A DNA stretch of 64,000 nt from contig CALURL010000006.1 in the NCBI GenBank assembly GCA_944323155.1, positions 21,159 to 85,158 on the forward strand. Direction: 5' to 3'. Numbering within the stretch: position 1 is the first letter of the stretch; the number at the start of each line of letters is the position of its first letter. This document shows, in pieces, positions 1 through 64,000 of the stretch. The notes beneath the pieces are model-generated. The model did no database searches. It saw only the letters and a program-made list of their open reading frames with translations, and was not told the origin of the DNA. The DNA comes from Candidatus Gastranaerophilales bacterium. GTDB taxonomy: Bacteria; Cyanobacteriota; Vampirovibrionia; Gastranaerophilales; Gastranaerophilaceae. The position numbers and the translations under genes were made by a program.

Positions 1-568
1 GCAAATGTACATTTCTTCTTGTAAATGGTTTCAATTTAGGATAACCGTCAAAGCCGCCAATAGCAACTGGAACAATATCAGCTTTTGCATTTTTTGCAAT
101 AACAATAAAACCTTTTTTAAGCTCACCTAACTTAGATCCATAAGGTCTTATACCACCTTGCGGGAAAACTCCCAAAGACCAGCTTGTAGATAATATATCA
201 CGAACTGTTTTAAAAGTCGCAATTTCGGGTTTATTTCTATCAACAGCAAAAGCGCCCAAACGTTTTACAAGCCATTCAAACTTATCACCTTTTTCAAAAA
301 GTTCTTTTTTTGCCATATAAGCAATTGGACGTCCGCAAGCCATAGTAACCATAGGAGGATCAAAATGAGAAACATGGTTTGCTGTATATATAAATTTTCC
401 ACTTTTAGCTTTAGTCGGCAAATTTTCTCTGCCAGTAATTGTATAATTGTAGAAAATTTTCATAAACGGAATTACAACAACATACAAAAAACACATATAA
501 AACATTGTTCTAAATATGTTATATTCTGAAGGATATCTTCTATTGTAATTTCTTTGTTTCTTAGTCAT
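1..568 (-). CDS. PlsC-type lysophospholipid acyltransferase, C-terminal end cut by window edge
   Basis: Not in ORF track because there is no stop in the window. My reverse translation from ATG 568..566 (GGAG about 6 nt upstream) gives MTKKQRNYNRRYPSEYNIF...TANHVSHFDPP...VFPQGG. These are the NHxxxxD and FPxG acyltransferase blocks. Paralog of the next gene. Confidence 0.75.
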   Translation of the reverse strand, partial: MTKKQRNYNRRYPSEYNIFRTMFYMCFLYVVVIPFMKIFYNYTITGRENLPTKAKSGKFIYTANHVSHFDPPMVTMACGRPIAYMAKKELFEKGDKFEWLVKRLGAFAVDRNKPEIATFKTVRDILSTSWSLGVFPQGGIRPYGSKLGELKKGFIVIAKNAKADIVPVAIGGFDGYPKLKPFTRRNVHL

Positions 569-570
569 TC

Positions 571-1257
571 TTAACTCCTAGTTTTTTCGCCATCCTTGGA
601 TACATCATTTGGAATATATTTAAATCCAGTAAGTTCTTGAATTGCAGCAATCCATTTTTCAACAACTTCATCAGGATTATCACTATATGGAATTGGTTTT
701 CCGATTTTAACTACAATTTTACCAGAAAAAGGTAAGTGTTTAGCCTCCTGAGTACCTGTAATTCCAATAGGCAAAACTGCGCATTTCGTAATTTTAGCAA
801 GTCCTGCAAAGCCTTTTGTAACGCCGGTAATAGTTCCAGGAACACCTCTTGTTCCTTGAGGGAAAATTCCGAACACCCATTTACTTTTTTTAATTTCAAG
901 AACAGTTTTAATGGTAGAAGGTCCTAAGCTTTCTCTATTAACAGCAAAAGTTCCCAGCCAATCAATCCACCACCTGATAAACGGAATATCAAACAACTCT
1001 TTTTTAGCCATAAAAGAGACCCTACGGGGTAAAATTGCAGCAATCATAGGTGGATCAAGGGTAGAAAGATGATTTGGACAAACAATATATTCATTATCCT
1101 TTGGAACATTTTCCAATCCTTCAACCTTAAGTCTATATACGACTTTCAAACGAATCATATAAAATATTTTACAAATAATAAGTTGGAATATTGTTCTCCA
1201 AATATTAAATTCAGAGGCATTTCTTTTTGTATAATTTTTGTCTTTATCCCAAAACAT
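571..1257 (-). CDS. 1-acyl-sn-glycerol-3-phosphate acyltransferase family protein (PlsC-like)
   Basis: 228-aa ORF with NHLSTLDPP (NHxxxxD) and FPQGTR acyltransferase motifs. Confidence 0.85.
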   Translation of the reverse strand: MFWDKDKNYTKRNASEFNIWRTIFQLIICKIFYMIRLKVVYRLKVEGLENVPKDNEYIVCPNHLSTLDPPMIAAILPRRVSFMAKKELFDIPFIRWWIDWLGTFAVNRESLGPSTIKTVLEIKKSKWVFGIFPQGTRGVPGTITGVTKGFAGLAKITKCAVLPIGITGTQEAKHLPFSGKIVVKIGKPIPYSDNPDEVVEKWIAAIQELTGFKYIPNDVSKDGEKTRS

Positions 1258-1390
1258 TTATAATAATCCTCTTAAAGAAATAGTATACTGTTTACTAAAA
1301 TTATACCTATAAGAAAGAAATATGACAAGTATTGAAATATAAAATAACAGCCTCTCTACCATCCTCTCATCCAAAACTAGTTGAATGGTG

Positions 1391-1442
1391 AAAGTTTGGT
1401 ATACCTGCAAAGCTGTAGGTTTTAGTTTTCCACCCCAACAAA
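1391..1442 (+). repeat. Degenerate REP-like hairpin unit (..CTGTAGGTTTTAGTTTTCCACCCCAACAA)
   Basis: Shares the AAAGTTT..GGT..CTGTAGGTT...CCCAACAA layout with units at 1536-1564, 1785-1837, 3895-3930, 53978-54033 and 56024-56064. Confidence 0.6.
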
Positions 1443-1483
1443 AAACATATCCTCTAGCCACATTGGGGAGAGAGTTAGAGAGA

Positions 1484-1564
1484 GGGGTGCTACGCACGTA
1501 GAAACTTGTGCCAATATTTGAGAGACTTAAAAAAATTGTAAGTTGGGGTTTCTACCCCAACAAG
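1484..1564 (+). repeat. Composite intergenic repeat, copy 1
   Basis: GGGGTGCTACGCACGTAG (CTACG/CGTAG palindrome), then ..CAATATTTGAGAGACTTAAA.., then hairpin TTGGGGTTTCTACCCCAACAAG. Aligns by eye with copies at 1681, 1741 and 3895 (inverted). Confidence 0.8.
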
Positions 1565-1680
1565 TAAACTTGTTCCCTCTCCTAGGGAGAGCGGATTGCG
1601 AGCAGAGGGCGAAACGGCGGCGCGCAGGCGACGGCGTTGCAGCCCCGTTTAACGCGAGCAACCAAGCAGGGATAGGGTGA
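1565..1680. other. GC-rich ~115-bp island embedded between repeat copies, function unknown
   Basis: CTCTCCTAGGGAGAG palindrome followed by GCGGATTGCGAGCAGAGGGCGAAACGGCGGCGCGCAGGCGACGGCGTTGCAGCCCCGTTTAACGCGAGC. Composition differs sharply from the surrounding AT-rich DNA. AAACGG..CCGTTT can pair. Confidence 0.4.
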
Positions 1681-1740
1681 GGGGTGCTACGCACGTAGGA
1701 ACCTGTATCAATATTCGAGAGACTTTAAAGTTTTTGGTCA
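1681..1740 (+). repeat. Composite intergenic repeat, copy 2 (lacks terminal hairpin)
   Basis: GGGGTGCTACGCACGTAGGAACCTGTATCAATATTCGAGAGACTTTAAAGTTTTTGGTCA, directly abutting copy 3. Confidence 0.8.
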
Positions 1741-1837
1741 GGGGTGCTACGCACGTAGGTAACTTTACCAATCTTCGAAAAACTTTAAAGTTTTTGGTGA
1801 AAATATAACTGTAGGTTGGGCATACCTGCCCAACAAG
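1741..1837 (+). repeat. Composite intergenic repeat, copy 3 (full length); left arm of inverted repeat around the giant pilin-like gene
   Basis: GGGGTGCTACGCACGTAGG...ACTTTAAAGTTTTTGGTGAAAATATAACTGTAGGTTGGGCATACCTGCCCAACAAG. The reverse complement of 3895-3991 aligns over the whole length at roughly 80 percent identity by eye. Confidence 0.85.
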
Positions 1838-1839
1838 AT

Positions 1840-1866
1840 AAAAAAAGAGCCCGATTTATCAGGCTC
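1840..1866 (-). terminator. Rho-independent terminator of the giant pilin-like gene
   Basis: Minus strand reads GAGCCTGATAAATCGGGCTC followed by TTTTTTT, 35 nt after the stop at 1902. Confidence 0.7.
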
Positions 1867-2639
1867 AGTAATGTTAACCAATTTAAATGTTTGTTTTGGA
1901 GTTACATTTTAATTGGTCGGATTGGTACAAGACGACAATCTGCATCTTGTACTTTACATTTGTCATCGATGGTCATGCCACCGCAGTATGCACTGGTTTG
2001 GATATAACCACTCTTACAAGCGGCTTCACGGAAACTTGTACTCTTTAATAACCATTTGACTACACGGGCTTGGCCGCTGTAATCGTCATACTGAAGACTT
2101 ACCTCCAAGTCACTCTTACTGTTGCCGCCGCGTTCACTACCGTCTTCCGGGAAACCTGGAACGACGGTACCAGATAAGGTTAAGTAGAACGGAAAAACAT
2201 CTTCATAAAGAATACTATCACCGGCGTTGCCGTTGACGTCAACATAAACAATATAACCGCCTTCGTCCATGGTGACACATTTACCGTCAGCCAAGAACAT
2301 TCCTGCTGGACAATAGCAGCCGCAATCAGGATAATCTGTCATATTACCGCCTGAGTCGACACATTGGCTTATGGCGTCTGCATTACAGGTTTTACGTCTA
2401 CATGTGTTTGCGCCGGTGCTTTCGTAGGGCTCTTCACATTTGCACAAGCAGCCTTCTAAGTATGTACTCATCGTGCCATGGCTGGAAACACAAGCATTGA
2501 CAACATCGGTCGCACAGGTTAACTCTACACACTTACTGCCGTCACTGGCATAACCTGCAGGACAGTTGGTACATTTACAATCTGGATATGAAGTCATAGT
2601 CCCGCCACTTGAAGTACAGGTACTTATCGCGCCTGAATC

Positions 2640-2960
2640 ACAAGTTTTCATTGTACAACTGCCATTAACTAAGTTATAAAGACTTGAACAGGAATTGCAA
2701 CGGCCGGTACATTTATCGCAATTAGTACAGCCTGCACTGCAGGATTTATTACAAGCTACACAAGAGGAGCCAGACAACTGGTAACCGCTCGAACAGCTAC
2801 TACAACGACCGGTACAACGGTCACAATTGCACAACCTGCACTACAGGAGGTATTGCATAGCTGGCAACTGCTGCCGACTAACTTATAACCACTAGAACAA
2901 GAACGGCACTGACCAGTACATTTATCACAGTCGCTGCAGCCACTGCCGCAACTGCCGTGC
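2640..2960 (-). repeat. Three tandem ~105-111-nt coding repeats (furin/VSP-like Cys-rich units)
   Basis: Peptide units GSCGSGCSDCDKCTGQCRSCSSGYKLVGSSCQLCNTSCSAGC / ANCDRCTGRCSSCSSGYQLSGSSCVACNKSCSAGC / TNCDKCTGRCNSCSSLYNLVNGSC, read across the frame breaks. Confidence 0.75.
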
Positions 2961-3775
2961 AGGGTTGGCATTCTTCACCTCTATGTGCAGCACCTAAACT
3001 AACTGCTTTGTAGCCACTCGGGCAAGAACATGAACAATATGGAAAACCGCCCAGAGGGTAGCCTCCTGGATTATTAAATGTGCCACCCGAATTTTGACAT
3101 CTATTTCGATTACCTACAGAACAGTTAACAAGAGCAAACGCAGGTGGCGTAAGATTATTCATAATACCTGTCAGAAAACCACTAAACCTTTGTAGAATAC
3201 TCGCGAACTTAAAGCCGGAGACATAACCTGTTTTCATATTGCCCTTCAACTGAGGTATTTCTACATAGTCATTTTTTACATTATAAAGCTTCATGCCGTT
3301 ACGAAAAACTATATCTGGTTGTACACCCGAAAAGTCTCCTGATGCAACAGCTTGAGATATGGCTGATTTGTTGTTGCCGCTACAATTTGAAGAGACTGTA
3401 TTCACAGACTCTTCGACGGCCTCACAGAAATCATTGCCATTGGTAGGCAAAGTTACTGAGATTGATACACAATCACAAACACTTTTATCGAATGCGTAAC
3501 CATCGGGACATTGTTTTTCTGTGCTACACGTGCCTTCTTTGTGCTCGGTGTCCTGTTTCTTAATTGAATATGAATTGCCGATTAAATTCGCAGAGACACT
3601 GTTTAAGGTGTCGTAGGCGGCAAAATATGTATAAGTGACAACTTTGTCTAACTTCGTGCGGGTGATTTTTATACAAACTCCGGCGACTACAGCTATAATC
3701 AACATGACGATGATTACCTCGGACAACGTAAATCCGAACGACCGCCGAAGTCCTTGGGAGACTAAGGAATTATCG

Positions 3776-3786
3776 CCCCCCCCCCC
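3776..3786 (-). repeat. G11 homopolymer (coding strand) at codon 10 of the giant pilin-like gene; in frame
   Basis: Counted 5+6 C on the plus strand. Coding strand is ATG+27 nt+G11 = ...LLS GGGG D. With G10 the frame would hit TAG (GCG ATA ATT CCT TAG). Confidence 0.9.
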
Positions 3787-3851
3787 GCTTAACAAGCGTA
3801 AGATTCTTTTCATCTTTTTTACCTCTCTATATTCTGTGTAACTCCAATTTT

Positions 3852-3880
3852 ATTATATTAGATTTTTTGAACTTATGCAA
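3852..3880 (-). promoter_or_regulatory. Sigma-70-type promoter TTGCAT-N17-TATAAT for the giant pilin-like gene
   Basis: Minus strand: TTGCAT (3880..3875), 17-nt spacer, TATAAT (3857..3852), ~39 nt upstream of ATG 3813, with AGAGAGG as RBS. Lies inside the inverted-repeat bracket. Confidence 0.55.
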
Positions 3881-3894
3881 CCCGTAAATTTTTA

Positions 3895-3991
3895 TTGTTG
3901 GGCAGGTATGCACAAACTACAGTTATATTCTTACCAAAACCTTTAAAGTCCCACGAATATTGACACAAGTCTCTACGTGCGTAGCACAGGG
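3895..3991 (-). repeat. Composite intergenic repeat, copy 4 (inverted); right arm of the bracket
   Basis: TTGTTGGGCAGGTATGCACAAACTACAGTTATATTCTTACCAAAACCTTTAAAGTCCCACGAATATTGACACAAGTCTCTACGTGCGTAGCACAGGG is the reverse complement of the unit at 1741-1837. Confidence 0.85.
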
Positions 3992-4079
3992 ATATGAGTT
4001 ACACAATATCAAATTTGATTGCATAATACAAGTTTTTTGTATAATATATTTATAAAAGATTATATTAAGGAGAGAACAG

Positions 4080-6353
4080 ATGCAAACAATGAAACATTCT
4101 GAAAATCAGCTGGAAAATGAATTATTTAAAAGTGTTTATGACAAAACTCCCGATTACATTAAAGAATTAAACCTTATGGATTTCTCCAACAAAGGAGAGT
4201 TCACATTTACATTAAAAAAAGAACATTTGTATCCGTATGACAAAAATTCAAATCCTGAAGGACTCAATTTAAAAGATTGGTTTGCAAATTACGCAAAAGA
4301 GGCAAAAGTTTCCACAGCAGGGATTAGAGGGCCTCAAAATATTTTATTTCCGCAAGATACAAGATTTCCGATAAATCTTGTAGGAATAGTTCTTGCGACT
4401 TTAGCAAAAGCTCTAGTGGCAAAAGAAAAATACCCGAATAAAGAAATTCTAAAAGTTGCAGGAAGAGAAGTTCGTTATAATTCTGCGCTGTTTCTTGATG
4501 CAATAGCAAGAATTCAAGCGGCAAACGGTATTAAAACTCTTGTACCTAAAGAAAGAAAAACTATTCCAATCTGGCTTGCATCATTTTTAGCGTTCAAACT
4601 TGATTTACTTGGCGGTGAATATATTACATCAAGTCACGGTATTTCTGTAAAAAATGCTACAAAAGATTTGAATTCTCAAGGCAGCCAGTATCTGCCAGAG
4701 GAATCTCTTGAATTTGTTAATAAAATTCAAGAAATTTTTGACATGACAGAAAAAAATGGTTCTTACGAGATTAAAATCGCAGCACAAGATAATCCGCTTA
4801 TAGATGAAAAAATTATGGATAAATTAAATGACGGCGTGGATTTATACGTTGAATACCTGAAATCCGGCGTTGCTCAAAAAATTAATCTTGATTTAATCAA
4901 GCAGATTAAAGACAAAATTGTTATTGAAAATGTCGGAGGCTCTGCATACAGAACGCTTAGCAGAGTGTTGAAAAAACTTGAAATTTCCGATAAATTTACA
5001 TGGTTTAACACAGAAGAAGATCCGTTTTTCCATTCAATAGGGAAGTATGACCATACACCGGCCGGAGAAAAAGCATTCTACGATTATTCTGTTGATGCGA
5101 CAGTTATTGCAAAGAAAAAAGACGGCGAAAAATTCTTCCCTGTTATTGAAACAATGAACTATCAAGAAAAATTAAAAAATATGCCTGTTGGAACAGCAGT
5201 TTTAATAACAGACCCTGACCATGACAGATTAACAATTACACAAACCGAATATGCATGTACAATTCCAGAACTCGAAAGAGCAGGAATTGATTATATTAAA
5301 ATCAATGATGACGTAATTCTAACAATTTTCACAGCTAATCAAGCTTTCCTAATGCTTATGGATTTCTGGGCTAAACAATTAAAGGCTCAAGGATTATGGG
5401 GAAATCATCCGCGATTTATGATTAAAACAACAGCCTCAGCTCTTTCTTGGGATGAATGGGCAAAAAAACAAGGGGTTAAAGTTGTTAATGTTCCTGTCGG
5501 CTTCAAAGAAATTGCTAACATCATGAAAAAAGTTGAGTTGAAATTGAAAAATTCCCCTGACAAGGAAGTTATCATTGAAGATGTATTCGGCAATGAAATT
5601 AACCTCGGCATAAATCCTAGATTACTTTTCGGTGGCGAAGAATCCGGCGGAATGATTATGGGTACAGAAGATCTCATTGAATCGCTTGCAGGAAGAAAAG
5701 CAATTGCGATGAGAGAAAAAAGCGCTACAGAAGCAATTATTGTTGCCTCTGCACTTATATCAAAGCTACAAAAAGAACAGGTTTCTTTATCTGAATATCT
5801 TCAATCAGTCTTTGATGAAAATGATATTATCGGACGCTTTGATACCCGTGTTGATATCGCTTACTACAACGAATCAGAGCCTGATATCAACAAACTTAAA
5901 CAAGCTAAAATTGAAGGGGAAAAGAAACGTACTAAGAACGATTTATTTTATCTTTCAATGGCAATGGGCGTAAAAGAAGGAATTATGACACTTGATGATG
6001 TTATAGAAATCCTTAATGACAGTTTCAAAAGTCTTATATTCGATCATCTTACAAACATAAAATTTGTCGGAGATGGAACATATTTGGAATTTACTGATAA
6101 ATACATTGAAATTCGTCCTTCAGGAACAGATGCCAAAACTAAAGCATATGGCGGCGGAAGCGACAAATCAATTATTGAGACATACGCCGGTGCTATGGGT
6201 AACTACTCCGGTGAAAGAACAGAGTTACATAAAAAATTTATCTCAGATGAATTTTACGAGCAAACTAAAGATAAAGCAATGGATTATTATCTGGAATTTG
6301 TCGATAAAGACGCAAATAATGAACCATTTACAATTCCAGAATACAAATTCTAA
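4080..6353 (+). CDS. Alpha-D-phosphohexomutase superfamily protein (divergent, long phosphoglucomutase/phosphomannomutase-like)
   Basis: 757 aa. TSSHG (active-site Ser loop, like TASHNP), GGEESGG (sugar-binding loop) and RPSGTDAKTK (RxSGTEP phosphate-binding loop). Confidence 0.6.
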   Translation: MQTMKHSENQLENELFKSVYDKTPDYIKELNLMDFSNKGEFTFTLKKEHLYPYDKNSNPEGLNLKDWFANYAKEAKVSTAGIRGPQNILFPQDTRFPINLVGIVLATLAKALVAKEKYPNKEILKVAGREVRYNSALFLDAIARIQAANGIKTLVPKERKTIPIWLASFLAFKLDLLGGEYITSSHGISVKNATKDLNSQGSQYLPEESLEFVNKIQEIFDMTEKNGSYEIKIAAQDNPLIDEKIMDKLNDGVDLYVEYLKSGVAQKINLDLIKQIKDKIVIENVGGSAYRTLSRVLKKLEISDKFTWFNTEEDPFFHSIGKYDHTPAGEKAFYDYSVDATVIAKKKDGEKFFPVIETMNYQEKLKNMPVGTAVLITDPDHDRLTITQTEYACTIPELERAGIDYIKINDDVILTIFTANQAFLMLMDFWAKQLKAQGLWGNHPRFMIKTTASALSWDEWAKKQGVKVVNVPVGFKEIANIMKKVELKLKNSPDKEVIIEDVFGNEINLGINPRLLFGGEESGGMIMGTEDLIESLAGRKAIAMREKSATEAIIVASALISKLQKEQVSLSEYLQSVFDENDIIGRFDTRVDIAYYNESEPDINKLKQAKIEGEKKRTKNDLFYLSMAMGVKEGIMTLDDVIEILNDSFKSLIFDHLTNIKFVGDGTYLEFTDKYIEIRPSGTDAKTKAYGGGSDKSIIETYAGAMGNYSGERTELHKKFISDEFYEQTKDKAMDYYLEFVDKDANNEPFTIPEYKF

Positions 6354-6361
6354 AATAAAAC

Positions 6362-6397
6362 AACCGCCTTGAAGAAACCTCAAGGCGGTTTAATTTT
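6362..6397. terminator. Bidirectional hairpin terminator between convergent genes
   Basis: AACCGCCTTGA-AGAAACC-TCAAGGCGGTT (11-bp stem), followed by TAATTTT and preceded by an A-rich run. Confidence 0.75.
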
Positions 6398-7159
6398 AAA
6401 ACCAAGGATAATCATCTTTTATCTGCCAGCCGTCATAGAATATCAAACCGGTACAGTAATTAGCATACTCTTTAGTAGGTTTTCCTGAGCAATAATCCAG
6501 AAGCTGAGATCTTTGTAACCCCAAACCTCCATATGGCTCTAATCCAGTTTTTTTGTATTGAAAAGTAAAGTATTTTGAGCCGCAACAAGCTTGTTGGGAA
6601 TTAACGTCCTTCTGGCAGCTATCAACATCTTTTGCGTAAGGATAAAAATACATATCAAAGACTGTTTTGGAATTGGTCGCAGCAAAACGAATTCCAAAAC
6701 CGCTTCCGTCAACAAGCTTAACCCAAACAGTATAATCATGCACCATTCTTTCAACAGAAAGAACATTCATATGCTTTCGTAAATAGGTATTGAACCACTC
6801 CTCAGTAGCTGATTCCTGAGTCAAATCCGGATCAGGCCAATTTTCAACTTCACCATATTCAACTTCTGCTAATTTTACAGCCTGTGAAAAAGTTGAATAG
6901 AATTTTTTTAACCTTGTCTCAGCAACACCTTTTTTGTGATTAGCAACCATAGAAGGAATAGTTAAGGCTGCGACAATGCCGATTATTCCTAAAGTAATTA
7001 AGACCTCTGCTAGAGTAAAGGCGGGTTTTATTTTAGATACCTTTGTTGAATTGCAAGAAATGCATTGTCTTTCAAAAAATTTTAAAGTTCCACAAACATT
7101 GGCGCAGGTATCTAGGCGCTTGCCCCCCCCCCAACTGCTCTTCTAAATCTATTTTTCAT
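6396..7159 (-). CDS. Prepilin-type N-terminal cleavage/methylation domain protein, phase-variable leader; currently out of frame at G10
   Basis: Track ORF 6396..6950 continues upstream in frame as KPA|FTLAEVLITLGIIGIVAALTIPS with no ATG/GTG/TTG. ATG at 7159 (AAGGAGG RBS) is 209 nt upstream (209 mod 3 = 2) and reads MKNRFRRAV+G10 then GCA AGC GCC TAG. One extra G fuses it in frame with no stops (checked codon by codon). C-terminus is GWQIKDDYPWF. Confidence 0.8.
7123..7132 (-). repeat. G10 homopolymer at codon 10 of pilin-like gene (off frame)
   Basis: 8+2 C counted on the plus strand. Confidence 0.9.
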
Positions 7160-7177
7160 AAAACCTCCTTTTATATA

Positions 7178-7206
7178 AATATATCAAATTTTCAAAAGAT
7201 TCGCAA
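7178..7206 (-). promoter_or_regulatory. Candidate promoter TTGCGA-N17-TATATT for pilin-like gene 6396..7159
   Basis: Minus strand: TTGCGA (7206..7201), 17-nt spacer, TATATT (7183..7178), just after the sulP stop. Confidence 0.4.
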
Positions 7207-7209
7207 GCA

Positions 7210-8835
7210 TTATATTCCGCTATTTTTAAACTTTTTCTTCAATAAATTTTTGGCATAATCTATAGCTTGAATTTCTGAGAAAAACACCTTTCCCTCACCG
7301 ATTTGCGAAGTAATATTGTGTTTTTGCAACTGATTGAATATTGTATTATTTTTTATAACTAAAAGTAATTTTATATGCTGCGATTTCAACCGAAATATTA
7401 TGTCTTCTAAAGCAAAAATTGCAGAAATATCAAGTAAGTCCTCACTATCGTAATTGAGTATAAGAAACTTTGTGCCAAGCATTTCATCGAATTTTGAAAT
7501 CAATTGTGTTGCAGAGCCAAAGAAAAATTGACCGTCAATATGCGCAATACGTATTTTGTGCCTAAAATCTCTTTCAACTTCTTTTTCCAGATTCGCAATA
7601 TCGCTGTCATATACTGTTTTATGAATAATTTTTGCTTTATCAGCCACACGTTTAGCATATAACAAAGCAGCCAGAGTAATTCCCGCCCCGACAGCAAATA
7701 TGAGGTTATAAAATACAGTCAGAAAGAAAACAGTAAATAATACATATAAATCGTCCTTTGGCGCAAATTTTATAACTTTTAAGAGTTTTGTATCAATTAT
7801 GTCGTAACCAATTTTAATTAATATTGCAGCAAGAACGGTAAACGGAATTTGGCCGACAAATCCAGAAAGCTTTGACAATAAAATTAATAGAATTGCAGGC
7901 GTAACAATAGCCGCGAATTTCGTTGTAGCACCTGCATTAATCGCTGCAACACTTCTCATTGTAGCAGCAGTACCCGGAAGCGAACCTGTTATGGCGCAAA
8001 AAAGATTCCCAAGCCCTTGAGATGCCAGCAAAACTTTTGGATTATGCCTTGTTTTTGTCAATGCATCTGAAACCAAACCAGTTAACATGCTTTCAGAAGA
8101 AAGAACTATTGCAATAGTCAAAGACATTGGCAAAAACTTAACCATTTGAGAAATATCTACAGATTTAAACATTAAAGTCGGGAAAGAAAATGTTACATTA
8201 CAAATTCTATCTACCGGAAGATTTAGTTTTATTGAAATCAAAGTTCCGACAACAAGCCCAATTATCTGCGATGGAATAACTTTATTTATACTTTTCGGCG
8301 TGAAAAATACTATAATTAAAGTCATAAGCCCAAGTATAAAAGATTCAGGCTGGATAGCATGCAAATTTGCAATAAAAGAATTTATGCTCAAAACAGAGGA
8401 TGAATAAGCCTTATACCCAATAAGCGGATTAAGCTGCATCAAAATTATTACGAATCCAACACCGTTCATAAAACCGGAAATAACAGGATACGGAACATAT
8501 TTAACCATATCAGGCAAATTAGTCAAAGACGCAGCCAGCTGCAAAATCGCAGCCATTAAAATAATTGTAATAGCAGTATTAATATCATACCCTATAGCAA
8601 TCATAATACTTGCAAGTACAATGGCAACCGGCCCTGTTGCACCGGATATTAAAGGCGTTTTAGGACCTGTTATACCTGCTATAAAAGATAGAATAATAGC
8701 ACCCCAAATTCCTGCGCTTGCACCGAATCCTGTTGCAACACCAAAAGCCAGAGCCTGTGGCAAAGTTACTACAGCAGCATTCAATCCGCCAAGAATATCG
8801 CCAGAAATAGCTTTCAACCGTGAACTAATATCCAT
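7210..8835 (-). CDS. SulP family inorganic anion transporter with C-terminal STAS domain
   Basis: 541 aa. Multi-pass membrane region with typical SulP N-terminus (DILGGLNAAVVTLPQALAFGVATG) and a C-terminal STAS-like region (HIDGQFFFGSA...). Confidence 0.85.
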   Translation of the reverse strand: MDISSRLKAISGDILGGLNAAVVTLPQALAFGVATGFGASAGIWGAIILSFIAGITGPKTPLISGATGPVAIVLASIMIAIGYDINTAITIILMAAILQLAASLTNLPDMVKYVPYPVISGFMNGVGFVIILMQLNPLIGYKAYSSSVLSINSFIANLHAIQPESFILGLMTLIIVFFTPKSINKVIPSQIIGLVVGTLISIKLNLPVDRICNVTFSFPTLMFKSVDISQMVKFLPMSLTIAIVLSSESMLTGLVSDALTKTRHNPKVLLASQGLGNLFCAITGSLPGTAATMRSVAAINAGATTKFAAIVTPAILLILLSKLSGFVGQIPFTVLAAILIKIGYDIIDTKLLKVIKFAPKDDLYVLFTVFFLTVFYNLIFAVGAGITLAALLYAKRVADKAKIIHKTVYDSDIANLEKEVERDFRHKIRIAHIDGQFFFGSATQLISKFDEMLGTKFLILNYDSEDLLDISAIFALEDIIFRLKSQHIKLLLVIKNNTIFNQLQKHNITSQIGEGKVFFSEIQAIDYAKNLLKKKFKNSGI

Positions 8836-8872
8836 AAATGTATTTTATACAAAAAATATGTATTTTCAAATA

Positions 8873-9732
8873 CTAATACGGACTTTCATAATCATCAAAA
8901 GTATATTTTCTATTACAAAAGCTTTGATTACCCTTTACGCATTTTAAATAATCAAGATTTTCTTCCTGTAACACCCACGCAGAACAGCCACTGCCATTCC
9001 ACCAGCCATCTGCTCCAGTATCAGATGCAGGATTACACTGCTTGTAAGTAGAATGAGCTCCTGAACCGCCGCGGGGAATAATCCTGTTTCGTCCAACCTG
9101 AAATGTAAATGTGTCTACTCCCCAGCGATTTGGCCCTCTATTACCGTTTATATCGACATCAATATTAAAACAGTAATTATTACCTGAAAAAATGCCGCAC
9201 ATATTATCTTTTGCAGAACTAGCAGAGATTTGGTGGCCAAAACCGTAGACTATACCGTCTGCTGAAATTAAAGATGCACGGCTTCCGATTTCATCTACAT
9301 TATTATTAAGCAAATCTTTTCTCGCATCTTTTTGAAAACACTTGCCGCTATTGTTTTCATCAGGTGTACACACGCGCACATTTTTGATATATTTACTAAA
9401 CAAAATTGCGACATCATCCCAGGAATCATTTTCTAATGAAGGTAAAGACCAGTCTGATGGTTCGCCATAATCGTTCAGCATCATTGTATAGGCATTCGAT
9501 ATAGTTGAATATGCTTTTTTCAAACGAACAACTGTTTCTTTTTCCCTATGATTGGCAATTAAATTAGGCAATGTCAAAGCTGCGACAATGCCAATTATCC
9601 CTAAAGTAATTAAGACCTCTGCAAGGGTAAAGGCGGATTTTCTCGGTTTGCCAGACTCAATATAAGAGGTAAAATGGCCCTCTACGCGGCGCTTGCCCCC
9701 CCCCCGACAAGCTTTTTAAACAATCTTTTCAT
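8873..9732 (-). CDS. Prepilin-type protein, phase-variable leader; out of frame at G10; start overlaps murG stop
   Basis: ATG 9732 overlaps the murG TGA (ATGA). Reads MKRLFKKLV+G10 then GCA AGC GCC GCG TAG. G11 would give MKRLFKKLVGGGGKRRVEGHFTSYIESGKPRKSA|FTLAEVLITLGIIGIVAALTLPNLIANH..., joining track ORF 8873..9577 (155 nt offset, mod 3 = 2). Contains IDVDINGNRGPNRWGVDTFTF. Confidence 0.8.
9696..9705 (-). repeat. G10 homopolymer at codon 10 of pilin-like gene (off frame)
   Basis: 5+5 C counted on the plus strand. Confidence 0.9.
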
Positions 9733-10937
9733 AACTTTAAATCTCCTTCTTTTACATTCTTTGCATTTTTATCATAACAGAGTTTTCCTGTTCCTGCAAT
9801 AGATTTCAATTGTGCAACTATTTTATCTGTACTATCAAATTTTGCAAGAGATAACGAATTAGCCTGAATTTCTTTCAAGCGTTCTTGTGAATTTATAAGA
9901 GTTTTTAACATATCTAAAAGGCACTGAGGACTAATTTCACTATCTTCTATATAAAGTCCAGCACTTTTTTCTAACATATATTTTGCATTCTTACGCTGAT
10001 GATCAGCTGCAGCATGAGGATATGGAACAAATATTGAAGCAATTCCACAAGCACAAATTTCTGAAATACTCAAAGAGCCTGAACGCGAAACAGCAATATC
10101 ACTAGCTTTCAAAACAGTAACCATATCTTCAAAATAAGGTTTTATTATGATGTTTCTATCACTCTCATAAGACGGATAAAGAGTTAAAAGCTGTTCAATA
10201 ACATATTCAAAATTTTTCTTGCCTGTTTGAAATATTATCTGAACATTATAATCAAGAGATAGAGTTTTTAATATTTCTACAGCAGAGTCATTAATTGAAC
10301 GAGCCCCCTGAGAACCACCCATAACACATAAAGTCAGCTTATTTTCTAAGCCGAGTAACCTTCTAGCCTCTGCTTTTGTTAAAGTTTTAAACCTTTCTCT
10401 AATTGGATTTCCATTAATTACACAATTTTTGTTCTTTATGAATTTTGCAGCACTTTCAAATGCAAGTGAAACATATTTTGCGTTGTCCGAAATATTCCGT
10501 GTTACCAGCCCTGGCTGCGCATCGCAATCATGCATCATATATGGAATTGATTTGATATTTAGTTTAAGAAGGGTATTACAAGCGAATAATATAGGTGCTG
10601 ATACGTAACCGCCAGTTCCAAAGACTGCATCAGGCTTATATTTTAACAAATATCCACAGCATTTTAACCAAGAATAACCTAATTGAAAAGCCCATCTTAT
10701 TAAGTCAAAACTAATTTTTCTAGGCATTCCATGAATATCAACAGGCAGAAATTTGTAACCTTTTTGCTTAACTACATCATATTCCAAATTCTTTGGATTA
10801 CCTATATAATATAATTCTTTAGTACTTTCATCGCTTAATAAAGCATCAGCAACCGCAACTGCAGGATAAATATGTCCGCCGGTTCCTCCGCCTGTTATAA
10901 AATATGTATATTTTTTCTCTGCTGATGACTTAGACAT
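9729..10937 (-). CDS. murG: UDP-N-acetylglucosamine--N-acetylmuramyl-(pentapeptide) pyrophosphoryl-undecaprenol GlcNAc transferase
   Basis: GGGTGGHIYPAVAVA N-terminal motif, GT28 layout, position in the dcw cluster. Confidence 0.9.
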   Translation of the reverse strand: MSKSSAEKKYTYFITGGGTGGHIYPAVAVADALLSDESTKELYYIGNPKNLEYDVVKQKGYKFLPVDIHGMPRKISFDLIRWAFQLGYSWLKCCGYLLKYKPDAVFGTGGYVSAPILFACNTLLKLNIKSIPYMMHDCDAQPGLVTRNISDNAKYVSLAFESAAKFIKNKNCVINGNPIRERFKTLTKAEARRLLGLENKLTLCVMGGSQGARSINDSAVEILKTLSLDYNVQIIFQTGKKNFEYVIEQLLTLYPSYESDRNIIIKPYFEDMVTVLKASDIAVSRSGSLSISEICACGIASIFVPYPHAAADHQRKNAKYMLEKSAGLYIEDSEISPQCLLDMLKTLINSQERLKEIQANSLSLAKFDSTDKIVAQLKSIAGTGKLCYDKNAKNVKEGDLKL

Positions 10938-12132
10938 TACCGCGATTCCTTATTTTTTTTATTCGTTTTTTAGATATATTTAAAAGAATTCCAACCATAA
11001 TCAGTGAAACTATTAAAGATGATCCTCCATAACTTATAAATGGCAAAGGAACTCCAGTTGTCGGCAGGAATGAGCTTGCAACACTCATATTCATAAATGC
11101 CTGAAAACCTATAGAAAAAGTAATACCAACAGCCAAGAGTTTTCCATACATATCAGGACATCTAGCGGCAATCAAAAGACCTCTATATATAAATGTAAAA
11201 AATAATCCAATTATCAATATACAACCAACATATCCTAATTCTTCAGCGATAATTGCAAAAATAAAGTCAGTATGACATTCCGGCAAATACGAAAGTTTTT
11301 GAATAGATCCGCCGTAACCAACACCGCTGAAACCTCCAGATGCAAAGGCAATTAAAGATTGAATAATATTATACCCGGCTCCCAATGGATCAAGTTCCGG
11401 GTTCTGCCATGTTTTAATACGCTGCAATTGATAAGGTTTTATAATTGTTGCAGCGGCAACAACAACAGTTGCAACCATTGCACTAACAAACCCTACAAAT
11501 AACTTCATAGAACCGCCGGCAGCCAAATACATTACAATTGTCGTTGTCCCGAGAAGAATTACCATACTTAAATTCGGCTGTATAAATATCAAACCAGCCA
11601 TTATTATTATTGGAATAAATGCCTTAATCCATTTATCTTGATCAAACAGATTTGCGTCATTTCGCATTGCTCCTGCCAAAAGTAAAACAACTGCAGGTTT
11701 AGCAAATTCAGATGGCTGCAATTGAAATCCAGCAATATTTATCCAGCGTTTTGCTCCGTTAACGACAACACCAAGAGGAGTAAAATCTACAAGGAATAAG
11801 GATAATAAAATTCCTATCATTACAATAACATTCCAGCTTGCCAGCTTTTTGTAATCATAATTCATAAAAAATTTCATTGCAAAAAAACCAACAACAAAAC
11901 AAATTACCTGTTTAAACAGGAATTGAGCAGGGTTTCCGCCGTCATCAAGACACTTCGGAGCTGTAGCCGAAAAAATTGCCAAAAAACCTATTATGACAAG
12001 AAAGGCTACCACAATCAACAAAGTTTTATCAGGAGCCGATACGATAATACTTTGAATTGGCTGCTCTTCGTAAGGATTTCTGCCCCCGCGTTCTCTATAC
12101 ATTCTATCTGGCATTGGTCTTTGATAAGACAT
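10930..12132 (-). CDS. ftsW: SEDS family peptidoglycan glycosyltransferase (FtsW/RodA), FtsW by dcw context
   Basis: Multi-pass membrane protein ending ..PFISYGGSSL... Track ORF starts at 12189 but overlaps murD by 86 nt. Internal ATGs at 12132, 12114 and 12102 are more plausible, so the start is uncertain. Confidence 0.85.
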   Translation of the reverse strand: MSYQRPMPDRMYRERGGRNPYEEQPIQSIIVSAPDKTLLIVVAFLVIIGFLAIFSATAPKCLDDGGNPAQFLFKQVICFVVGFFAMKFFMNYDYKKLASWNVIVMIGILLSLFLVDFTPLGVVVNGAKRWINIAGFQLQPSEFAKPAVVLLLAGAMRNDANLFDQDKWIKAFIPIIIMAGLIFIQPNLSMVILLGTTTIVMYLAAGGSMKLFVGFVSAMVATVVVAAATIIKPYQLQRIKTWQNPELDPLGAGYNIIQSLIAFASGGFSGVGYGGSIQKLSYLPECHTDFIFAIIAEELGYVGCILIIGLFFTFIYRGLLIAARCPDMYGKLLAVGITFSIGFQAFMNMSVASSFLPTTGVPLPFISYGGSSLIVSLIMVGILLNISKKRIKKIRNRGNV

Positions 12133-13477
12133 ATTCCTTAAACACCCTTCCTCTTTCTTCGTATCCACTGAACATATCAAAACTTGCACATGCCGGTGAC
12201 AACAATACTACATCTGGTTTCAAACCTATTGCTTTATCAATAGCATCTTCCATTGAATTTTCTCTTATTATATTTTCAAAACCATTTTTTCTTAATTCTT
12301 GTTCAAACCTGTCAGCGGCTTCTCCTATCAGAATAACATCTTTAATATGCTTTTTACAGGCTTGCGCAAATTCTGTCAAATCCGTATTTTTGTCACGTCC
12401 GCCTGCAATTAAAACAACATTTTCATCTATAAAAGAACGAATTGCAACCAGTGAAGCTTCTGGATTTGTTGCTTTTGAATCATTATAAAATGTAATCCCG
12501 TTGAACTGCGCAAAATTTTCTAATCTATGCTCCGGTACTTTAAAAGACATTATAGCTTTTTTAATGTTATCATTACTGATACCCACAAGTTTTGCACAAA
12601 TTACAGAACACATAATATTTTGATAATTATGCTCTCCGATTAGCGGACACTCGTTTAACTCAATAATTTTTTCTTCTTTGCCATTACGTTTAAAATAAAT
12701 TGCGCCATCATTTTCATAACAGCAATTATCCCCGATATCACCGGCAAACATAAACACCGTGCCGTCACAAATCTTTGAAAATTCTAAAAGCTTTTCGTCT
12801 TTTGCATTCAAAATAGAAAAAGCAGGAGCCTGCGGCATTTTAAAAATTCTTGCCTTTGCATTAAAGTAATTTTCTAACCCTTTATGCCAGTCAATATGAT
12901 CAGGAGTAAAGTTTGTCCAAACAGAAATTTGAGGAGTGAATGAAGGGCTGTATTCCAATTGAAAAGAACTGCATTCGCAAACAAAATAATCTATTTCTTC
13001 ATTTAGCAAATCACAAGGCGGCTTACCGTAATTCCCGCAAGGAACAGCTTTATATTCCTCTGATAATATATGAGAAGTCAAAGCAGTTGTTGTTGTTTTT
13101 CCGTTAGTTCCTGTTATTGCAATAAACGGGATTCCTGTTTGTGTGTATGCAAGTTCAATTTCAGAAATCACCTGAATCTTTTCACTCTTTAGTCTTTGCA
13201 TAATTTCACTATTAGGCGGAATTCCAGGGCTTGTAACTGCGATATATGAATCTTTTATAAATTCATCTGAATGTCCGCCAGTTTCAACATTTATACCTAA
13301 AGATTTTAATTCCTTAATTTTTTCAGAATCCTGTTCTTTTGCTTCCCTGCTTTCTGAAAGATAAACATCAGCACCTGCAGAGTTTAAATATTTTGCAGCA
13401 GATATTCCGCTTTTGGATAAACCCAATACAAGAACTTTTTTATCAAAGAGTTTTAAAGACGGACATAATGATTTCAT
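12104..13477 (-). CDS. murD: UDP-N-acetylmuramoylalanine--D-glutamate ligase
   Basis: Mur ligase motifs ITGTNGKTTT, plus N-terminal Rossmann VLGLSKSGISAA; dcw context. Confidence 0.9.
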   Translation of the reverse strand: MKSLCPSLKLFDKKVLVLGLSKSGISAAKYLNSAGADVYLSESREAKEQDSEKIKELKSLGINVETGGHSDEFIKDSYIAVTSPGIPPNSEIMQRLKSEKIQVISEIELAYTQTGIPFIAITGTNGKTTTTALTSHILSEEYKAVPCGNYGKPPCDLLNEEIDYFVCECSSFQLEYSPSFTPQISVWTNFTPDHIDWHKGLENYFNAKARIFKMPQAPAFSILNAKDEKLLEFSKICDGTVFMFAGDIGDNCCYENDGAIYFKRNGKEEKIIELNECPLIGEHNYQNIMCSVICAKLVGISNDNIKKAIMSFKVPEHRLENFAQFNGITFYNDSKATNPEASLVAIRSFIDENVVLIAGGRDKNTDLTEFAQACKKHIKDVILIGEAADRFEQELRKNGFENIIRENSMEDAIDKAIGLKPDVVLLSPACASFDMFSGYEERGRVFKEYVLSKTNAR

Positions 13478-13478
13478 A

Positions 13479-14450
13479 TTACAAAATTCCTTTTATATTT
13501 AATACAACAGCAGTTACGGCTAATATTGCGGATACTACTGCAAAAACAGTAACAATTTTTTTCTCGCACCAGCCGCATAACTCAAAATGATGGTGAATAG
13601 GAGCCATTTTAAAAACTCTCTTTCCTGTAGTTTTAAAACTAGCTACCTGAATAATAACGGAAAGAGTTTCCGCAACAAACACAGCACCAATCACAATAAG
13701 TAAAAATTCAAACTTACCCATAACAGCAAGAGTTCCCAAAAGTCCACCAAGAGCGAGAGAACCGGTATCACCCATAAACACTTCTGCCTTGGGTTTATTA
13801 TACTTTAAGAATCCAAGCAATGCCCCTGCAACTGTTGCAGAAATTATTGCTGCTTCGGCTGTACCATGGATTAAAGCGACAATAGCACAAGCCGCAAATG
13901 CAAAAATTCCTGTTGAAGCTGCAAGCCCGTCTAAACCGTCAGTTAAGTTATAAGCATTTGACGCCCCTGTTATAACAAATACCGCAAAAACAGGATAGAA
14001 CCAGCCCATATGCAAAACAAAATTACCAATATAAACATCTGTGGCAGAAGTATCAGCCATCATCATATATAAAGTCGGCAAAAGTGCGATTGCAATCTGT
14101 CTTAAAAGCTTTCCGCGAGCCGTTAAACCATCGTTGCCTTTTCCTTTAATTTTTATATAATCATCCTGAAATCCGGCAAAAGTATAAAATAATAAAGTTA
14201 GTAATATAATAAAAGCTTCAGTGCTAAGTCTCTGCGCCAATGCAAGCACAATTACAGATGCCATAATAATCGCTAAGATTATAAATACACCACCTGTCGT
14301 CGGAGTTCCCTGTTTTTTAGCATGAGCTTCAGGTGCACAATCCTTAACATATTGCCCTATCATCTTTTTTCTCAAAAAATCTATATAAGGAACGCCAAAC
14401 AAAAGGCATAAAATCATCCCTAACAAAAATGCAACAGCAAGCATTATCAT
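13479..14450 (-). CDS. mraY: Phospho-N-acetylmuramoyl-pentapeptide transferase
   Basis: 323 aa membrane protein with NAYNLTDGLDGLA and MGDTGSLALGG motifs. Confidence 0.92.
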   Translation of the reverse strand: MIMLAVAFLLGMILCLLFGVPYIDFLRKKMIGQYVKDCAPEAHAKKQGTPTTGGVFIILAIIMASVIVLALAQRLSTEAFIILLTLLFYTFAGFQDDYIKIKGKGNDGLTARGKLLRQIAIALLPTLYMMMADTSATDVYIGNFVLHMGWFYPVFAVFVITGASNAYNLTDGLDGLAASTGIFAFAACAIVALIHGTAEAAIISATVAGALLGFLKYNKPKAEVFMGDTGSLALGGLLGTLAVMGKFEFLLIVIGAVFVAETLSVIIQVASFKTTGKRVFKMAPIHHHFELCGWCEKKIVTVFAVVSAILAVTAVVLNIKGIL

Positions 14451-15793
14451 AACGAATTTTCTCCCTTAAGGTTATTTATAATTTCTTCAAACTTCATTGA
14501 ACGAGAAGCCTTTAAGAATATTGTAGTACCGACATCCAGTTTATCAAGAATGTAAAGCGCAACATCTTTATTATTATCAAAATAAACAGTGTTAATTCCT
14601 GATTTTTCTAACTCTTTACCGATTTCAGCCGCGAGATTTCCAACAACAAGAAATTTTACATTATTAATATTTTTAGCTTTTTGAGCCAGATATCTGCCGA
14701 CTTCTCTATGAAATTCAATCTCATCTTTCCCAAGTTCTCCCATATCACCGAGAACAACAACCGGATTTTTATATAATTCCAAAAACGTTGAAACAGAGGC
14801 TTTCATGGATTCAGGATTGGCATTGTAGCTGTCGTTAATAATATTAAAACCTCTAATACATTCACTTTCCCAGCGTTTTTCTATCGGCTTATACGCACCC
14901 AACCCTTTTTTAACTTCTTCATAGCTCATTCCAAGTTTGTAGCCAAGTTCAATTGCGGCAAGAGAATTTTCTATATTATAATCACCTTCAACGTTTAACT
15001 CATATTCTTTATTTTTGTAAACAAAGCGAGAATATGAGCATGATTTTTCTAAAACATTTACATCGCTAAACGAATAAAATATTTTCTCACCGCTATAATT
15101 AACAAACTTTTTAATTCTTTCTGAATTATTAGCAATCAAAGCGCCTTTATTGCTCAATGATTTTGTAACCTCGCATTTAGCAATAGCAATATTATCAAGA
15201 CTTCCAAGGCGCCCGATATGCGCAGAGCCAACATTAGTAATAATCGCATAATCAGGTTTTGAATACTTTGACAAAAGCTCAATTTCACCAAGCCCGCGCA
15301 TCCCCATTTCTACAATCAAAACTTCAGTTTCATCAGGCATTGAAAGAATTGTCTGACAAAGTCCGATTTCATTGTTATGATTTAGAGGAGTCTTGTGGGT
15401 TTTAAATTTTTCAGAAATCACCGAATAAACCATTTCTTTAGTCGTGGTCTTTCCGGAACTTCCGGTAATGGCAACAGTCTTAGGGTTTAGTTTTTCTCTT
15501 GTATAAAGCGCTAGTTCTAAGTATGCTGTCAATGTATTTTTTACTTTAAAAACAAATCTGGCATTTTCAGGGTAATTATCAGTTGTAACAAAACACCCTG
15601 CAGCCCCCTTATCAATAGCCTCCTGACAGAATTTTTCGCCGTCAAAATTAGCACCCTTTAGCGGTAAATAAATATCTCCGCTCTTTATTGTTCTTGTATC
15701 AGTTGAAATGCAATAACCTCCTGCTAAATTAACATCTTCAACTAAACATTCCAGCTTGCAAGCCTTTTTAATCTCATCCAATTTAAACATCAT
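14447..15793 (-). CDS. murF: UDP-N-acetylmuramoyl-tripeptide--D-alanyl-D-alanine ligase
   Basis: Mur ligase P-loop ITGSSGKTTTKEM, DSYNANPESM motif, first gene of the dcw string. Confidence 0.9.
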   Translation of the reverse strand: MMFKLDEIKKACKLECLVEDVNLAGGYCISTDTRTIKSGDIYLPLKGANFDGEKFCQEAIDKGAAGCFVTTDNYPENARFVFKVKNTLTAYLELALYTREKLNPKTVAITGSSGKTTTKEMVYSVISEKFKTHKTPLNHNNEIGLCQTILSMPDETEVLIVEMGMRGLGEIELLSKYSKPDYAIITNVGSAHIGRLGSLDNIAIAKCEVTKSLSNKGALIANNSERIKKFVNYSGEKIFYSFSDVNVLEKSCSYSRFVYKNKEYELNVEGDYNIENSLAAIELGYKLGMSYEEVKKGLGAYKPIEKRWESECIRGFNIINDSYNANPESMKASVSTFLELYKNPVVVLGDMGELGKDEIEFHREVGRYLAQKAKNINNVKFLVVGNLAAEIGKELEKSGINTVYFDNNKDVALYILDKLDVGTTIFLKASRSMKFEEIINNLKGENSL

Positions 15794-15892
15794 TGCTCTA
15801 AATCACACCACCATTTTATATGAAACTATGTCAATAATAATTTTACTGCAAAAAAATACCCTGTAACACAAAGTTAATAAATATTAAAACTA

Positions 15893-15921
15893 CTTGACAT
15901 GCCGATAAGACTGATGAATAA
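15893..15921 (+). promoter_or_regulatory. Candidate promoter TTGACA-N17-AATAAT for rplU-rpmA
   Basis: TTGACA 15893-15898, 17-nt spacer, AATAAT 15916-15921. Leaves a ~100-nt leader containing an ATTCCG...CGGAAT hairpin. Confidence 0.45.
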
Positions 15922-16023
15922 TAGTATCTGTATTAGTATGCGGTAACTCGTTAATAAATTCCGGAAATATCACTAGCTGTTTGGAAATTCGGAATACGAT
16001 ACCCAAAATGAAAGGAAAAAAGA

Positions 16024-16380
16024 ATGTACGCAATAGTAGAAACAGGTGGTAAACAATACCAGGTTGAAGAAGGACGTTACTTAGATGTAGAATTACTTGA
16101 TGCTGAACAAGATGCAAAAGTAGTTTTTGATAAAGTAGTTATGGTTGTAAACGGTAAAAAATCAAAAGTAGGCCAGCCATACGTTTCAGGTGCTTCTGTA
16201 GAAGGTACTGTTATGAAACATGACAAAGCCAAAAAAATTATCGTTTACAAACAAAGACCTAAAAAAGGTTATAGAAAAAAACAAGGTCACAGGCAACAAT
16301 TTACAAGAGTTATGATTTCAAAAATCAGAACATCTGCTCAAAAGAAAGCCGCTGAAACTGCTGAAACTACAGAAGCATAA
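16024..16380 (+). CDS. rplU: 50S ribosomal protein L21
   Basis: [17 protein letters not shown]... is the canonical L21 N-terminus. Confidence 0.95.
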
Positions 16381-16428
16381 GCGCAAAAATAAATTTGTTA
16401 ACAAGAAAATCAACAAGGAGAAATAAAA

Positions 16429-16686
16429 ATGGCACATAAGAAAGGTATGGGATCAACCCGTAACGGACGTGACAGTGAAGCGAAGCGTTTAGGCGTCAAA
16501 AAATTCGGCGGAGAAACTGTTAAAGCCGGAAATATTATTGTTCGCCAGAGAGGTACAAAAATTCACCCGGGCAATAACGTAGGTATCGGTTCTGATGATA
16601 CTTTATTTGCTCTTATTGACGGAGTTGTGAAATTTGAGCCTCACAGACGTGATAGAAAACAAGTTAGCGTTTACGCTGCACAATAG
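16429..16686 (+). CDS. rpmA: 50S ribosomal protein L27
   Basis: [24 protein letters not shown].. is the canonical L27 sequence. Confidence 0.95.
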
Positions 16687-16710
16687 TTTTCACATAAATT
16701 ATAAACAAGA

Positions 16711-16742
16711 AAGACCTGTTTCAAATTAGGAACAGGTCTTTT
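16711..16742 (+). terminator. Rho-independent terminator after rpmA
   Basis: AAGACCTGTT-TCAAATTAGG-AACAGGTCTT followed by TT. Confidence 0.75.
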
Positions 16743-16763
16743 AGTGTTCTTGTGCATTAATTT

Positions 16764-16973
16764 TTAAACTTTAGGAGTTTGAGAATTAATAGCAGCCATT
16801 GCATAACTTGTAGCTGCATCAGCTGCAGCTTTTTCAACAATTTGCGGCGCGATTTCCGGTGTTTGCGTCTGCGGTTGATTTGCAGCAGGCTGCTGTTGAA
16901 CCTGTGCTTGCGGCTGCTGCGGCACTGAAACCGGAATGTTTTGCTGAACTCCTACTGGTGATACTTCTGTCAT
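16764..16973 (-). CDS. Hypothetical small Q/P-rich protein
   Basis: 69-aa ORF with low-complexity QQPQAQVQQQPAANQPQTQTP; weak GAAAGGG RBS. No recognisable domain. Confidence 0.4.
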   Translation of the reverse strand: MTEVSPVGVQQNIPVSVPQQPQAQVQQQPAANQPQTQTPEIAPQIVEKAAADAATSYAMAAINSQTPKV

Positions 16974-17155
16974 AAATTTTTCCCTTTCAACTATACATTA
17001 TTAAATAAAAATTTTTATAATAAGAAATTGACTTTTTATTACAAAAAGCTATAGAATTTTTAACTTTTGTAACAAAGCAAATTAAATTATTAAAGATAAC
17101 TCCCCAAATGACCGATAGAGTATTTGTAATCAGAAGTCTAAGGAGAACTCAATTA

Positions 17156-17311
17156 ATGATAAAAAAGATTGTAACACCTTCGTGTAATATATGCGACAGT
17201 GTGGAATTCATATTAAGAGGAGCAAAGAAACGCCGCAGTATGGCGTTAGCATCAGCAAATATGATTAATTCTGATGCAGGTATTCGGGCAAGACTGCATG
17301 CAGTCAAATAA
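17156..17311 (+). CDS. Hypothetical 51-aa protein (CxxC-containing), or part of a structured RNA
   Basis: AGGAG at 17141-17145, 10 nt before ATG 17156. Encodes MIKKIVTPSCNICDSVEFILRGAKKRRSMALASANMINSDAGIRARLHAVK. Followed by a terminator at 17365. The longer track ORF (17108) has no RBS. Confidence 0.35.
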   Translation: MIKKIVTPSCNICDSVEFILRGAKKRRSMALASANMINSDAGIRARLHAVK

Positions 17312-17364
17312 GTATTTAGTATAGTGCTTATTGTTTAGTAAAGATTAGAGAGTTTATATTAAAA

Positions 17365-17393
17365 AAGGCTGACAAATGTCAGCCTTAATTTTT
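17365..17393 (+). terminator. Rho-independent terminator
   Basis: AAGGCTGAC-AAAT-GTCAGCCTT followed by AATTTTT. Confidence 0.7.
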
Positions 17394-17438
17394 ATTATAT
17401 TTCTTTATTATAACATTACTTTTTACATTTGCAATTAA

Positions 17439-18518
<1,080 letters not shown>

Positions 18519-18522
18519 AATT

Positions 18523-19365
18523 ATGTTTAGCAATGATATAGATTATGAAGTTGTAGTATTTTCAATAGGCGACACAAAAGCCGGAACTAAAATGGGTAAA
18601 TTGCAGCTAAAAAATTTACAAGATGACTCTTTACTCAACTGTATTCTCTGGGAAGAAACCCTAAACCGCTTTGATCATAAAATTTTCAGAACAGGAAATA
18701 TTGTCAGAATAGTAACAGCAACTTTCAATGAAAAATACAACAACTGCCTTGTCTCATCTCTTGAACTTGTAAAAGAAGCTAAAACAGGCTTGAATGAACA
18801 AGAAAGAGAAAAAGTTTACAATGAACTTATTTCATTTATAGACAAAATTCATGATGAAAAATTAAATTCATTTTTAACTAAATTTTTTATGGAGCACAAA
18901 GACAGAATAAAAATTATGCCGGCAGCAAAAGTTATGCACCACAACTATATCGGCGGTTTGATTGTTCATATTCTGGAATGCCTCAAGTTTGCTGAAATCA
19001 ATATGGATTTATCTGATTACAAATTTAACAGAGATAATATTCTTGCAGCCTGTATGCTTCACGACATTGGCAAAATCTTTGAATACACAATTGATCTGGA
19101 AACAGGTTTAATTGATTATGACGAAAATTTCAGAAAAGATTGGATAAGCCATTCACAATACGGATTTTCAATATGTATGACAAACGGCTTTAAAGAAATC
19201 GCAAGAATGATTGCAGCCCATCACGGACGTTCTGATTGGGGAGCAATTATTGACCTTGATGAACGCGATTTGGAACCGGAATTGTATTTTATCCACCTGA
19301 TTGACAATATGTCAGCAAAATTCGGCAAGATAAACGTTCATATTTTAGAAGAAAAAGGAGTTTAG
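18523..19365 (+). CDS. OB-fold plus HD-domain phosphohydrolase (YhaM-like 3'-5' exoribonuclease family)
   Basis: N-terminal OB-like segment, then HHNYIGGLIVHILE ... MLHDIGKI ... AAHHG (HD domain). Confidence 0.6.
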   Translation: MFSNDIDYEVVVFSIGDTKAGTKMGKLQLKNLQDDSLLNCILWEETLNRFDHKIFRTGNIVRIVTATFNEKYNNCLVSSLELVKEAKTGLNEQEREKVYNELISFIDKIHDEKLNSFLTKFFMEHKDRIKIMPAAKVMHHNYIGGLIVHILECLKFAEINMDLSDYKFNRDNILAACMLHDIGKIFEYTIDLETGLIDYDENFRKDWISHSQYGFSICMTNGFKEIARMIAAHHGRSDWGAIIDLDERDLEPELYFIHLIDNMSAKFGKINVHILEEKGV

Positions 19366-19368
19366 GAA

Positions 19369-20043
19369 TTGTCAAGATTAACAGAAAAACATAACCTGCC
19401 TGGCACTCTTGTTTGTGTAGAGGGAATTGACGGTTCAGGAAAGTCCACTCAAATAACACTTTTGCGAGATTGGCTTAAAGCTTCGGGAAAAGATGTTATA
19501 TTTACAGAATGGAATTCCTCAGACTTGATTAGCCAGACTACAAAACTTGCAAAAAAGAAAAATATGCTCTCGCCAAGAACATTTTCTCTATTACATGCAG
19601 TAGATTTTGCAGACAGATTTAAACAGGTTATCGGTCCTGCCTTAAAAGCAGGTTTCATCGTGCTTGCAGACAGATACGCTTATACTGCATTTGCAAGAGA
19701 CGTTGCTAGAGGAGTCGATCCCAATTGGGTTAGAAACGTTTATAGCTTTGCTTATCAACCAGATTTGGCGTTATATTTTGATATTGATCCAAAAACTTCA
19801 ATGGAAAGAATTTGTTCCAATCGCACCCCAAAATTCTATGAAGCCGGTATGGATTTAAAATTAAGCAATGATCCTTATGAAAGTTATATAATCTTTCAAA
19901 GCAGGGTAATTAAAGAATATCAAAAAATGGTCGATGAATTTGGTCTGATTAAACTTAACGCAAATGATTCAATCCACTCAAAACAGATAGAGATCAGACG
20001 TCTTTTAAAAGAAGTTCTAAGTGCAAAGGGTGAAAACATATAA
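19369..20043 (+). CDS. tmk: dTMP kinase family protein (paralog 1)
   Basis: P-loop VEGIDGSGKSTQ, ADRYAYT (DR[YF] motif). TTG start. Confidence 0.7.
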   Translation: MSRLTEKHNLPGTLVCVEGIDGSGKSTQITLLRDWLKASGKDVIFTEWNSSDLISQTTKLAKKKNMLSPRTFSLLHAVDFADRFKQVIGPALKAGFIVLADRYAYTAFARDVARGVDPNWVRNVYSFAYQPDLALYFDIDPKTSMERICSNRTPKFYEAGMDLKLSNDPYESYIIFQSRVIKEYQKMVDEFGLIKLNANDSIHSKQIEIRRLLKEVLSAKGENI

Positions 20044-20070
20044 AATTCCGCAATTTCTAAAGAGGTAATA

Positions 20071-20742
20071 ATGAAAAAATTCAAAAAAAAGCATAAATAT
20101 GAAGGCCTACTTGTAGTAATCGAAGGTACTGACGGTTCAGGAAAATCTACCCAGCTGGAGCTTTTGAAACGTTCATTACAGGCTCAATCATACGGAGTTA
20201 TGGTTTCTGAATGGAAAACATCAAGACTTATTGCAAATGTTATTGACGATGCTAAAGAACGAAATCTTCTTAACGCAACAACCTATAGCCTTTTGTATGC
20301 TGCAGACTTTGTTGACAGGTTAGAAAACCAGATTATACCGGCACTTCAGTCAGGTTTTATAGTGCTATTGGACAGATATTATTACACCGCGCTTGCAAGA
20401 GACGTTGTGAGAGGACAAAATATTGAATGGGTAAAGAATTTATATGAATGCGCGCCTGAGCCTGATTTAATTTTCTATCTTGATATGCCTGTTGATGTTT
20501 TATTAAAAAGGATTATCGGAACAACAGGGCTTAATTATTACGAAAGCGGACGGGATGTCGGATTTTCAACAGATTTTTACAAAAGCTTTGAAATCTATCA
20601 GAATAAATGCCTTGAACAGTACAATAAAATGAAAAAAGAATACAACTTTAAAAGCATTGACGGAACAAAGTCCATTGAAGAAATTCACGAAATTATGCAA
20701 GGTGAAGTTCAAAAAATACTGGATAGCGGCGTGCTTTATTAG
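20071..20742 (+). CDS. dTMP kinase family protein (paralog 2)
   Basis: P-loop IEGTDGSGKSTQ, LDRYYYT. Collinear with the preceding paralog. Confidence 0.7.
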   Translation: MKKFKKKHKYEGLLVVIEGTDGSGKSTQLELLKRSLQAQSYGVMVSEWKTSRLIANVIDDAKERNLLNATTYSLLYAADFVDRLENQIIPALQSGFIVLLDRYYYTALARDVVRGQNIEWVKNLYECAPEPDLIFYLDMPVDVLLKRIIGTTGLNYYESGRDVGFSTDFYKSFEIYQNKCLEQYNKMKKEYNFKSIDGTKSIEEIHEIMQGEVQKILDSGVLY

Positions 20743-20909
20743 TTTGTTCTCCTCACCTGTTCCACTAGCACATAAATATCCGCTTTTAACCAATTGTAAA
20801 CTATTACACACAAAAATTTACGTTATGAAACATTTTGAACTTTTAGGCATGGTTTATGCTAGATTAAGAATATAGAAAAGACAAATACAGTGTTGAAGGA
20901 GATTAGTGA

Positions 20910-21557
20910 ATGTCTGAATACTTGAGCAAAGAAGAGATTAAACAATGGAGAAGCTCATTAGAAAAGATAACTTTAGAGGAATTTGCTGCTAGATTAGGGA
21001 AGAAAATAGAAGAAGCCAAACCAACAAATGATTTGGTGGATATTGTTTTAAAAGGACAACCTGTAGTTTCTACAAGTGAAGACTGGATGCAGACAAGAGC
21101 AGAAAGACTAAGTTCTATTGCAGAACGTGCATATGACAGAGAACGCGAAATTGCTCCGTCTCCATTTTCTATTCATCATATGACGACAGAACATACTGAA
21201 GAAAAAACTATGAAACAGTCTGATAAAAAACAGACTAAGGCAAAAAAATCTAATTCAACAAAAACTTCAACGAAGTCAGAAAAAACAACTCACAAAACAG
21301 TTAAAACTAATGTTACCAATAACGACTTGAGAGAAGAAGTCAGAGTCGTTTTCAAAAAGGCATTGACTGACCGGGAACAAAAAGTTTTTGACCACTTTGC
21401 AGAACACAAAGGTCAAATAGTTTATGCAAAAGACCTTGCAGCATTGCTTGAATTACCTAGAGATTATGTTTATAAATATATTAAAAATCTGAGGGCAAAA
21501 ATCGAAGGCGACAAACTTCAAAATGCCGACAAAGGCGGATTTATTCTAAATGTTTAG
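20910..21557 (+). CDS. Hypothetical protein with K/T-rich linker and C-terminal winged-helix-like segment
   Basis: 215 aa. C-terminal REQKVFDHFAEHKGQIVYAKDLAALLELPRDYVYKYIKNLR looks like a DNA-binding HTH. GGAG RBS. Confidence 0.55.
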   Translation: MSEYLSKEEIKQWRSSLEKITLEEFAARLGKKIEEAKPTNDLVDIVLKGQPVVSTSEDWMQTRAERLSSIAERAYDREREIAPSPFSIHHMTTEHTEEKTMKQSDKKQTKAKKSNSTKTSTKSEKTTHKTVKTNVTNNDLREEVRVVFKKALTDREQKVFDHFAEHKGQIVYAKDLAALLELPRDYVYKYIKNLRAKIEGDKLQNADKGGFILNV

Positions 21558-21561
21558 GAAT

Positions 21562-21592
21562 AAAAAAGAGCTTCAGTTTGAAGCTCTTTTTT
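21562..21592. terminator. Bidirectional terminator between convergent genes
   Basis: AAAAAAGAGCTTCA-GTT-TGAAGCTCTTTTTT. Confidence 0.8.
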
Positions 21593-21595
21593 ATA

Positions 21596-22449
21596 TTAAT
21601 AATTCATTTCCCAGTTGTCATTTAGAATTTTTCCGAAACATCCATCGCCAAGAGGTGATTTTTGACAAAATGATTCAAATCTTTTTTCACGGTTTTCAGA
21701 GATACAATTAGAGGAATTGTCACTACATGTGTTAATTTCTTTATACTCATCAATTGAACCATCTTGATAAAATCTAGCGATAAACATATCTCTTCCACCG
21801 ATATTAGGGCCATTAACTCCGTTAACGTCAATAGTAATCAACCCGCCGTAAAAATTTTCGCTTGTTTCATATACAGCAATAGGAGATACACAAATAGAAG
21901 CGCCACTTGCTATAACAAAACATTTTACACCATCTGAAGTCTCAACATTCGTACTAAAAGTCTTAGTCCCATCAATAGATCTGTATTCATCTGCAAAACA
22001 AGGTCTATATTTGGTACCACAATCATTTACTATTTTAAAATACTGAGTCATAAAATCAGTTGTTTTATCCGAAGATGACAAACCTGCTTCTACTAAGTTT
22101 ATTGCGTTATGATCAGTTTGATATCTTACAAAAGCCTGACTAAATTCACTATAAACTTTATGTAATTGAGTTACATAAGTTTTTCTCTGATGATTTTGCA
22201 TTAAAGTTGGAACAGTCATGGCAGAAACTACACCAATAATTCCTAAAGTTACCAGAACTTCCGCTAGAGTAAATGCACATTTCTTTTTAAAAACTCTTGT
22301 TGGGCTGAAGATAGTATAGACCTTCTCCCCCAAATTGACGATTTGGTATAGATCTAAATTGTTTTTTGAGCAAACATTATCAGCTGCATCACCGTGTGCA
22401 ACTAAGCCTTTGCCCCCCCCCCAACTGTTTCTCTAAATAAATTTTGCAT
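21596..22449 (-). CDS. Prepilin-type protein, phase-variable leader; out of frame at G10
   Basis: ATG 22449 (AAGGAGG RBS, 12 nt after the radical-SAM stop) reads MQNLFRETV+G10 then GCA AAG GCT TAG. G11 would give a 59-aa leader ending ..KKKCA|FTLAEVLVTLGIIGVVSAMTVPTL, joining ORF 21596..22333 (116 nt offset, mod 3 = 2). Contains DVNGVNGPNIGGRDMF and the C-terminus GCFGKILNDNWEMNY. Confidence 0.8.
22413..22422 (-). repeat. G10 homopolymer at codon 10 of pilin-like gene (off frame)
   Basis: 8+2 C counted on the plus strand. Confidence 0.9.
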
Positions 22450-22461
22450 AATACCTCCTTT

Positions 22462-23883
22462 TTATTTTCTTAATAATACATTCATTCCCGCAAAAAAATA
22501 ACTCTTAACTTCTGCAAAAGAACGAATTCTTGATAACATCTTCAATATATAAAAAGGTCTTAAATAAAACCGTCTTATTGCCGATTTATGAAGTTCAAAT
22601 ATTCTATCCTTGCTCAGATAATGCGTATTAACAGCCGGATAATAATATGCATTTGCAAAAGAAGTATCTTTATCAAAAAGATTATGTTCTCTGGCATAGC
22701 TATAAAAAGTAGAACCAGGCAAAGGCGTCGCAGTATAGAAACTGATAAAATCACTATCAAGTTCTATTGCAAATCTGATTGTGTCCTCAACTGTCTCTTC
22801 GCTTTCCCAAGGAAGCCCTATTACAAAGTAGTTGTAAATTCTAATCTTTGCCTTTTTAAAGATTTTAACAGTATTTCTAATATCATCCAGTGTAATTTTT
22901 TTGCCCATTTTATCAAGCATATATTGAGAACCGCTTTCAACGCCAATACTTACCAAGCGGCAGCCTGATTCATACATTTTTTGAGCCATTTCTAAGTCAG
23001 CAGTATCAGCGCGGGTATTAGCAGACCAGGTAATCTTTAAACCAGAATCAATTATAGCCTGACATAATTCAAATACCCATTTTCTATCCAGGTTAAAAAT
23101 ATCAGACCAGAATAAAAAATTTGTAATATTATATTTTTCCACACATTCTTTAATTTCTTCAAGAATATTTTGAACGCTTCTGCGTCTGACTTTTGCACCT
23201 GAAACCGGTGTTGCGAGACAAAAGAAACAGTGAAAAGGACATCCTCTTGAAACTTTAATTGTAGCCTGAACTTTGTTATTATCAGGACGCCTGTAAATTG
23301 AATTATCAACAAGATGACGTGCTGGAAAAGGTATAGAATCCAAATCTTCAATAAAAGGTCTTTGGCCGGTAAATTTAATCAATAAATCATCACGGTAATA
23401 AATACCTAAAACTTTCGGCATTGATTTTCCTTCAAGAATTTCTCTCAAAGTTTCCTCAGCTTCACCGAGAATTCCAATATCCAAATCTTTATGTTCTTCT
23501 AAAATTGCTAAGCCAAAAGTTAAAAATGCAGCTCCTTTAGCTATAGTTTTAATATTAGGACAAATTTGCTTTGCTATTTTAACAGCATCCAAATCATGTT
23601 CCAAAGTCGGAGTAGCAATATTTATCAACAAATAATCAGGTTTAAACTCTTTCAAATCTTTTTCATAGTCGCCGCCCTGGCTGTAATCCATAATTTTAGC
23701 TTCTAATCCTGTTTTTTCGGCAACTGCAGCTAAATACATTAAATCAGTAGGAGGCAAAGGAGGAATAACCAGCAATTCTTTTGTTGGCTGCTGGCATCTG
23801 TCTTCCCTGTTCAAAACCGGAGAAGGAGGGTATATCAATAATATTCTTTTTTTTGAAATATTCTCACTATTCTTATCTTCCAT
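22462..23883 (-). CDS. B12-binding domain-containing radical SAM protein
   Basis: N-terminal cobalamin-binding-like domain, CPFHCFFC (CxxxCxxC) cluster motif, 473 aa. Confidence 0.8.
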   Translation of the reverse strand: MEDKNSENISKKRILLIYPPSPVLNREDRCQQPTKELLVIPPLPPTDLMYLAAVAEKTGLEAKIMDYSQGGDYEKDLKEFKPDYLLINIATPTLEHDLDAVKIAKQICPNIKTIAKGAAFLTFGLAILEEHKDLDIGILGEAEETLREILEGKSMPKVLGIYYRDDLLIKFTGQRPFIEDLDSIPFPARHLVDNSIYRRPDNNKVQATIKVSRGCPFHCFFCLATPVSGAKVRRRSVQNILEEIKECVEKYNITNFLFWSDIFNLDRKWVFELCQAIIDSGLKITWSANTRADTADLEMAQKMYESGCRLVSIGVESGSQYMLDKMGKKITLDDIRNTVKIFKKAKIRIYNYFVIGLPWESEETVEDTIRFAIELDSDFISFYTATPLPGSTFYSYAREHNLFDKDTSFANAYYYPAVNTHYLSKDRIFELHKSAIRRFYLRPFYILKMLSRIRSFAEVKSYFFAGMNVLLRK

Positions 23884-23886
23884 AAG

Positions 23887-25275
23887 TTAAGCCTTTTCTT
23901 TTACCGTCTTTGCAACAATTGCAGCGATTAACAAACAAGCAGCACCCACCAAAAATGCATATTCCCAATGATAATTTATATAGTCAGAACCCATATGGAA
24001 AGCACACTTTGAAATAAACCATGCAACAAGCGTACAAACAAAAACCTGAGGTCCTGCTATAAATATATTAAAAATACCCATTACAGAGCCTTCCGTTCCC
24101 TTTTTAATAAATTGGGAAAGCATTGCAAAAGGTAAAGCACAAATACTTGCCCAGCCAATTCCTGCTAATGCCATCATTACTGCAACAAATTTTATATCTT
24201 TGACAAATGCCATTCCAAGGTAAGCTAAAACCATGGACAGCAAAGAGATTATGTGAACCTTTTTATTGCCAAATTTTGCAGATAAAACACCAATAGGTAT
24301 AGCAACAAGAAAACAAATTAGATTAAAAATAGCAAAACAAATTGAAGAAAAATTAGTTCCGCTGATAACAGCATCATCAAACAACTGTTTTGTAGATTCA
24401 GCCGCAGTTGTCAAATCAGGAACACAATATAAAGTATGAACACAAAACTGTGTAAAGAATATCATTACACACATTGTACCTATCCAGGTAAAAAATTGCA
24501 TTACACATATTTTTGTAACTTCCGGAGAAAGAGCAAAGAAGTTTTTTAAAGCATCCCAGAAAGTATCTTCTTTAATTTCTGCAACAGCGACATCTTTAAC
24601 CATTTCTTTTTTAGTATTATATTCCTTAATAGTTAAACAAGTCCAAATCATACCAAGCGTGAAAGCAAGGGCGGCCATAATAAATTGAGCATTAACAGAC
24701 ATTTGATAATCAAATATAATCTTTAAAAAAGGAGCAGCACCAGCGGCAATAACAGAACCCAACCCTATGGCAAGACTAATATATGAGTTTGCAATAGAAT
24801 ACTGCTCTTCAGGAACAATATCTGGAATTAAAGCTCTATAAGGCCCCTGTGCAACATTGACGCAAGCATCAATTATCCAAATCATTATTGCGGCAATTAA
24901 TAATGCCGTTAAAGCAGGAAGTTGAATTCCAGTAAAATGAGATATAAAATCAGCAACATTTGCAGAATTTGGGAATATCCACAAAGCAACAGAAGCTAAT
25001 AAAGCACCTCCTAAAAGATAAGGTCTCCTTCTTCCTAACGGAGAAACAGTCTTATCGCTTAATGCTCCGACAAGCGGCTGAACAACCATTCCCGTAAAAG
25101 GTCCAGCAAGCCAGATTAAACCATAAATAAACGGAGAAGCTCCTAAACTCTCTGTTACAGGCCCTGACAAAATAATTCTCATCTGCCAGGCAAACTGTAA
25201 GCCAAAAAATCCTAAAGCGAAATTCAAAAACTGGGCTGGTGTAAACTTTTTCAAAACAAAATTATTCTCATCCAT
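23887..25275 (-). CDS. MFS transporter, GPH/sucrose-H+ symporter-like
   Basis: 12-TM-like profile with the RRRPYLLGG motif typical of the glycoside-pentoside-hexuronide / SLC45 family. Confidence 0.7.
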   Translation of the reverse strand: MDENNFVLKKFTPAQFLNFALGFFGLQFAWQMRIILSGPVTESLGASPFIYGLIWLAGPFTGMVVQPLVGALSDKTVSPLGRRRPYLLGGALLASVALWIFPNSANVADFISHFTGIQLPALTALLIAAIMIWIIDACVNVAQGPYRALIPDIVPEEQYSIANSYISLAIGLGSVIAAGAAPFLKIIFDYQMSVNAQFIMAALAFTLGMIWTCLTIKEYNTKKEMVKDVAVAEIKEDTFWDALKNFFALSPEVTKICVMQFFTWIGTMCVMIFFTQFCVHTLYCVPDLTTAAESTKQLFDDAVISGTNFSSICFAIFNLICFLVAIPIGVLSAKFGNKKVHIISLLSMVLAYLGMAFVKDIKFVAVMMALAGIGWASICALPFAMLSQFIKKGTEGSVMGIFNIFIAGPQVFVCTLVAWFISKCAFHMGSDYINYHWEYAFLVGAACLLIAAIVAKTVKEKA

Positions 25276-25370
25276 TAAATCAGTATCTCCCCGAAAATAA
25301 ACTCTTTGTCATTTTACGATACAACGAACAAAAAGCATAGTCAATAAAAACTTGACAAAGCAAAAATAAA

Positions 25371-25395
25371 AAAGAGAGTTTTAACTCTCTTTTTT
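25371..25395 (-). terminator. Rho-independent terminator after pyrG
   Basis: Minus strand: AAAGAGAGTTAAAACTCTCTTT flanked by an A run and a T run, immediately after the stop at 25396. Confidence 0.7.
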
Positions 25396-27060
<1,665 letters not shown>

Positions 27061-27067
27061 TCAAAAG

Positions 27068-27349
27068 TTAGTTAATTTTAGGAACTTTAAAGAATCCGTT
27101 TTCTTCTTCCGGCGCATTTGCCATAAGTTCCTCTTTAGTTTGTTCATAATGAACTTCATCTTCTCTCATTACATTGACAAAATCAATAACCTGACACATA
27201 GGTTTGACATTTGATGTATCAACTTCATTCATCTGATCAACATATTTTAAAACATCACCTAATTGCTTTGTGTATAACTCTTTTTCCTCTTCTGTTAATT
27301 CTAATCTTGCAAGTTTTGCAACATGTTCAACATCTTTAATTGTAATCAT
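27068..27349 (-). CDS. gatC: Asp-tRNA(Asn)/Glu-tRNA(Gln) amidotransferase subunit C
   Basis: 93 aa. ITIKDVEHVAKLARLELTEEEKE... is a typical GatC sequence. Confidence 0.88.
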   Translation of the reverse strand: MITIKDVEHVAKLARLELTEEEKELYTKQLGDVLKYVDQMNEVDTSNVKPMCQVIDFVNVMREDEVHYEQTKEELMANAPEEENGFFKVPKIN

Positions 27350-27484
27350 TATTTCATCACTCCATACAAATATATATCTTATTGTAACATAGAAAATTCG
27401 AATGCAAGAATTTTTATTACAAAAAATAAATTAAATGTAACGATTTTGTTTTTTATAAGCTTTATGTTATACTAAAAAGTAGTA

Positions 27485-28279
27485 TTGGAGAAAATTTTGT
27501 TGGATAGTAAAACAAAAATTGCAGAAGATCTTGACGCCCAGTTAATTGCATACAAAGAATGCAAGGACGAAAAGAAAAAAAGAATGATACATTTAAGTAT
27601 TGTTGAAAATGCAATGTATCTTGTAAAAAAAATTGCAGGAAACATTGCGGCTCAATCAGGTTCGTCTATAGAAGACCTAATACAGGTTGGTTCTATCGGA
27701 CTTATTAAGGCTATTGAATTTTTTAATTCCGACAAAAATGCAAGATTCAAAACTTATGCATCATACTTTATTAGAGGAGAAATAAAACATTACCTCCGGG
27801 ATAAAGCCTCTATAATAAAAGCTCCAAGAGAACTGCAGGAACTCGTTTTCAAAATAAACTCAGCAATAAAAAAGCTGCATGAAAAAGGAATTGAAGATCC
27901 GACAGATGAACAAGTTGCACAGGAAGTTGGAATTACAACCGCAAAAATCCATGAAGTTCTAGAAATAGAACACTGCAAAAGCACACTTTCTCTGGATCAA
28001 TCTTTTACAACTGATGACGACGATTTAACGCTTATTGATAAAATCCCATCTGGAGATTATCAGGAATTTTTAAATTCATATGAAGACAAAATCATGATAG
28101 CTTCTGCAATAAAAAAATTACCTAAGGATTTAAGAGAAATTATTGAACTTAGTTATTATGAGGATTTGAACCAAAGAGAAATTTCGGAAAAAATTCATAT
28201 CTCTCAAATGCAGGTTTCAAGACGTTTGAAAAAAGCATTAAATAGAATGTACGAAATTATAAAATCAGAAGAAAATTAA
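27485..28279 (+). CDS. RNA polymerase sigma factor, group 3 (SigF/SigB-like)
   Basis: Region 2 (FKTYASYFIRGEIKHYLRD) and region 4.2 HTH (NQREISEKIHISQMQVSRRLKKAL). TTG start. Confidence 0.8.
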   Translation: MEKILLDSKTKIAEDLDAQLIAYKECKDEKKKRMIHLSIVENAMYLVKKIAGNIAAQSGSSIEDLIQVGSIGLIKAIEFFNSDKNARFKTYASYFIRGEIKHYLRDKASIIKAPRELQELVFKINSAIKKLHEKGIEDPTDEQVAQEVGITTAKIHEVLEIEHCKSTLSLDQSFTTDDDDLTLIDKIPSGDYQEFLNSYEDKIMIASAIKKLPKDLREIIELSYYEDLNQREISEKIHISQMQVSRRLKKALNRMYEIIKSEEN

Positions 28280-28315
28280 AACAATAAACACATAACATCA
28301 TAAAGGAGACATCAA

Positions 28316-29314
28316 ATGACACTATTTATAACACTTGTAGCATTCGTTTTTATAATAGGGCTTTGTATAGGAAGTTTTTTAAATGTTGTCATACTCAGAA
28401 CCCTATCTGAAGAATCAATTGTTTTTCCAGCGTCAAAATGTCCAAAATGCCAGCATCCGTTAAAATGGTGGCATAATATACCTTTAATATCTTATATTTG
28501 CCTTAAAGGCAAATGTGCTTTTTGTAAAGAACCAATCAGCATACAATATCCTATTGTGGAACTTTTAACAGGAATCATATTCACATTAATATTTTTAAAA
28601 TTCGGCATTTCTGTTGATACAATTGTGGGCTGGATTATTGCAAGTTTACTTATTATTATTGCAGGGACTGATTTTAAAGAAAAAGTTGTTTATGATATTC
28701 ACACACTTTCACTTGTTGGTGTAGGTCTTTTATACGCTGCAATAGTTACAGCTTATGGATTATTTGTTATGCACAATGCAACTGGAGAAATCACATTTAG
28801 CAAAGATTTACTTCTAAACAATCCTTTCACAAACTCAGTTCTTGGCATAATTGCAGGTATTGTTATTATGGAAGTATTTGCGAGATTTGGCTACCTTGTT
28901 CAAAGAGGTGTTAGAATGTTTGAAGTCGGCGATACTTATATTGCTGCAGGTTTGGGAGCATTTCTTGGCTGGAGAACACTAATTATTGCTCTTATATTAT
29001 CAGTTATATTGCAAGTTATATATTTTCTGCCGCTATTTATCAAAGATTTATTTTGTAAAAAAGAATGGAAAACGCTTATTCCATTTGTACTATTTGTAAT
29101 TTATGCCATAACATTTTTCTCACTAGAACATTATGGAATTATAGATATTTCAAACTTTGCATTATACAGTGCATTAACACTATTGCTTGCAGGTCTTGGA
29201 ATTTATACATGTTATAGAATATTTAAAGGTCTAAGAGAAAATCCATCATCTGCAACATGTTTACCGTTCGGACCGGCAATGGTTGTTGCCGCGCTAATTT
29301 TGTTAATTTTATAA
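28316..29314 (+). CDS. pilD: Prepilin peptidase (A24 family, PilD-like)
   Basis: Zn-finger-like CPKCQHPL...CAFCKEPIS, QYPIVELLTG, GTDFKEKVVYD and VGDTYIAAGLGAFLGW aspartyl motifs, multi-pass membrane. Confidence 0.85.
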   Translation: MTLFITLVAFVFIIGLCIGSFLNVVILRTLSEESIVFPASKCPKCQHPLKWWHNIPLISYICLKGKCAFCKEPISIQYPIVELLTGIIFTLIFLKFGISVDTIVGWIIASLLIIIAGTDFKEKVVYDIHTLSLVGVGLLYAAIVTAYGLFVMHNATGEITFSKDLLLNNPFTNSVLGIIAGIVIMEVFARFGYLVQRGVRMFEVGDTYIAAGLGAFLGWRTLIIALILSVILQVIYFLPLFIKDLFCKKEWKTLIPFVLFVIYAITFFSLEHYGIIDISNFALYSALTLLLAGLGIYTCYRIFKGLRENPSSATCLPFGPAMVVAALILLIL

Positions 29315-29333
29315 AATAAAAGGAGGCTTAATT

Positions 29334-29390
29334 ATGTTATTCAAAAATAATTCACGCGTTTGCCCCCCCCCCGACAAGCTAATAAAATAA
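29334..29390 (+). other. Inverted copy of the pilin leader/homopolymer module; reads as an 18-codon mini-ORF on the plus strand
   Basis: AGGAGG 29321-29326, then ATG 29334 ... CGCGTTTG-C10-GACAAGCT. This is the reverse complement of AGCTTGTC-G10-CAAGCGC seen at 9690-9715. Plus-strand ORF is MLFKNNSRVCPPPDKLIK*. Flanked by direct repeats ATAAAATAAA(A)GG at 29311 and 29382. Confidence 0.6.
29363..29372 (+). repeat. C10 homopolymer (tract inverted relative to the adjacent pilin-like gene)
   Basis: 8+2 C counted on the plus strand. Confidence 0.9.
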
Positions 29391-29417
29391 AGGTTTTTGG
29401 GGATATCTATAAAAATA

Positions 29418-29446
29418 TTGACAATTTTAAGAATATACTTCATAAT
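29418..29446 (+). promoter_or_regulatory. Candidate promoter TTGACA-N17-CATAAT upstream of pilin-like gene 5
   Basis: TTGACA 29418-29423, 17-nt spacer, CATAAT 29441-29446. Confidence 0.5.
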
Positions 29447-29471
29447 AGTGATGTGTTACATCTCAAATTAA

Positions 29472-30166
29472 AAAAATAAATTATATATTGAGGAAGATAA
29501 GATTATATCCAAACTTGCTTTCACATTAGCTGAAGTTTTAATTACGCTCGGAATTATAGGGATAGTTGCAGCGTTAACTTTACCGTCAGTTATTACTAAA
29601 TATCAAAAAAAGAGGCGGCCACAAGACTTGAACATGCTTATGCAGTTGTATATCAAGCCATAAAGATGTCAGAAGCAGTTAACGGGCCTATGGAAGACTG
29701 GCAAATCGAAGGTATAAATGATTTAAGCTACGCTGAAATTACTAAAAATTTTGTTGAAAGGTATATAACACCATACCTTACAACTGTCAATAAAAAACAA
29801 TTACCTTCATCTGGTATGCCTTATGACTATTACTATAGAGAAAACGGAAAGCTTGTTAATGCCGGCGGGCATACATATTATAGTATTGCGTTGAATAATG
29901 GAACTTATTTGCATTTTAATGCAGACTACGGACAATCCAATCCAATAAGCTTAAGAATTGATATAAACGGAGAAAAGAAACCTAATATTGCAGGAAGAGA
30001 TACATTTCATCTCTACTTTTTCCCGAAATTTGAATTTGAGGGTAGCAATTTAACAAGAACACAGCTGATAAATGGGTGTAAAAATGGAGTTAATTATGGT
30101 TCTGTACACTGCGGACGAATAATTCAAATGGATGGATGGCAGATAAAAGACGATTACCCTTGGTAG
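29472..30166 (+). pseudogene. Prepilin-type gene lacking a canonical start and frameshifted in an A7 run
   Basis: Open frame from 29472 reads KNKLYIEEDKIISKLA|FTLAEVLITLGIIGIVAALTLPSVITKYQKK with no ATG/GTG/TTG (GAGGAAG RBS-like, then in-frame ATT 29502). The frame is lost at A7 (29605-29611). An A8 would continue EAATRLEHAYAVVYQAIKMSEAVNG into track ORF 29666..30166. Contains LRIDINGEKKPNIAGRDTFHLYF and the C-terminus GWQIKDDYPW. Confidence 0.75.
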
Positions 30167-30175
30167 CCCCTCCCT

Positions 30176-30799
30176 CTACAATGAAAGTATTCGCAAACTT
30201 TCTTTCAAAATATCTTCAGCAGACGCATTATCCGACAAAACAGAGACGGCTTTTGATAATGCGTTTTGTATTTCCTTGCGTTCATAACCCAGTGAAACAA
30301 GAACCATTTGAGCATCTTCAATAGCCTGATTATCCTGTTTTACCTCTGATATAGAAGTTATTTTTATCGGCTCTTTTGTTTGATAATTCATTAATTTATC
30401 TTTCAATTCCAATATAATTTTTTGAGCGAGTTTTGGTCCAACACCTTTAGCTCTGGTTAATTCTTTGTAATTACCTTCAATAACAAAGCCGATAAGTTCT
30501 GATGTTTCAAATTCATCAAGCAGAGTTAAAGCCATTTTTGCCCCGACTCCAGAAACTGAAATCAGGATATTAAATATATCTCTTGCTTCTTTATGCAAAA
30601 ATCCGCACAATGACATTTTATCTTCCCTATGCAAAAGAACAGTATAAATTTTGCCTTCTTGCCCCGGTTCAGGAGCAGAGTTAAAGTCTCTCAATGTTAC
30701 CTCAAGCAGATACCCGATTCCAAAAGTCTCTACGGTAACGTATGTTCCCTTTGAAGTATTTGATTTATTAGTAAAAATACCTTTTATATAATCGTACAT
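30176..30799 (-). CDS. ruvA: Holliday junction branch migration complex subunit RuvA
   Basis: MYDYIKGIF... N-terminus, two HhH motifs (VSGVGAKMAL, AKGVGPKLAQKI), C-terminal domain III. Confidence 0.88.
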   Translation of the reverse strand: MYDYIKGIFTNKSNTSKGTYVTVETFGIGYLLEVTLRDFNSAPEPGQEGKIYTVLLHREDKMSLCGFLHKEARDIFNILISVSGVGAKMALTLLDEFETSELIGFVIEGNYKELTRAKGVGPKLAQKIILELKDKLMNYQTKEPIKITSISEVKQDNQAIEDAQMVLVSLGYERKEIQNALSKAVSVLSDNASAEDILKESLRILSL

Positions 30800-32196
30800 T
30801 AACTCTCCTTTAAAGAACTTCTGATTTCTGCTACAGCACGGTCAAGCTCTTTATTCACACGTAATTCATCCTTAATTTTTTCATAAGAATAAAGCATTGT
30901 TGTGTGTTTTTTATTGAAATATTCTGCAATACATTCAAAACTTTTTTGTGTAAGTTCACGTGCGAGATAAACAGCAACATGACGTGCTGACGAAACCCTT
31001 TGATTTCTGGAAGAACTCAAAAAATCAGCTATAGAAACGCCATAGTGTTCACCTACTGCTTTTGCGACTTTATCAATTGTCAATGCTTTTTTAGAAGCCT
31101 CACAGTTAAGAACTTTTTTTGCAAATTCCAGCGTAATATCTGTATTTTCAATATCTGCGTAAGCACTGACTTTATTAAACGCACCTTCAAGCTCTCTTAC
31201 ATTATTTACAAAATTATTTGCGATATATTCAAACACAGGAAAATCAATTTTCAAACCGGCCTGCTCTGCAAGATTACTCAAAATAGCGACCCTTGTTTCA
31301 AAATCAGGCGGTGTAATATCAACAACAAGTCCCATTTCAAAACGGGTTCTTAACCTGTCTGGAAGAGTCGGAATATCTTTTGGCAGCCTGTCTGATGTTA
31401 TAACAATCTGTTTATTATTGTTGTGCAAACTGTCAAATGTATGGAAAATTTCCTCCATTGTATAAGTTTTACTTTCCAAAAATTGAATATCATCAATTAA
31501 TAAAACATCAACATTTCTATACTTTTGACGGAACTTATCCATTCTGGAATTTCTTTCTCCGCCATGCTGGAGATTTTTAATTAATTCATTAACATACTCT
31601 TCTGTTTTGATATATTTTACACGGAGTTTCGGCTTATTAAAAATAATATAATGGCCGATTGCCTGCATAAGGTGAGTTTTGCCAAGCCCTGAAGCGCCGT
31701 AAATAAAGAGCGGATTATATTTTTTTGCCGGATTTTGAGCAACAGTAAGCGCTGCTGCATGAGCAAAACGGCTATTTTCACCTACAACAAAATTTGAAAA
31801 TTTATATTTTAAATTCAAATTTGCAGATGACTGCATTTGAGCAAGATTGTCAACCATAGAAGAATCATCCGTATCAACTGTAAGAGAGCGTTTTTGTTTT
31901 GCAAACTCCTTTTTCTTCTCTTTTTGATATTTATCAGCAAGTTCAGCATCAAAAGTAATATGATAGCTTACGTCTTTGCCTAATACTTTTTTAAAGGCAT
32001 CAGTAATTTGTTTATTGTAATTGGATTTAACCACCTGTGGCGCAAGAGAATGAACTGTATAAACAGAAAAAACATTTCCGTCATAATCAGCGGCTTCCAA
32101 AGGTTCAAGCCACATTTGATATGCAGGTGTAGGAACTGTATCCCTTAATTCAGCCTTAACTTCACTCCAAAGATTTTTTACTTCCTGTGTTTCCAT
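30799..32196 (-). CDS. dnaA: Chromosomal replication initiator protein DnaA
   Basis: AAA+ Walker A GASGLGKTHL, LLIDDIQF, C-terminal DnaA signature (RNQRVSSARHVAVYLAREL). Stop overlaps the ruvA ATG (TAATG). Confidence 0.93.
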   Translation of the reverse strand: METQEVKNLWSEVKAELRDTVPTPAYQMWLEPLEAADYDGNVFSVYTVHSLAPQVVKSNYNKQITDAFKKVLGKDVSYHITFDAELADKYQKEKKKEFAKQKRSLTVDTDDSSMVDNLAQMQSSANLNLKYKFSNFVVGENSRFAHAAALTVAQNPAKKYNPLFIYGASGLGKTHLMQAIGHYIIFNKPKLRVKYIKTEEYVNELIKNLQHGGERNSRMDKFRQKYRNVDVLLIDDIQFLESKTYTMEEIFHTFDSLHNNNKQIVITSDRLPKDIPTLPDRLRTRFEMGLVVDITPPDFETRVAILSNLAEQAGLKIDFPVFEYIANNFVNNVRELEGAFNKVSAYADIENTDITLEFAKKVLNCEASKKALTIDKVAKAVGEHYGVSIADFLSSSRNQRVSSARHVAVYLARELTQKSFECIAEYFNKKHTTMLYSYEKIKDELRVNKELDRAVAEIRSSLKES

Positions 32197-32241
32197 AAAA
32201 ATATTATAGTATAAAAAGTATAGTTAAAATGTAAATTTTTA

Positions 32242-32994
32242 TTATATTAATAATTTATATAACACCACTGCACAGGACACGCTCAAATTTAAGGATTCTA
32301 CATCAGAAGACATTTCAATTTTTACTTCTTTCGTTGCAAAATCAATTAACTCACCGCTCAAACCGTCAGCTTCACTTCCAAACATAACTACAAGCGGTTC
32401 ACAAACTTTAAAATCCTTCAAATAACAATTTGCTCTCGGTAATGTTGCAATTCTTTCATAACTTTCAAATAAATTTTGCAATACATCAAACTGCTTTATA
32501 TAAACAACAGGAATTTTCCAGAGATTTCCGACAGAAGAACGGACACATTTAGGGTTGTAAATATCCGCGCAGTCCCCGTATAACACAACAGCATCAGCTC
32601 CAAATGCAGTCGAAGTTCTTAATATCGTTCCAAGATTGCCTAAATCTTTAATATTTTCAAGAAGTACAACTTTTTTTGCGTCGGATAAACCAGCCTTATC
32701 ATAATGTTTTTGAACAGCAACGGCCACAGCGTCTGGAGCGCTGTCAGTTGTAGATATTTTTTTTAAAACAGCCTCACATGTCAATATAATTTTATCATTG
32801 TGTATAAAATTATATTGTTCCGCACAATCCTTTAAGACAAAAACATATTCTATTGCAACTCCTGCCGCATAAGCTTCTTCAATACATTTTTTACCTTCAA
32901 GAAGAAATTTATTTTCCCTGTCACGGTATTTTTTTTGTTGAAGTTTGCAGGTTTCTTTAACTAAATCATTATTAACACTGGTAATTTCTTGCAT
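32242..32994 (-). CDS. TrmH/SpoU family RNA 2'-O-methyltransferase
   Basis: SPOUT motifs: DLGNLGTILRTSTAFGA, VMFGSEADGLS, LNLSVSCAVVLY. Confidence 0.8.
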   Translation of the reverse strand: MQEITSVNNDLVKETCKLQQKKYRDRENKFLLEGKKCIEEAYAAGVAIEYVFVLKDCAEQYNFIHNDKIILTCEAVLKKISTTDSAPDAVAVAVQKHYDKAGLSDAKKVVLLENIKDLGNLGTILRTSTAFGADAVVLYGDCADIYNPKCVRSSVGNLWKIPVVYIKQFDVLQNLFESYERIATLPRANCYLKDFKVCEPLVVMFGSEADGLSGELIDFATKEVKIEMSSDVESLNLSVSCAVVLYKLLI

Positions 32995-34592
32995 TACATA
33001 ACCTCAAAATCTTTTAGCCATAATTTTTCCTGCCCGGTAAGCATTGCAAAATCAATCAATTTCTTTTCATAAGACATGTTAACAAAGGAATGAATTTTCC
33101 CATCTTTCATATAGCAGGAATTTTCAAGCCTTACACCGAAATAGTTTTCATTATACAATCCCGGTTCTATCGAAAATACCATATTATCGGTAATCTCAAC
33201 TTTTGCAAGTTCGCTTTTGCTTAAATTCGGCGGATACTCATGTACACTTACGCCAATGCCATGCCCGAGCCCGTGATTAAAAACAAACCCCTCAATATCA
33301 TTCTGAGCATAAATTTGTCTTGCATAATCATCTATTTCATAACCACAAATTTTTGAATTGCTCTTATTCCATGGCAATTGTGTATAATTAAAGGCATTCA
33401 AAAACATTTTTAATACAGTTGTATAAACTTTCTTTTGTAAATCAGACGGCTTGCCTTTCACAAAAACTCTTGTAATATCAGTTGCAAGCCCTCCTTCGTA
33501 ATACGCACCACTATCTATTAAAACAAGACTGCCTTCTTTTATAATTTCGTCCTTAGAACATTTTGAATAGTGTGCAAGGGCAGAATTTTTATCTTTCGCA
33601 ACAATAGATTTAAAACTCAGACTTTTTGCGCCAAACTTTTTATAAAATTCTTCAAGCTTCTGTGCAATATCGTATTCAGAAATATTATCATTATTTTCTA
33701 TATAATCTCTTATTGCAAAAAGCGCCATATCAGTATGCTTAAAAGCATCTTTTAAATGTTCTATTTCAGAATTTGTTTTAACAGCCTTCATCAATTTTAC
33801 CGGGCTGTCATTTATAATTTGAACTTTATCGCCAATAATTTTAAAATCATAACCATTTACACTCGACTTATCAACAAAAATTGTTCCATTATAATTCTTT
33901 ATAAAATTTTCCAATTCATCAAGATGTTTTTCGTCATACAAAAACGCTTTGTCTTTTAACAAAATTGCCTTAGCTTTAATATTACTTGCATAAGGACGAG
34001 AGAAATCTCTTTTATTAAACAGATAAGACACCTCTTCTAGATTAGTTATAAGAATAGCCTCATCATCTTTTAAATCTTTTGAAGCTAACCTGACTTTATC
34101 CTCAACACTCATGCCGGTATATTTTAAAGAAATATCAACAACTTCAGATAATGAAACAATATTTTTATTTTCAATTGGATCATCGTCAAGCAATACAACT
34201 TTAACCTGCTTTTCCTCAAGTTTATTCTGAAATTGTTCAATCCTGCTTTGAGAATTTTTTTGCGTCACAAGAGCAAAAGTAGAATTCTCAGGAATCTTTT
34301 TTATAATCTCATCCATAAAAGTTTGTCCTGTTGCAAGTTTTACAACAGAAACAATATCATGGTCAACTTCCAGATCCGCTTGAATATGGTATCTTCCATC
34401 AACAAAAAGAAAAATACTATCTTTTGAGACAAGTGCGTCACCTGTAGAACCTGAGAAATCGGTTAATAAATAACGGGAATTCTCTTCCAGCGTATTATAT
34501 TCCACCAAAAATTTATTGGTAGAATTTACCAGCATAAAATCAATATTGTTATCTTTCAAAAATTCCCGTATTTTATTAACAGTTTCAATCAT
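32994..34592 (-). CDS. Xaa-Pro aminopeptidase (M24B family)
   Basis: 532 aa. LIDSGAYY.., HGLGHGIGVSVHEYP, SIEPGLY metal-ligand blocks. Confidence 0.85.
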   Translation of the reverse strand: MIETVNKIREFLKDNNIDFMLVNSTNKFLVEYNTLEENSRYLLTDFSGSTGDALVSKDSIFLFVDGRYHIQADLEVDHDIVSVVKLATGQTFMDEIIKKIPENSTFALVTQKNSQSRIEQFQNKLEEKQVKVVLLDDDPIENKNIVSLSEVVDISLKYTGMSVEDKVRLASKDLKDDEAILITNLEEVSYLFNKRDFSRPYASNIKAKAILLKDKAFLYDEKHLDELENFIKNYNGTIFVDKSSVNGYDFKIIGDKVQIINDSPVKLMKAVKTNSEIEHLKDAFKHTDMALFAIRDYIENNDNISEYDIAQKLEEFYKKFGAKSLSFKSIVAKDKNSALAHYSKCSKDEIIKEGSLVLIDSGAYYEGGLATDITRVFVKGKPSDLQKKVYTTVLKMFLNAFNYTQLPWNKSNSKICGYEIDDYARQIYAQNDIEGFVFNHGLGHGIGVSVHEYPPNLSKSELAKVEITDNMVFSIEPGLYNENYFGVRLENSCYMKDGKIHSFVNMSYEKKLIDFAMLTGQEKLWLKDFEVM

Positions 34593-34873
34593 TAGTTTTT
34601 ATCAGTAAGTTGAATTAAGTGCCATCCAAATTGTGTTTGTACAGGTTGAGAAATTTCTCCAACTTCCATTGAAAAACACGCATCTTCAAAAGGTTTAACC
34701 ATCATCCCTTTTGAGAAAAATCCTAAATCACCGCCATTTTGCCCTGACGGACAAAGAGAAACTTCCTCAGCAGCTTCTGCAAAAGATTTTCCTGCTTTTA
34801 TTTCATCATATAATTTTTTTGCTTCATCTTCTGTCTTAACAAGAATATGACTTGCTCTTACTTCATTTGTCAT
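34592..34873 (-). CDS. Parvulin-type peptidyl-prolyl cis-trans isomerase
   Basis: 93 aa. ASHILV..., GGDLGFF, GWHLI are PpiC-type rotamase blocks. Confidence 0.88.
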   Translation of the reverse strand: MTNEVRASHILVKTEDEAKKLYDEIKAGKSFAEAAEEVSLCPSGQNGGDLGFFSKGMMVKPFEDACFSMEVGEISQPVQTQFGWHLIQLTDKN

Positions 34874-35316
34874 TAATTAACTCCTTATTTATTCTACGCA
34901 AATTAAATTACCACAAATTTCAGGAGTTTTCAACAAACTAACCTAAATAAAAAGACCTGTTCTGCGGGAGGCTAAACAAGTCATGCATATCAAACATAGA
35001 GTTTGTATATTGTACATAGTATTCGTATTTATGAAAAATTTATTTAGTTACTTTAAGGAATAAGCTTGCTATATTTTAAACCAAACCGCTCAAAGAAAAA
35101 ACTCTTGTCGCAACCCCGAAAAAAGTGCCTGGATATAACAAGCTTACATATATATGATAACTTTTTTTTAAGCTATTTTCACCACTCCTTAGAATAACTT
35201 TTTTTACAGCATAAGTAGTTTTTAATAACTAATACTTTAGCATTAGATTAGTAAATAAGATAATTTTTTGTTTAACCTATTGCAAAAAATATTTGTTTAT
35301 ATTAAAGTATTGATAT

Positions 35317-35389
35317 GCGGAAGTAACTCAATGGCTAGAGTCCCTGCCTTCCAAGCAGGTTGTTGCGAGTTCGAGTCTCGTCTTCCGCT
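35317..35389 (+). tRNA. tRNA-Gly (anticodon UCC)
   Basis: Hand-folded cloverleaf: acceptor GCGGAAG/CTTCCGC, D stem ACTC/GAGT, anticodon stem CCTGC/GCAGG with loop CTTCCAA, T arm GCGAG-TTCGAGT-CTCGT. 73 nt, no encoded CCA, T-run follows. Confidence 0.92.
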
Positions 35390-35430
35390 TTTTTGGTACC
35401 TATTTTATTGTTGTTTAATACTGAGGGGTT

Positions 35431-36279
35431 ATGATTAACGAAATTACAGAGTTTACTGATAAAATAGAAAGATTATTGGTAGCTTTAAGAATTAAATTCA
35501 TTTTTGAAATAATTGTCATTGTATTAATAGGCTTTGTCTGCTTTACACTGATTGATATATTTGATAAAAAACTAAAAGAAAGATTAGTCTTAAGTAAAAA
35601 TTCCCCGCTAACACGTTTTGTACCAATACTTAGCAACATATTTAAGGGAATAACTGTATTCTTTTTAGTTGCTTCTTTCTTACAAAGTCATGGATATTCA
35701 ATGTCATCATTAATTGCCGGCTTTGGAATCACAGGTTTGGCAGTAGGTTTCGCGGCACAAAAAACTATTGCAAATGTCTTTGGAACACTAGGAATTCTAT
35801 CTGATCATTCGTACCAGCTTGGAGATTATATAAAAGTTAATAATGATGAAGGTACTGTTGAAGAAATCAATATGCGATCTACTAAAATAAGATCGCTTGA
35901 TAATTCTATTATTATTTTACCTAACGACGTGGTATCAGGTACTGTTATAAAAAATGTATCCCAGTCATACAAAAGACGAATATTTGAAGTATTTGGCGTA
36001 ACATATGACACAAGCGATGACAAACTCAAGCGCGCTATACAAATTATCGAAGAAATTGCTAAAAATGATAATCGTATCCACGATGATTATATTGTCTTTG
36101 TAGAAACTCTTGCTGAAAGCTCTATTAATATAAGAGTACAAGCTTATACAAAAACAAATATTTATAATGAATACTTAAGAATACGAAGCGATTTTATTCT
36201 TGAAGTGGTAAAAAAATTCCGTGAAGAAAATATTGAATTTGCATTTCCTTCTCAAACTGTTTATATGGCGAAAGAATGA
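35431..36279 (+). CDS. Small-conductance mechanosensitive channel (MscS family)
   Basis: 282 aa, three N-terminal TM segments, then the conserved GDYIKVNNDEGTVEEINMRSTKIR beta-domain. Confidence 0.85.
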   Translation: MINEITEFTDKIERLLVALRIKFIFEIIVIVLIGFVCFTLIDIFDKKLKERLVLSKNSPLTRFVPILSNIFKGITVFFLVASFLQSHGYSMSSLIAGFGITGLAVGFAAQKTIANVFGTLGILSDHSYQLGDYIKVNNDEGTVEEINMRSTKIRSLDNSIIILPNDVVSGTVIKNVSQSYKRRIFEVFGVTYDTSDDKLKRAIQIIEEIAKNDNRIHDDYIVFVETLAESSINIRVQAYTKTNIYNEYLRIRSDFILEVVKKFREENIEFAFPSQTVYMAKE

Positions 36280-36746
36280 ATATAAAAATTATTGCACTCG
36301 GAAAAATTAAAGAAAAATTTTTGAAAGATGGAATAGACGAATTTCTAAAACGTTTAACGCCATATGCCAGTGTTGAAATCATTGAACTGCCTGCAATTGA
36401 AATTAAAGATGAAAACTTAACTCAAAAAGTTCTTGAGCAGGAAGGTGAAAAAATTCTTTCACATATCAAATCTCAGTCCTATGTTATAACACTGGAAATT
36501 CAAGGAAAAATGTTTTCCTCTGAAGAATTTGCTCAAAAAATCCAAGATTTAACAAATGAAGGAATTAGCGAAGTTGTTTTTGTAATCGGTTCTTCTTGTG
36601 GAATATCAAGAAGTGTATCAAACCGTGCAAATCTAAAAATGAGTATGTCAAAAATGACATTTTTACATCAATTTGCACGGCTTATACTAGTTGAACAAAT
36701 TTATCGCGCTTTCAAAATTATTAAAGGTGAAACTTACCATAAATAA
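36276..36746 (+). CDS. rlmH: 23S rRNA (pseudouridine1915-N3)-methyltransferase RlmH
   Basis: 156 aa SPOUT protein, MNIKIIALGKIKEKF... and ..LILVEQIYRAFKIIKGETYHK are typical RlmH ends. Confidence 0.88.
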   Translation: MNIKIIALGKIKEKFLKDGIDEFLKRLTPYASVEIIELPAIEIKDENLTQKVLEQEGEKILSHIKSQSYVITLEIQGKMFSSEEFAQKIQDLTNEGISEVVFVIGSSCGISRSVSNRANLKMSMSKMTFLHQFARLILVEQIYRAFKIIKGETYHK

Positions 36747-36755
36747 AATATAAAA

Positions 36756-37535
36756 TTATTTTATTTCTTTTTGATACGCCCAGGCTGAATGATTATGAAT
36801 ACTTTCAAACGCTTCACATTCAACTTCGAATTCTCTTACAACAGAGTGATTACGTAATTTAACAACCACATCACGCAAGACATCCTCAACAAACTTTGGA
36901 TTGTCCCACGCACGTTCTGTAACAAACTTTTCATCCTCACGCTTTAACAGAGGATAAACAGGGCAAGATGCGCAAGATTCAACAAGTTCAATCAAATCCT
37001 CCAGCCATATTTGTTCGCTCTCATCATAAGATACTTTTACCTTAATATAAGCACGCTGATTATGAGCGCCATTTTCAGAAATTTCTTTAGAGCACGGGCA
37101 TAAAGTTGTTACAGGCACAACAACTCCGAGAATAAATTTATAATTATCCTCTTCAATACGCCCCTCAAAAGAACATTCATAACTCATTGGAGAACTTAAT
37201 CCCGTAACAGGAGATTTTTTATCTATAAAATATGTAAATTTAAATTCCAGTTCTCCGCTTTGCGCTTCAAGATTTTGTATAATCTTTTCAAGACATCCTT
37301 TAATATCAACACCCAGAAGATTTTTGTGCTGCCATTCAGTAAGAACTTCTACAAAACGGCTCATATGAGTTCCCTTGTAATCCCTTGGCAAAGAAACATT
37401 AACCTTTGCTTTGGCACAGACAACTTGATTAGAATTATTCTTCCGCTGAATAATCAACGGTAATTCTAAATGTTTTATACCGACCTTCTGAATATCAACA
37501 TTTCTGTCGTCTTTAAGATTTTGAATATCTTTCAT
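36756..37535 (-). CDS. folE2: GTP cyclohydrolase I type IB (FolE2/MptA family)
   Basis: 259 aa with KGTHMSRF and CPCSKEIS..GAHNQR motifs. Confidence 0.85.
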   Translation of the reverse strand: MKDIQNLKDDRNVDIQKVGIKHLELPLIIQRKNNSNQVVCAKAKVNVSLPRDYKGTHMSRFVEVLTEWQHKNLLGVDIKGCLEKIIQNLEAQSGELEFKFTYFIDKKSPVTGLSSPMSYECSFEGRIEEDNYKFILGVVVPVTTLCPCSKEISENGAHNQRAYIKVKVSYDESEQIWLEDLIELVESCASCPVYPLLKREDEKFVTERAWDNPKFVEDVLRDVVVKLRNHSVVREFEVECEAFESIHNHSAWAYQKEIK

Positions 37536-37677
37536 AAAAATATCCTTAATATTTCTTAATAAAACAAGACAAAATTAGCAATTTTTTATTACCACTTTAC
37601 TTTATATAAATATAAAGCTCTCTCTTCTTATTTAAACGGATAGGCCTTGAATACCAAGGTCTTTTTTTTGCCTTGAT

Positions 37678-38151
37678 TTACTTTGATTCAGCAGCGTTTG
37701 CTTTATCAAGCATTGATCTTATTCTTAAATATCTGTCTAACTCTTCTTTGAATTTACCAACATTAGCGTACAAACCTTGAGTTAAATGAATTTTATTATC
37801 ATATTTAGCATCAAGTATGTATACAGTTGGGAAACCTTCTATAAGAGCGTCAGCAACAACTTTTTTATATTTAGGATCTTCACAGTTAATCATTACAAAA
37901 TTATATTTATTTTTGTACATAGTGCTCAAAATTTGATAACGCGGCATAAATCTTAAACAAAAACCGCACCAGTCAACATAAAACAAAGCAACAGAAGGTT
38001 TATCAGACTGCATTGCTTCTTCATATGTAATTCCGATTTTATAATCAGAAGGATGTTTCTTTTCAAGCATGCCTGCTATTGCAAAGCCGACTGCAGATGT
38101 AAATAAAAATGCAAATACTAGACACAATGTAACTATTAATTTCTTTTTCAT
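37678..38151 (-). CDS. Secreted or membrane-anchored thioredoxin-fold protein
   Basis: Signal/anchor MKKKLIVTLCLVFAFLFTSAVG, WCGFC redox motif. Confidence 0.8.
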   Translation of the reverse strand: MKKKLIVTLCLVFAFLFTSAVGFAIAGMLEKKHPSDYKIGITYEEAMQSDKPSVALFYVDWCGFCLRFMPRYQILSTMYKNKYNFVMINCEDPKYKKVVADALIEGFPTVYILDAKYDNKIHLTQGLYANVGKFKEELDRYLRIRSMLDKANAAESK

Positions 38152-38398
38152 ATCAATTTCCCCCCTTTATTAATAACAATTATACAACAAATATAAAAAC
38201 TCTCAATCAAATAAAGAGAAAATATTATTTTTAACATTTCGTAACAGAATGTTTAAAAAAGTATATACTATGGTATATACTTAATATATATTATCTCGTT
38301 GTCAATATTAATACACTGAATACCAGCTATTCAGCGTTATTAGCAATTCAAAAACTAAGGAGCAATAATCAGTTTAACTAAGAAGGAGTTTAAAATTT

Positions 38399-39313
38399 AT
38401 GAGTAAGAATTCAGCAATCAAAATGAAAAAAGTAATTGATTTCTCTAACCCCGCAAAAAATGAAGTTATCAGCGGTTCAAACGATAGTATATTATCCAAT
38501 TACATAAGAGAAATAAGTGATTACAAAAATTTATCTCCTAAAGAAGAAAAAGAACTTGCAAAACTTGCTAAAGAAGGAAACTTTGAAGCAAAACAAAAAC
38601 TAATTGAAGCTAATTTAAAACTGGTAGTAACAATTGCAAAAAAAGCAATCCACATGTCAAAAATTCCGATGATAGATTTAATACAGGAAGGCAATTTAGG
38701 ATTAATGGTTGCTGCTGAAAAATTTAACTACAAACTCGGTTATAAATTTGCAACTTATGCAAGCTGGTGGATTAAACAAGCAATGTTTAAGGCTATTTCT
38801 GAACAATCATACAGCATGAAAATTCCTGTATATATCCAAGAAACTCTATCCAAATTCTCAAAAATCAAAAGAGAAATGGAAAGAGAAAACAATTCACCTG
38901 TTACTACAGATGATGTCGCAAAAAAAATGAATATTTCAACAGACAAAATAGACACCTTCCTAAACGCCTATTCAAAAACACTATCAATAGAAAGCTGTCT
39001 TGAAAACCGCGATGGCAAAGATATGTGTATTGCAGATATACTAGAAGACGAAAAAGCATCTGCAACGGAAGAAGTTGAGTTTGAATATTTAAAAAACGAT
39101 ATTAATATGGTAATTTCTACTCTTAAAGAACGTGAACAGGAAGTTGTAAGAATGCGCTACGGACTAGATGATAATGTAAGATATACTTTAGAAGAAATCG
39201 GCAATATTTATGGAGTAACAAAAGAATGCATTCGTCAAACAGAATTAAGAGCTTTAAAGAAAATGCGATTTTCTGTAATTGGTCAAGAAGTTTTATCAAG
39301 CTATATGGAATAG
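38399..39313 (+). CDS. RNA polymerase sigma-70 family factor (RpoD-like, group 1/2 type regions 2-4)
   Basis: LIEANLKLVVTIAKK, IQEGNLGLMVAAEKF, FATYASWWIKQA (region 2.4), RMRYGL...TLEEIGNIYGVTKECIRQTELRALKKM (region 4.2). Confidence 0.85.
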   Translation: MSKNSAIKMKKVIDFSNPAKNEVISGSNDSILSNYIREISDYKNLSPKEEKELAKLAKEGNFEAKQKLIEANLKLVVTIAKKAIHMSKIPMIDLIQEGNLGLMVAAEKFNYKLGYKFATYASWWIKQAMFKAISEQSYSMKIPVYIQETLSKFSKIKREMERENNSPVTTDDVAKKMNISTDKIDTFLNAYSKTLSIESCLENRDGKDMCIADILEDEKASATEEVEFEYLKNDINMVISTLKEREQEVVRMRYGLDDNVRYTLEEIGNIYGVTKECIRQTELRALKKMRFSVIGQEVLSSYME

Positions 39314-39373
39314 GATATAGAAGAAGGTAGGCATTTTAATTCCTCATCGTGTTTATTAAATTAGGATTTTAAA

Positions 39374-39405
39374 AAAGGTCATTAATTTTACTCAATGACC
39401 TTTTT
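39374..39405. terminator. Bidirectional terminator between convergent genes
   Basis: AAAGGTCATT-AATTTTACTC-AATGACCTTT followed by TT and preceded by an A run. Confidence 0.75.
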
Positions 39406-39413
39406 AATTTTAT

Positions 39414-40123
39414 CTAATAATTCATTTCCCAGTTGTCATTTAATATCTTTCCAAAACAACCTGTCCAATAGCTAGGACTCAGGCAATAATCATTATATGC
39501 TTTTTCGCGCTCATCACGTGTTCCCGGGGCAGAAACAACATGATAATCATCAACCATTCCATTATTAAATAAAGATATGATAAAAACATCTCTACCTGCG
39601 ATATTAGGCCCTTTTGCGCCATTAATATCGACATCAAGCGTACATAGTCTGTCACCAGCACCTGTTGTATAGCCATAACCTATTGATACACCACTTGTCA
39701 GAGTTATAAAGGCTGGTCTTGATGAATAAATATTTGTTCCTGATAAGTTACGATATTCAGAATTAGGAGCAAAACACGGTACAGACTCATCCTTACAATC
39801 ACTTGCGATATTAAAATATGTCTTAAAAAAACTATCTAACGCAGCTTGAGAATTCAATCCTGCTTCCCGCATATTTACAGCATTATGATCAGTAATATAC
39901 CTTTGAGCAGCTTGTGACAATTCAGTATAAAATTTATGCAATTGCGTAACATACACTTTACGCTGATGACTTTGCATTAAAGTTGGAACGGTCATCGCAG
40001 AAACCACCCCAATAATACCCAAAGTAACCAGAACCTCTGCTAACGTAAAGCCTCTACGGCGATTGGAAAAGGAGACTAAGCCTGTGCCCCCCCCCCGTGA
40101 AGTGCTCTAATTAATTCTTTCAT
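39414..40123 (-). CDS. Prepilin-type protein, phase-variable leader; out of frame at G10
   Basis: ATG 40123 (AAGGAGAG RBS) reads MKELIRALH+G10 then GCA CAG GCT TAG. G11 would give MKELIRALHGGGGTGLVSFSNRRRG|FTLAEVLVTLGIIGVVSAMTVPTL, joining ORF 39414..40022 (101 nt offset, mod 3 = 2). Contains LDVDINGAKGPNIAGRDVF and the C-terminus GCFGKILNDNWEMNY. Confidence 0.82.
40087..40096 (-). repeat. G10 homopolymer at codon 10 of pilin-like gene (off frame)
   Basis: 4+6 C counted on the plus strand. Confidence 0.9.
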
Positions 40124-40168
40124 ATTCTCTCCTTTCAATTTATTAAAAAATTTATAATTCCAAAAGTT

Positions 40169-40197
40169 ATTCTAGCATTTTTAAATAACTAATGCAA
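40169..40197 (-). promoter_or_regulatory. Candidate promoter TTGCAT-N17-TAGAAT for pilin-like gene 39414..40123
   Basis: Minus strand: TTGCAT (40197..40192), 17-nt spacer, TAGAAT (40174..40169). Same -35 hexamer and spacing as the promoter at 3852-3880. Confidence 0.5.
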
Positions 40198-40228
40198 TAT
40201 TTTTCATATAAATATATGTGTACTTTTT

Positions 40229-40792
40229 GTGAAAAAACATTATTATAAAAATATGCGAAAAATTTTAACTGTAATATTTGCGATACTTTTAGCAACAACA
40301 AATTATGCTCTTGCCGAAGGTGATTTGTGGGATAACTATGGCGATCAAAACGTCTATGGACAAAAACCGGTTAGTGATGAAGAGTTTGAAAAAGCACTTG
40401 AAAGTAAAAAAGGCAAGCAAAAACGAGATAAAAATATTCCAAAAGGTAAAAATATTCAACAAAGCAATGAAACAGAACTGATTAATAAAATGAGTGAAGA
40501 TTTGCCGACACTATTAGTCCCTCTTACTCTGGTTGTTGATGAAAATCAAACTATACCAATCGGATACTATCAAGTTATAGGGAAAAAAGAAAATGGGAAG
40601 CCTCATTTAAAATTTTATCAGGCTCACTATCTTATAGCAGATGTTCCGGCAATAGAAACAAATGATGATTTTAATCAAAACACAATATCTTTTGTAAAAC
40701 TCATACAGACAAGTCCAAAACAAGTAAAAATTTTATTTGGAAGCCTTGATTTTAATGCATTTGCAGTTATTGGTACAGCCGATGAAAATTAA
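40229..40792 (+). CDS. Hypothetical secreted protein
   Basis: 187-aa ORF with signal peptide (MRKILTVIFAILLATTNYALA). No recognisable domain. Confidence 0.6.
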   Translation: MKKHYYKNMRKILTVIFAILLATTNYALAEGDLWDNYGDQNVYGQKPVSDEEFEKALESKKGKQKRDKNIPKGKNIQQSNETELINKMSEDLPTLLVPLTLVVDENQTIPIGYYQVIGKKENGKPHLKFYQAHYLIADVPAIETNDDFNQNTISFVKLIQTSPKQVKILFGSLDFNAFAVIGTADEN

Positions 40793-40923
40793 TTTATTTC
40801 AATAATTTTCGACAAAAATAAGTATTATTTATTTGGGTAGTTACAAATTATAAAAAGTGTGCTAAAATTTTATTGTAAATAAATTATTATGAAGTTTTAG
40901 TATATCAAGAGAGGACTTACCAG

Positions 40924-41427
40924 ATGAATAAATTAAAAATTTTGCTTTTGATCGCAGCAATAACTACAGGCTTAAATGTTTATGCAGTAACTCAGGCTCC
41001 TGTTCATAAACCGTCGATTAACCTTGAAAATCCAATGCAGATTCAAACAAGAAACTGTATAGTAGTAAATCCTCTTGATGTTGTTGCAAAACCGGATTTT
41101 TATCAAAATAAATATGTAAAAATTAAAGCAAAATTTGACAAATTCTCAACCCTCGGGCTTGATTACAAACCGGCTTTTAGAAGTTCTGAAGATTACATAT
41201 CTTTCTTAATTCAAAGACCAGATGTTACAGATCACAATATTCCGCTTTCTGAAATGAAAATTTTCATGAAAAGAACTGAAGCTGAAAAATATATTGACCT
41301 GAATTCCGGCGATGAAATTGAATTTATTGGAAAAGTATTTTCAAAAGCATTGGGCGATGTATGGATTGATGTAGATAATTTCAAAGTTTTATCATCTAAA
41401 CCAAAAGCAGAAGCTGATAAAAAATAA
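40924..41427 (+). CDS. Hypothetical secreted protein
   Basis: 167-aa ORF with signal peptide (MNKLKILLLIAAITTGLNVYA). GAGAGG RBS. Confidence 0.6.
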   Translation: MNKLKILLLIAAITTGLNVYAVTQAPVHKPSINLENPMQIQTRNCIVVNPLDVVAKPDFYQNKYVKIKAKFDKFSTLGLDYKPAFRSSEDYISFLIQRPDVTDHNIPLSEMKIFMKRTEAEKYIDLNSGDEIEFIGKVFSKALGDVWIDVDNFKVLSSKPKAEADKK

Positions 41428-41451
41428 GTTTATAAATAACGGAGTTAAGAA

Positions 41452-43956
41452 ATGAGCGATCAAAAACAAGATATATATTTAACAATACACGGACACTTTT
41501 ATCAACCGCCAAGAGAAAATCCGTGGCTTGAGGCTATTGAACTTCAAGACAGTGCACTTCCTTTCCATGACTGGAATGAACGCATTAATAAAGAATGTTA
41601 TAATCCGAATTCTGTATCAAAAATCGTAGATAGCAGAAACAGAATTCTAGATGTTGTAAATAATTATGCTCATATGAGTTTTAACTTCGGTCCAACATTG
41701 CTTTCGTGGATGGAACAGTTCGCGCCACTAACTTATGAAAGAATAATAAAAGCCGATATTGAGAGTATTGCAGAGCACAATGGCCACGGAAATGCTATTG
41801 CTCAAGTTTATAATCACATCATTATGCCACTTGCAAATGAAAACGACAAACAAACCCAGGTGAAATGGGGAATTAGAGATTTTGAATACCGGTTTGGCAG
41901 AAAACCAGAAGGAATGTGGCTTGCTGAAACAGCAGTTGATGATGATACACTAAGAGTACTTGTCGAAAATGGTATAAAATTCACAATTTTATCACCATAT
42001 CAAGCTTTAAGAATTAAAGAAAAAGGTTCCAAAGATTGGACAGATGTAAGCTGGGGTAATATTGATCCTGCTAGAGCATACAGATATTACATAAAATCAG
42101 CACCCGGAAAATACATAGATCTTTTCTTCTATGACGGAGCAATTTCTAAATCTGTTGCTTTTGATGAATTACTAAAAGACGGTAATAGGTTCATTAAACG
42201 GCTAAAAGAAGGTGTTTCAGACTGCAGAAACTACCCTCAATTAATTAATATTGCAACAGATGGTGAAAGTTATGGACACCACACCAAATTTGGAGATATG
42301 GCGCTTGCGTATGTACTTCAAATACGTGCAAAAGACGAAGGGTTTAAAATTACAAACTATGCAGAATTTTTAGACATGTTCGGCAGCGACACAGAAGTTG
42401 ATATAAAACAAGCATCAAGCTGGAGCTGTTTCCATGGGGTCGGCCGCTGGAAAGAAGATTGCGGCTGTTCAACTGGAGGGCATCCAGGATGGAATCAAAA
42501 ATGGAGAAAACCATTAAGAAATGCGCTTGATTATTTACGTGATGAATTAGCTGGCACCTTTGAAGAACAGGGGAAAAAATATTTTGAAAATCCTTGGGAT
42601 GTAAGAAATAATTATATAGATGCAATTCTTGACAGAAGCAGCATGAATGTAAAAAAATTCCAGCAAGACAACTTTATCCCGAATTTGTCTGATGAAGACA
42701 GGGTAAAAGCAATGGAACTTTTAGAAATGCAGCGTCAACTATTGTTAATGTATACAAGCTGCGGCTGGTTTTTCTCAGAAATTTCAGGCATTGAAACTGT
42801 TCAGATAATGAAATATGCGGCTCGAGCAATGCAGATTGCCGCTAGATATACAAACAAAAATCTTGAAGAAAACTTCTTGAATATACTTGCTGAAGCAAAA
42901 AGCAATTTGCCGGAATACGGTAATGGAAAAGATATATTTGAACGTTTTGTAAAACCTTCCGTAGTTACGGCTAAACAAATAGCCAGCTTATGGGCAATAA
43001 GCTCTCTTTATCAGGATTTTGAAGATGAGGAAAATGTTTATTGCTATACTATAAGAAAACATGCTTATAAAAAGGTTCAAAAAGGCAATTCAACATTTGT
43101 TATAGGCCATATAGAAATTCAATCACGAATAACTATGATAAAATATAACATGATGTTTGCATTAATGCAGTATGCAGGAGGAGATTTCCATTGCGCGATT
43201 AAAGAATACTCTGACGATGCAGAGTTTAACAATATAAAAGTAAGTCTGATCAAAACATTTATGATGAACCCGCTGACAGAAATTATACGTGCACTTGATG
43301 AAGTTTTTGGCAAAGAATATTTCACTCTCAAAGATATATTCATAGAAGAAAGACGTAAAATTCTTCAAGTACTTCTCAAAGGAAAACTCGCTAAATTTGC
43401 AGCGATTTATCAAGATATGTATGATGAAGGCAAAGGCTCAATATATCATCTTCAATCATTAGGCTTAAAAATTCCTGAAGAATTCAAAATTGCCGCAGGA
43501 TATGCATTAAGCAGAAAATTTAATGATATAGTAATGCATTCTGGCGGATTTTTGGATGAAGATTCTATCCAGCAGGCTATGGATGTTAACTTTGAAGCCA
43601 AAAGAATGGATATTAACCTTGATAAAACACCTTCAAATAAAATTTACGGTAAAAAACTTCAACAAAATATCACAAGGCTTGTTCACAGCTTTGAAATTCA
43701 ACAAGCAGACGTTATTCTAGAATTATTTGATCATATAGAAAAACTTGAATTACAAATTGATATTTCAGAAACACAAAATATTTTCTATACAAAAATATTC
43801 CATAGAATAGGTGATATTCTGGAAAATACAACCAATACAAGTTCTAAAAAGAATTCAAATAGAAAATTCATAGAAATGTTACTTGATATTGGCGCAAAAT
43901 TAAATATAAATACAGAATTCTATGAAAAAAAGCTAGATAAATACATACTACAATAA
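41452..43956 (+). CDS. Glycoside hydrolase family 57 protein (alpha-glucan-active)
   Basis: 834 aa. N-terminal HGHFYQPPRENPW, ..WLAETAV.. and ..TDGESYGHH.. are GH57 conserved regions. Confidence 0.85.
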   Translation: MSDQKQDIYLTIHGHFYQPPRENPWLEAIELQDSALPFHDWNERINKECYNPNSVSKIVDSRNRILDVVNNYAHMSFNFGPTLLSWMEQFAPLTYERIIKADIESIAEHNGHGNAIAQVYNHIIMPLANENDKQTQVKWGIRDFEYRFGRKPEGMWLAETAVDDDTLRVLVENGIKFTILSPYQALRIKEKGSKDWTDVSWGNIDPARAYRYYIKSAPGKYIDLFFYDGAISKSVAFDELLKDGNRFIKRLKEGVSDCRNYPQLINIATDGESYGHHTKFGDMALAYVLQIRAKDEGFKITNYAEFLDMFGSDTEVDIKQASSWSCFHGVGRWKEDCGCSTGGHPGWNQKWRKPLRNALDYLRDELAGTFEEQGKKYFENPWDVRNNYIDAILDRSSMNVKKFQQDNFIPNLSDEDRVKAMELLEMQRQLLLMYTSCGWFFSEISGIETVQIMKYAARAMQIAARYTNKNLEENFLNILAEAKSNLPEYGNGKDIFERFVKPSVVTAKQIASLWAISSLYQDFEDEENVYCYTIRKHAYKKVQKGNSTFVIGHIEIQSRITMIKYNMMFALMQYAGGDFHCAIKEYSDDAEFNNIKVSLIKTFMMNPLTEIIRALDEVFGKEYFTLKDIFIEERRKILQVLLKGKLAKFAAIYQDMYDEGKGSIYHLQSLGLKIPEEFKIAAGYALSRKFNDIVMHSGGFLDEDSIQQAMDVNFEAKRMDINLDKTPSNKIYGKKLQQNITRLVHSFEIQQADVILELFDHIEKLELQIDISETQNIFYTKIFHRIGDILENTTNTSSKKNSNRKFIEMLLDIGAKLNINTEFYEKKLDKYILQ

Positions 43957-43989
43957 AATAATTTATAAATACAAATACGGCTTTGAAGA

Positions 43990-44574
43990 CTACCAGTTTT
44001 CAGAGCCGTATTTTTTATAAAAATCAATTGTTCTATGAAGTTTAGCCTCAACAGAAGAAATTTTGTTTAAGATTTTGGGTTCGTCATACTTTGACTTTAA
44101 AAGTTCCAATTCTAACAATTCTTCTTTTGCATGACGTACACGTTCTTTATCTTCTTCGCGCTTTCCAAAAAGCCACCCTTCAAAGCCGCATCCTGGCGGA
44201 ACAATTGCCCATGGTGTACTTGGGAAATGACGACATAAAGCAGGTCTATTTTCATAATTTGAACATTTATTATCATCCTGTAAATATTTACAGCAATAAA
44301 ATGTCATCTCGTCCTCTTTCAAATCAGGGTTATCTGCCTTTAAAAGATTTAAAATATTATCAACGACCCCAGCGTCAACTTCTCTTGCAGCCTCAATAGA
44401 TTCATAAGGAACAAATATAGAAAGAAAATCTTTAGCACCTTCATCTCCTTGAAAAGCCATTCTTTTTAACTTATTGTATGGAGTCGGTGTAGTAACAACT
44501 CTACAGCATTTTCCACACATATGGCAAAGACTTTGAGGACGTGTATTCAGATAACTTTCTTCATAGCTGGTCAT
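43990..44574 (-). CDS. YkgJ family cysteine-cluster protein
   Basis: CHMCGKCCR (CxxCGxCC) and a second Cys cluster CCKYL...C...C. Confidence 0.7.
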   Translation of the reverse strand: MTSYEESYLNTRPQSLCHMCGKCCRVVTTPTPYNKLKRMAFQGDEGAKDFLSIFVPYESIEAAREVDAGVVDNILNLLKADNPDLKEDEMTFYCCKYLQDDNKCSNYENRPALCRHFPSTPWAIVPPGCGFEGWLFGKREEDKERVRHAKEELLELELLKSKYDEPKILNKISSVEAKLHRTIDFYKKYGSENW

Positions 44575-44702
44575 AATTTAATTATAATCACTATAGAAAA
44601 AATTAAAAAAACTTGTTACAATTCTTAAAATATTTCAAAAAATAGCAATATTTTTACAAGAAAAGACTTTATTAATATAAGTGGTAGTAAAGGACTATTT
44701 TC

Positions 44703-45539
44703 ATGCAGAATTCAGTAGGGCAAAATCAAATACAAACGCAAAGTATCAATCCGAAACCTGTTCAAGGAGTTGTTCAAAATCAAGCTGTCCAACAAACACA
44801 AACATCACCAATACAAGCACAAACTCCAATGTATTATTGTCCTCAGCCGGCAATGCAAAGCCAGCAGCCTGCACCGAATTATGCCGGGGTAAATATTCAA
44901 ATATTTAATCCATCTGTTGCAACACCAGGCGGTAGTCCGGTTTACAATGTAAACGCACCTTCATACCAAGCACAGCCGCAAGCAACAGGGCCTCAATGTT
45001 ACCCTTCAAACTACTATACACAACAATTTGTAAATCCAAACGGACAAAATAATATTCCAGCAGGCACAGCAAACACTCAAAATACAAATAATACAAACAC
45101 AAACAATAGCCAGGACAAAAAAACAGAAAAACGTCAGATAGTTCAATTAACAGATGATTATATAAAAAATCTCGAAAATTATCTAAACAGTCAAGATAAA
45201 GAAGTCAGAATGATGGGCGCAAAGGAAGTAATTGCGAGATTACAGGAAGACGACTCACGTAAAGATGACTTAGCCCTAAATGCGTTAATCAATAAGATGT
45301 TACAAGATCCATACACTCCGATAAAAGTTTTAGCCTTAGGAGCATTGGATTCAAGAATAGTAACAGGCGATGATTACACAGTAGGTTTGTTAAAGAATAT
45401 GCAAAATTCAACATCAGGATACGGACAAGACGCTCTTCAAGCAGCAAACATCCTGTTGAAGATGTCAGGACAGACAGCAGAAAAAGAATTTGAAGTAAAA
45501 GATAACTCAAAAGATTCAAAATCCCAGTCAAAAGGTTAG
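44703..45539 (+). CDS. Hypothetical protein: Q/N/P-rich low-complexity N-terminal half, HEAT/armadillo-like C-terminal half
   Basis: 278 aa. QNQIQTQSINPKPVQGVVQNQAVQQTQ.. then repeats like KEVRMMGAKEVIARL / PIKVLALGALDSR. Confidence 0.55.
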   Translation: MQNSVGQNQIQTQSINPKPVQGVVQNQAVQQTQTSPIQAQTPMYYCPQPAMQSQQPAPNYAGVNIQIFNPSVATPGGSPVYNVNAPSYQAQPQATGPQCYPSNYYTQQFVNPNGQNNIPAGTANTQNTNNTNTNNSQDKKTEKRQIVQLTDDYIKNLENYLNSQDKEVRMMGAKEVIARLQEDDSRKDDLALNALINKMLQDPYTPIKVLALGALDSRIVTGDDYTVGLLKNMQNSTSGYGQDALQAANILLKMSGQTAEKEFEVKDNSKDSKSQSKG

Positions 45540-45542
45540 TAT

Positions 45543-46016
45543 ATGAATATTAAATTTTTATCAAATTTAAAATCAAATTATGGATCATATCTGGCAAAAG
45601 GCACAGGTATAGTTGGGCTGGGCTTGATAGCAAGAGATGCACACGTTATAGGAAAAATTCAAGCTGATACATATTCACAGAGCCGAGATGCTGACGCTAT
45701 AGAAAAAAGAGCTAACAATACACTATATCTTTCAAATCCCAGCGTAACAATGAATGAAATGAAAAAGACTGTTTTCAATTGGGAAGTTGAAAACAATTTT
45801 AGAAACTTCTTCAATCAAGGTATTGGCTATTTTAAAGGCATAGGTTCAATGCTGGTAAATAACGTAATACCACTTACACTTAGTTTAACAGCGCTTCTTG
45901 GGAAAGGTATATTGTCAAAAGCCAGCGCAATAGGTCTTGCAGGATATGGAATTTTAAGCTTCTTTAAAGACGGACTTGGAATGGGACATAATGACCCGTT
46001 AAATAAAAACTTCTAA
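45543..46016 (+). CDS. Hypothetical membrane-associated protein
   Basis: 157-aa ORF, 4 nt after the preceding gene, with hydrophobic segments (GTGIVGLGLIA, VIPLTLSLTALLG). Confidence 0.5.
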   Translation: MNIKFLSNLKSNYGSYLAKGTGIVGLGLIARDAHVIGKIQADTYSQSRDADAIEKRANNTLYLSNPSVTMNEMKKTVFNWEVENNFRNFFNQGIGYFKGIGSMLVNNVIPLTLSLTALLGKGILSKASAIGLAGYGILSFFKDGLGMGHNDPLNKNF

Positions 46017-46170
46017 ATAATTTGACTATTCCCAATATTGGTAATTACCCTCATTTAAAGTCACTCTAATATTAGCATAGGTGTACCTATCCACTCATCC
46101 CCATACTGGCACTATAATAATATTTGGAAAAGAATGGCTATTCGTGACGTCCTAGATTAATATCTTAAGG

Positions 46171-47064
46171 CTAATCCAAATAGACGTCTTCCAATAATTT
46201 TATTTCAAACTCGCTTCCTGCTGGGATTGTTATATGCCCGCCTTTAGAAAATATTGCAAAAATGGGTGCTCCAACAATATTAACTCCATATACAACAATT
46301 CCTGCAACAACTGTGAATGGGGTAAGAATAAATGTCCAAGGATTTTGCGCAAGTTTTGTTGTTCCACGCATAGATTTTTTGTAAAAATTCCTTCCAAACT
46401 TAGTTGATGAAATTATACCCTTTGCATATTTTCGTTCACCTTTAATATTATTTACAAAAATCTTTTTGTGATTGGCTTTGGTAATTTTTGCATGAACTGC
46501 ATATGTATGGCCTTTAAAATTCATACTTTCAACCATAAGTACAATCAAACCGCCGTTTCCTGTAGCCTGAGGCGGATGAGAATCTGTTATAACAGCATTA
46601 AATACAGTTCCTTCCGGAATCGTAACATATCTTTGAGTTACAGGTCTAAGCGAAATAAAGCGTAATCTTGCACCTTCTCTTGTTGTGTCAGAAATGGATG
46701 CTGAAGATTTTACACGGAATTTTGTACCCTTTTTTACTCTTATTGAAAGAGACTTATCAAGCTTTGGATTATAAGAAGAATTCGGAAGTTTTTTTACGCC
46801 TATTTGCGGTTTTGCAGGCGGAGTCACAGGAGGAGTTTTGGGGACTGAAGTAGTTTGTCCTGACGCAGGTTTAGAATTGGATGCTGAACTTCCTTGTTCT
46901 GGCTGTTCTGTTTTGGGCAGAGAAGGAAGTTGATCACTTTCTAAGCGTGATGGGTCATAATGTTTTCGAATTTCATCATCAACAGAAGTATCAAGCTCCA
47001 GTGCTAAAACCGGAGCTATTGATACTAATATAGAAATTATTAATGATATAGTTTTTTTTAACAT
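46171..47064 (-). CDS. Hypothetical secreted protein with P/S/T-rich linker and C-terminal hydrophobic segment
   Basis: 297 aa. Signal peptide MLKKTISLIISILVSIAPVLA; no recognisable catalytic motif. Confidence 0.6.
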   Translation of the reverse strand: MLKKTISLIISILVSIAPVLALELDTSVDDEIRKHYDPSRLESDQLPSLPKTEQPEQGSSASNSKPASGQTTSVPKTPPVTPPAKPQIGVKKLPNSSYNPKLDKSLSIRVKKGTKFRVKSSASISDTTREGARLRFISLRPVTQRYVTIPEGTVFNAVITDSHPPQATGNGGLIVLMVESMNFKGHTYAVHAKITKANHKKIFVNNIKGERKYAKGIISSTKFGRNFYKKSMRGTTKLAQNPWTFILTPFTVVAGIVVYGVNIVGAPIFAIFSKGGHITIPAGSEFEIKLLEDVYLD

Positions 47065-47066
47065 TA

Positions 47067-48437
47067 TTATTTTAGCAATTCGTTAATAGCTTTTGCAGCC
47101 TTTTTACCTGCACCCATAGCATTAATAGCGTTAGATTCTCCAACAGGAGCAACGTCACCGCCTGCGTATACTGTTTGAATATTTGTACTGCGGGTTTCTC
47201 CGTCAACTGTAATATAACCGCGTTTGTCTGTTATAATTTCCAAACCTTCGGCTTCAGCGGATTTTTGGATAATCGGATTAGGACCTGTACCTAATGCAAC
47301 AATTACAGTATCAAGATCCATAATTTCTGTTTTACCTGTTGCAACAGGACGTCTTCTGCCGGATTCATCAGGTTCGCCAAGCTCCATTACTTCTAATTCT
47401 ACAGCTTTTACATAACCGTTTTCGCCGATAATTTCTTTTGGTGCGTAAAGGAATTTGAAAACTATACCTTCTTCTTTCGCGTGTCTGATTTCTTCTAAAC
47501 GTGCCGGAAGTTCTTTTTCTGTACGTCTGTAAATAATATAAACTTCTTCAAAACCTACGCGGACAGCAGTTCTAGCAGCATCCATCGCAACATTACCGCC
47601 GCCAAAAATCGCAGCCTTTTTACCAACTCTTAAAGGTGTCGGGCTATCAGGCTGTCCTGCATGCATCAAGTTTACACGGGTTAAAAATTCATTTGCTGAA
47701 AATACTCCGTTTAAGTTTTCACCAGGAACATGAAGCATTTTTGGCAACCCTGCACCAGAACAAATAAATATAGCATCAAAGCCGTCTTCTTTTAATTGTT
47801 TCAATGTAATAGATTTTCCAACAATTACATTAGTATGGAATTTTACTCCCATTGCTTTTAAGTTGTCGATTTCTCTGTCTAAAACAACACGCGGAAGGCG
47901 GAAAGGAGGAATTCCGTATCTTAAAACTCCACCAAGTTCGTGAAGCGCTTCAAATACTTCAACCTCATGTCCTGCTTTTCTCAAATCACAAGCCGCAGTC
48001 ATTCCTGCACAACCTGAACCAACTACTGCAACCTTTTTCCCTGACGGTTTAATTTCAGGCATTTCAGCTTTTGTATTATCGCCAACATATCTTTCAAGAG
48101 CGCCTATTGCAACAGGAAGTCCTTTAATGCCGAGGACACAATTGCCTTCGCATTGTCTTTCCTGCGGGCATACACGGCCGCAAACAGATGGAAGCATACT
48201 AGTTTCTCGAATTATTTCACCTGCTTTAGTCAAATCTCCTTCTTTAATAGCATGAATAAATTGAGGTATTTGAATGTTTACAGGACATCCTTGAACACAT
48301 TTAGGATTTTTACAATTGAGACATCTTGAAGCCTCAAGTTTAACCTGTTCTTCTGTCAAATTACTTTCAACAGGCTCAAAATTATGACGTCTTTCAAATT
48401 TATCCTGTTCTTTTACATGTTGTCTTTCTACAGCCAT
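47067..48437 (-). CDS. gltD: NADPH-dependent glutamate synthase small-chain family oxidoreductase (GltD/GltA-like)
   Basis: 456 aa. N-terminal Fe-S motifs CLNCKNPKCVQGCPV and CGRVCP..C, two dinucleotide folds VAVVGSGCAGMTAA and AAIFGGGNVAMDAA. Confidence 0.8.
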   Translation of the reverse strand: MAVERQHVKEQDKFERRHNFEPVESNLTEEQVKLEASRCLNCKNPKCVQGCPVNIQIPQFIHAIKEGDLTKAGEIIRETSMLPSVCGRVCPQERQCEGNCVLGIKGLPVAIGALERYVGDNTKAEMPEIKPSGKKVAVVGSGCAGMTAACDLRKAGHEVEVFEALHELGGVLRYGIPPFRLPRVVLDREIDNLKAMGVKFHTNVIVGKSITLKQLKEDGFDAIFICSGAGLPKMLHVPGENLNGVFSANEFLTRVNLMHAGQPDSPTPLRVGKKAAIFGGGNVAMDAARTAVRVGFEEVYIIYRRTEKELPARLEEIRHAKEEGIVFKFLYAPKEIIGENGYVKAVELEVMELGEPDESGRRRPVATGKTEIMDLDTVIVALGTGPNPIIQKSAEAEGLEIITDKRGYITVDGETRSTNIQTVYAGGDVAPVGESNAINAMGAGKKAAKAINELLK

Positions 48438-48531
48438 TTTATATCCCCTTCTTATAACTTAAAAACTTTCTTATACTACTATTGTACTTTAAAAAAGCAA
48501 TAGTGCAAGAAATTTATAATACAAATATTGA

Positions 48532-49467
48532 CTAATATTTAAGGGAATTTAAAATTTTTGTATTATGAAGATACTTATTATAATATCTTTTACGGCTTTT
48601 TTGAGAACCAACTTTTGAATATATGAAAAATTTTATATTATCAAACTTCAGTTTAAACATATATTTATAGATATTATATGAATTTTGCATCATAAAATCT
48701 TCATAGAAATCGGATAATCTAGCATATTTCCACCAAATATGCCTCATACTATGCATACAATCAAAACGATTCGGGTTTGCACCGACGAAATGAACAATTA
48801 TAGGATTTTCTATTTTGTCATTAATATTAAGCCAGTATTGTTCACAATAATTGTATTCTCGACCAAGATTTATTTTTCGTTCATCAATCATAATATTTAA
48901 AGTATCTTGATCAGCACATTTTATATTTTTAACATTTTTTCTAACGTAATCGACTGTTTTTTCATAAAAATGTTCTTCACGCCATAATTTTGCATTAATT
49001 AAAATAACGCCAGCATTAAAATATAGTAAGCTTTTCAGGCCTATGCCCCCCCCCCCGGGAAGCGCCACTACTGCAGCATAATTGCTGCCAAGGTCAATAT
49101 TAAACAAATTTTTAAGAGAGCTAAGAACCATTGTATCGGAATCTAAATATAGAATCTTATCAATATCATTACACAATTCTGCAATCTTTATTCTAAACCA
49201 TGTAGCCATTGTAACCCAATTTACAAGAGGAAATCCCTTAAATTCGTCGCGTTCTACTTTTACAAAACGGATATTACAATGTCTGATATTTTTTACAGAG
49301 TTTATTTTTTCTATACTAGCGTCAGACAAGCCCGAATGGATTATAACAAACTCAATTTCATCACTACTGTCAGCATTTTTCAAAACAGAAATCATTGATA
49401 CAGATGTTATACCGGCATAATTCTCATCAGGAGCATATGCAATAGTAATCTTTTCTTTTTTCAACAT
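48532..49467 (-). CDS. Glycosyltransferase family 8 protein carrying an internal in-frame G11 tract
   Basis: 311 aa. IAYAPDENYA.., YLDSDTMVL (DxD), FNAGVILINAKLWRE are GT8 blocks. The tract encodes LPGGGGIGL near codon 137-141. Confidence 0.85.
   Translation of the reverse strand: MLKKEKITIAYAPDENYAGITSVSMISVLKNADSSDEIEFVIIHSGLSDASIEKINSVKNIRHCNIRFVKVERDEFKGFPLVNWVTMATWFRIKIAELCNDIDKILYLDSDTMVLSSLKNLFNIDLGSNYAAVVALPGGGGIGLKSLLYFNAGVILINAKLWREEHFYEKTVDYVRKNVKNIKCADQDTLNIMIDERKINLGREYNYCEQYWLNINDKIENPIIVHFVGANPNRFDCMHSMRHIWWKYARLSDFYEDFMMQNSYNIYKYMFKLKFDNIKFFIYSKVGSQKSRKRYYNKYLHNTKILNSLKY
49046..49056 (-). repeat. G11 homopolymer inside the GT8 gene (in frame)
   Basis: 5+6 C counted on the plus strand, followed by GGG. 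Coding strand is CCC-G11-CAT. Confidence 0.9.
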
Positions 49468-49488
49468 TTTTAATCTCCATACTTACCA

Positions 49489-50271
49489 CTACTTACACAT
49501 ATTTTTAGAATATGAAATTTCATAAATATTACTTAAACATTTCTCCGTATAATCAGAAATTACTTTATCTTTACTTTTACCCTCAATAAACCAATCAGTA
49601 AAATAATTTTCAGTAGGTGCTTTAATAGGTCTGTAATTGATATTTTTATTTAAATCATCTTTATTAAGAAACCCGTCAGAATACGGAGCGTGTAAAACAA
49701 TATATTTAAAATTTCCCTTGCATCTGTTTTTTAAAATATCATATATTTCATTAAGTTCATTTGCACAGACCTTTTCACCCTCTTTTATTGATGAAAAAAA
49801 TATAAGAGGTTTATTGGATTCTAACATGTTATAAAAATTTTTAATCCTTTGAATATAACGTTTTACAAAATGAATTTTGTCACGTTCTTTAAAATTATCA
49901 TGCGGAAAAATTACGCCTAATTTGTCATTAAACCAACAGTTATTTTCTACAGAATATGTAACATTATCAAAAAAATCCTTAAAGTCTGTTTTTAGAAAAT
50001 GCAAAACTGCACTAATAGGGGTTACAGAAAGATCAAACGGAAAAGAGAGTTCTCCATCTTTTTTTCTAAACTTAAAACCATTTTTAGTAAGCAGCATTCT
50101 TGGATAACAACTTGTTCCAAGTGGAATAAATGTATTCTTTTTTGCAAAAGTTTTATCACGGAAATTTAACTTTAAACCGCAAAAAAAATGTGGTATTCTA
50201 AATAGAATTATGGATATTCTTCCAAATTTTTGTTGCAATTCAAACAGTTTCATAACCGAAATTTTCCTCAT
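49489..50271 (-). CDS. Hypothetical protein (possibly DUF1796-like), adjacent to the GT8 gene
   Basis: 260-aa ORF. IPLGTSCYPRMLL..G......SFPFD resembles the N-terminus of the DUF1796 putative papain-like family as recalled from memory only. The true start may be internal. Confidence 0.45.
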   Translation of the reverse strand: MRKISVMKLFELQQKFGRISIILFRIPHFFCGLKLNFRDKTFAKKNTFIPLGTSCYPRMLLTKNGFKFRKKDGELSFPFDLSVTPISAVLHFLKTDFKDFFDNVTYSVENNCWFNDKLGVIFPHDNFKERDKIHFVKRYIQRIKNFYNMLESNKPLIFFSSIKEGEKVCANELNEIYDILKNRCKGNFKYIVLHAPYSDGFLNKDDLNKNINYRPIKAPTENYFTDWFIEGKSKDKVISDYTEKCLSNIYEISYSKNMCK

Positions 50272-50371
50272 TTAATTAATTATAAATAAAATCAAATAAT
50301 AAAAAAATCACCATTTGGCTATTTTTTTCATAAGGCTTGCAAAACTCTCTTGGGCAAAGTATTATTGTCCT

Positions 50372-52738
50372 ATGAATATTAGGGAAAAAAGTCTCAAATC
50401 TTTAGAATTTGATAAAATATTATATAAACTGGCCGACTTTGCAAAAACAAAACAAAGTAAAGAGTTATGCCTTAATCTAAAACCATGGCAGGATTCAAAC
50501 GTTATAAAAAAAGAATTGTATTATACCAGGGAAGCTAAATTTATTTTGGATTTACCGGCAGATATTCCTATTGAATATCTGGCTGATATTACAAAAATAA
50601 AAAACTCTATGACAGCGAGTTACCTTTGTGAAGAGGAATTAATTGATGTCGCTAAAACTTTAAGGACTTCAAGATTAATTAAAAATTTTTTAAATAATAA
50701 TTTAGATGACAATAAACAGCTAAAAACTCTCGCGGGGAATCTTATTTCTGAAAAAGATACAGAAGATAAAATTTTTTCAGTTTTCGATGAAAACCTAAAT
50801 ATTAAACAAGATGCCACTCCAGAGTTAAAAGGTCTCTATGCTGCTCTAAAAGATAATGAAAAAAACTTAAAAACAACAGTTTCAGAACTTCTAAACTCAA
50901 ACGAATTTTCAAAACACTTACAAGAAAATATATACACAACCCGTGATGACAGAATTGTGTTTCAGGTTATGGCATCTTCAAAAAGTAAAGTTCCTGGAAT
51001 TGTCCACGATGTATCTGCGACAAATAAAACTTTCTATATTGAACCACAGCAAATTGTTCCTCTTAACAACAAAATAAGAGAAATTAAGTCAAAAATACAC
51101 GCAGAACTCGTGAGAATTCTTGTTGCTTTAACTTCTATAATAAAAGATAAAATTAACGAAATTGCATTGAGCGAACAGATAATCGCTCAAATCGATTTCC
51201 ATTTTGCAAAAGCTAGATATGCAATAAAAACTGATGCTGTTGAGCCAGAAATTCTTAATGAAAAATTCATTAGTTTTGAAAACATGAAACATCCGCTGCT
51301 TATCGGAAATGTTGAAAATGTTGTTACAAACGACTTTGAAATCGGCAAGGATTATAAATCAATAATTATCACAGGCTCAAATACCGGCGGCAAAACAGTT
51401 ACAATAAAAACAATCGGTTTATTTATACTTATGGCAAAAGCCGGAATGTTTCTGCCCTGCACAATGGCAAAAGTTTATCCATTTAAAGATATATTTGCCG
51501 ATATCGGAGATGACCAGAGTATTTTGCAAAATCTTTCAACTTTTTCATCCCATATGAAAAATATCATTGAAATCTTGAATAACAGCAATCAAGAAACATT
51601 TGTTTTACTAGACGAAATATGTGCAGGCACAGATCCTGTTGAAGGTGCAGTTCTGGCACAGGTAATTCTAGAAAAAATCGCGGAAAAGGGTTGTTTTTCA
51701 ACAATTACAACCCACTACGGAGAACTCAAGGCATTAGAATATTCAAATCCTTATTTTAAAAATGCCTCTGTGGAATTTAATACAGAAACGCTAAAACCAA
51801 CATACAAACTTTTAATTGGAATTCCTGGTTTGAGCAACGCAATTGCAATTTCTGCAAACCTTGGCCTGGAAAAAGATATTGTTGATAAAGCAAAAAATAT
51901 AATAGTTTCCCAAAAAGATCCATCAATCATTGTCGTAGAAAAACTGCAGGAAACTCAGGCAAAACTTACACAAAATCTTGAAGAAACAGAAAAAATTAAA
52001 GAAGAATCAGAAATTCTAAAATCAGAATATGAACAAAATCTTCAAACAATAAAAAAAGATAAAAAGAAAACAGTTAAACATATAAAAGAAAAGTTTTCTC
52101 ATGAAATTCTAAATGCAAAGGATGAAATTAAAGAAATTCTAACCGAATTACGCCGTGAGAAATCCGAAAAAATTGCACGCCGCTCTTACGCAAGACTCGC
52201 ACAAATGGAAAAAGACTTTAACGATGAATTAAGTCAATTCGACGAAAAGCAGGAATACGAACAAATTGACTGGGATAAGATAAAAATCAATGACAAAGTT
52301 ATCCTTAAAGAACTTCATCAAGTAGTTGAAATTCTTTCATTACCTGACAAAAATAAGAATGTATTTGTTCAAATGGGGAATTTTAAAACAAAAATTGCAT
52401 GCGACAAACTTGCTCCATACGATAAAATTTATGAACAAAAAGACAAAATTTACAGACCAAATAATTTAAAAAACTTTGAATTAAAGAAAGCAAGTTTTTC
52501 AAACACACTTGATCTTAGAGGTTATAAAGTTGAAGATGCTTTAGATAGTCTTGAACTTTATTTAGATAAAGCCAGTTTATCAAACGTCTCACCGGTTTAT
52601 ATAATACACGGGCACGGAACAGGTGCGCTAAAAGCAGCTGTTAGAGAATTTTTATCAACATCGCCTTATGTATCAGCTTATAGACCTGGCGAAGACGGTG
52701 AAGGCGGAGACGGCGTAAGCGTTATAGAGATTAAATAA
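50372..52738 (+). CDS. mutS2: Endonuclease MutS2 (MutS domain V plus Smr)
   Basis: Walker A ITGSNTGGKTV, LLDEICAGTDP, C-terminal Smr (LDLRGYKVEDAL...IIHGHGTGALK). ATG 50372 preferred over the TTG 50315 track start. Confidence 0.9.
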   Translation: MNIREKSLKSLEFDKILYKLADFAKTKQSKELCLNLKPWQDSNVIKKELYYTREAKFILDLPADIPIEYLADITKIKNSMTASYLCEEELIDVAKTLRTSRLIKNFLNNNLDDNKQLKTLAGNLISEKDTEDKIFSVFDENLNIKQDATPELKGLYAALKDNEKNLKTTVSELLNSNEFSKHLQENIYTTRDDRIVFQVMASSKSKVPGIVHDVSATNKTFYIEPQQIVPLNNKIREIKSKIHAELVRILVALTSIIKDKINEIALSEQIIAQIDFHFAKARYAIKTDAVEPEILNEKFISFENMKHPLLIGNVENVVTNDFEIGKDYKSIIITGSNTGGKTVTIKTIGLFILMAKAGMFLPCTMAKVYPFKDIFADIGDDQSILQNLSTFSSHMKNIIEILNNSNQETFVLLDEICAGTDPVEGAVLAQVILEKIAEKGCFSTITTHYGELKALEYSNPYFKNASVEFNTETLKPTYKLLIGIPGLSNAIAISANLGLEKDIVDKAKNIIVSQKDPSIIVVEKLQETQAKLTQNLEETEKIKEESEILKSEYEQNLQTIKKDKKKTVKHIKEKFSHEILNAKDEIKEILTELRREKSEKIARRSYARLAQMEKDFNDELSQFDEKQEYEQIDWDKIKINDKVILKELHQVVEILSLPDKNKNVFVQMGNFKTKIACDKLAPYDKIYEQKDKIYRPNNLKNFELKKASFSNTLDLRGYKVEDALDSLELYLDKASLSNVSPVYIIHGHGTGALKAAVREFLSTSPYVSAYRPGEDGEGGDGVSVIEIK

Positions 52739-52808
52739 AAAAATATTTGCTATATAAAAAAAATAATGTTATTATATTTTATGCACTAGATATTATGGAG
52801 CCAAAATT

Positions 52809-53969
52809 ATGGATTTAAATAACATTAGAAACGAATATGAATTAATTGATTTATTTTGTAACCTTGCAGAAATTCCTTCACCTTCGCTAAAGGAGGAAAA
52901 AGTTGCAAACTGGATAAAAACCTATTGTGATAACAATGGAATTCCTTGCGAATTTGACAATTATAATAACGTTTATATAAATATTCCAGCGACAGATGCA
53001 ACCAAACAGCCGCTGTTATTATCATCCCACATGGATGTAATTGGAGACGATAGCCCTGTAAAAACCTATCTTGACGGGGATTTTATCAGAGCACAAGGCA
53101 GAACATTAGGAGCTGATGACAAAGCCGGCGTCGCTAATGCACTTTTACTTGCCAAAGAGCTTGTTAATTCTGACATAAAACACGGCGGATTAGAAATTAT
53201 GCTTACAAGAGACGAAGAATCCGGAATGTCAGGAATTAAACATGTTGAATTTGATAAAATTAATTCCAAATACGTTCTTGTCTGTGACAGTGATTCACTA
53301 GGACAATTAGAAGTAGCAGGTGCCAGCTATACTCTTGTAAATATAAAAGTACATTCATATAAAGGCGGTCATTCAGGGATTGATATTGCAGATGAAACAA
53401 GAGAAAATGCAGCGAAATTAATTGCAGATATAGTCGCAAATCTTCCACAAGGCGTATATTATTCGGAAAATGATGAAGTTATAACTTCCTGCAATATCGG
53501 AGGAATTCACTCTGGAGATATTAATGTTACAAACATAATTAACACTGATGCAGAAGTAAGTTATTCTATACGCAGCTCAAGTCGCAAATATGAAGAAGAG
53601 CTAAAAAATCGTATGATTTTAGAAGTTTACGAGTTTAATCACGAATATAGCGGAGTTGCAGAAGCAAAAATAACATTTGAAGAACACTTACCGCCATTTG
53701 AAAAAGTAGATGATGAATATATTCCTATACTTTTCGAGACAGCAGCGAAAAAAGTTGGAGTAAAACCTGAAATATCTTCATTCCATGCAGGTGCAGAAAC
53801 ACACATTTATGCAAACAAAACAAATTCAAAAGGTGAAAAATTTACACCTTACCTTGTAGGACTTGCTACAGTATGTAATATGCATTCAAAAGAAGAATAT
53901 TTAGACTACAAAACGATATTAAAAGGCCATGAGCTTTTGGTTGAATTTTTCCGTGCTTATAATTCATAA
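52809..53969 (+). CDS. M20 family metallopeptidase (peptidase T-like)
   Basis: SSHMDVIG, GADDKAGVA, TRDEESGMSG metal-binding blocks. Confidence 0.75.
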   Translation: MDLNNIRNEYELIDLFCNLAEIPSPSLKEEKVANWIKTYCDNNGIPCEFDNYNNVYINIPATDATKQPLLLSSHMDVIGDDSPVKTYLDGDFIRAQGRTLGADDKAGVANALLLAKELVNSDIKHGGLEIMLTRDEESGMSGIKHVEFDKINSKYVLVCDSDSLGQLEVAGASYTLVNIKVHSYKGGHSGIDIADETRENAAKLIADIVANLPQGVYYSENDEVITSCNIGGIHSGDINVTNIINTDAEVSYSIRSSSRKYEEELKNRMILEVYEFNHEYSGVAEAKITFEEHLPPFEKVDDEYIPILFETAAKKVGVKPEISSFHAGAETHIYANKTNSKGEKFTPYLVGLATVCNMHSKEEYLDYKTILKGHELLVEFFRAYNS

Positions 53970-53977
53970 GTAGGCTT

Positions 53978-54033
53978 AACTGTAGATTGGGTTTCCACCC
54001 CAACAAAATGTAGTTGTGCATCTCGCCCAACAA
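53978..54033 (+). repeat. Two tandem REP-like hairpin units
   Basis: AACTGTAGATTGGGTTTCCACCCCAACAA + AATGTAGTTGTGCATCTCGCCCAACAA. Same unit and orientation as 1808-1837, located at the 3' side of the 620-aa gene. Confidence 0.7.
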
Positions 54034-54039
54034 TAGAAC

Positions 54040-55902
54040 TTATGAAAATGCTTTGAATGAACGTTCAACGTTTTTGTCTATAACACTTTTAATTGAATCG
54101 TACTCAGTTTGAAGTGCACTGTGTTCTGTGTCTAATTTTTTCAAATCCTGATCGTATTTTTTGTCTTGTTGTTCAATTTCAGTTAAAGCGTTTTGATATT
54201 TAACTTCAGCTTTAGCAATAGCAGCGTCGTTTTGTTCAGAAGAAATATCAGCTACGCTGTTGTATTGAATAGATACCCAATCAACAGTACCGATATTAGG
54301 ATATTCATCAGAGCCGTTTTCTGAGAATGTAACCTGTTCAAGCGAGATAATACCGTGTTCAAGCGCAAATTGTAACCATTCGGCATTATTCATCAAATTG
54401 CTGTCAAGAACTTTGTAACTGTTGCTGTTATCTTGTTTTTCAGTTTCAGAAATACCGCCCATTCTGTACCACAAATTTTTGTACCATTCATATTTAGGGT
54501 CGTTTTCATCTGCTGTCAATTGTGGCGGAAGATTAGCAATAGCGTCAAGAAGAGTTTGTTGTTTCAACTCAACTTCTGCCTTCCAGGCTTTAACACTTTC
54601 TTGAAAAGCAACATACTGCTGTTCCCAGGAATCATGTGCTGGAACAAATTCTGTCATTGCTTCGCTAATAATTTGAGAATTTAAATTAGCTAATTTATTA
54701 TAAAATTCATTCCATTGAGCAACCAACTCAGCTTCAGATTTAGCAGAGCCACCTCCAGATATTGTATACCTGTTACTATCTAATTGTACTGTTGATGTTC
54801 CAACACAACCATTTTTATCAAGATAATTGATAACATCACAGTATAAATCTATTGCATATTGAATCATATCCTGTACACATGCATAATCTCCAGAATAGTC
54901 ATTTAGAGCTTTTCCTAAAGCTTTTGATGTTGAAGTATCAGTGAACTGGTAATTTGTCAAAGATACATATGAAGAAGATGTTCCACTTGCAGTTACCGTT
55001 ATACCGCTGGAACTTGTTATTGTGCCTGAGCCTAACCCATTTCCACCCCATAAAAGAGCAGACAAATTATGTTCCATATGTCCAATACCTTCTGCTGTGT
55101 CAGTTACAGAAGGATGGCATTGCTGCCCATTATAGTCAGTAACTAATTTTGAGAAATCCGGCAAAGTCGGCATAACCGGCTCATCCCCAAAATCCCAAGA
55201 TGGCGGGTTTGATACTGTATCAAGGTAGTCGCCTAATTGACCTTTGATGCTGTAGGTATGACCGTTCAAATACTGATCCATCCAACCAGTACTGCCGTTT
55301 GACATCTGAGATACCCAGTTATTATAACCGGTTGATGTTATATTACCGGAGCCTAAAGTTGGAAGACCGCTGTTATAATTGTTTAACCAAGTATTTGCTG
55401 TACCGTCAAATAAGCCATTTATAACATTATTACCAATATATGTTGCTGCATCATCATCAGTTGTGCAACCTGCCATTATCTGATCATAATTTTCACCAAA
55501 CAAAGTTGTCATTGCTGATGCGTATTCCGGATTATCTGTCAACGGAACATCGTAGCAAGCCAAAAATTCAGCTAATGTGTCGCTGTTTTCATAATTCTGT
55601 CTATCAATATCGCTTACCATTAACTGACCTGATGAGTTAATTAGACCGTATTGTGTTTTTAATTCACTATAATTCATCAATACAGAAGGAGTTAAACTTT
55701 GAGTAGTTTTTGCTCCTGTGCTGTCATAACTTACATAAGTAAGTTCAGATGAATTCAAAGCCTTCATATATTCAGAACTTGCTTCTGATGATTTATCAGC
55801 AAGACGAAGTTTTGAATTTGTAATCAATTGAGAGCGCATTTCATTATCGGTCAATCTGGCCGTAATGCTTAACAATCTCGCTTGTGCTGCTGACATTCCC
55901 AT
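54040..55902 (-). CDS. Hypothetical 620-aa protein: helical N- and C-terminal regions, S/T/G/N-rich core, no signal peptide
   Basis: Long clean ORF. N-terminus is MGMSAAQARLLSITARLTDNEMRSQLITNSKLRLADK. C-terminus is ..KAEVKYQNALTEIEQQDKKYDQDLKKLDTEHSALQTEYDSIKSVIDKN (heptad-like). No motif I can assign. Confidence 0.7.
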   Translation of the reverse strand: MGMSAAQARLLSITARLTDNEMRSQLITNSKLRLADKSSEASSEYMKALNSSELTYVSYDSTGAKTTQSLTPSVLMNYSELKTQYGLINSSGQLMVSDIDRQNYENSDTLAEFLACYDVPLTDNPEYASAMTTLFGENYDQIMAGCTTDDDAATYIGNNVINGLFDGTANTWLNNYNSGLPTLGSGNITSTGYNNWVSQMSNGSTGWMDQYLNGHTYSIKGQLGDYLDTVSNPPSWDFGDEPVMPTLPDFSKLVTDYNGQQCHPSVTDTAEGIGHMEHNLSALLWGGNGLGSGTITSSSGITVTASGTSSSYVSLTNYQFTDTSTSKALGKALNDYSGDYACVQDMIQYAIDLYCDVINYLDKNGCVGTSTVQLDSNRYTISGGGSAKSEAELVAQWNEFYNKLANLNSQIISEAMTEFVPAHDSWEQQYVAFQESVKAWKAEVELKQQTLLDAIANLPPQLTADENDPKYEWYKNLWYRMGGISETEKQDNSNSYKVLDSNLMNNAEWLQFALEHGIISLEQVTFSENGSDEYPNIGTVDWVSIQYNSVADISSEQNDAAIAKAEVKYQNALTEIEQQDKKYDQDLKKLDTEHSALQTEYDSIKSVIDKNVERSFKAFS

Positions 55903-56023
55903 TGTTGTAACAAGTTCCTTTCTTTAGATTAATTCCTTTGATACACATGTATCTACGACAGTTTTTGCCTGAAACTTTAAGAATAAAAAAGATTATGTTA
56001 CAAATGTTAACAATAAGTTTACC

Positions 56024-56064
56024 TTGTTGGGCAGGTATGCCCAACAACAGAACTGTCCCAACAC
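56024..56064. repeat. REP-like perfect hairpin plus half unit
   Basis: TTGTTGGGCA-GGTA-TGCCCAACAA (10-bp perfect stem, 56024-56047), then CAGAACTGTCCCAACAC. Confidence 0.75.
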
Positions 56065-56066
56065 AA

Positions 56067-56093
56067 AACAGACAGCCATTTGGGCTGTCTGTT
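56067..56093 (-). terminator. Rho-independent terminator after the lytic transglycosylase gene
   Basis: Minus strand: AACAGACAGCC-CAAA-TGGCTGTCTGTT followed by TTGTGTT. Confidence 0.65.
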
Positions 56094-56127
56094 AACACAT
56101 TTTGTTTAAACTTTTTACACTGTCTAT

Positions 56128-56784
56128 CTAAATAGCAACTGTTTGAGTTTCCAATTTCAACTCAATTTGTTTTTCATCCAAAACTTCAACATGCAAGTCT
56201 TTTGCATCCTGAACTTTCATATTTGTTTTGTTTGGAACAGGAGCTTTTGCCATAGTGTGTTGAAGTGATTTTGAAGCAGCAACAGCCTGAGCGTGATTAT
56301 TTTTTACTTTAACCACAATAGGATCAGGATTGTGTTTCTGTCTGTTGACATCTGTCATAATTTTAGAAACAAATCTTCTTGTTTCCCCATAAGGAGGTAC
56401 TGCTCTGTAACGTTTAACGTTTCCAGGGCCGGCATTGTAAGCTGCAAGTGCCAATTCAACAGAGCCAAACATATTATACATTTTTTTGTAATACATAATT
56501 CCGCCTCTGATGTTATCATTTAAAGAATACGGATTAAGCCCCATTCTTCTTGCAGTAGAAGGCATTAATTGAAATACGCCGACTGCCCCGTGAGCGCTTC
56601 TTGCTTCATGACGGAAACCTGATTCTGTTCTTGCAATGCTTAACGCAATTGCAGGATCAACCCCTAATTCAAGAGCATGTTTTACTATTGTTGCTTTTAC
56701 AGAATTGACATCGGCAGCGTTCGCCTGAGCCTGTGTGAATACTATACACACCAGTGTAAAAGTTAACAGTAATAGTTTTTTCAA
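56128..56784 (-). CDS. Lytic transglycosylase (SLT domain), secreted
   Basis: Signal peptide, ESGFRHEA catalytic Glu block, GVFQLMPSTA, AAYNAGPGNV. Confidence 0.85.
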   Translation of the reverse strand: MKKLLLLTFTLVCIVFTQAQANAADVNSVKATIVKHALELGVDPAIALSIARTESGFRHEARSAHGAVGVFQLMPSTARRMGLNPYSLNDNIRGGIMYYKKMYNMFGSVELALAAYNAGPGNVKRYRAVPPYGETRRFVSKIMTDVNRQKHNPDPIVVKVKNNHAQAVAASKSLQHTMAKAPVPNKTNMKVQDAKDLHVEVLDEKQIELKLETQTVAI

Positions 56785-57089
56785 AATGTAATCCTCTATG
56801 TTGTAAATTGAAAATTTCCAAAAGCGACACCCTAAATAGTTCTATAAAGGAAGCCATTGCTTCCGGAAATAAAAAAGTTTATATAATTATGATATGACAA
56901 AAATATAAAATTTCAACCCCTAAGCAAAAATTGCAAAAACCAATATTGGCTTATTGCTTGGCACACCAGCTTTTTGAGTGTATTGTAAACAATTATAAAT
57001 TCATCAATTTTTATGATTTTATTACATTATTTTTTTATATTCATGATAAAATTTTTATAGTTATACTAAAAATGAGAGGAAGACTTAAA

Positions 57090-57893
57090 ATGGAAAACAA
57101 AAAATTAGCAACAGTCGGTGTATTTGGCGGGTCTGGATTTTATAAATTTCTTGACGATATAGAAGAAATTAAAGTTGAAACACCGTATGGAATGCCGAGT
57201 GATAATGTATTTTTAGGCACAATTGGCAAACATAAAGTTGCATTTATTCCAAGACATGGAAGAAATCATACAATACTTCCTCACTTAATAAATTACAGAG
57301 CAAACGTTTGGGCAATGAAATCCATCGGATGCGAAAGAGTAATTTCTCCTTGCGCTGCAGGAAGTTTGCAAAAACATGTTAAACCAGGCGATTTTGTAGT
57401 ATGTGATCAGTTTGTAGACTGGACAGACGGAAGAAAAACAACATTCTTTGAAGGACCTATCGTTACTCACCCGTCTGCTGCTGAAACTTACTGTCCGGAA
57501 CTTAGGAAATTAGCAATAGAAACAGGTAAAGAATTAGGTATTACAATACATGAACAAGGAACAGTTGTCGTAATTAACGGCCCAAGATTCTCTACAAAAG
57601 CAGAATCTAAATTCTTTACAAATCAGGGCTGGGAAGTTATAAATATGACCGCTTTCCCTGAAGCTTATCTAGTAAAAGAAATGGACATGTGTCCACTTAA
57701 CATTTCTCTTATTACAGATTATGATGCAGGCCTGGTAGGAGATGTTCCGCCGGTATCACATCATGAAGTAATTCAGGTATTTAATAATAACGTAGCTAAC
57801 CTTAAATCATTGTTATTCAATATGATTGAAAAAATTCCAACAGAAAGAAATAACTGCACTTGCGCAAATACCAAGAAAAATTCTCAATTGTAA
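57090..57893 (+). CDS. mtnP: S-methyl-5'-thioadenosine phosphorylase
   Basis: VGVFGGSGFY, FIPRHGRNH, ..NMT..PE.. blocks of the PNP/MTAP family. ATG 57090 has a GAGAGGAAG RBS; the track ORF start at 56931 looks spurious. Confidence 0.85.
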   Translation: MENKKLATVGVFGGSGFYKFLDDIEEIKVETPYGMPSDNVFLGTIGKHKVAFIPRHGRNHTILPHLINYRANVWAMKSIGCERVISPCAAGSLQKHVKPGDFVVCDQFVDWTDGRKTTFFEGPIVTHPSAAETYCPELRKLAIETGKELGITIHEQGTVVVINGPRFSTKAESKFFTNQGWEVINMTAFPEAYLVKEMDMCPLNISLITDYDAGLVGDVPPVSHHEVIQVFNNNVANLKSLLFNMIEKIPTERNNCTCANTKKNSQL

Positions 57894-57920
57894 AAACGTA
57901 AAGCGGCCTGACGGAGGAAT

Positions 57921-58193
57921 TTGATGAACGGAATAATTTATGGAATAAATAATATATTCAACTTATACTTTTTCTTAATAATTTTAAGGATATTTTTAAG
58001 CTGGATTCCAAGTATCAGGTGGGAAAATAACCCGTGGAGAACTATCCGTTCCGTAACCGACATATATCTGGATTTATTTAGAACAATTATTCCGCCATAC
58101 AAAGGACTTGATTTTTCTCCGATTATTGCACTGCTTGTGTTACAAATCATGCAATATGCAATAGTTTACATATTATTGTTACTTTTCAGGTAA
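57921..58193 (+). CDS. YggT family membrane protein (Ycf19-like)
   Basis: 90 aa, LIILRIFLSWIP... and DFSPIIALLVLQ are typical YGGT repeats. Confidence 0.8.
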   Translation: MMNGIIYGINNIFNLYFFLIILRIFLSWIPSIRWENNPWRTIRSVTDIYLDLFRTIIPPYKGLDFSPIIALLVLQIMQYAIVYILLLLFR

Positions 58194-58236
58194 TAAACTT
58201 GTAAAAAACTTTTCATTAATATATAATTCGTTTGTT

Positions 58237-59577
58237 ATGAAGATTATAATTTACGGCGCAACAGAAATTGGCTGTCTGCTTGCAACAGAATTTTTTGAAG
58301 ACCACGATATAACAATTATTGATAAAGAAGAAAACAGAACTGATGAATGCAACAAATTAGACATAAGTTTTGTTCATGGGAATGCTTCTAATATCGATGT
58401 ATTAAAAAATGCAGATATACTTGATGCAGATATATTTATAGCCTGTACTGCAGTTGACGAAGCAAATATAGTAGCATGCCTTACCGCAAAAAAAATTAGC
58501 GGGATTAGAACAATCTGTTTTGTAAGTAAAGAAGAATACAAAAAAACTTTAAGTTTTTCTAAAGGCGGCGAACATTTTTGTGACTTTTTTATCGACTACA
58601 TTATCTGGCCGGAAGAACTCCTAACTCAGGATATATTCAGAGTTGTGACAGTTGCACATGCTCTTGATGTTGAAAATTTTGCAGATGGCAAAGCAAGATT
58701 ACTTGAATTTAAAATAAAAGAGGGTTCTCCGCTTGCAAACAAAAAAGTTAAAGATTGCAGTTTTCCTAAAGAAACTCTTATAGTCGGCGTCACAAGAAAC
58801 AGTGAATTATTTATCCCGTACGGAGAAACAGAGTTATGCGTGGATGACAAGTTAATCTTTATGGGTACATCACACTCACTCGACATCTTAGCCGGAACAT
58901 TTTTCCACGAAAAAGAATACGTAAAAACAGCCGCAATTATAGGCGGTGGAAATGTCGGTTTAATGCTTGCAAAAAGTCTTGAAGCAATGAAAATTAAAAC
59001 AAAAATTATTGAAACCGACTACGATCGCTGCCAGCTTATTGCAGAAGAATTAAAACATACTCTCGTAATAAACGGTGATGGAACGAATTTACAGCTGCTT
59101 GATGAAGAAGAAATCGGTGCAAGTGATGTTGTAATAAGCGTTACAAATAACGATGAAAGAAATCTTCTATGCTCACTTTTATCAAAACAATTAGGTGTAA
59201 AACGCGTAATCGCACGAGTTGCAAAAGTTATTAATATTCCGCTTTTTGAAAAAGTTGGTATTGATGTTGCGATTTCACCAAAAACATCAGCACTAAATGA
59301 GGTTAAAAACGATCTTGCAGAAAATGATGTTGATATTCTGGCAACAGTGGAACAAGGTCAGGGGGAAGTTCTTGAGATTGCAGTAATATCAGAATTCAAC
59401 AACAAACGTATTATGGATATACATATGCCTGCTCTTGCAGTAATCGGTGTTATACAGAGAAATAACAGCATAGTTATCCCAAAAGGAGATACGACTATTT
59501 ACACAAATGACACTTTAATTATTTTTACAAAAGCAGAATCAGCAAAATCTATTAAGGAATTTTTTAAGGTAAAATAG
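58237..59577 (+). CDS. trkA: Trk system potassium uptake protein TrkA (two RCK/NAD-binding modules)
   Basis: 446 aa. MKIIIYGATEIG and AAIIGGGNVGLMLA Rossmann motifs; adjacent to trkH. Confidence 0.88.
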   Translation: MKIIIYGATEIGCLLATEFFEDHDITIIDKEENRTDECNKLDISFVHGNASNIDVLKNADILDADIFIACTAVDEANIVACLTAKKISGIRTICFVSKEEYKKTLSFSKGGEHFCDFFIDYIIWPEELLTQDIFRVVTVAHALDVENFADGKARLLEFKIKEGSPLANKKVKDCSFPKETLIVGVTRNSELFIPYGETELCVDDKLIFMGTSHSLDILAGTFFHEKEYVKTAAIIGGGNVGLMLAKSLEAMKIKTKIIETDYDRCQLIAEELKHTLVINGDGTNLQLLDEEEIGASDVVISVTNNDERNLLCSLLSKQLGVKRVIARVAKVINIPLFEKVGIDVAISPKTSALNEVKNDLAENDVDILATVEQGQGEVLEIAVISEFNNKRIMDIHMPALAVIGVIQRNNSIVIPKGDTTIYTNDTLIIFTKAESAKSIKEFFKVK

Positions 59578-59578
59578 A

Positions 59579-61048
59579 ATGCGTTTAAATTATCTTGCAA
59601 ATGCAATAGGGTTAATAATGATATATATAGGAATAGTAATTCTTTCACCTATAGCAGTTGCGCTTTATTATAAGGAATATTCATCGGTTGTACCATTTGC
59701 AGCAGCAGCTTTAATCTCAATATTAACAGGATTAGCATTGAGAAAATTTGTAAAAGAAGCCTCACAGGTTGATAGTTTAAACGACATAAAAAAAGCTGAG
59801 GCACTGTTTATTGTAGCAGTTTCATGGATAGTATTCGGAATAATATCAGGCACACCATATTTATTTTATGGAATAAGCCCTGTTGATGCACTTTTTGAAT
59901 CAGTATCCGGTATAACAACAACAGGAGCTACTATTTTAACCAATTTTAATTATCCGCACGCGTTCTTTTTCTGGCGGGGATTAACCCAGTGGCTTGGAGG
60001 TTTAGGAATAATAGTATTGTTTATTGCGATATTACCGCAATTTGCAGTTGCCGGACGCCAGATGTTTTTTGCAGAAACTCCAGGGCCTACTGAAGACAAA
60101 TTCACTCCAAGAATAAGAAATACAGCCTCAGCACTGTGGAAAGTTTACGCAGGAATTACAATAGTACAAATAATTTTACTTGTAATAGCCGGTATGTCAG
60201 TTTTTGACGCGATTTGCAACGCATTTGGAACAATGGCGGCAGGCGGTTTTTCTCCTAACCCGCAAAGTATTATGGGGTATCATTCAAATTATATTACCTG
60301 GATAATTTTAATATTTATGTTCCTTGCAGGGGCAAGTTTTAACCTTCAATATAAGGCTATTGTTCAAAAAAATCCTTTTGTGCTATTTAAAAATGAAGAA
60401 TTCAGAACATATTTATCAGCAGTACTTTTTATGTCCGGTTTAATAGCAGTATCATTAGTCTTAAACCAACATTACAGCATATTTGCAGGTATAACCCACG
60501 CCCTTTATCAGGTAATAAGTATAGCGACATCAACAGGTTCTGCAAGCGTAGATTTTGCACAATGGGATTTCACATCAAAACTTCTTTTATACCTTGTAAT
60601 GTTTATGGGCTCATGCTCTAGTTCTGCAGGCGGCGGGATAAAAATGACAAGATGGATGATTGTTTTTAAATCAATGAAAAGCGAATTAATTAGGATTCTA
60701 CACCCGAATGCAATTATTAATATAAAAATAGACAATAAAACTGTTCCGCCAGAAGTTATAAGACAGATAGTTGTTTATGTATTTTTCTATTTTCTGGTAT
60801 TTGCAATTATTGCAGTATTAATAACATTACTTGAAAAAGATGCGGTAACAGGGCTTGCAAGCTCAATAACGTCTGTCGGAAATATAGGCCCTGGCTTTGG
60901 AAACGCAACAGGTCCAATGGGAAGTTTTGCAGGCATACATGTTTTTTCCAAAATTCTCATGATAATCGGAATGCTTGTCGGACGTTTGGAATTAATACCT
61001 TTCCTTGTAATGTTTCAGAGGGACTTCTGGTCTTTGAAAAGTAATTGA
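59579..61048 (+). CDS. trkH: TrkH family potassium transporter
   Basis: 489 aa multi-pass protein with repeated selectivity-like GxTTTG / STGSA / SAGGG / NIGPGFG motifs. Confidence 0.88.
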   Translation: MRLNYLANAIGLIMIYIGIVILSPIAVALYYKEYSSVVPFAAAALISILTGLALRKFVKEASQVDSLNDIKKAEALFIVAVSWIVFGIISGTPYLFYGISPVDALFESVSGITTTGATILTNFNYPHAFFFWRGLTQWLGGLGIIVLFIAILPQFAVAGRQMFFAETPGPTEDKFTPRIRNTASALWKVYAGITIVQIILLVIAGMSVFDAICNAFGTMAAGGFSPNPQSIMGYHSNYITWIILIFMFLAGASFNLQYKAIVQKNPFVLFKNEEFRTYLSAVLFMSGLIAVSLVLNQHYSIFAGITHALYQVISIATSTGSASVDFAQWDFTSKLLLYLVMFMGSCSSSAGGGIKMTRWMIVFKSMKSELIRILHPNAIINIKIDNKTVPPEVIRQIVVYVFFYFLVFAIIAVLITLLEKDAVTGLASSITSVGNIGPGFGNATGPMGSFAGIHVFSKILMIIGMLVGRLELIPFLVMFQRDFWSLKSN

Positions 61049-61137
61049 AAAATCTAATGTCAATATATGATTAAAATGAACTTTTAATATGATTTAATCG
61101 TTATAATAATATCTGAGATTATGAGGATTAATCATCA

Positions 61138-62595
61138 TTGAACTTACATATTAAAAAAAAATTTATAATATTGACACTTGTAATTACATTAGGTACAAAC
61201 TGCGTATATGCAGTAGAAAACATTAGTGTAGAAAAAAATGCGATTTTAAACATAAAGGATTGTATAGAACTTGCTCTGCATAACAGTCCATCAGTAAAAA
61301 AAGCCAAATATAATTACGGACTTGCAAAAAATAATGTAACAATTTCAAAATCCGCATACTTTCCGACAATAGGTGTTGGAACAGGCTATTATGCGACACA
61401 AAATGCAACAAGCAACAGCCTTATGCGAAACGGGAATATGAATTACTATTCAGCAGAAGCTTCTATCCAACAACTAATTTTCGACTTTGGGAAAACATTT
61501 GCTGATGTAAAAATGAACAAATTTAATATGATTACAGCAATGTATGAATTCGATTATACCGTACTTGAAACAATTTTCGGCGTAAAAACAAATTATTACG
61601 GAGTTCTCGCGGCAAAAGCCAGTGTTGATATTAACAAGGCAAATGTTCAAATTAACGAACGAAATTATCAGAGAACAAAAGCTTACTTTGAAGAAGGCAT
61701 AAAATCCAAAATTGATCTTGTTAATGCCGAAGTAAACTTGAGTGATTCAAAAGTTTCACTTGTTGATGCGCAAAAATCTTATCAGAATGCACTTGTGAAA
61801 TTGAACAACTCAATGTATATTGCATTTGCACCAGAATACGAAATTGAAAATACTGAAACCTTTAATTTTACAACAAATTACGCACCGGTAAACCTTGATA
61901 AAATTTCAGAATCAAAAGATATTAGTGCACCGCCCAAAGATGTAAGCAATGCATTTTTAACATCTGAAGTTCAAAAAATAGATGTTTTACAAGATTATAA
62001 ATTTGAGCCGTTTCCATATACTTTTGAAGAAGCAGTAAAAATCGCTTATAAAAATCGTCCAGATCTTAAGGCTTATGATTCAACACTGAATGCAATGAAA
62101 GAAGCGTTAAAATACACTAAACGTGCTTATCTTCCAGAATTGAGCGCCAGAGGCGGATACGGCTACAGAGATACAAATAACACAAATTCTTTCAATATAT
62201 CATTGAACTTATCAACAAGTCTGAATATTTTAAGCACAAAAAAAGAAATTGATAATGCAAAAATTCAGGTTGATATGGCACAAAACGAAATTGATTTAGC
62301 AAAACAAGATATCTACTTTGCAGTACAAGACGCTTATATTAATATGAAGCAACTGGAAAAACAAATTCCTTTGATAGCAGTTAAAGTAAAACAAACTCTT
62401 GAGAATTTTGAACTTGCAGACGGCCGCTATGCTGTAGGAATAGGCGACTATATCCAATTACAGGATGCAAAAGTTAATTACAATAACGCACAACACGAAT
62501 ACGTGCAAACAGTATATAATTACAATGTCGCCAGAGCAAATCTTGAAAAAGCAATGGCACTCCCTCAAGAAATTACAATGAACGTAGAGGATTAG
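61138..62595 (+). CDS. tolC: TolC family outer membrane efflux protein
   Basis: Signal peptide, two OEP repeats (typical ..AKAS.D.A...L...E.NY....F.EG...). TTG start. Confidence 0.82.
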   Translation: MNLHIKKKFIILTLVITLGTNCVYAVENISVEKNAILNIKDCIELALHNSPSVKKAKYNYGLAKNNVTISKSAYFPTIGVGTGYYATQNATSNSLMRNGNMNYYSAEASIQQLIFDFGKTFADVKMNKFNMITAMYEFDYTVLETIFGVKTNYYGVLAAKASVDINKANVQINERNYQRTKAYFEEGIKSKIDLVNAEVNLSDSKVSLVDAQKSYQNALVKLNNSMYIAFAPEYEIENTETFNFTTNYAPVNLDKISESKDISAPPKDVSNAFLTSEVQKIDVLQDYKFEPFPYTFEEAVKIAYKNRPDLKAYDSTLNAMKEALKYTKRAYLPELSARGGYGYRDTNNTNSFNISLNLSTSLNILSTKKEIDNAKIQVDMAQNEIDLAKQDIYFAVQDAYINMKQLEKQIPLIAVKVKQTLENFELADGRYAVGIGDYIQLQDAKVNYNNAQHEYVQTVYNYNVARANLEKAMALPQEITMNVED

Positions 62596-62599
62596 AAGA

Positions 62600-63757
62600 A
62601 TGAAAATACAAAAAAGATACTTAATACCAGCACTTATAATAATTGCGCTTATAATCGCAATTATTATGACAAAAATTTTAGGCAATAGAGTCAAATACCA
62701 GACCAAAAAGCTTGAACGCTGTACAATTACAGAAGTCGTCGAAGCCTCAGGAACAATTAATCCTGTAAATACCGTAAGTGTAGGTTCAACAGTATCAGGT
62801 CTAATTAAAGAAATCTACGTTGATTATAATGATGTTGTAAAAAAAGGACAAATTTTAGCACAAATTGACCCTGCAAACTTTGAAGCAACAGTTCAACAAA
62901 ATCAAGCACAAATAAACAATGCACAGGCAAACGTTGCAAAACTTCAGGCTGTTGCGGATTACGATAAAAAAATGTATCTAAGATACAAAAATCTTTATGC
63001 CAAAAACTTTGTAGCCAAAAGTGAACTTGATCAAATGTATAGTACATATATGTCAGATGTTGCACAAATAAATGCGGCAAAAGCACAAATTAATCAATAT
63101 CAAGCATCGCTGAAAACAGCATTAACAAACCTTGGCTACACAAAAATTATCGCACCTGTAGACGGAACTGTAATATCAAGAGAAATAGACTTAGGTTCAC
63201 CAGTTGCTGCAAGTTTTCAGGCACCTGAACTATTCACGATTGCGCAAGACCTTACTAAAATGCAAATAGAAGTAAGCGTCTCAGAAGCAGATATCGGACA
63301 GGTTGAAGAAGGACAGGACGTAACATACACCCTTGACGGCTATCCGGATAGCATCTTCACAGGAAAAGTAACTCAGGTAAGACTTTCTCCGACAACAGAA
63401 TCAAATGTTGTAACTTACACTGTAATTGTTGATGTTAATAATGAAGATCTAAAACTTAAACCCGGAATGACCGCAAACGTCTCAATTATAACAGACAAAA
63501 GTGAAAATGTTCTTTGTGCTCCCAATATTGCAATGAAGTTTACACCTGACATAAACGGTCCAAAATACAAAAATCAAGGAATTTGGATTTTACAAAAAGG
63601 TAAACCAAAACGAGTAGAAATAACAACCGGTGCAAACAATGATACTTCAACAGAAATTACATCTGATACAGTAAAAGAAGGCGATGAAGTTATTATCGGC
63701 ATTCGCGGCAAAAATAGCAAAAATCGTACAGGAAGGGCTCCGGTACCAAGGTTATAA
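62600..63757 (+). CDS. macA: Efflux periplasmic adaptor subunit (HlyD/MacA family)
   Basis: N-terminal anchor, GTINPVNTVSVGSTVSGLI lipoyl-like hairpin, coiled-coil Q-rich segment, IIAPVDGTVISRE. Confidence 0.82.
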   Translation: MKIQKRYLIPALIIIALIIAIIMTKILGNRVKYQTKKLERCTITEVVEASGTINPVNTVSVGSTVSGLIKEIYVDYNDVVKKGQILAQIDPANFEATVQQNQAQINNAQANVAKLQAVADYDKKMYLRYKNLYAKNFVAKSELDQMYSTYMSDVAQINAAKAQINQYQASLKTALTNLGYTKIIAPVDGTVISREIDLGSPVAASFQAPELFTIAQDLTKMQIEVSVSEADIGQVEEGQDVTYTLDGYPDSIFTGKVTQVRLSPTTESNVVTYTVIVDVNNEDLKLKPGMTANVSIITDKSENVLCAPNIAMKFTPDINGPKYKNQGIWILQKGKPKRVEITTGANNDTSTEITSDTVKEGDEVIIGIRGKNSKNRTGRAPVPRL

Positions 63758-63760
63758 ATT

Positions 63761-64000
63761 ATGAGTTTAATAGAAGTTAAAGATGCCATAAAAACATATC
63801 AAACAGGCGAGGACAGTTTTAATGCCCTAAACTGTGTTTCACTTTCTGTTGAAAAAGGTGAGTTTGTTGCGATAATGGGCGCTTCAGGTTCCGGCAAGTC
63901 TACATTTATGAATATGCTTGGGACATTGGATAAACCAAATTCCGGCAGCTATCATCTTGATGGCATTGATATGCTTTCACTGGACACAGATAGCCTCGCA
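63761..64000 (+). CDS. macB: ABC transporter ATP-binding protein (MacB/LolD-like), truncated by window edge
   Basis: My translation from ATG 63761 is MSLIEVKDAIKTYQTGEDSFNALNCVSLSVEKGEFVAIMGASGSGKSTFMNMLG.. (Walker A). Confidence 0.85.
   Translation, partial: MSLIEVKDAIKTYQTGEDSFNALNCVSLSVEKGEFVAIMGASGSGKSTFMNMLGTLDKPNSGSYHLDGIDMLSLDTDSLA

Follow-up and report, generated by a model that had tools for sequence, protein, structure and literature searches.

What is a pilin-like gene with a poly-G tract in its leader doing at the end of the murF-mraY-murD-ftsW-murG block, where its start codon overlaps the murG stop, and do the tract and the overlap govern its expression? We addressed this question for the gene, here called locus 2, in a 64-kb stretch of DNA (the window) from a Candidatus Gastranaerophilales bacterium (34% GC); the features on which the argument turns are collected in Table 1. 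The original prediction that the leader ATG overlaps the murG stop as ATGA, that a tract of ten G gives a short peptide and that one of eleven gives a 34-residue leader ending KSA/FTLAEV is borne out by the sequence and its reading frames. With G10, translation yields the 16-residue peptide MKRLFKKLVGGGASAA, whereas one added G opens a frame of 286 residues (stop 8875-8873), in which the leader MKRLFKKLVGGGGKRRVEGHFTSYIESGKPRKSA is followed by FTLAEVLITLGIIGIVAALTLP. The repeat is so placed that a change in its length toggles the reading frame, and apart from the tract the gene is intact. The reading we prefer, with a probability of roughly 70%, is that locus 2 is functional but at present OFF, and belongs to a Gastranaerophilales-wide family of pilin-like proteins (N_methyl plus DUF6613) whose poly-G switch is carried on a module of its own.

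Table 1. Locus 2, its operon context and the related loci (window coordinates)
Feature	Position	Strand	Remarks
ATGA, stop/start overlap	9729-9732	-	Leader ATG 9732-9730 overlapping murG TGA 9731-9729; read directly
Poly-G tract G10, frame switch	9696-9705	-	C10 on the + strand; 24 nt past the ATG, from codon 10
TAG closing the OFF product of 16 aa (G10)	9684-9682	-	Read directly
Leader-coding linker, ON frame (...KRRVEGHFTSYIESGKPRKSA)	9632-9695	-	Reaches the predicted prepilin peptidase site A/F
Mature pilin-like protein, 252 aa + stop	8873-9631	-	Class III signal/alpha-1 helix, then DUF6613 globular domain with 8 conserved Cys
Shine-Dalgarno GAAGGAG	9743-9749	-	Within the murG coding sequence; 10 nt before the leader ATG; read directly
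murG, 402 aa	9729-10937	-	Last gene of the murF-mraY-murD-ftsW-murG block; Pfam Glyco_transf_28, Glyco_tran_28_C; match ends at residue 361
Species-specific MurG C-terminal tail, about residues 381-402 (...AGTGKLCYDKNAKNVKEGDLKL)	9732-9797	-	Covers the -10-like site and Shine-Dalgarno of the pilin gene
TGT-TATGAT, extended -10-like element, candidate internal promoter	9771-9779	-	44 nt upstream of the leader ATG, inside the MurG tail; read directly
SulP/STAS transporter (sulP)	7210-8835	-	37 nt downstream of locus 2; own promoter-like site 8869-8842; Pfam
Sister locus 1, G11 (3776-3786), in frame (ON)	2878-3813	-	Reading frame
Sister locus, poly-G 7123-7132, G10, OFF	6396-7159	-	50 nt past sulP
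Sister locus, G10 (22413-22422), OFF	21596-22449	-	ATG 12 nt past the stop of a B12/radical-SAM gene
Sister locus, G10 (40087-40096), OFF	39414-40123	-	Reading frame
Prepilin peptidase (PilD-like), expected leader-removing enzyme	28316-29314	+	Pfam A24_N_bact 5e-35, Peptidase_A24

The N-terminal features of the predicted product give good support for a pilin-like protein. The corrected sequence passes both Pfam N_methyl PF07963 (24.8 bits, cut-off 21.2) and TIGR02532 (20.5 bits, cut-off 16.3), and the precomputed annotation, on which we relied, assigns PF20318 (DUF6613) to the remainder; a separate Pfam scan of the protein did not return DUF6613. There are more than 6,800 homologues, the named ones being called 'type II secretion system protein' or 'prepilin-type N-terminal cleavage/methylation domain protein', and an alignment of 72 sequences contains eight nearly invariant cysteines and a DINGxKxPNRWGxDTFxF motif. 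The AlphaFold (AF2) model (pLDDT 90.1, pTM 0.86) has a helix from residue 3 to 55 and then an alpha/beta head. Among PDB sequences, a profile search matches only the N-terminal helices of solved pilins (Geopilin 1e-7, PilA 2e-5), and a Foldseek comparison of the head domain with the PDB gave no significant match to known pilins or other structures (best E-value 3.4). This negative is weak, because many PDB pilins lack the N-terminal half of alpha-1.

The predicted cleavage site has alanine at -1, as does the family consensus (A/FTLAEV), with glycine in some paralogues. Glycine is the canonical residue at this position and alanine is partly tolerated by other prepilin peptidases; to our knowledge, leaders of 34 residues and far longer lie outside what is documented for these enzymes. 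A cognate prepilin peptidase is encoded in the genome (Table 1), and the pilA, B, C, D and T genes are recorded as present in Gastranaerophilales (PMC5877343).

Seven C10/C11 tracts, that of locus 2 among them, lie on the + strand of the window, where our own base-composition estimate gives about 0.003. They are not a product of chance, and five of the seven are equally placed in the leaders of pilin-like genes. These five minus-strand genes share one layout, in which a Shine-Dalgarno sequence, an ATG, about nine codons and the G10 or G11 tract are followed by a linker of variable length, the motif (G/A)FT(L)xE and a hydrophobic helix. All four G10 loci become intact when one G is added, and the G11 locus is already so. 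The sixth tract lies inside a GT8 glycosyltransferase gene and the seventh adjoins the prepilin peptidase gene.

Such a gene could be a relic that landed beside murG, lost its frame and no longer has a function, as might be suspected from a tract that is OFF in every canonical assembly and from a related genome (L020) in which the tract is interrupted and out of frame. We consider decay very unlikely, based on the following observations: the 252-codon frame is open at 34% GC, the eight cysteines and many motifs are conserved across the 72 homologues, and the 234-residue product called from TTG 9577 (mature residues 19-252) is identical in five samples, while the nucleotides of the leader differ between samples and yet keep the ON frame open. 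In the contig L086, the leader contains a 337-nt insertion of 57-nt repeats, across which the ON frame is open for 124 codons and the other frames have 13 and 10 stops. The linkers between tract and FTLAEV at 18 loci add up to 740 codons with no stop in the ON frame, compared with 42 and 76 in the other two, a total that is biased by the choice of these loci for an open linker; a chance origin is improbable for each of the linkers of 110, 124 and 144 codons taken singly. Since the ON-frame linkers stay open, we suggest that the leader is translated from the upstream ATG in ON variants. Judged by these patterns, the coding region of locus 2 is maintained and not decaying.

The same linkers bear on the proposal that the 16-residue mini-ORF is itself the real product, a murG-coupled leader peptide that regulates downstream genes, with the pilin expressed in some other way. 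An arrangement of this kind is seen at L065, where a terminator-like hairpin comes after the poly-G mini-ORF and the pilin starts from an ATG of its own, and next to pilD, where stops in all frames separate a C10 mini-ORF from its pilin. At locus 2, however, none of the codons ATG, GTG and TTG occurs in the pilin frame from the tract up to FTLAEV, and the first of them is TTG 9577 in the mature part, so that ATG 9732 is the only canonical start from which a processable prepilin could be made. The frame from tract to pilin is held open in 18 loci, whereas the peptide sequences of the mini-ORFs are not conserved, and we give a regulatory peptide hardly any weight in comparison with a switched, functional pilin-like gene.

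Direct evidence on tract length comes from same-species contigs of other samples, gathered by exact-protein look-up. The tract of locus 2 is G10 (OFF) in five of five independent canonical assemblies (the window, L070, L072, L073 and the more distant L086); L068 and L071 duplicate the window's own sequence and were not counted as independent. Two further contigs are structurally variant and could be mis-assemblies: L069, at about 3x coverage, has G12, a diverged duplicate of the leader module and then G14, and L074 has G12 with the leader module replaced by a 111-nt segment, the source of which was not found in any retrieved locus. The related tracts divide into two groups. Sister locus 1 is G11 (ON) in the window and L075 (one assembly), and L077 and L079, which come from other samples, have G10 (OFF) there; the GT8 gene has a tract of G11 or of G12 (the latter truncating it), and the tract next to pilD is C10 or C11. 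The 7123 locus, on the other hand, is G10 in eight independent contigs plus L086, and the 22413 locus is G10 in six of six; a look-up with the 187-residue neighbour of the 40087 locus gave no match. Where tracts vary between same-species samples, their flanks are near-identical. Hypermutability is established for the family and for the species, and from the sister loci and relatives we infer switching at locus 2 itself. The claim that locus 2 is phase-variable thus draws its support from polymorphism at its sisters, its own tract, profiled as the original prediction had proposed, being constant in the canonical assemblies.

Two other explanations concern the G10 tract. Long G runs are hard to sequence, and the contig names give only 3-8x coverage for several contigs, so the true tract might be G11 and the pilin a constitutive last gene of the operon. 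A miscall of this kind is most improbable: at three loci, G10 is the common call of independent assemblies that come from different studies and samples, and the same assemblies resolve G11, G12 and C11 at others. Alternatively, G10 may be fixed and functional, with a ribosomal -1 frameshift on G GGG GGG, or polymerase slippage, producing a constant low amount of pilin from the dcw mRNA. Besides the invariance of G10 at locus 2, the 7123 locus and the 22413 locus, programmed recoding would explain why an identical shift is needed at each of the window's four OFF loci, and a G run is formally an X XXY YYZ slippery site. The related loci speak otherwise. Among 29 tracts of at least eight G in 884 kb of such loci, 22 are in a pilin-leader context, with lengths between G9 and G14; three of these are ON, one more nucleotide is needed by 11 (all of them from the window's own species) and one fewer by seven, in other species. 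Exactly in-frame alleles occur at G9, G11 and G14, database proteins have in-frame glycine runs in their leaders, and the sister tracts vary between samples with clean ON/OFF consequences. The mixture of needed shifts argues for ordinary repeat-length switching and against a single programmed frameshift. We therefore rejected uniform -1 frameshifting as the main model; recoding in some form is unlikely, although less so than decay, a miscall or a regulatory peptide.

If locus 2 is a functional switched gene, the next point is what its position contributes. The original prediction had it riding on the transcript of the dcw operon, with its translation coupled to that of murG. Pfam identifies the genes upstream as murF, mraY, murD, ftsW and murG, and, to judge from the junctions, the pilin gene is joined to the operon much as its native genes are to one another: murF and mraY likewise overlap by the 4 nt ATGA, and the gaps at the remaining junctions are +1, -29 and -8 nt. 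A terminator between murG and the pilin gene was sought as the original prediction had suggested, and a consensus scan of the junction, where intergenic DNA is absent, found no terminator-like site. Rfam returned only a tRNA elsewhere in the window, and we rejected both a terminator and a structured RNA at the junction. Because of the overlap and the lack of a terminator, read-through from the dcw operon is very likely, and with it co-transcription is likely. Sole dependence on the dcw transcript is a different matter. Of 18 independent poly-G pilin modules, 12 have a perfect TATAAT at a distance of 24-66 nt before the ATG, compared with 5.8% of background windows, and locus 2 has a five-of-six version of it at -44 (the TGT-TATGAT element), so the gene probably does not rely on that transcript alone.

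The coupling of translation has to be qualified in the same way. The stop and start do overlap, but an independent and strong ribosome-binding site is available; AGGAG or GGAGG is found at the equivalent distance in all sister loci, and free-standing paralogues likewise have a Shine-Dalgarno sequence. True translational coupling is therefore not required, and termination-reinitiation at the ATGA may add to initiation. Nor does frame-level switching follow from the coupling, as had been supposed: the tract is in the coding leader and does act on the frame, but it does so throughout the family, whatever lies upstream. We note that tight attachment to the upstream gene is also seen at the 22413 locus (12 nt from the radical-SAM gene) and at the 7123 locus (50 nt from sulP).

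Comparison with relatives suggests how the junction may have arisen. A MurG search identified 67 species-level relatives (58-75% identical, the closest 74-75%), nearly all labelled Candidatus Gastranaerophilales, Melainabacteria or non-photosynthetic 'Cyanobacteria'. The gene after murG is not absent from all of them, nor does it show decay, the combination that the original prediction had named as telling against it: a pilin-like gene directly follows murG in about 13 of the 67 species, ten times with a poly-G tract of G9 to G13. The ATGA overlap, in contrast, is species-specific. In the other species the pilin-like gene always comes after murG's own stop and a spacer, usually with TATAAT, and in 17 relatives MurG stops about 20 codons earlier than in the window; the additional tail is common only to same-species contigs and L086. 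Since the relatives' murG has its own stop and spacer, and the longer MurG of the window extends over the Shine-Dalgarno sequence and -10-like site, the overlap is best read as a by-product of a lengthened murG ORF and not as a conserved regulatory design.

One origin considered for the tail was a relic of the 5' end of a folC-like gene, as TAT GAT AAA AAT GCA AAG is similar to the beginning (S-Y-D-E-A-V-K) of the gene found after murG in L001-L003. This similarity is short, its MAFFT alignment is not compelling, and in relatives the pilin gene lies upstream of an intact folC-like gene; we did not adopt this origin and regard it as a weak suggestion. The folC-like gene, which has a promoter-like region of its own, is the normal follower of murG in Gastranaerophilales. 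It comes after the pilin gene in seven of the post-murG loci, and directly after murG where there is no pilin (L001-L003 and L009), which makes the murG/folC boundary a recurrent site for pilin-like genes. The genes found there are only 30-35% identical to each other, no closer than paralogues, and orthology was rejected for this reason; compared with 58-75% for MurG, such values suggest either fast evolution of the genes at this site or their replacement. As the rest of the 67 species have a folC-like or other gene after murG, the pilin-like gene is not conserved as a dcw-cluster gene and is, judged on gene order, an accessory insertion at the boundary of the cluster.

Our preferred reading, a functional gene that is currently OFF, would work as follows. 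Each gene of the family is preceded by a shared module consisting of a -10-like element, a Shine-Dalgarno sequence, an ATG, about nine codons and the poly-G tract, the length of which would be altered by slipped-strand mispairing. At locus 2, G10 would end translation after 16 codons, and G11 (or G8 or G14) would carry translation through the 34-residue leader and on to the prepilin. Cleavage at A/FTLAEV by the PilD-like peptidase of the window would then remove the leader, and neither tract length nor leader sequence would therefore ever appear in the mature protein. The mRNA would be supplied by read-through from the dcw operon and probably also by the internal promoter, with ON and OFF set only by the reading frame.

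A wider extension of this scheme is possible but doubtful. It would have lineage-wide combinatorial surface variation produced by a portable cassette (-10, Shine-Dalgarno, ATG, about nine codons and poly-G) placed on many DUF6613 pilin-like genes, with long leaders that are removed by PilD and tolerate open insertions of more than 100 codons, and with the poly-G also serving as a recombination junction at which modules upstream would be exchanged or duplicated (L069, L074 and L087). Because the decision to express would be purely translational, nothing would keep cassette genes from lying at the 3' ends of dcw and other housekeeping operons.

Phase variation by simple-sequence repeats is a known mechanism. 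The novelty lies in the host lineage, in a switch carried by the class III leader of the pilin itself, in disposable leaders of very great length and in the stereotyped form of the cassette. A literature search for Melainabacteria in combination with phase variation or homopolymeric tracts gave no pertinent result, and one for DUF6613 retrieved no paper. The Melainabacteria (Vampirovibrionia), which are related to cyanobacteria and live in the gut, have not been cultured, and next to nothing is known of how they interact with the host. If our reading is correct, a dense set of poly-G-switched pilin-like genes together with a switched glycosyltransferase would give them stochastic surface variation as in mucosal Neisseria and Campylobacter, which would point to immune or phage pressure. 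The direct join of murG and pilin is a species-level quirk, showing how an essential operon can take up an accessory switch gene through a lengthening of the ORF before it; the family-wide pattern is the more valuable lead. Gene callers truncate poly-G pilin-like genes or give them a wrong start, and the family is for that reason under-annotated in metagenome-assembled genomes.

Several known systems can be set beside locus 2. In the opa family of Neisseria, each copy has CTCTT repeats in the region coding for its signal peptide, most copies are OFF, and the variation is combinatorial. The pilin-like genes resemble opa as a multigene family of surface proteins with a repeat of its own in the cleaved leader of each copy, but the opa repeat is a pentamer, its products are outer-membrane beta-barrels, and its genes are not appended to housekeeping operons. 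Closer in the position and type of repeat are Neisseria pilC1 and pilC2, where poly-G lies in the region coding for the signal peptide, a few codons past the ATG, and frame changes switch a pilus-associated protein. Both cases combine a G tract in a cleaved N-terminal leader with frame switching of a pilus-related surface protein. Unlike pilC, the genes described here code for the pilin-like subunits, whose class III signal peptides PilD is predicted to cut, and they form a multigene family (five in 64 kb) in Vampirovibrionia/Melainabacteria that is known from sequence alone. The context of pilC switching is covered in a paper on the Neisseria phasome (PMC5953494).

The contingency loci of Campylobacter jejuni and Helicobacter, and lgt and pgtA of Neisseria, likewise have G9-G12 tracts, low GC and a modal length near G9-G11. 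Poly-G loci of Campylobacter and Neisseria include glycosyltransferases among their targets, as does the window with its GT8 gene at G11 or G12; the literature on such loci includes PMC2192423 and PMC2193922. In comparison with Campylobacter and Helicobacter, the present host belongs to a different phylum, the tract occupies a stereotyped place in a leader module, and pilin-like targets dominate. With type IV pilins and the pseudopilins of type II secretion systems, the predicted proteins share FTLxE with Glu5 and the hydrophobic alpha-1 helix; the curated models are passed and PilD is nearby. They differ in the alanine at -1, in leaders of 34 to more than 140 residues and in a DUF6613 head that has no Foldseek match in the PDB, and filament assembly is not implied. 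Finally, the operon itself follows canonical dcw clusters in its murF-mraY-murD-ftsW-murG order and overlapping junctions, but departs from them in that the block ends at murG in Gastranaerophilales, where a folC-like gene normally comes next.

Every homopolymer tract of at least 10 nt in the window (7 of 7) has C as its plus-strand base, and this rule includes the tract that serves a plus-strand mini-ORF. GC skew lies below zero across most of the window, with no clear switch at dnaA. The pilin-like locus whose tract starts at 22413 is another poly-G pilin gene attached 3′ of two genes unrelated to it, an MFS transporter gene followed by a B12-binding radical-SAM gene, and six samples have G10 in its tract.

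The site 3′ of the prepilin peptidase gene pilD combines a C10 mini-ORF, a promoter-like site (TTGACA-17-CATAAT) and a pilin-like gene encoding ...ISKLAFTLAEV..., in that order. Between the C tract and the pilin-like gene all three frames are closed by stops; the gene itself lacks a canonical start codon and is frameshifted at an A7 run. Five samples have C10 in the tract and one has C11, with no change in the A7 run among the samples compared. The C(n)-GACAAGCTAATAAAATAAAG module of this site also occurs in another locus, L081. A tract is likewise found inside a GT8 glycosyltransferase gene, where G11 is in frame; in other samples it is G12, truncating the gene (L093), or G11 (L094). This glycosyltransferase gene adds a second class of contingency locus to the pilin-like genes, and its product probably acts on surface glycans.

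Features in the window and in other loci (L numbers)
Feature	Position	Strand	Remark
Homopolymer tracts (at least 10 nt)	3776-3786, 7123-7132, 9696-9705, 22413-22422, 29363-29372, 40087-40096, 49046-49056		C on plus strand
Leader ATG region, 22413 pilin locus	22447-22464	-	ATG 12 nt after stop of radical-SAM gene
C10 mini-ORF and pilin-like gene, 3′ of pilD	29320-30166	+	SD, ATG, 26 nt, then C10 (29363-29372)
dnaA	30799-32196
GT8 glycosyltransferase	48532-49467	-	internal tract 49046-49056
Mature pilin-like protein with DUF6613 head domain, locus 2	8876-9631	-
Poly-G mini-ORF after murG, hairpin, pilin gene	L065 7173-7400		G12
Post-murG pilin-like gene	L004 7086-7200
Post-murG pilin-like gene	L020 7119-7300
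C(n)-GACAAGCTAATAAAATAAAG module	L081 431-439
Breakpoint at poly-G tract	L069 5233-5325
Breakpoint at poly-G tract	L074 2760-2882
Leader tandem repeats	L086 3452-3810

Relatives show several variants of the region after murG. L065 places the tract outside the pilin ORF: a terminator-like hairpin (TCAGCCA...TGGCTGA then T6) lies 3′ of the G12 mini-ORF, and the pilin gene beyond it has an SD and an ATG of its own and encodes a short leader (MKKA|FTLAEV). Two other post-murG pilin-like genes have no functioning tract. The one in L004 has no poly-G and a 17-aa leader in frame, and looks constitutive; the one in L020 has a tract that is broken up (GTGGTGGGGGG) and is out of frame, the tract of the closely related L039 being G10. 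A CTTGATAAT...TTGATTTA motif is conserved 5′ of the folC-like start in L009, L015, L047, L059 and L065, and is present with or without a pilin gene inserted before the folC-like gene. This motif probably marks the promoter region of the folC-like gene itself.

The poly-G tract is also a structural breakpoint in two same-species contigs. L069 has G12, next a second, diverged copy of the SD/ATG/leader module and then G14; in L074, 111 nt stands in for the module, so that a 448-aa MurG ORF passes through a G12 tract. These arrangements reflect either true module exchange or assembly chimeras formed at the homopolymer. Leaders vary further through tandem repeats of about 57 nt, found in the more distant L086 and in proteins P0002, P0003, P0008 and P0010, which translate to CATHVGTCANVRETLKI-like units. 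Together with other insertions, they extend these leaders beyond 120-140 aa with the ON frame still open. The 7123 locus of the window has one unit of this type (LDTCANVCGTLKFF).

The DUF6613 head domain of locus 2, the pilin-like gene overlapping the murG stop, was modelled with high confidence (pLDDT 90). A Foldseek search of the PDB with this model gave no match (best E-value 3.4), and the predicted head may represent a pilin head fold that is so far undescribed.

Follow-up and report, generated by a model that had tools for sequence, protein, structure and literature searches.

Poly-G and poly-C contingency loci are a familiar feature of the AT-rich genomes of Campylobacter jejuni and Helicobacter, and in Bordetella pertussis fim2 and fim3 undergo phase variation through poly-C tracts in their promoters. 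In Neisseria, the opa genes contain CTCTT repeats where the leader peptide is encoded, and these toggle the reading frame (PMC3960869), and pilC carries a homopolymeric tract of 9 to 20 G residues within its reading frame (PMC5953494). We analysed a locus in a 64-kb stretch of DNA (the window) from an uncultured gut Gastranaerophilales (Melainabacteria) bacterium, together with the versions of that locus in other assemblies. On the basis of a decay series, of the frame logic of C10 and C11 tracts, and of a single orientation throughout, it is highly probable that the locus in the window is a decayed member of a phase-variable family of pilin-like contingency genes. Phase variation of pilins in Melainabacteria did not come up in our searches of the literature, and neither did a description of the contingency-gene family itself; the switching mechanism is already well known.

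As in opa and pilC, a simple repeat at the beginning of the coding sequence, or close to it, sets the frame of a surface or pilus-associated protein, and as in opa the genes form a multigene family in which each copy would be switched independently. Unlike in the two Neisseria systems, the proteins to be switched are type IV pilin-like and bear a class III signal of the PilD type, the tract lies 25-29 nt past the ATG of an unusually long leader (~24-100 residues), the same core is poly-G or poly-C depending on the gene, and the host belongs to a non-photosynthetic cyanobacterial lineage that is uncultured. The runs of 9-11 G or C, confined to surface-structure genes in a genome of ~34% GC, resemble the Campylobacter and Helicobacter loci. 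The family differs from them in its stereotyped cassette (RBS, ATG, 8-9 codons, tract) and in the flanks AGCTTGTC-Gn-CAA, which are common to paralogues and species. As in fim2 and fim3, the poly-C lies upstream of a fimbrial-type subunit body and of a promoter-like element; here, however, the tract is inside the ORF and sets its frame, and a promoter-spacing mechanism is not supported.

The encoded protein shares several features with type IV pilins, minor pilins and pseudopilins, the substrates of PilD or GspO: the motif A|FTLAEV, which places F at +1 and E at +5, a hydrophobic α1 helix, an adjacent prepilin peptidase gene, a long N-terminal helix packed in the model on a β-sheet, and two cysteines at the C-terminal end. 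In contrast to classical type IV pilins, whose leaders have ~6-30 residues, its leader is far longer and ends in Ala at −1, and its DUF6613 head has no detectable match to solved pilins.

The pilin-like gene adjoining pilD

The pilD-like prepilin peptidase gene (28316..29314, + strand) was taken from the ORF list, and PF06750 and PF01478 were found on an identical protein. A single pilin-like gene (29321-30166) lies immediately 3′ of it, followed by ruvA (30176..30799, − strand), which is the ancestral neighbour of pilD; only in this species was the pilin-like gene found between the two. An Rfam scan of the window returned one tRNA and nothing else. We rejected the idea that the gene is a translocated copy of a paralogue in the MFS-pyrG slot (the slot paralogue), since both coexist in five assemblies (L093, L094, L096, L098 and L100); similarity between the two is confined to the 5′ leader region.

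A Shine-Dalgarno sequence AGGAGG (29321..29326, +) stands 7 nt 5′ of an ATG at 29334, in the same RBS-ATG layout as in the paralogues. After nine codons (29 nt) comes a C10 tract (29363..29372, +), the putative switch, with the ON frame at 8, 11 or 14 residues. At C10 the frame from the ATG (29334..29390, +) reads MLFKNNSRVCPPPDKLIK and stops at the TAA at 29388-90. The RBS-preceded ORF of 18 codons that had been noted here is thus present, but it is where the pre-pilin ORF really begins. TTG at 29360 was considered as an alternative start at C10 and discarded, because it has no Shine-Dalgarno sequence and because the frame relation needs the 29-nt distance from ATG to tract.

The long leader-coding region (29373..29519, +) comprises 49 codons in intact alleles of the same species; in the window an A7 run splits it between two frames. 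Its open frame is significant, a stop being absent in only 20 of 5000 shuffles, and it is evidently kept open by selection. In the window the pilin frame opens after a TAA at 29469, and F(+1) at 29520 is reached without an ATG, GTG or TTG, just as the original prediction stated. The ATT or ATA start suggested to solve this is not needed, because the frame of intact alleles runs open all the way back to the ATG at 29334. Nor does the locus call for an inversion switch.

The mature N-terminus FTLAEVLITLGIIGIVAALTLP... (29520..29611, +, frame 0) combines a class III signal with the α1 helix, corresponds to N_methyl, and forms a long helix in the model. Its cleavage motif KLA|FTLAEVLITLGIIGIVAALTLP has the A at −1, F at +1, E at +5 and hydrophobic stretch of ~20 residues of a class III signal, and the prepilin peptidase gene expected for a pilin adjoins it. 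For PF07963 (N_methyl), the homologue P0004 scored 29.4 bits, above the cut-off, and the same-species protein P0001 scored 17.5 vs 21.2, below it. The rest of the body (DUF6613 region, 29612..30166, +) is in frame 2, where gene callers give only a 166-aa ORF (29666-30166); P0001 scored 18.7 for DUF6613, below the Pfam cut-off of 24.3. An AF2 model (pLDDT 81.5) placed a helix at residues 56-108, followed by a β-sheet. A Foldseek search against PDB gave no match at E ≤ 0.001 and no solved pilin for the head domain; sequence matches to solved pilins were limited to the N-terminus. Two cysteines near the C-terminus are invariant. We infer that PilD cleaves the long leader and that the gene is co-transcribed with pilD. 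PilD substrates do not usually have a leader as long as ~60 residues.

The leader-coding region also contains the best promoter-like site of the region, TTGACA-N17-CATAAT (29418..29446, +; 11/12). Its presence was confirmed, and homologous leaders from other species conserve both hexamers and the 17-nt spacing, so the site may be real. Six nucleotides past the −10 hexamer, in the leader frame, is a GTG (29453..29455, +), a candidate leaderless start in intact alleles; in the window allele its frame runs for 8 codons only. It is conceivable, though rather unlikely, that intact alleles are expressed in two ways, the embedded promoter giving a leaderless mRNA that starts at GTG 29453 and encodes a 22-residue leader, and the ATG-tract ORF acting as a second, phase-variable route or as a modulator. 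The hexamers and their spacing are kept while the spacer diverges among the focal gene, the slot paralogue (L084), L014 and L023, reading TTGACA/CATAAT in L014 and TTTACA/TATAAT in L023. An in-frame start lies exactly 6 nt past the −10 in three of these genes (ATG in L014 and L023, GTG in the focal gene); the predicted leaders have 11, 20 and 22 residues, and those of L014 and L023 end in G|F. On the other hand, the site lies inside homologous coding sequence, and the leader residues (ID..HN) may account for part of its conservation. Moreover, the slot paralogue has GTA at the start position, GTG works poorly as a leaderless start, the long upstream frame is under selection of its own to stay open, and L095 is without the promoter-like element altogether. 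The A7 insertion in the window allele would kill the leaderless route as well.

Alleles of the locus and the length of the C tract

The locus was sampled in 18 versions, one from the window and one from each of 17 other assemblies, two of these versions being contig-end fragments. Tract lengths and allele states were read from assembly consensus sequences. The tract was C10 in 16 versions (the window and 15 assemblies) and C11 in two, L065 and L101. In L101 the frame is continuous from the ATG into the pilin N-terminus, and in L065 the C11 tract sits on a dead allele with A7 at both of the A runs described below. Intact alleles, with A6 in the leader and A8 in the body, were found in L068, L093, L094, L096 and, with a replaced leader, L095. 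On the contig of P0001 (L068) the 5′ module is the same, and the three runs are C10, A6 and A8; P0001 matches the repaired body at 100% identity and extends upstream as MPPPRQANK...LKLKNKLYIEEDKIISKLA|FTLAEV. With the tract set to C11, the ORF from the ATG measured 277-278 aa in L068, L093 and L096, which are standard intact alleles, compared with 18 aa at C10. L095 set to C11 gave 312 aa, and the window allele 48 aa only.

Contingency genes are recognised by a homopolymer of at least ~8 nt inside the coding region or shortly before it, here the C10 at 29363-72; by its length polymorphism among sequences that are otherwise identical, here C10/C11 at the locus and 9 to 11 in the paralogue tracts; and by a toggle between truncated and full-length products, which the intact alleles display and the window allele does not. 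The intact layout consists of the Shine-Dalgarno sequence, ATG 29334, nine codons, poly-C, ~49 leader codons, KLA|FTLAEV and the body. In this layout C11 puts the ATG in frame with a pre-pilin of 277-278 aa, and C10 leads to a stop after 18 codons; slipped-strand mispairing at the tract would toggle the gene ON and OFF. We infer that this switching is reversible and of high frequency.

Tract lengths cluster tightly, mostly at 10 with some at 11 and one at 9, and the standard intact alleles nearly all have the OFF length. Length 10 could itself be designed: slippage of RNA polymerase, or −1 slippage of the ribosome, on G10 or C10 would supply a constitutive low level of pre-pilin, and 10-to-11 changes in the DNA would just raise that level. 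We regard this as improbable. GGG and CCC codons do re-pair perfectly, nearly all tracts across loci, strains and species are one base short of ON, with a single C9 as the sole departure within the species, and a −1 slip at C10 should, by the sequence, yield the same protein as C11. However, a 10/11 polymorphism in the DNA that tracks ORF state was observed, and the pattern also follows from a mutational equilibrium near 10 together with selection for OFF.

Other versions of the locus document its decay. L097 carries one frameshift (A6/A7), the window allele, L062-65, L099 and L102 carry two (A7/A7), and L098 and L100 combine A6/A8 with a T deletion at 29519. In the window, the first A7 run (29470..29476, +; A6 in intact alleles) makes a TAA at 29477 in the leader frame. 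The second (29605..29611, +; A8 in intact alleles), where frame 0 reads A AAA AAG, moves the body into the frame of the ORF 29666-30166. A frameshift in an A7 run had been predicted and was found at 29605-11, and the run at 29470-76 is a further lesion of the same kind. The extra A in the leader and the lost A in the body together inactivate the window allele, a pseudogene whose frame is broken twice and which gives the full-length product at no tract length. The original prediction, all of whose sequence elements were found in place, had offered three readings and proposed comparing the junction in relatives. That comparison revealed progressive decay, the outcome it had named as refuting the exotic ones, and the decayed-member reading alone was supported, by intact, one-frameshift, two-frameshift and differently broken alleles of the same species.

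It is very unlikely that programmed recoding rescues the window allele through a +1 shift at AAA AAA UAA (29471-79) and a −1 shift at A AAA AAG (29606-12). The latter is a classic bacterial −1 slippery heptamer in frame 0, and a −1 slip there would give exactly the peptide of the intact alleles, KYQKK|EAATRLEH. Against this, the downstream sequence has no stimulatory structure (z = +0.75), and no Shine-Dalgarno-like sequence was seen immediately before the site. Other strains have A6 and A8, in frame, at the two sites, which are thus polymorphic and not conserved recoding signals. In homologues and intact alleles the frame continues unbroken, through A8 or other codons, the lesions of other strains lie elsewhere, and two rare events would be needed in addition to C11.

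Orientation of the core and the direct repeats

The tract is embedded in a module, CGCGTTTG-C10-GACAAGCT (29355-29380), and a pattern search of the window delimited a 25-nt core, GCGTTTG-C10-GACAAGCT (29356..29380, +). The pattern GCGCTTG-C10-GACAAGCT matched the window twice, at 9689-9713 without mismatch and at 29356-29380 with one, and had no match in shuffles. The former match is the core of locus 2 (9689..9713, +), whose gene at 9696 is on the − strand and has a sense G10 tract (OFF), with G11 (ON) in L072, L078 and L081. The module at the focal locus had been described as the reverse complement of that of locus 2, which holds relative to gene direction and fails on the chromosome, where both copies are on the + strand. 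Nor does the module point away from the pilin body, being part of the gene's own leader-coding region.

Sense poly-C was also found in the closest homologues in other Gastranaerophilales, P0002/P0004 (..SAPPP..), P0010, P0003 and P0058, and in L002, L004, L009, L013, L014, L016, L023, L105 and L115. In L069-71 an ATG, 27 nt and C10 follow one another, and the gene would be ON at C11. A metagenome pattern scan recovered the core from other species in both gene orientations; the present species was not recovered, and the scan added no further tract lengths for the locus. Sense poly-C is the normal form of this subfamily and not the product of a recent flip at the locus.

The first direct repeat, ATAAAATAAAAGG (29311..29323, +), overlaps the pilD stop codon and enters the Shine-Dalgarno sequence, and the second (29382..29393, +) lies within leader-coding sequence (..ANKIK..). 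ATAAAATAAARG occurs in the window at 29311 and 29382 only; shuffles gave an expected 0.24 matches and in 0 of 100 cases two. The repeats described in the original prediction are present, but their reading as scars of an insertion is not supported. Neither is target-site duplication around a 71-bp insert, since the second copy is conserved leader-coding sequence common to the slot paralogue, in which the sequence further upstream matches AATAAAG only. A remnant or active inversion switch, with a ~70-bp module between the repeats flipped or flippable relative to the gene, is highly improbable: the core is indeed the exact reverse complement of the locus-2 module relative to gene direction, and occurs in both gene orientations across the family, but all 18 versions have one orientation, the flanks are direct repeats and the sole inverted pairs weak and AT-rich, no recombinase is annotated among the called genes of the retrieved flanking regions, a flipped module would have no ATG at −27, and homologues with sense poly-C and a homologous upstream ORF show that the orientation is old.

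Poly-G and poly-C tracts in surface genes of the lineage

Besides the decayed gene, the window contains five more pilin-like genes with an ATG, 27 nt and a poly-G tract, ON at G11 and OFF at G10. One of the five is ON in the window (311 aa; G11 at 3776..3786, −), and states vary between samples. A GT8 gene resembling LPS galactosyltransferases carries a G11 tract at 49046-56. All seven tracts in the window have their C residues on one chromosomal strand. GC skew, calculated for an origin near dnaA and a replication-strand rule for the tracts, simply tracked gene orientation.

The unit of tract and flanks recurs in different pilin-like genes and species with sense poly-G or poly-C, and the frames of the flanks differ between ON genes (RQA in the focal gene, DKL in L105). 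We give only a small chance to the idea that the tract with its flanks (AGCTTGTC-Gn-CAA = TTG-Cn-GACAAGCT) is a DNA-level unit working in either orientation. The cassette could be swapped between co-oriented tracts by short-patch conversion, or some factor that sets slippage, or keeps the length at 10, could recognise the flanks. A hairpin formed by GCTTG/CAAGC arms around the tract was discounted, as neither fold reached significance (z = −1.0 and −1.7) and other paralogues are without the arms.

The focal locus provides a natural series of alleles, which are ON or OFF, carry a single or a double frameshift, or have a replaced leader. Gene callers miss the true start and report truncated or TTG-start ORFs, by which pilin annotation in MAG catalogues is distorted. 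If true, control by the conserved embedded promoter and leaderless start would form a second layer that does not depend on the tract. Gastranaerophilales are common uncultured gut bacteria, and to our knowledge almost nothing is known of their surface presentation. Poly-G or poly-C tracts occur in no fewer than six pilin-like genes of the window and in one LPS glycosyltransferase-like gene, and the states of these genes differ between human samples. These observations suggest that this lineage varies its surface structures as Neisseria, Haemophilus and Campylobacter do.

Structure of the pilin-like gene next to pilD

The elements listed in the original prediction around the pilin-like gene at 29321-30166 (plus strand), between pilD and ruvA, were all located. 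The CGCGTTTG-C10-GACAAGCT module occupies 29355-29380, and the 18-codon ORF follows an RBS (AGGAGG, 29321-26), starting at ATG 29334 and ending at TAA 29388-90. Copies of the direct repeat ATAAAATAAA(A)GG are confined to 29311 and 29382 (expected count, 0.24), and the promoter-like TTGACA-N17-CATAAT at 29418-46 is the region's top match (11/12). TAA 29469 marks the upstream limit of the pilin frame, in which no ATG, GTG or TTG precedes F(+1) at 29520; a frameshift in the A7 run at 29605-11 puts the body in frame with ORF 29666-30166. The 25-nt core GCGCTTG-C10-GACAAGCT matched the window only at 9689-9713 (no mismatch) and 29356-29380 (one mismatch), and never matched shuffled sequence. Statistics support the non-randomness of these features.

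We compared the locus with the database protein P0001 (268 aa), which is 100% identical to the frameshift-repaired body and reads MPPPRQANKIKVFGDI..LHLKLKNKLYIEEDKIISKLA|FTLAEV upstream of it. The contig that carries it, L068, matches the window in the end of pilD, the RBS, the ATG, C10 with flanks and both direct-repeat copies, and differs in having A6 for A7 at 29470-76 and A8 for A7 at 29605-11. This comparison indicates that the 18-codon ORF is the genuine start of the gene, and that the C tract is part of its leader-coding region. When C11 was set in the standard intact alleles (contigs L068, L093 and L096), a single ORF of 277-278 aa ran from ATG 29334, and in L095 one of 312 aa; C10 gives an 18-aa product. 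The 49-codon leader frame, in a stretch of 22% GC, was stop-free in only 20 of 5000 shuffles, an openness well beyond chance, and other long leaders in the family behaved similarly.

The gene upstream encodes the prepilin peptidase (28316-29314), whose closest relatives place the host in the Gastranaerophilales (Melainabacteria). Directly upstream of pilD, in the same orientation, is a gene for a SigF-like (group 3) sigma factor (27485-28279). The stop codon of pilD is followed after 7 nt by the focal RBS, and no clear terminator separates the two. The three genes could plausibly form one sigF-pilD-pilin transcription unit. The pilin-like N-terminus is predicted to be a class III signal followed by an alpha-1 helix, as judged from the N_methyl motif and weak N-terminal matches to ComGE, GspG and solved pilins. 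In an AF2 model (pLDDT 81.5) the leader is disordered, a helix spans 56-108, and the head is a beta-sheet. The family alignment contains two invariant cysteines, and no solved structure homologous to the DUF6613 head emerged from Foldseek.

Orientation and relatives of the tract module

The module had been described as the reverse complement of that at locus 2 (the 9696 locus). This holds relative to gene direction only; on the DNA, both matches lie on the plus strand. Sense-strand poly-C is the normal state among relatives of the gene. The closest homologues (about 60% identity; proteins P0002 and P0004, contigs L002 and L069-71) occupy a slot between the MFS transporter gene and pyrG, about 3.7 kb upstream of pilD, and in L069-71 the order is promoter, RBS, ATG, 27 nt and C10, with C11 as the ON length that puts the ATG in frame with the pilin body. 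In other species the same slot holds more divergent pilin-like genes, each with sense poly-C and a homologous mini-ORF upstream. In some strains of the species, a slot paralogue carries a 5' leader homologous to the focal one, including GCGCTTG-C9/10-GACAAGCTAATAAAATAAAG and the embedded TTGACA-17-CATAAT. Since this paralogue and the focal gene coexist in the same strains, relocation of the former does not account for the latter; the second direct-repeat copy, being part of the conserved leader (ANKIK), is likewise no insertion scar. No inverted repeats were found flanking the module, and no recombinase was annotated among the genes called in the flanking regions retrieved. In L020, the closest relative by PilD (86% identity), pilD, a terminator and ruvA follow with nothing intervening, which argues that the focal gene is a lineage-specific insert.

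In a metagenome scan, further Gastranaerophilales-like contigs also carried the core, and either orientation relative to the gene occurred: seven genes have AAGCTTGTC-G10-CAA and two have TTG-C11-GACAAGCT (L105, which is ON, and L115). The flank of the core encodes RQA in the ON form of the focal gene and DKL in L105; its conservation therefore lies in the DNA or reflects descent, and is not that of a peptide.

The MFS-pyrG slot itself (25275-25396) is vacant in the window, with a promoter remnant (..catagtcaataaaaacTTGACAaag) kept. In other strains of the species (L084/L096, L093, L094, L098 and L100) it holds a 231-aa pilin-like gene with a C9 or C10 tract, and a leftover DUF6613 C-terminus (..LIQYDRWEIKDD) downstream. 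Pilin cassettes appear to be replaced at this slot. Leaders are mosaic: L095 has two ATHVDICTNI repeats in place of the focal leader, several homologues (P0035, P0039, P0040 and P0050) have partial pilin N-termini (AFTLAEGATHV...) ahead of the real FTLAEV, and a GC-rich "GATHV" element recurs across the family.

Alleles within the species

We compared the window with 17 same-species assemblies picked by identical PilD or GatC, two of them contig-end fragments. Every version had the focal gene between pilD and ruvA, with the module in constant orientation. Sixteen versions, the window and 15 assemblies, had a C10 tract; the other two had C11, namely L101, where the ATG is in frame into the pilin N-terminus up to the contig end, and L065, a dead allele. 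Intact alleles have A6 at 29470-76 and A8 at 29605-11 (L068, L093, L094 and L096, and L095 with its replaced leader). With no other change, L097 has one frameshift (A6 and A7), and the window type (A7 and A7) is shared by L062-65, L099 and L102. L098 and L100 have A6 and A8 with a different frameshift, a 1-nt deletion in the TTT run at 29519-21.

The A7/A7 combination recurred in independent samples, and A6/A8 was found in other samples of the same sequencing projects, which indicates that the frameshifts are real alleles and not homopolymer sequencing errors. The series displays the progressive decay that the original prediction had set against its more exotic readings, and the gene has been inactivated in at least two or three separate events. 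In the window allele the switch is irrelevant, since two further frameshifts prevent any full-length product.

Proposed tract-length switching in the pilin-like family

The window (34% GC) contains seven C10/C11 runs, all with C on the plus strand (3776-86, 7123-32, 9696-05, 22413-22, 29363-72, 40087-96 and 49046-56); six of the genes bearing them are on the minus strand with sense G, and one is on the plus strand with sense C. Replication direction was not revealed by GC skew. Five minus-strand pilin-like genes share a layout of RBS, ATG, 8 codons (27 nt), poly-G, a leader of variable length and A/G|FTL(A/S)EV. In these, G11 or G8 is in frame and G10 leads to a stop after 15-16 codons; the gene at 3776-86 (G11, 311 aa) is the only one ON in the window. 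Paralogue tract states vary among the samples assembled: the 9696 locus is G11 (ON) in L072, L078 and L081 and G10 elsewhere, and the 3776 locus, G11 in the window and L073, is G10 in L072, L075 and L080.

Post-tract sequence (CAAGCGCCGCGTAGAGGG..) is common to the 7123 and 9696 loci in some strains and not in others (L074 and L079 versus the window), which suggests gene conversion around the tract between these neighbouring paralogues. The G11 tract at 49046-56 lies in frame, on the sense strand, inside a minus-strand GT8 gene (48532-49467) resembling LPS 3-alpha-galactosyltransferase, and was G11 in all three versions (the window and two other assemblies). This is probably another phase-variable surface gene, comparable to lgtC of Neisseria and Haemophilus.

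The best-supported mechanism is a slipped-strand contingency switch within the leader-coding region, similar to those of Neisseria opa, with CTCTT repeats in its leader region (PMC3960869), and pilC, with a poly-G/C tract within the reading frame (PMC5953494). Tract lengths bunch tightly at 10, one short of ON. Such clustering would fit a mutational mode combined with selection for OFF, and also leaves room for designed −1 slippage at length 10. The promoter-like site within the leader may be active: L014 and L023, where the spacer has diverged, retain both hexamers and the 17-nt spacing. Together with an in-frame start exactly 6 nt past the −10 hexamer (ATG in L014 and L023, GTG in the focal gene), this conservation suggests a second route of expression, through a leaderless mRNA that would encode a short leader peptide. 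For A AAA AAG in the window allele, recoding is unlikely: this site varies between alleles, the intact ones keep the frame there, and no stimulatory structure was found downstream.

Slipped-strand switching is already known in kind. No account of phase-variable pilins in Melainabacteria or Gastranaerophilales turned up in full-text literature searches, and published genome descriptions mention only the presence of type IV pilus genes (PMC5877343). We conclude that the focal locus belongs, as a decayed member, to a pilin-like family of which we found no description in the literature. Mis-started genes occur in L069-L071 and P0002/P0004, and in P0001, P0003 and P0058; at the OFF length, gene callers start from a TTG that is in a different frame or lies right at the tract (MPPP..., MKNVYSRSFESAPPP...). 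Because of such mis-starts, database proteins of this family often carry artefactual N-termini.

Follow-up and report, generated by a model that had tools for sequence, protein, structure and literature searches.

The window, by which we mean the entire 64,000-nucleotide stretch analysed here, contains an open frame of 311 amino acids at 48532..49467 (-). The ORF list shows it in frame, i.e. in the ON state, and its translation includes ...AAVVALPGGGGIGLKSLLYFNAGV...; a ribosome-binding site, GGAG, is found at 49475..49478 (-), 7 nt 5' of the ATG (49465..49467). The frame matches Pfam PF01501 (Glyco_transf_8) over residues 9-230 with an E-value of 8.5e-37 and 127.5 bits, the curated cut-off being 24.3 bits. 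Its best sequence match in the PDB is Neisseria LgtC (1G9R, E=4e-26), and the top Foldseek match of its AF2 model (pLDDT 92.7, pTM 0.92) is again LgtC (1SS9, E=6.9e-22, TM 0.72/0.80), followed by WbbM, GlyE and 3TZT. The two proteins share 28% sequence identity in the structural alignment. The initial annotation had likened the gene to phase-variable GT8 LOS transferases, and it is indeed LgtC that emerges as the closest solved relative by both sequence and fold.

The residues expected of such an enzyme are present. The DxD motif, encoded by GAT TCC GAT at 49135..49143 (-), corresponds to D109-S-D111 and aligns with D103-I-D105 of LgtC in the PDB sequence match. In an alignment of 28 sequences, D111 is invariant and D109 nearly so. 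Q187, part of a DQD motif, is also invariant and aligns with Q189, the active-site glutamine of LgtC, as is H226, located within VHFVG, which is probably the equivalent of the metal-site His244 of LgtC. By its HMM match, motifs and fold, the product is a GT8 retaining GT-A glycosyltransferase, with a predicted activity. Its score against NF011718, the NCBIfam equivalog for LPS 3-alpha-galactosyltransferase, is only 87.1 bits, far under the cut-off of 461, and we therefore consider it a GT8 paralogue rather than an RfaI orthologue. Its orthologues show at most 53% identity among the matches listed in the genome-collection scan, which did not include the species itself. The species was instead assigned by synteny with Gastranaerophilales MAGs such as the sister species L020 described below. 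Given the LgtC-like fold and the two long basic C-terminal helices, the target is most likely a surface glycan assembled at the inner membrane, either of the LPS/LOS type or of another kind. No LPS/LOS biosynthesis cluster was found around the gene, whose neighbours encode a DUF1796 protein, a GltD-like oxidoreductase, a hypothetical protein and MutS2, the last of which is not an enzyme of mismatch repair.

The DUF1796 gene (49489..50271, -; PF08795, E=9.4e-11) has the same orientation and ends 21 bp 5' of the GT8 gene, with which it is probably co-transcribed. The operon structure is read from this 21-bp gap only, because promoter and terminator scans around the GT8 gene gave nothing above shuffled expectation. 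In a sister species (L020; 72% identity for MutS2 and 85% for GltD at the locus), a G10 tract at 11571..11580 lies in the adjacent DUF1796 gene instead and splits its ORF, in the same G(n)CATAG context as in the GT8 gene. This tract suggested an obligatory DUF1796-GT8 module, an idea which we rejected, as DUF1796 occurs without GT8 in seven loci, beside gltD in L114-L116 and beside gyrA in L117-L120, with no tracts there. We also set aside the view that the G(n)-CA...TAG flank marks a mobile cassette: the flanks of the pilin-like genes are explained by paralogous leaders, and the CATAG common to the GT8 gene and the DUF1796 gene of the sister species could be due to chance in an AT-rich genome.

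Poly-G tracts in the window

The GT8 gene contains a G11 homopolymer at 49046..49056 (-), which is C11 on the plus strand and encodes the four glycines G138-G141. The coding strand reads CCC-G11-CAT at this point. The tract falls between D109-S-D111 and the Y149-F-N-A-G-V154 block, which stands C-terminal to the tract-encoded residues, in a variable surface loop; the confident AF2 model and the alignment place it in a coil, rich in indels, that connects strands E135-137 and E148-150.

Such a run is exceptional in its surroundings. The G+C content of the window is 34.2%, and G/C run lengths are discontinuous, with none between 6 and 10 and seven runs of 10-11, all of which are C on the plus strand. 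A first-order Markov model predicts approximately 0.003-0.004 runs of 10 or longer in the window, versus the seven observed. The codon usage is equally unusual: GGG is the rarest glycine codon, accounting for only 10% of glycine codons here, yet the tract is written in GGG, whereas in the six other GGG peptide runs, which belong to housekeeping ORFs, the GGN codons are always mixed. None of the 27 homologues in the 28-sequence alignment has a glycine run at the tract position, and among 80 related loci there is not one in which the gene contains a G/C run of at least 8. The window scan revealed no tetra- or pentanucleotide arrays, poly-G/C being the only class of simple sequence repeat present. 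GC skew tracks gene orientation, no replichore is defined and dnaA lies mid-window; the shared polarity of the seven tracts is therefore not tied to the leading or lagging strand.

The reading frame of the GT8 gene is kept by tract lengths of 3n+2 and is broken by G10 and G12. In G10 alleles (GGG GGG GGG GCA TAG), a TAG stop at 49041..49043 (-), two codons past the tract, ends the product after 141 amino acids (...LPGGGA*; proteins P0056, P0059 and P0064). In G12 alleles (protein P0060; loci L016 and L017), a TAA stop at 49016..49018 (-), ten codons past the tract, yields 150 amino acids ending in ...GGGGHRPEKLTIF*. Both products keep the DxD motif, which lies 5' of the tract, and lack YFNAGV, DQD and H226, that is, the acceptor/donor-binding half. 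In the protein collection, the gene is represented by fragments of 141, 150, 185 and 119 amino acids.

Each of the six other tracts, 10-11 long, lies at the 5' end of a type IV pilin-like gene, some 9 codons downstream of the ATG. The leader tract of the pilin-like gene 2878..3813 (TIGR02532 prepilin N-terminal domain, 18.8 bits versus a cut-off of 16.3) is a G11 at 3776..3786 (-) and is in frame here; in L102 and L103 it is a G10 and no longer in frame. The tract at 7123..7132 (-), 9 codons after the ATG, is a G10, one G short of the frame of a pilin-like (DUF6613) gene with PF20318 on the downstream ORF, and it is also G10 in L100-L102. Three further G10 leader tracts leave their genes OFF: 9696..9705 (-) in a pilin-like (DUF6613) gene, 22413..22422 (-), and 40087..40096 (-), the last being G10 in all nine other strains that cover it. 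The remaining one is a C10 on the sense strand (29363..29372, +) of a pilin-like gene with its ATG at 29335. This gene is OFF as well and is interrupted by additional frame breaks in the window; its counterpart in L104 has an intact 268-aa frame that would be joined by C11.

Several expectations of the initial annotation can be judged at this point. The in-frame G11, read as CCC-G11-CAT between the DxD and NAGV blocks of a GT8 enzyme, is confirmed by the sequence and by the PF01501 match (E=8.5e-37). The predicted mid-domain truncation upon loss or gain of one G is found in public assemblies as the 141-aa (G10) and 150-aa (G12) forms. The tract was also rightly placed in the length class of the pilin leader tracts, as all six are 10-11 long, and the suggestion of a common mechanism is supported by the tract at 3776, which has 11 G's in the window but 10 in two nearly identical strains. 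Finally, the orthologue comparison that had been proposed uncovered no glycine run written in mixed GGN codons, and in fact no glycine run at all, while all 19 conspecific intact copies keep the homopolymer.

Length alleles of the glycosyltransferase gene

The conspecific contigs with an intact gene are 19 public metagenome contigs, all obtained via ENA/Logan look-ups. They are consensus assemblies, several with a coverage of 2-6x according to the contig names. The tract is G10 in 12 of them, G11 in five and G12 in two. With the window, this gives 20 copies (G10 in 12, G11 in six, G12 in two), which differ by 0-1 SNP in the remaining 925 bp of the gene and in all of which the homopolymer is uninterrupted. 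An exact-pattern scan of JGI metagenomes, in which the flanks of the tract were separated by a gap of variable length, gave no match.

Length changes occur between strains that are otherwise the same. The window (G11) and L008 (G10) show no SNP in 6000 bp of flank, and L004 (G10) and L018 (G11) show one. G10 and G11 each occur on two or more flank haplotypes, and G12 is found on the haplotype of the window. The closest strain pairs, with 0-2 flank SNPs, have no indel besides the tract, and the T8 and A8 runs, which served as control homopolymers, have the same length in all loci. The pilin-leader tracts are nearly fixed at G10 (26 of 27 observations), and it is at the GT8 tract that the length varies: calls differ from the modal length in 8 of 20 cases, versus 1 of 27 for the pilin tracts of these same assemblies (Fisher P=0.003; P=0.016 once probable duplicates are removed). 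The occurrence of in-frame and out-of-frame lengths on otherwise identical strains leads us to propose on/off switching of the GT8 gene by slippage.

A third kind of allele lacks the tract altogether. In 11 conspecific contigs (L104, L105, L107 and L121-L128), the segment 48520..49263, comprising the 3' 732 bp of the GT8 gene with the tract, is deleted, and this deletion is coupled to an inversion of 46170..48519; the remnant is represented by protein P0058. The tally is thus six ON, 14 OFF and 11 deleted alleles, and the gene must be regarded as dispensable, since it is deleted in roughly a third of the strains. In addition, SNP profiles delineate an island of near-identity of about 1.2 kb around the gene (48415..49675), with 0-1 SNP between strains whose flanks diverge by 1.2-3.3% (Poisson P from 2e-4 to 1e-12).

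Proposed switching and its alternatives

Taken together, these data make it probable that the G11 tract is a hypermutable simple sequence repeat and that the GT8 gene encodes a surface-glycan transferase that is phase-variable by slipped-strand mispairing. Mispairing at replication would add or remove one G in the tract; only lengths of 3n+2, here 11, would then give the full 311-aa enzyme, with G10 and G12 giving truncated products. In the population, cells in which a cell-envelope glycan receives one further glycosyl residue would coexist with cells in which it does not. The slippage mechanism, the reversibility from OFF to ON, the surface-glycan target and any adaptive value, for instance in the evasion of phages or antibodies, are what we infer; the tract with its frame logic, the LgtC-like identity, the length polymorphism on near-identical backgrounds and the further tracts at pilin-like genes are what we observe.

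The alternative that deserves most attention, although we consider it unlikely, is non-adaptive decay, in which the tract would be no more than a mutational hot spot within a dispensable accessory gene undergoing loss, and G10 and G12 would be young, dead-end pseudogenes. It would account for the 14 out-of-frame copies among the 20 of intact length, for the irreversible inversion-deletion that removed the tract in 11 contigs, three of which carry an extra frameshift in the GT8 remnant, and for the lack of GT8 at the locus in related species. Every length pattern can moreover be explained by repeated changes from G11 to G10 or from G11 to G12, and no OFF-to-ON event could be polarised from the contig data. 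The absence of secondary lesions in OFF alleles is by itself no proof of selection, because the allele is very young (at most 1 SNP). Nevertheless, the in-frame G11 persists on three or more flank backgrounds, amid OFF copies whose flanks are identical, and the tract is unbroken in 20 of 20 copies although GGG is the rarest glycine codon. The six tracts of the same class in which one G decides the expression of a pilin-like gene indicate a maintained system, and in the sister species the adjoining gene carries a tract equivalent to that of GT8.

It is very improbable that there is one true length and that the others are homopolymer errors of low-coverage Illumina assemblies. Runs of ten or more G's are prone to error, and several contigs have a coverage of 2-6x, but the same assemblies call the other G10 tracts consistently (26 of 27). 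Identical haplotypes from different assemblers, probably of the same study, are also concordant (L004, L005, L006 and L007 with G10, L010 and L011 with G10, L018 and L019 with G11), and the closest strain pairs show neither other indels nor changes in the A/T runs. Leaky decoding, by which transcriptional slippage or ribosomal frameshifting would still give some full-length enzyme from G10 and G12 so that the tract tunes its level, is just as improbable: long homopolymers can induce RNA polymerase slippage, and the fact that nearly all pilin tracts have precisely ten G's, instead of just any OFF length, might point to a function for G10, but such slippage concerns mainly A/T runs and is, to our knowledge, documented for these rather than for G/C runs, and in the G10 frame the stop codon comes immediately after the tract.

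Within the preferred reading, that of slipped-strand switching, the GT8 tract is best seen as part of a wider set of poly-G tracts that also gates the type IV pilin-like genes. A larger proposal, for which we see even chances, is that gut Gastranaerophilales have a genome-wide poly-G contingency system, with a library of type IV pilin-like genes kept at G10, one G short of expression, and occasional members on at G11, and with a GT8 gene toggling between G10, G11 and G12, whose allele spread recently by recombination across backgrounds that diverge by 1-3% and competes with the deletion allele. If this is correct, there would for the first time be evidence that the non-photosynthetic sister group of cyanobacteria varies its surface in a programmed way; a strong phage or antibody pressure would be implied, and the variation could be read directly from public metagenomes.

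What is known of homopolymer phase variation comes almost entirely from pathogens in culture, such as Neisseria, Haemophilus, Helicobacter and Campylobacter, and our literature search found no paper linking Melainabacteria or Gastranaerophilales with phase variation. The known logic of slippage switches would now extend to an uncultured lineage of gut commensals, non-photosynthetic relatives of cyanobacteria. The data indicate that both the surface glycan and the pilin-like repertoire are varied stochastically, which bears on persistence under host IgA and phage pressure. Because annotation pipelines for metagenome-assembled genomes split or drop such genes, a "pseudogene" with a G/C tract in one of these genomes should be taken for a switch state, and existing assemblies make it possible to follow the frequencies of the ON, OFF and deleted states of a contingency gene across cohorts.

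Comparison with known systems

The closest parallel is Neisseria LgtC, whose gene is phase-variable through a poly-G tract of (G)8-(G)16 in gonococcal strains (PMC5320596, Table 2). The genes lgtA, lgtD and lgtG likewise encode LOS glycosyltransferases that vary in phase by poly-G/C. Both cases combine a GT8 enzyme with an intragenic poly-G tract that encodes a glycine run and turns the gene on or off by frameshift. The positions of the tracts are different: GGGG is found at about residues 54-57 of LgtC (1G9R sequence), whereas it occupies residues 138-141 here, in the loop after the DxD strand. These different sites argue for an independent origin of the two tracts. The Gastranaerophilales gene also belongs to another phylum and, unlike lgtC, is not part of an lgt-type operon.

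The tracts of Campylobacter are G8-G13 long and are found mainly in LOS, capsule and flagellar-glycan genes. The PhasomeIt paper (PMC6321876) describes many G/C tracts in Campylobacter jejuni, concentrated in surface-structure genes. The present genome resembles that of C. jejuni in being gut-associated and low in G+C, with seven tracts of G10-G11 in 64 kb. In contrast to C. jejuni, it is mainly type IV pilin-like genes that are gated here, by tracts in their leaders that stay at exactly G10, and the organism is an uncultured member of the Melainabacteria.

For the pilin-like genes of the window, as distinct from the GT8 gene, the nearest model is Neisseria pilC, in which a 5' intragenic poly-G tract in the signal-peptide region decides the translation of a pilus-associated protein (PMC5320596). 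The tracts of the pilin-like genes are likewise located at the 5' end. Unlike in pilC, the gated genes encode the pilin-like subunits themselves, with a DUF6613 or prepilin N-terminal domain, and they are present as many paralogues.

The poly-G tract and its enzyme

This analysis confirmed the G11 tract that the initial annotation had noted within the GT8 glycosyltransferase gene (ORF 48532..49467, minus strand). Because the plus strand carries C11 at 49046..49056, as read from the sequence, the coding strand reads CCC-G11-CAT, which is translated as ...AAVVALPGGGGIGLKSLLYFNAGV... within an open frame of 311 aa. The tract is not a chance occurrence: in the window, whose G+C content is 34.2%, G/C run lengths extend up to 6 and then, after a gap, to 10-11. 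Seven of these long runs are present, every one of them C on the plus strand, versus about 0.003-0.004 expected under a first-order Markov model. GGG is also the rarest glycine codon (10% in the long ORFs of the window), and all six other GGG peptide runs, located in housekeeping genes of the window, are encoded by mixed GGN codons. No SSR classes other than G/C tracts were found within the window.

The ORF matches PF01501 (GT8) with E=8.5e-37, and its closest solved relative by sequence is LgtC of Neisseria meningitidis (1G9R, E=4e-26). In the 1G9R alignment, D109 and D111 align with the DxD motif of LgtC, and Q187 with its Q189. The AlphaFold2 model obtained from 28 homologues was confident (pLDDT 92.7), and its top Foldseek match was LgtC (E=6.9e-22, TM 0.72/0.80); WbbM, GlyE and further GT8 structures ranked next. 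Every GT8 feature that sequence or structure can reveal was found in this protein. At its C-terminal end the model has two long helices, 255-283 and 289-310, in which Lys, Arg, Tyr and Phe are abundant; by analogy with LgtC, they may serve for peripheral membrane attachment. The target of the enzyme is probably a surface glycan. No LPS cluster was found in the gene neighbourhood examined, and with NF011718, whose cut-off is 461 bits, GT8 scored 87. It is not orthologous to the named LPS core enzymes.

With regard to the fold, the model places G138-G141 in the coil that connects strands 135-137 and 148-150, and this region is the most indel-rich stretch of the catalytic domain in the 28-sequence alignment. 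The comparison of orthologues proposed in the initial annotation revealed no Gly run at this position in any homologue of the alignment, which instead exhibit sequences such as FEDNHLNLKS or PYNGYLNLKD, or a deletion. A G/C run of at least 8 within the GT8 gene was found in 0/80 related genomic loci among the matches listed. These two results mark the tract as an addition specific to this species, at a position that tolerates change.

Tract length and GT8 alleles among strains

Looking up the exact GT8 protein and its 90%-identity cluster yielded both full-length and fragment products. The full-length product of 311 aa (G11) occurs as two alleles (protein records P0055 and P0063), and products of 141 aa (...LPGGGA*, truncated by G10) and 150 aa (...GGGGHRPEKLTIF*, truncated by G12) are on record, which bears out the earlier claim that one G lost or gained truncates the enzyme. 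Products of 185 aa and 119 aa are C-terminal pieces called 3' of a frameshift.

Tract lengths taken from 19 assembled contigs (ENA and Logan), several of them at low coverage, were G10 in 12, G11 in five and G12 in two, with 0-1 SNP in the 925 bp of the gene outside the tract. Strain background does not predict tract length: the window and contig L008 differ (G11 vs G10) with 0 flank SNPs in 6000 bp, contigs L004 and L018 (G10 vs G11) with 1 in 6000 bp, and the window and contig L016 (G11 vs G12) with 2 in 4108 bp. To produce this distribution, the tract must have changed length independently no fewer than three or four times. We consider it probable that the G run undergoes slipped-strand mispairing, which switches an envelope glycosyltransferase that the cell can do without: slippage would change the tract length, G11 giving full-length GT8 and G10 or G12 a truncated one, and the change may be reversible. 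Judged by comparison of sequences, GT8 shows the comparative features of a candidate SSR contingency gene.

A further allele was found in 11 conspecific contigs, in which an inversion of 46170..48519 (hyp297 and gltD) is accompanied by the loss of 48520..49263 and 46017..46169. The junction is identical in all 11 (e.g. L104:17618-19990 and L121:3204-5576). This rearrangement takes out two-thirds of GT8 from its 3' end, tract included, leaving a 204-bp 5' remnant (P0058, ...CNIRFT*) which is further frameshifted in 3/11 contigs. The 31 copies of the gene comprise 6 ON (G11), 14 OFF by tract (G10 or G12) and 11 deleted alleles.

Over a stretch of ~1.2 kb that comprises GT8 and the sequence next to it (about 48415..49675), strains differ by 0-1 SNP (Poisson P from 2e-4 to 1e-12), and the genes neighbouring this island differ by 0.8-4.3% between the same strains, with gltD reaching 4.3%. 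The simplest reading suggests that one tract-bearing GT8 allele recently spread by homologous recombination. OFF alleles devoid of secondary lesions are expected because the alleles are young, so missing lesions alone cannot prove maintenance. Non-adaptive decay, with GT8 being a gene on its way to loss, is unlikely: the prevalence of OFF alleles and the existence of a deletion allele are in its favour, but G11 persists on several backgrounds, the tract is uninterrupted in all copies, and it belongs to an organised set of sister tracts.

An assembly artefact is highly improbable as the source of the length differences, because the pairs with the fewest flank SNPs (0-2) are free of other indels over up to 6 kb, the control runs T8 and A8 are invariant across all loci, the other poly-G tracts of the genome are G10 in 26/27 observations from the same kind of assemblies, and same-haplotype contigs from different assemblers have concordant tract lengths. 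Compared with those other tracts, the GT8 tract departed from the modal length in 8/20 calls (Fisher P=0.003, or P=0.016 once probable duplicates are removed). Leaky decoding of the G10 or G12 alleles is a further candidate, to which we give very little credence.

Pilin-leader tracts and related loci

The other long tracts of the window are found at the 5' ends of type IV pilin-like genes. Five of them, all on the minus strand (3776-3786, 7123-7132, 9696-9705, 22413-22422 and 40087-40096), are located about nine codons 3' of an RBS and ATG, in genes with type IV prepilin-like N-termini (xFTLAEVLITLGIIG) 3' of the tract and DUF6613 C-terminal domains. With G10, the ATG frame hits a stop within five codons 3' of the tract, and with G11 it is fused to the pilin frame. 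Reading the 7123 gene codon by codon revealed no start codon in the pilin frame from the tract up to the mature N-terminus. The tract at 3776 is the sole G11 (ON) among the pilin tracts of the window, the four other leaders being G10; it is G10 in loci L103 and L102, the latter being 99.84% identical with the tract as the only gap. The five leader tracts look like a silent library one G short of expression. The in-frame pilin-like protein 2878-3813 (minus strand) is unlike the others, with 311 aa and a C-terminal half that is repetitive and rich in Cys (CxxC-type repeats), and the G+C content of 1-4000, which holds it, is higher (39.9%). Nearby, 1676-1798 comprises two tandem copies, 87% identical, of a G+C-richer 60-bp unit between ORFs 571..1257 and 1902..2834.

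The sixth pilin tract (29363-29372) is a sense-strand poly-C in the plus-strand pilin-like gene 29335-30166, and consequently all seven tracts share one absolute polarity, whatever the gene direction. The copy at L104:280-1111 has an intact 268-aa frame that would be joined to the ATG by C11; in the window, the frame of this gene is broken at two additional places. This gene adjoins the type IV prepilin peptidase A24 gene (28316-29314, plus strand) which, like dnaA (30799-32196, minus strand) with RuvA downstream, lies mid-window. No GC-skew switch was found near dnaA in the window, and therefore the replication origin cannot be placed.

The proposal of a common switching mechanism for GT8 and the pilin-like genes was supported, with the nuance that across strains the pilin tracts stand almost always at G10 and it is the GT8 tract that is polymorphic. 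In a single pair (n=1), strain BRZ_AK (L008, 0 SNP in 6 kb around GT8; L102, 99.84% identity around 3776) carries G10 (OFF) at the two tracts, versus G11 (ON) at each of them in the window.

Among the matches listed, homologues and their loci belong mostly to MAGs labelled Candidatus Gastranaerophilales or Melainabacteria, and the closest syntenic species is represented by L020 (rabbit-gut MAG), with the gene order M20-MutS2-GT8-DUF1796-GltD-hyp and identities to the window of 72% for MutS2, 85% for GltD and 53% for GT8. The tract is absent from the GT8 gene of L020. The adjoining DUF1796 gene is split by G10 at L020:11571-11580, followed by CATAG in the same context as in the window GT8; its product ends in ...CCVGGGA*, and G11 restores the frame. 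At the contig end, a second, leader-type G10 (L020:14172-14181) is preceded by a short ATG leader. The two sister species appear to have acquired poly-G control independently, each in a different one of two adjacent genes. As another relative exhibits the order MutS2-DUF1796-GltD without GT8 and without tracts, GT8 is an accessory gene at this locus. Runs of G9-G12 also occur in Gastranaerophilales loci L057, L059 and L066.

Comparison with known systems

No paper linking phase variation, homopolymeric tracts or contingency loci to Melainabacteria or Gastranaerophilales was found in full-text searches. What is new here is the lineage, the location of the tract at an independent site of the fold, and the ON, OFF and deleted alleles and low-diversity island recovered from public assemblies. 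For phase-variation specialists, this is expected in kind, yet useful; in gut Melainabacteria, where the switch may have adaptive value, it raises for their biology a testable question on immune or phage pressure.

The proposed switch mechanism of GT8 is classical. In function, GT8 may be likened to the poly-G transferases lgtC, lgtA and lgtD of Neisseria, whose tracts range from (G)8 to (G)16 among strains (PMC5320596), and to the Campylobacter poly-G phasome (PMC6321876). The pilin-leader tracts resemble the signal-region tract of Neisseria pilC (PMC5320596). Since LgtC has its own Gly run elsewhere in the protein (RGGGGN at residues about 54-57 of the 1G9R sequence, versus 138-141 in GT8), the two glycosyltransferase tracts have independent origins.
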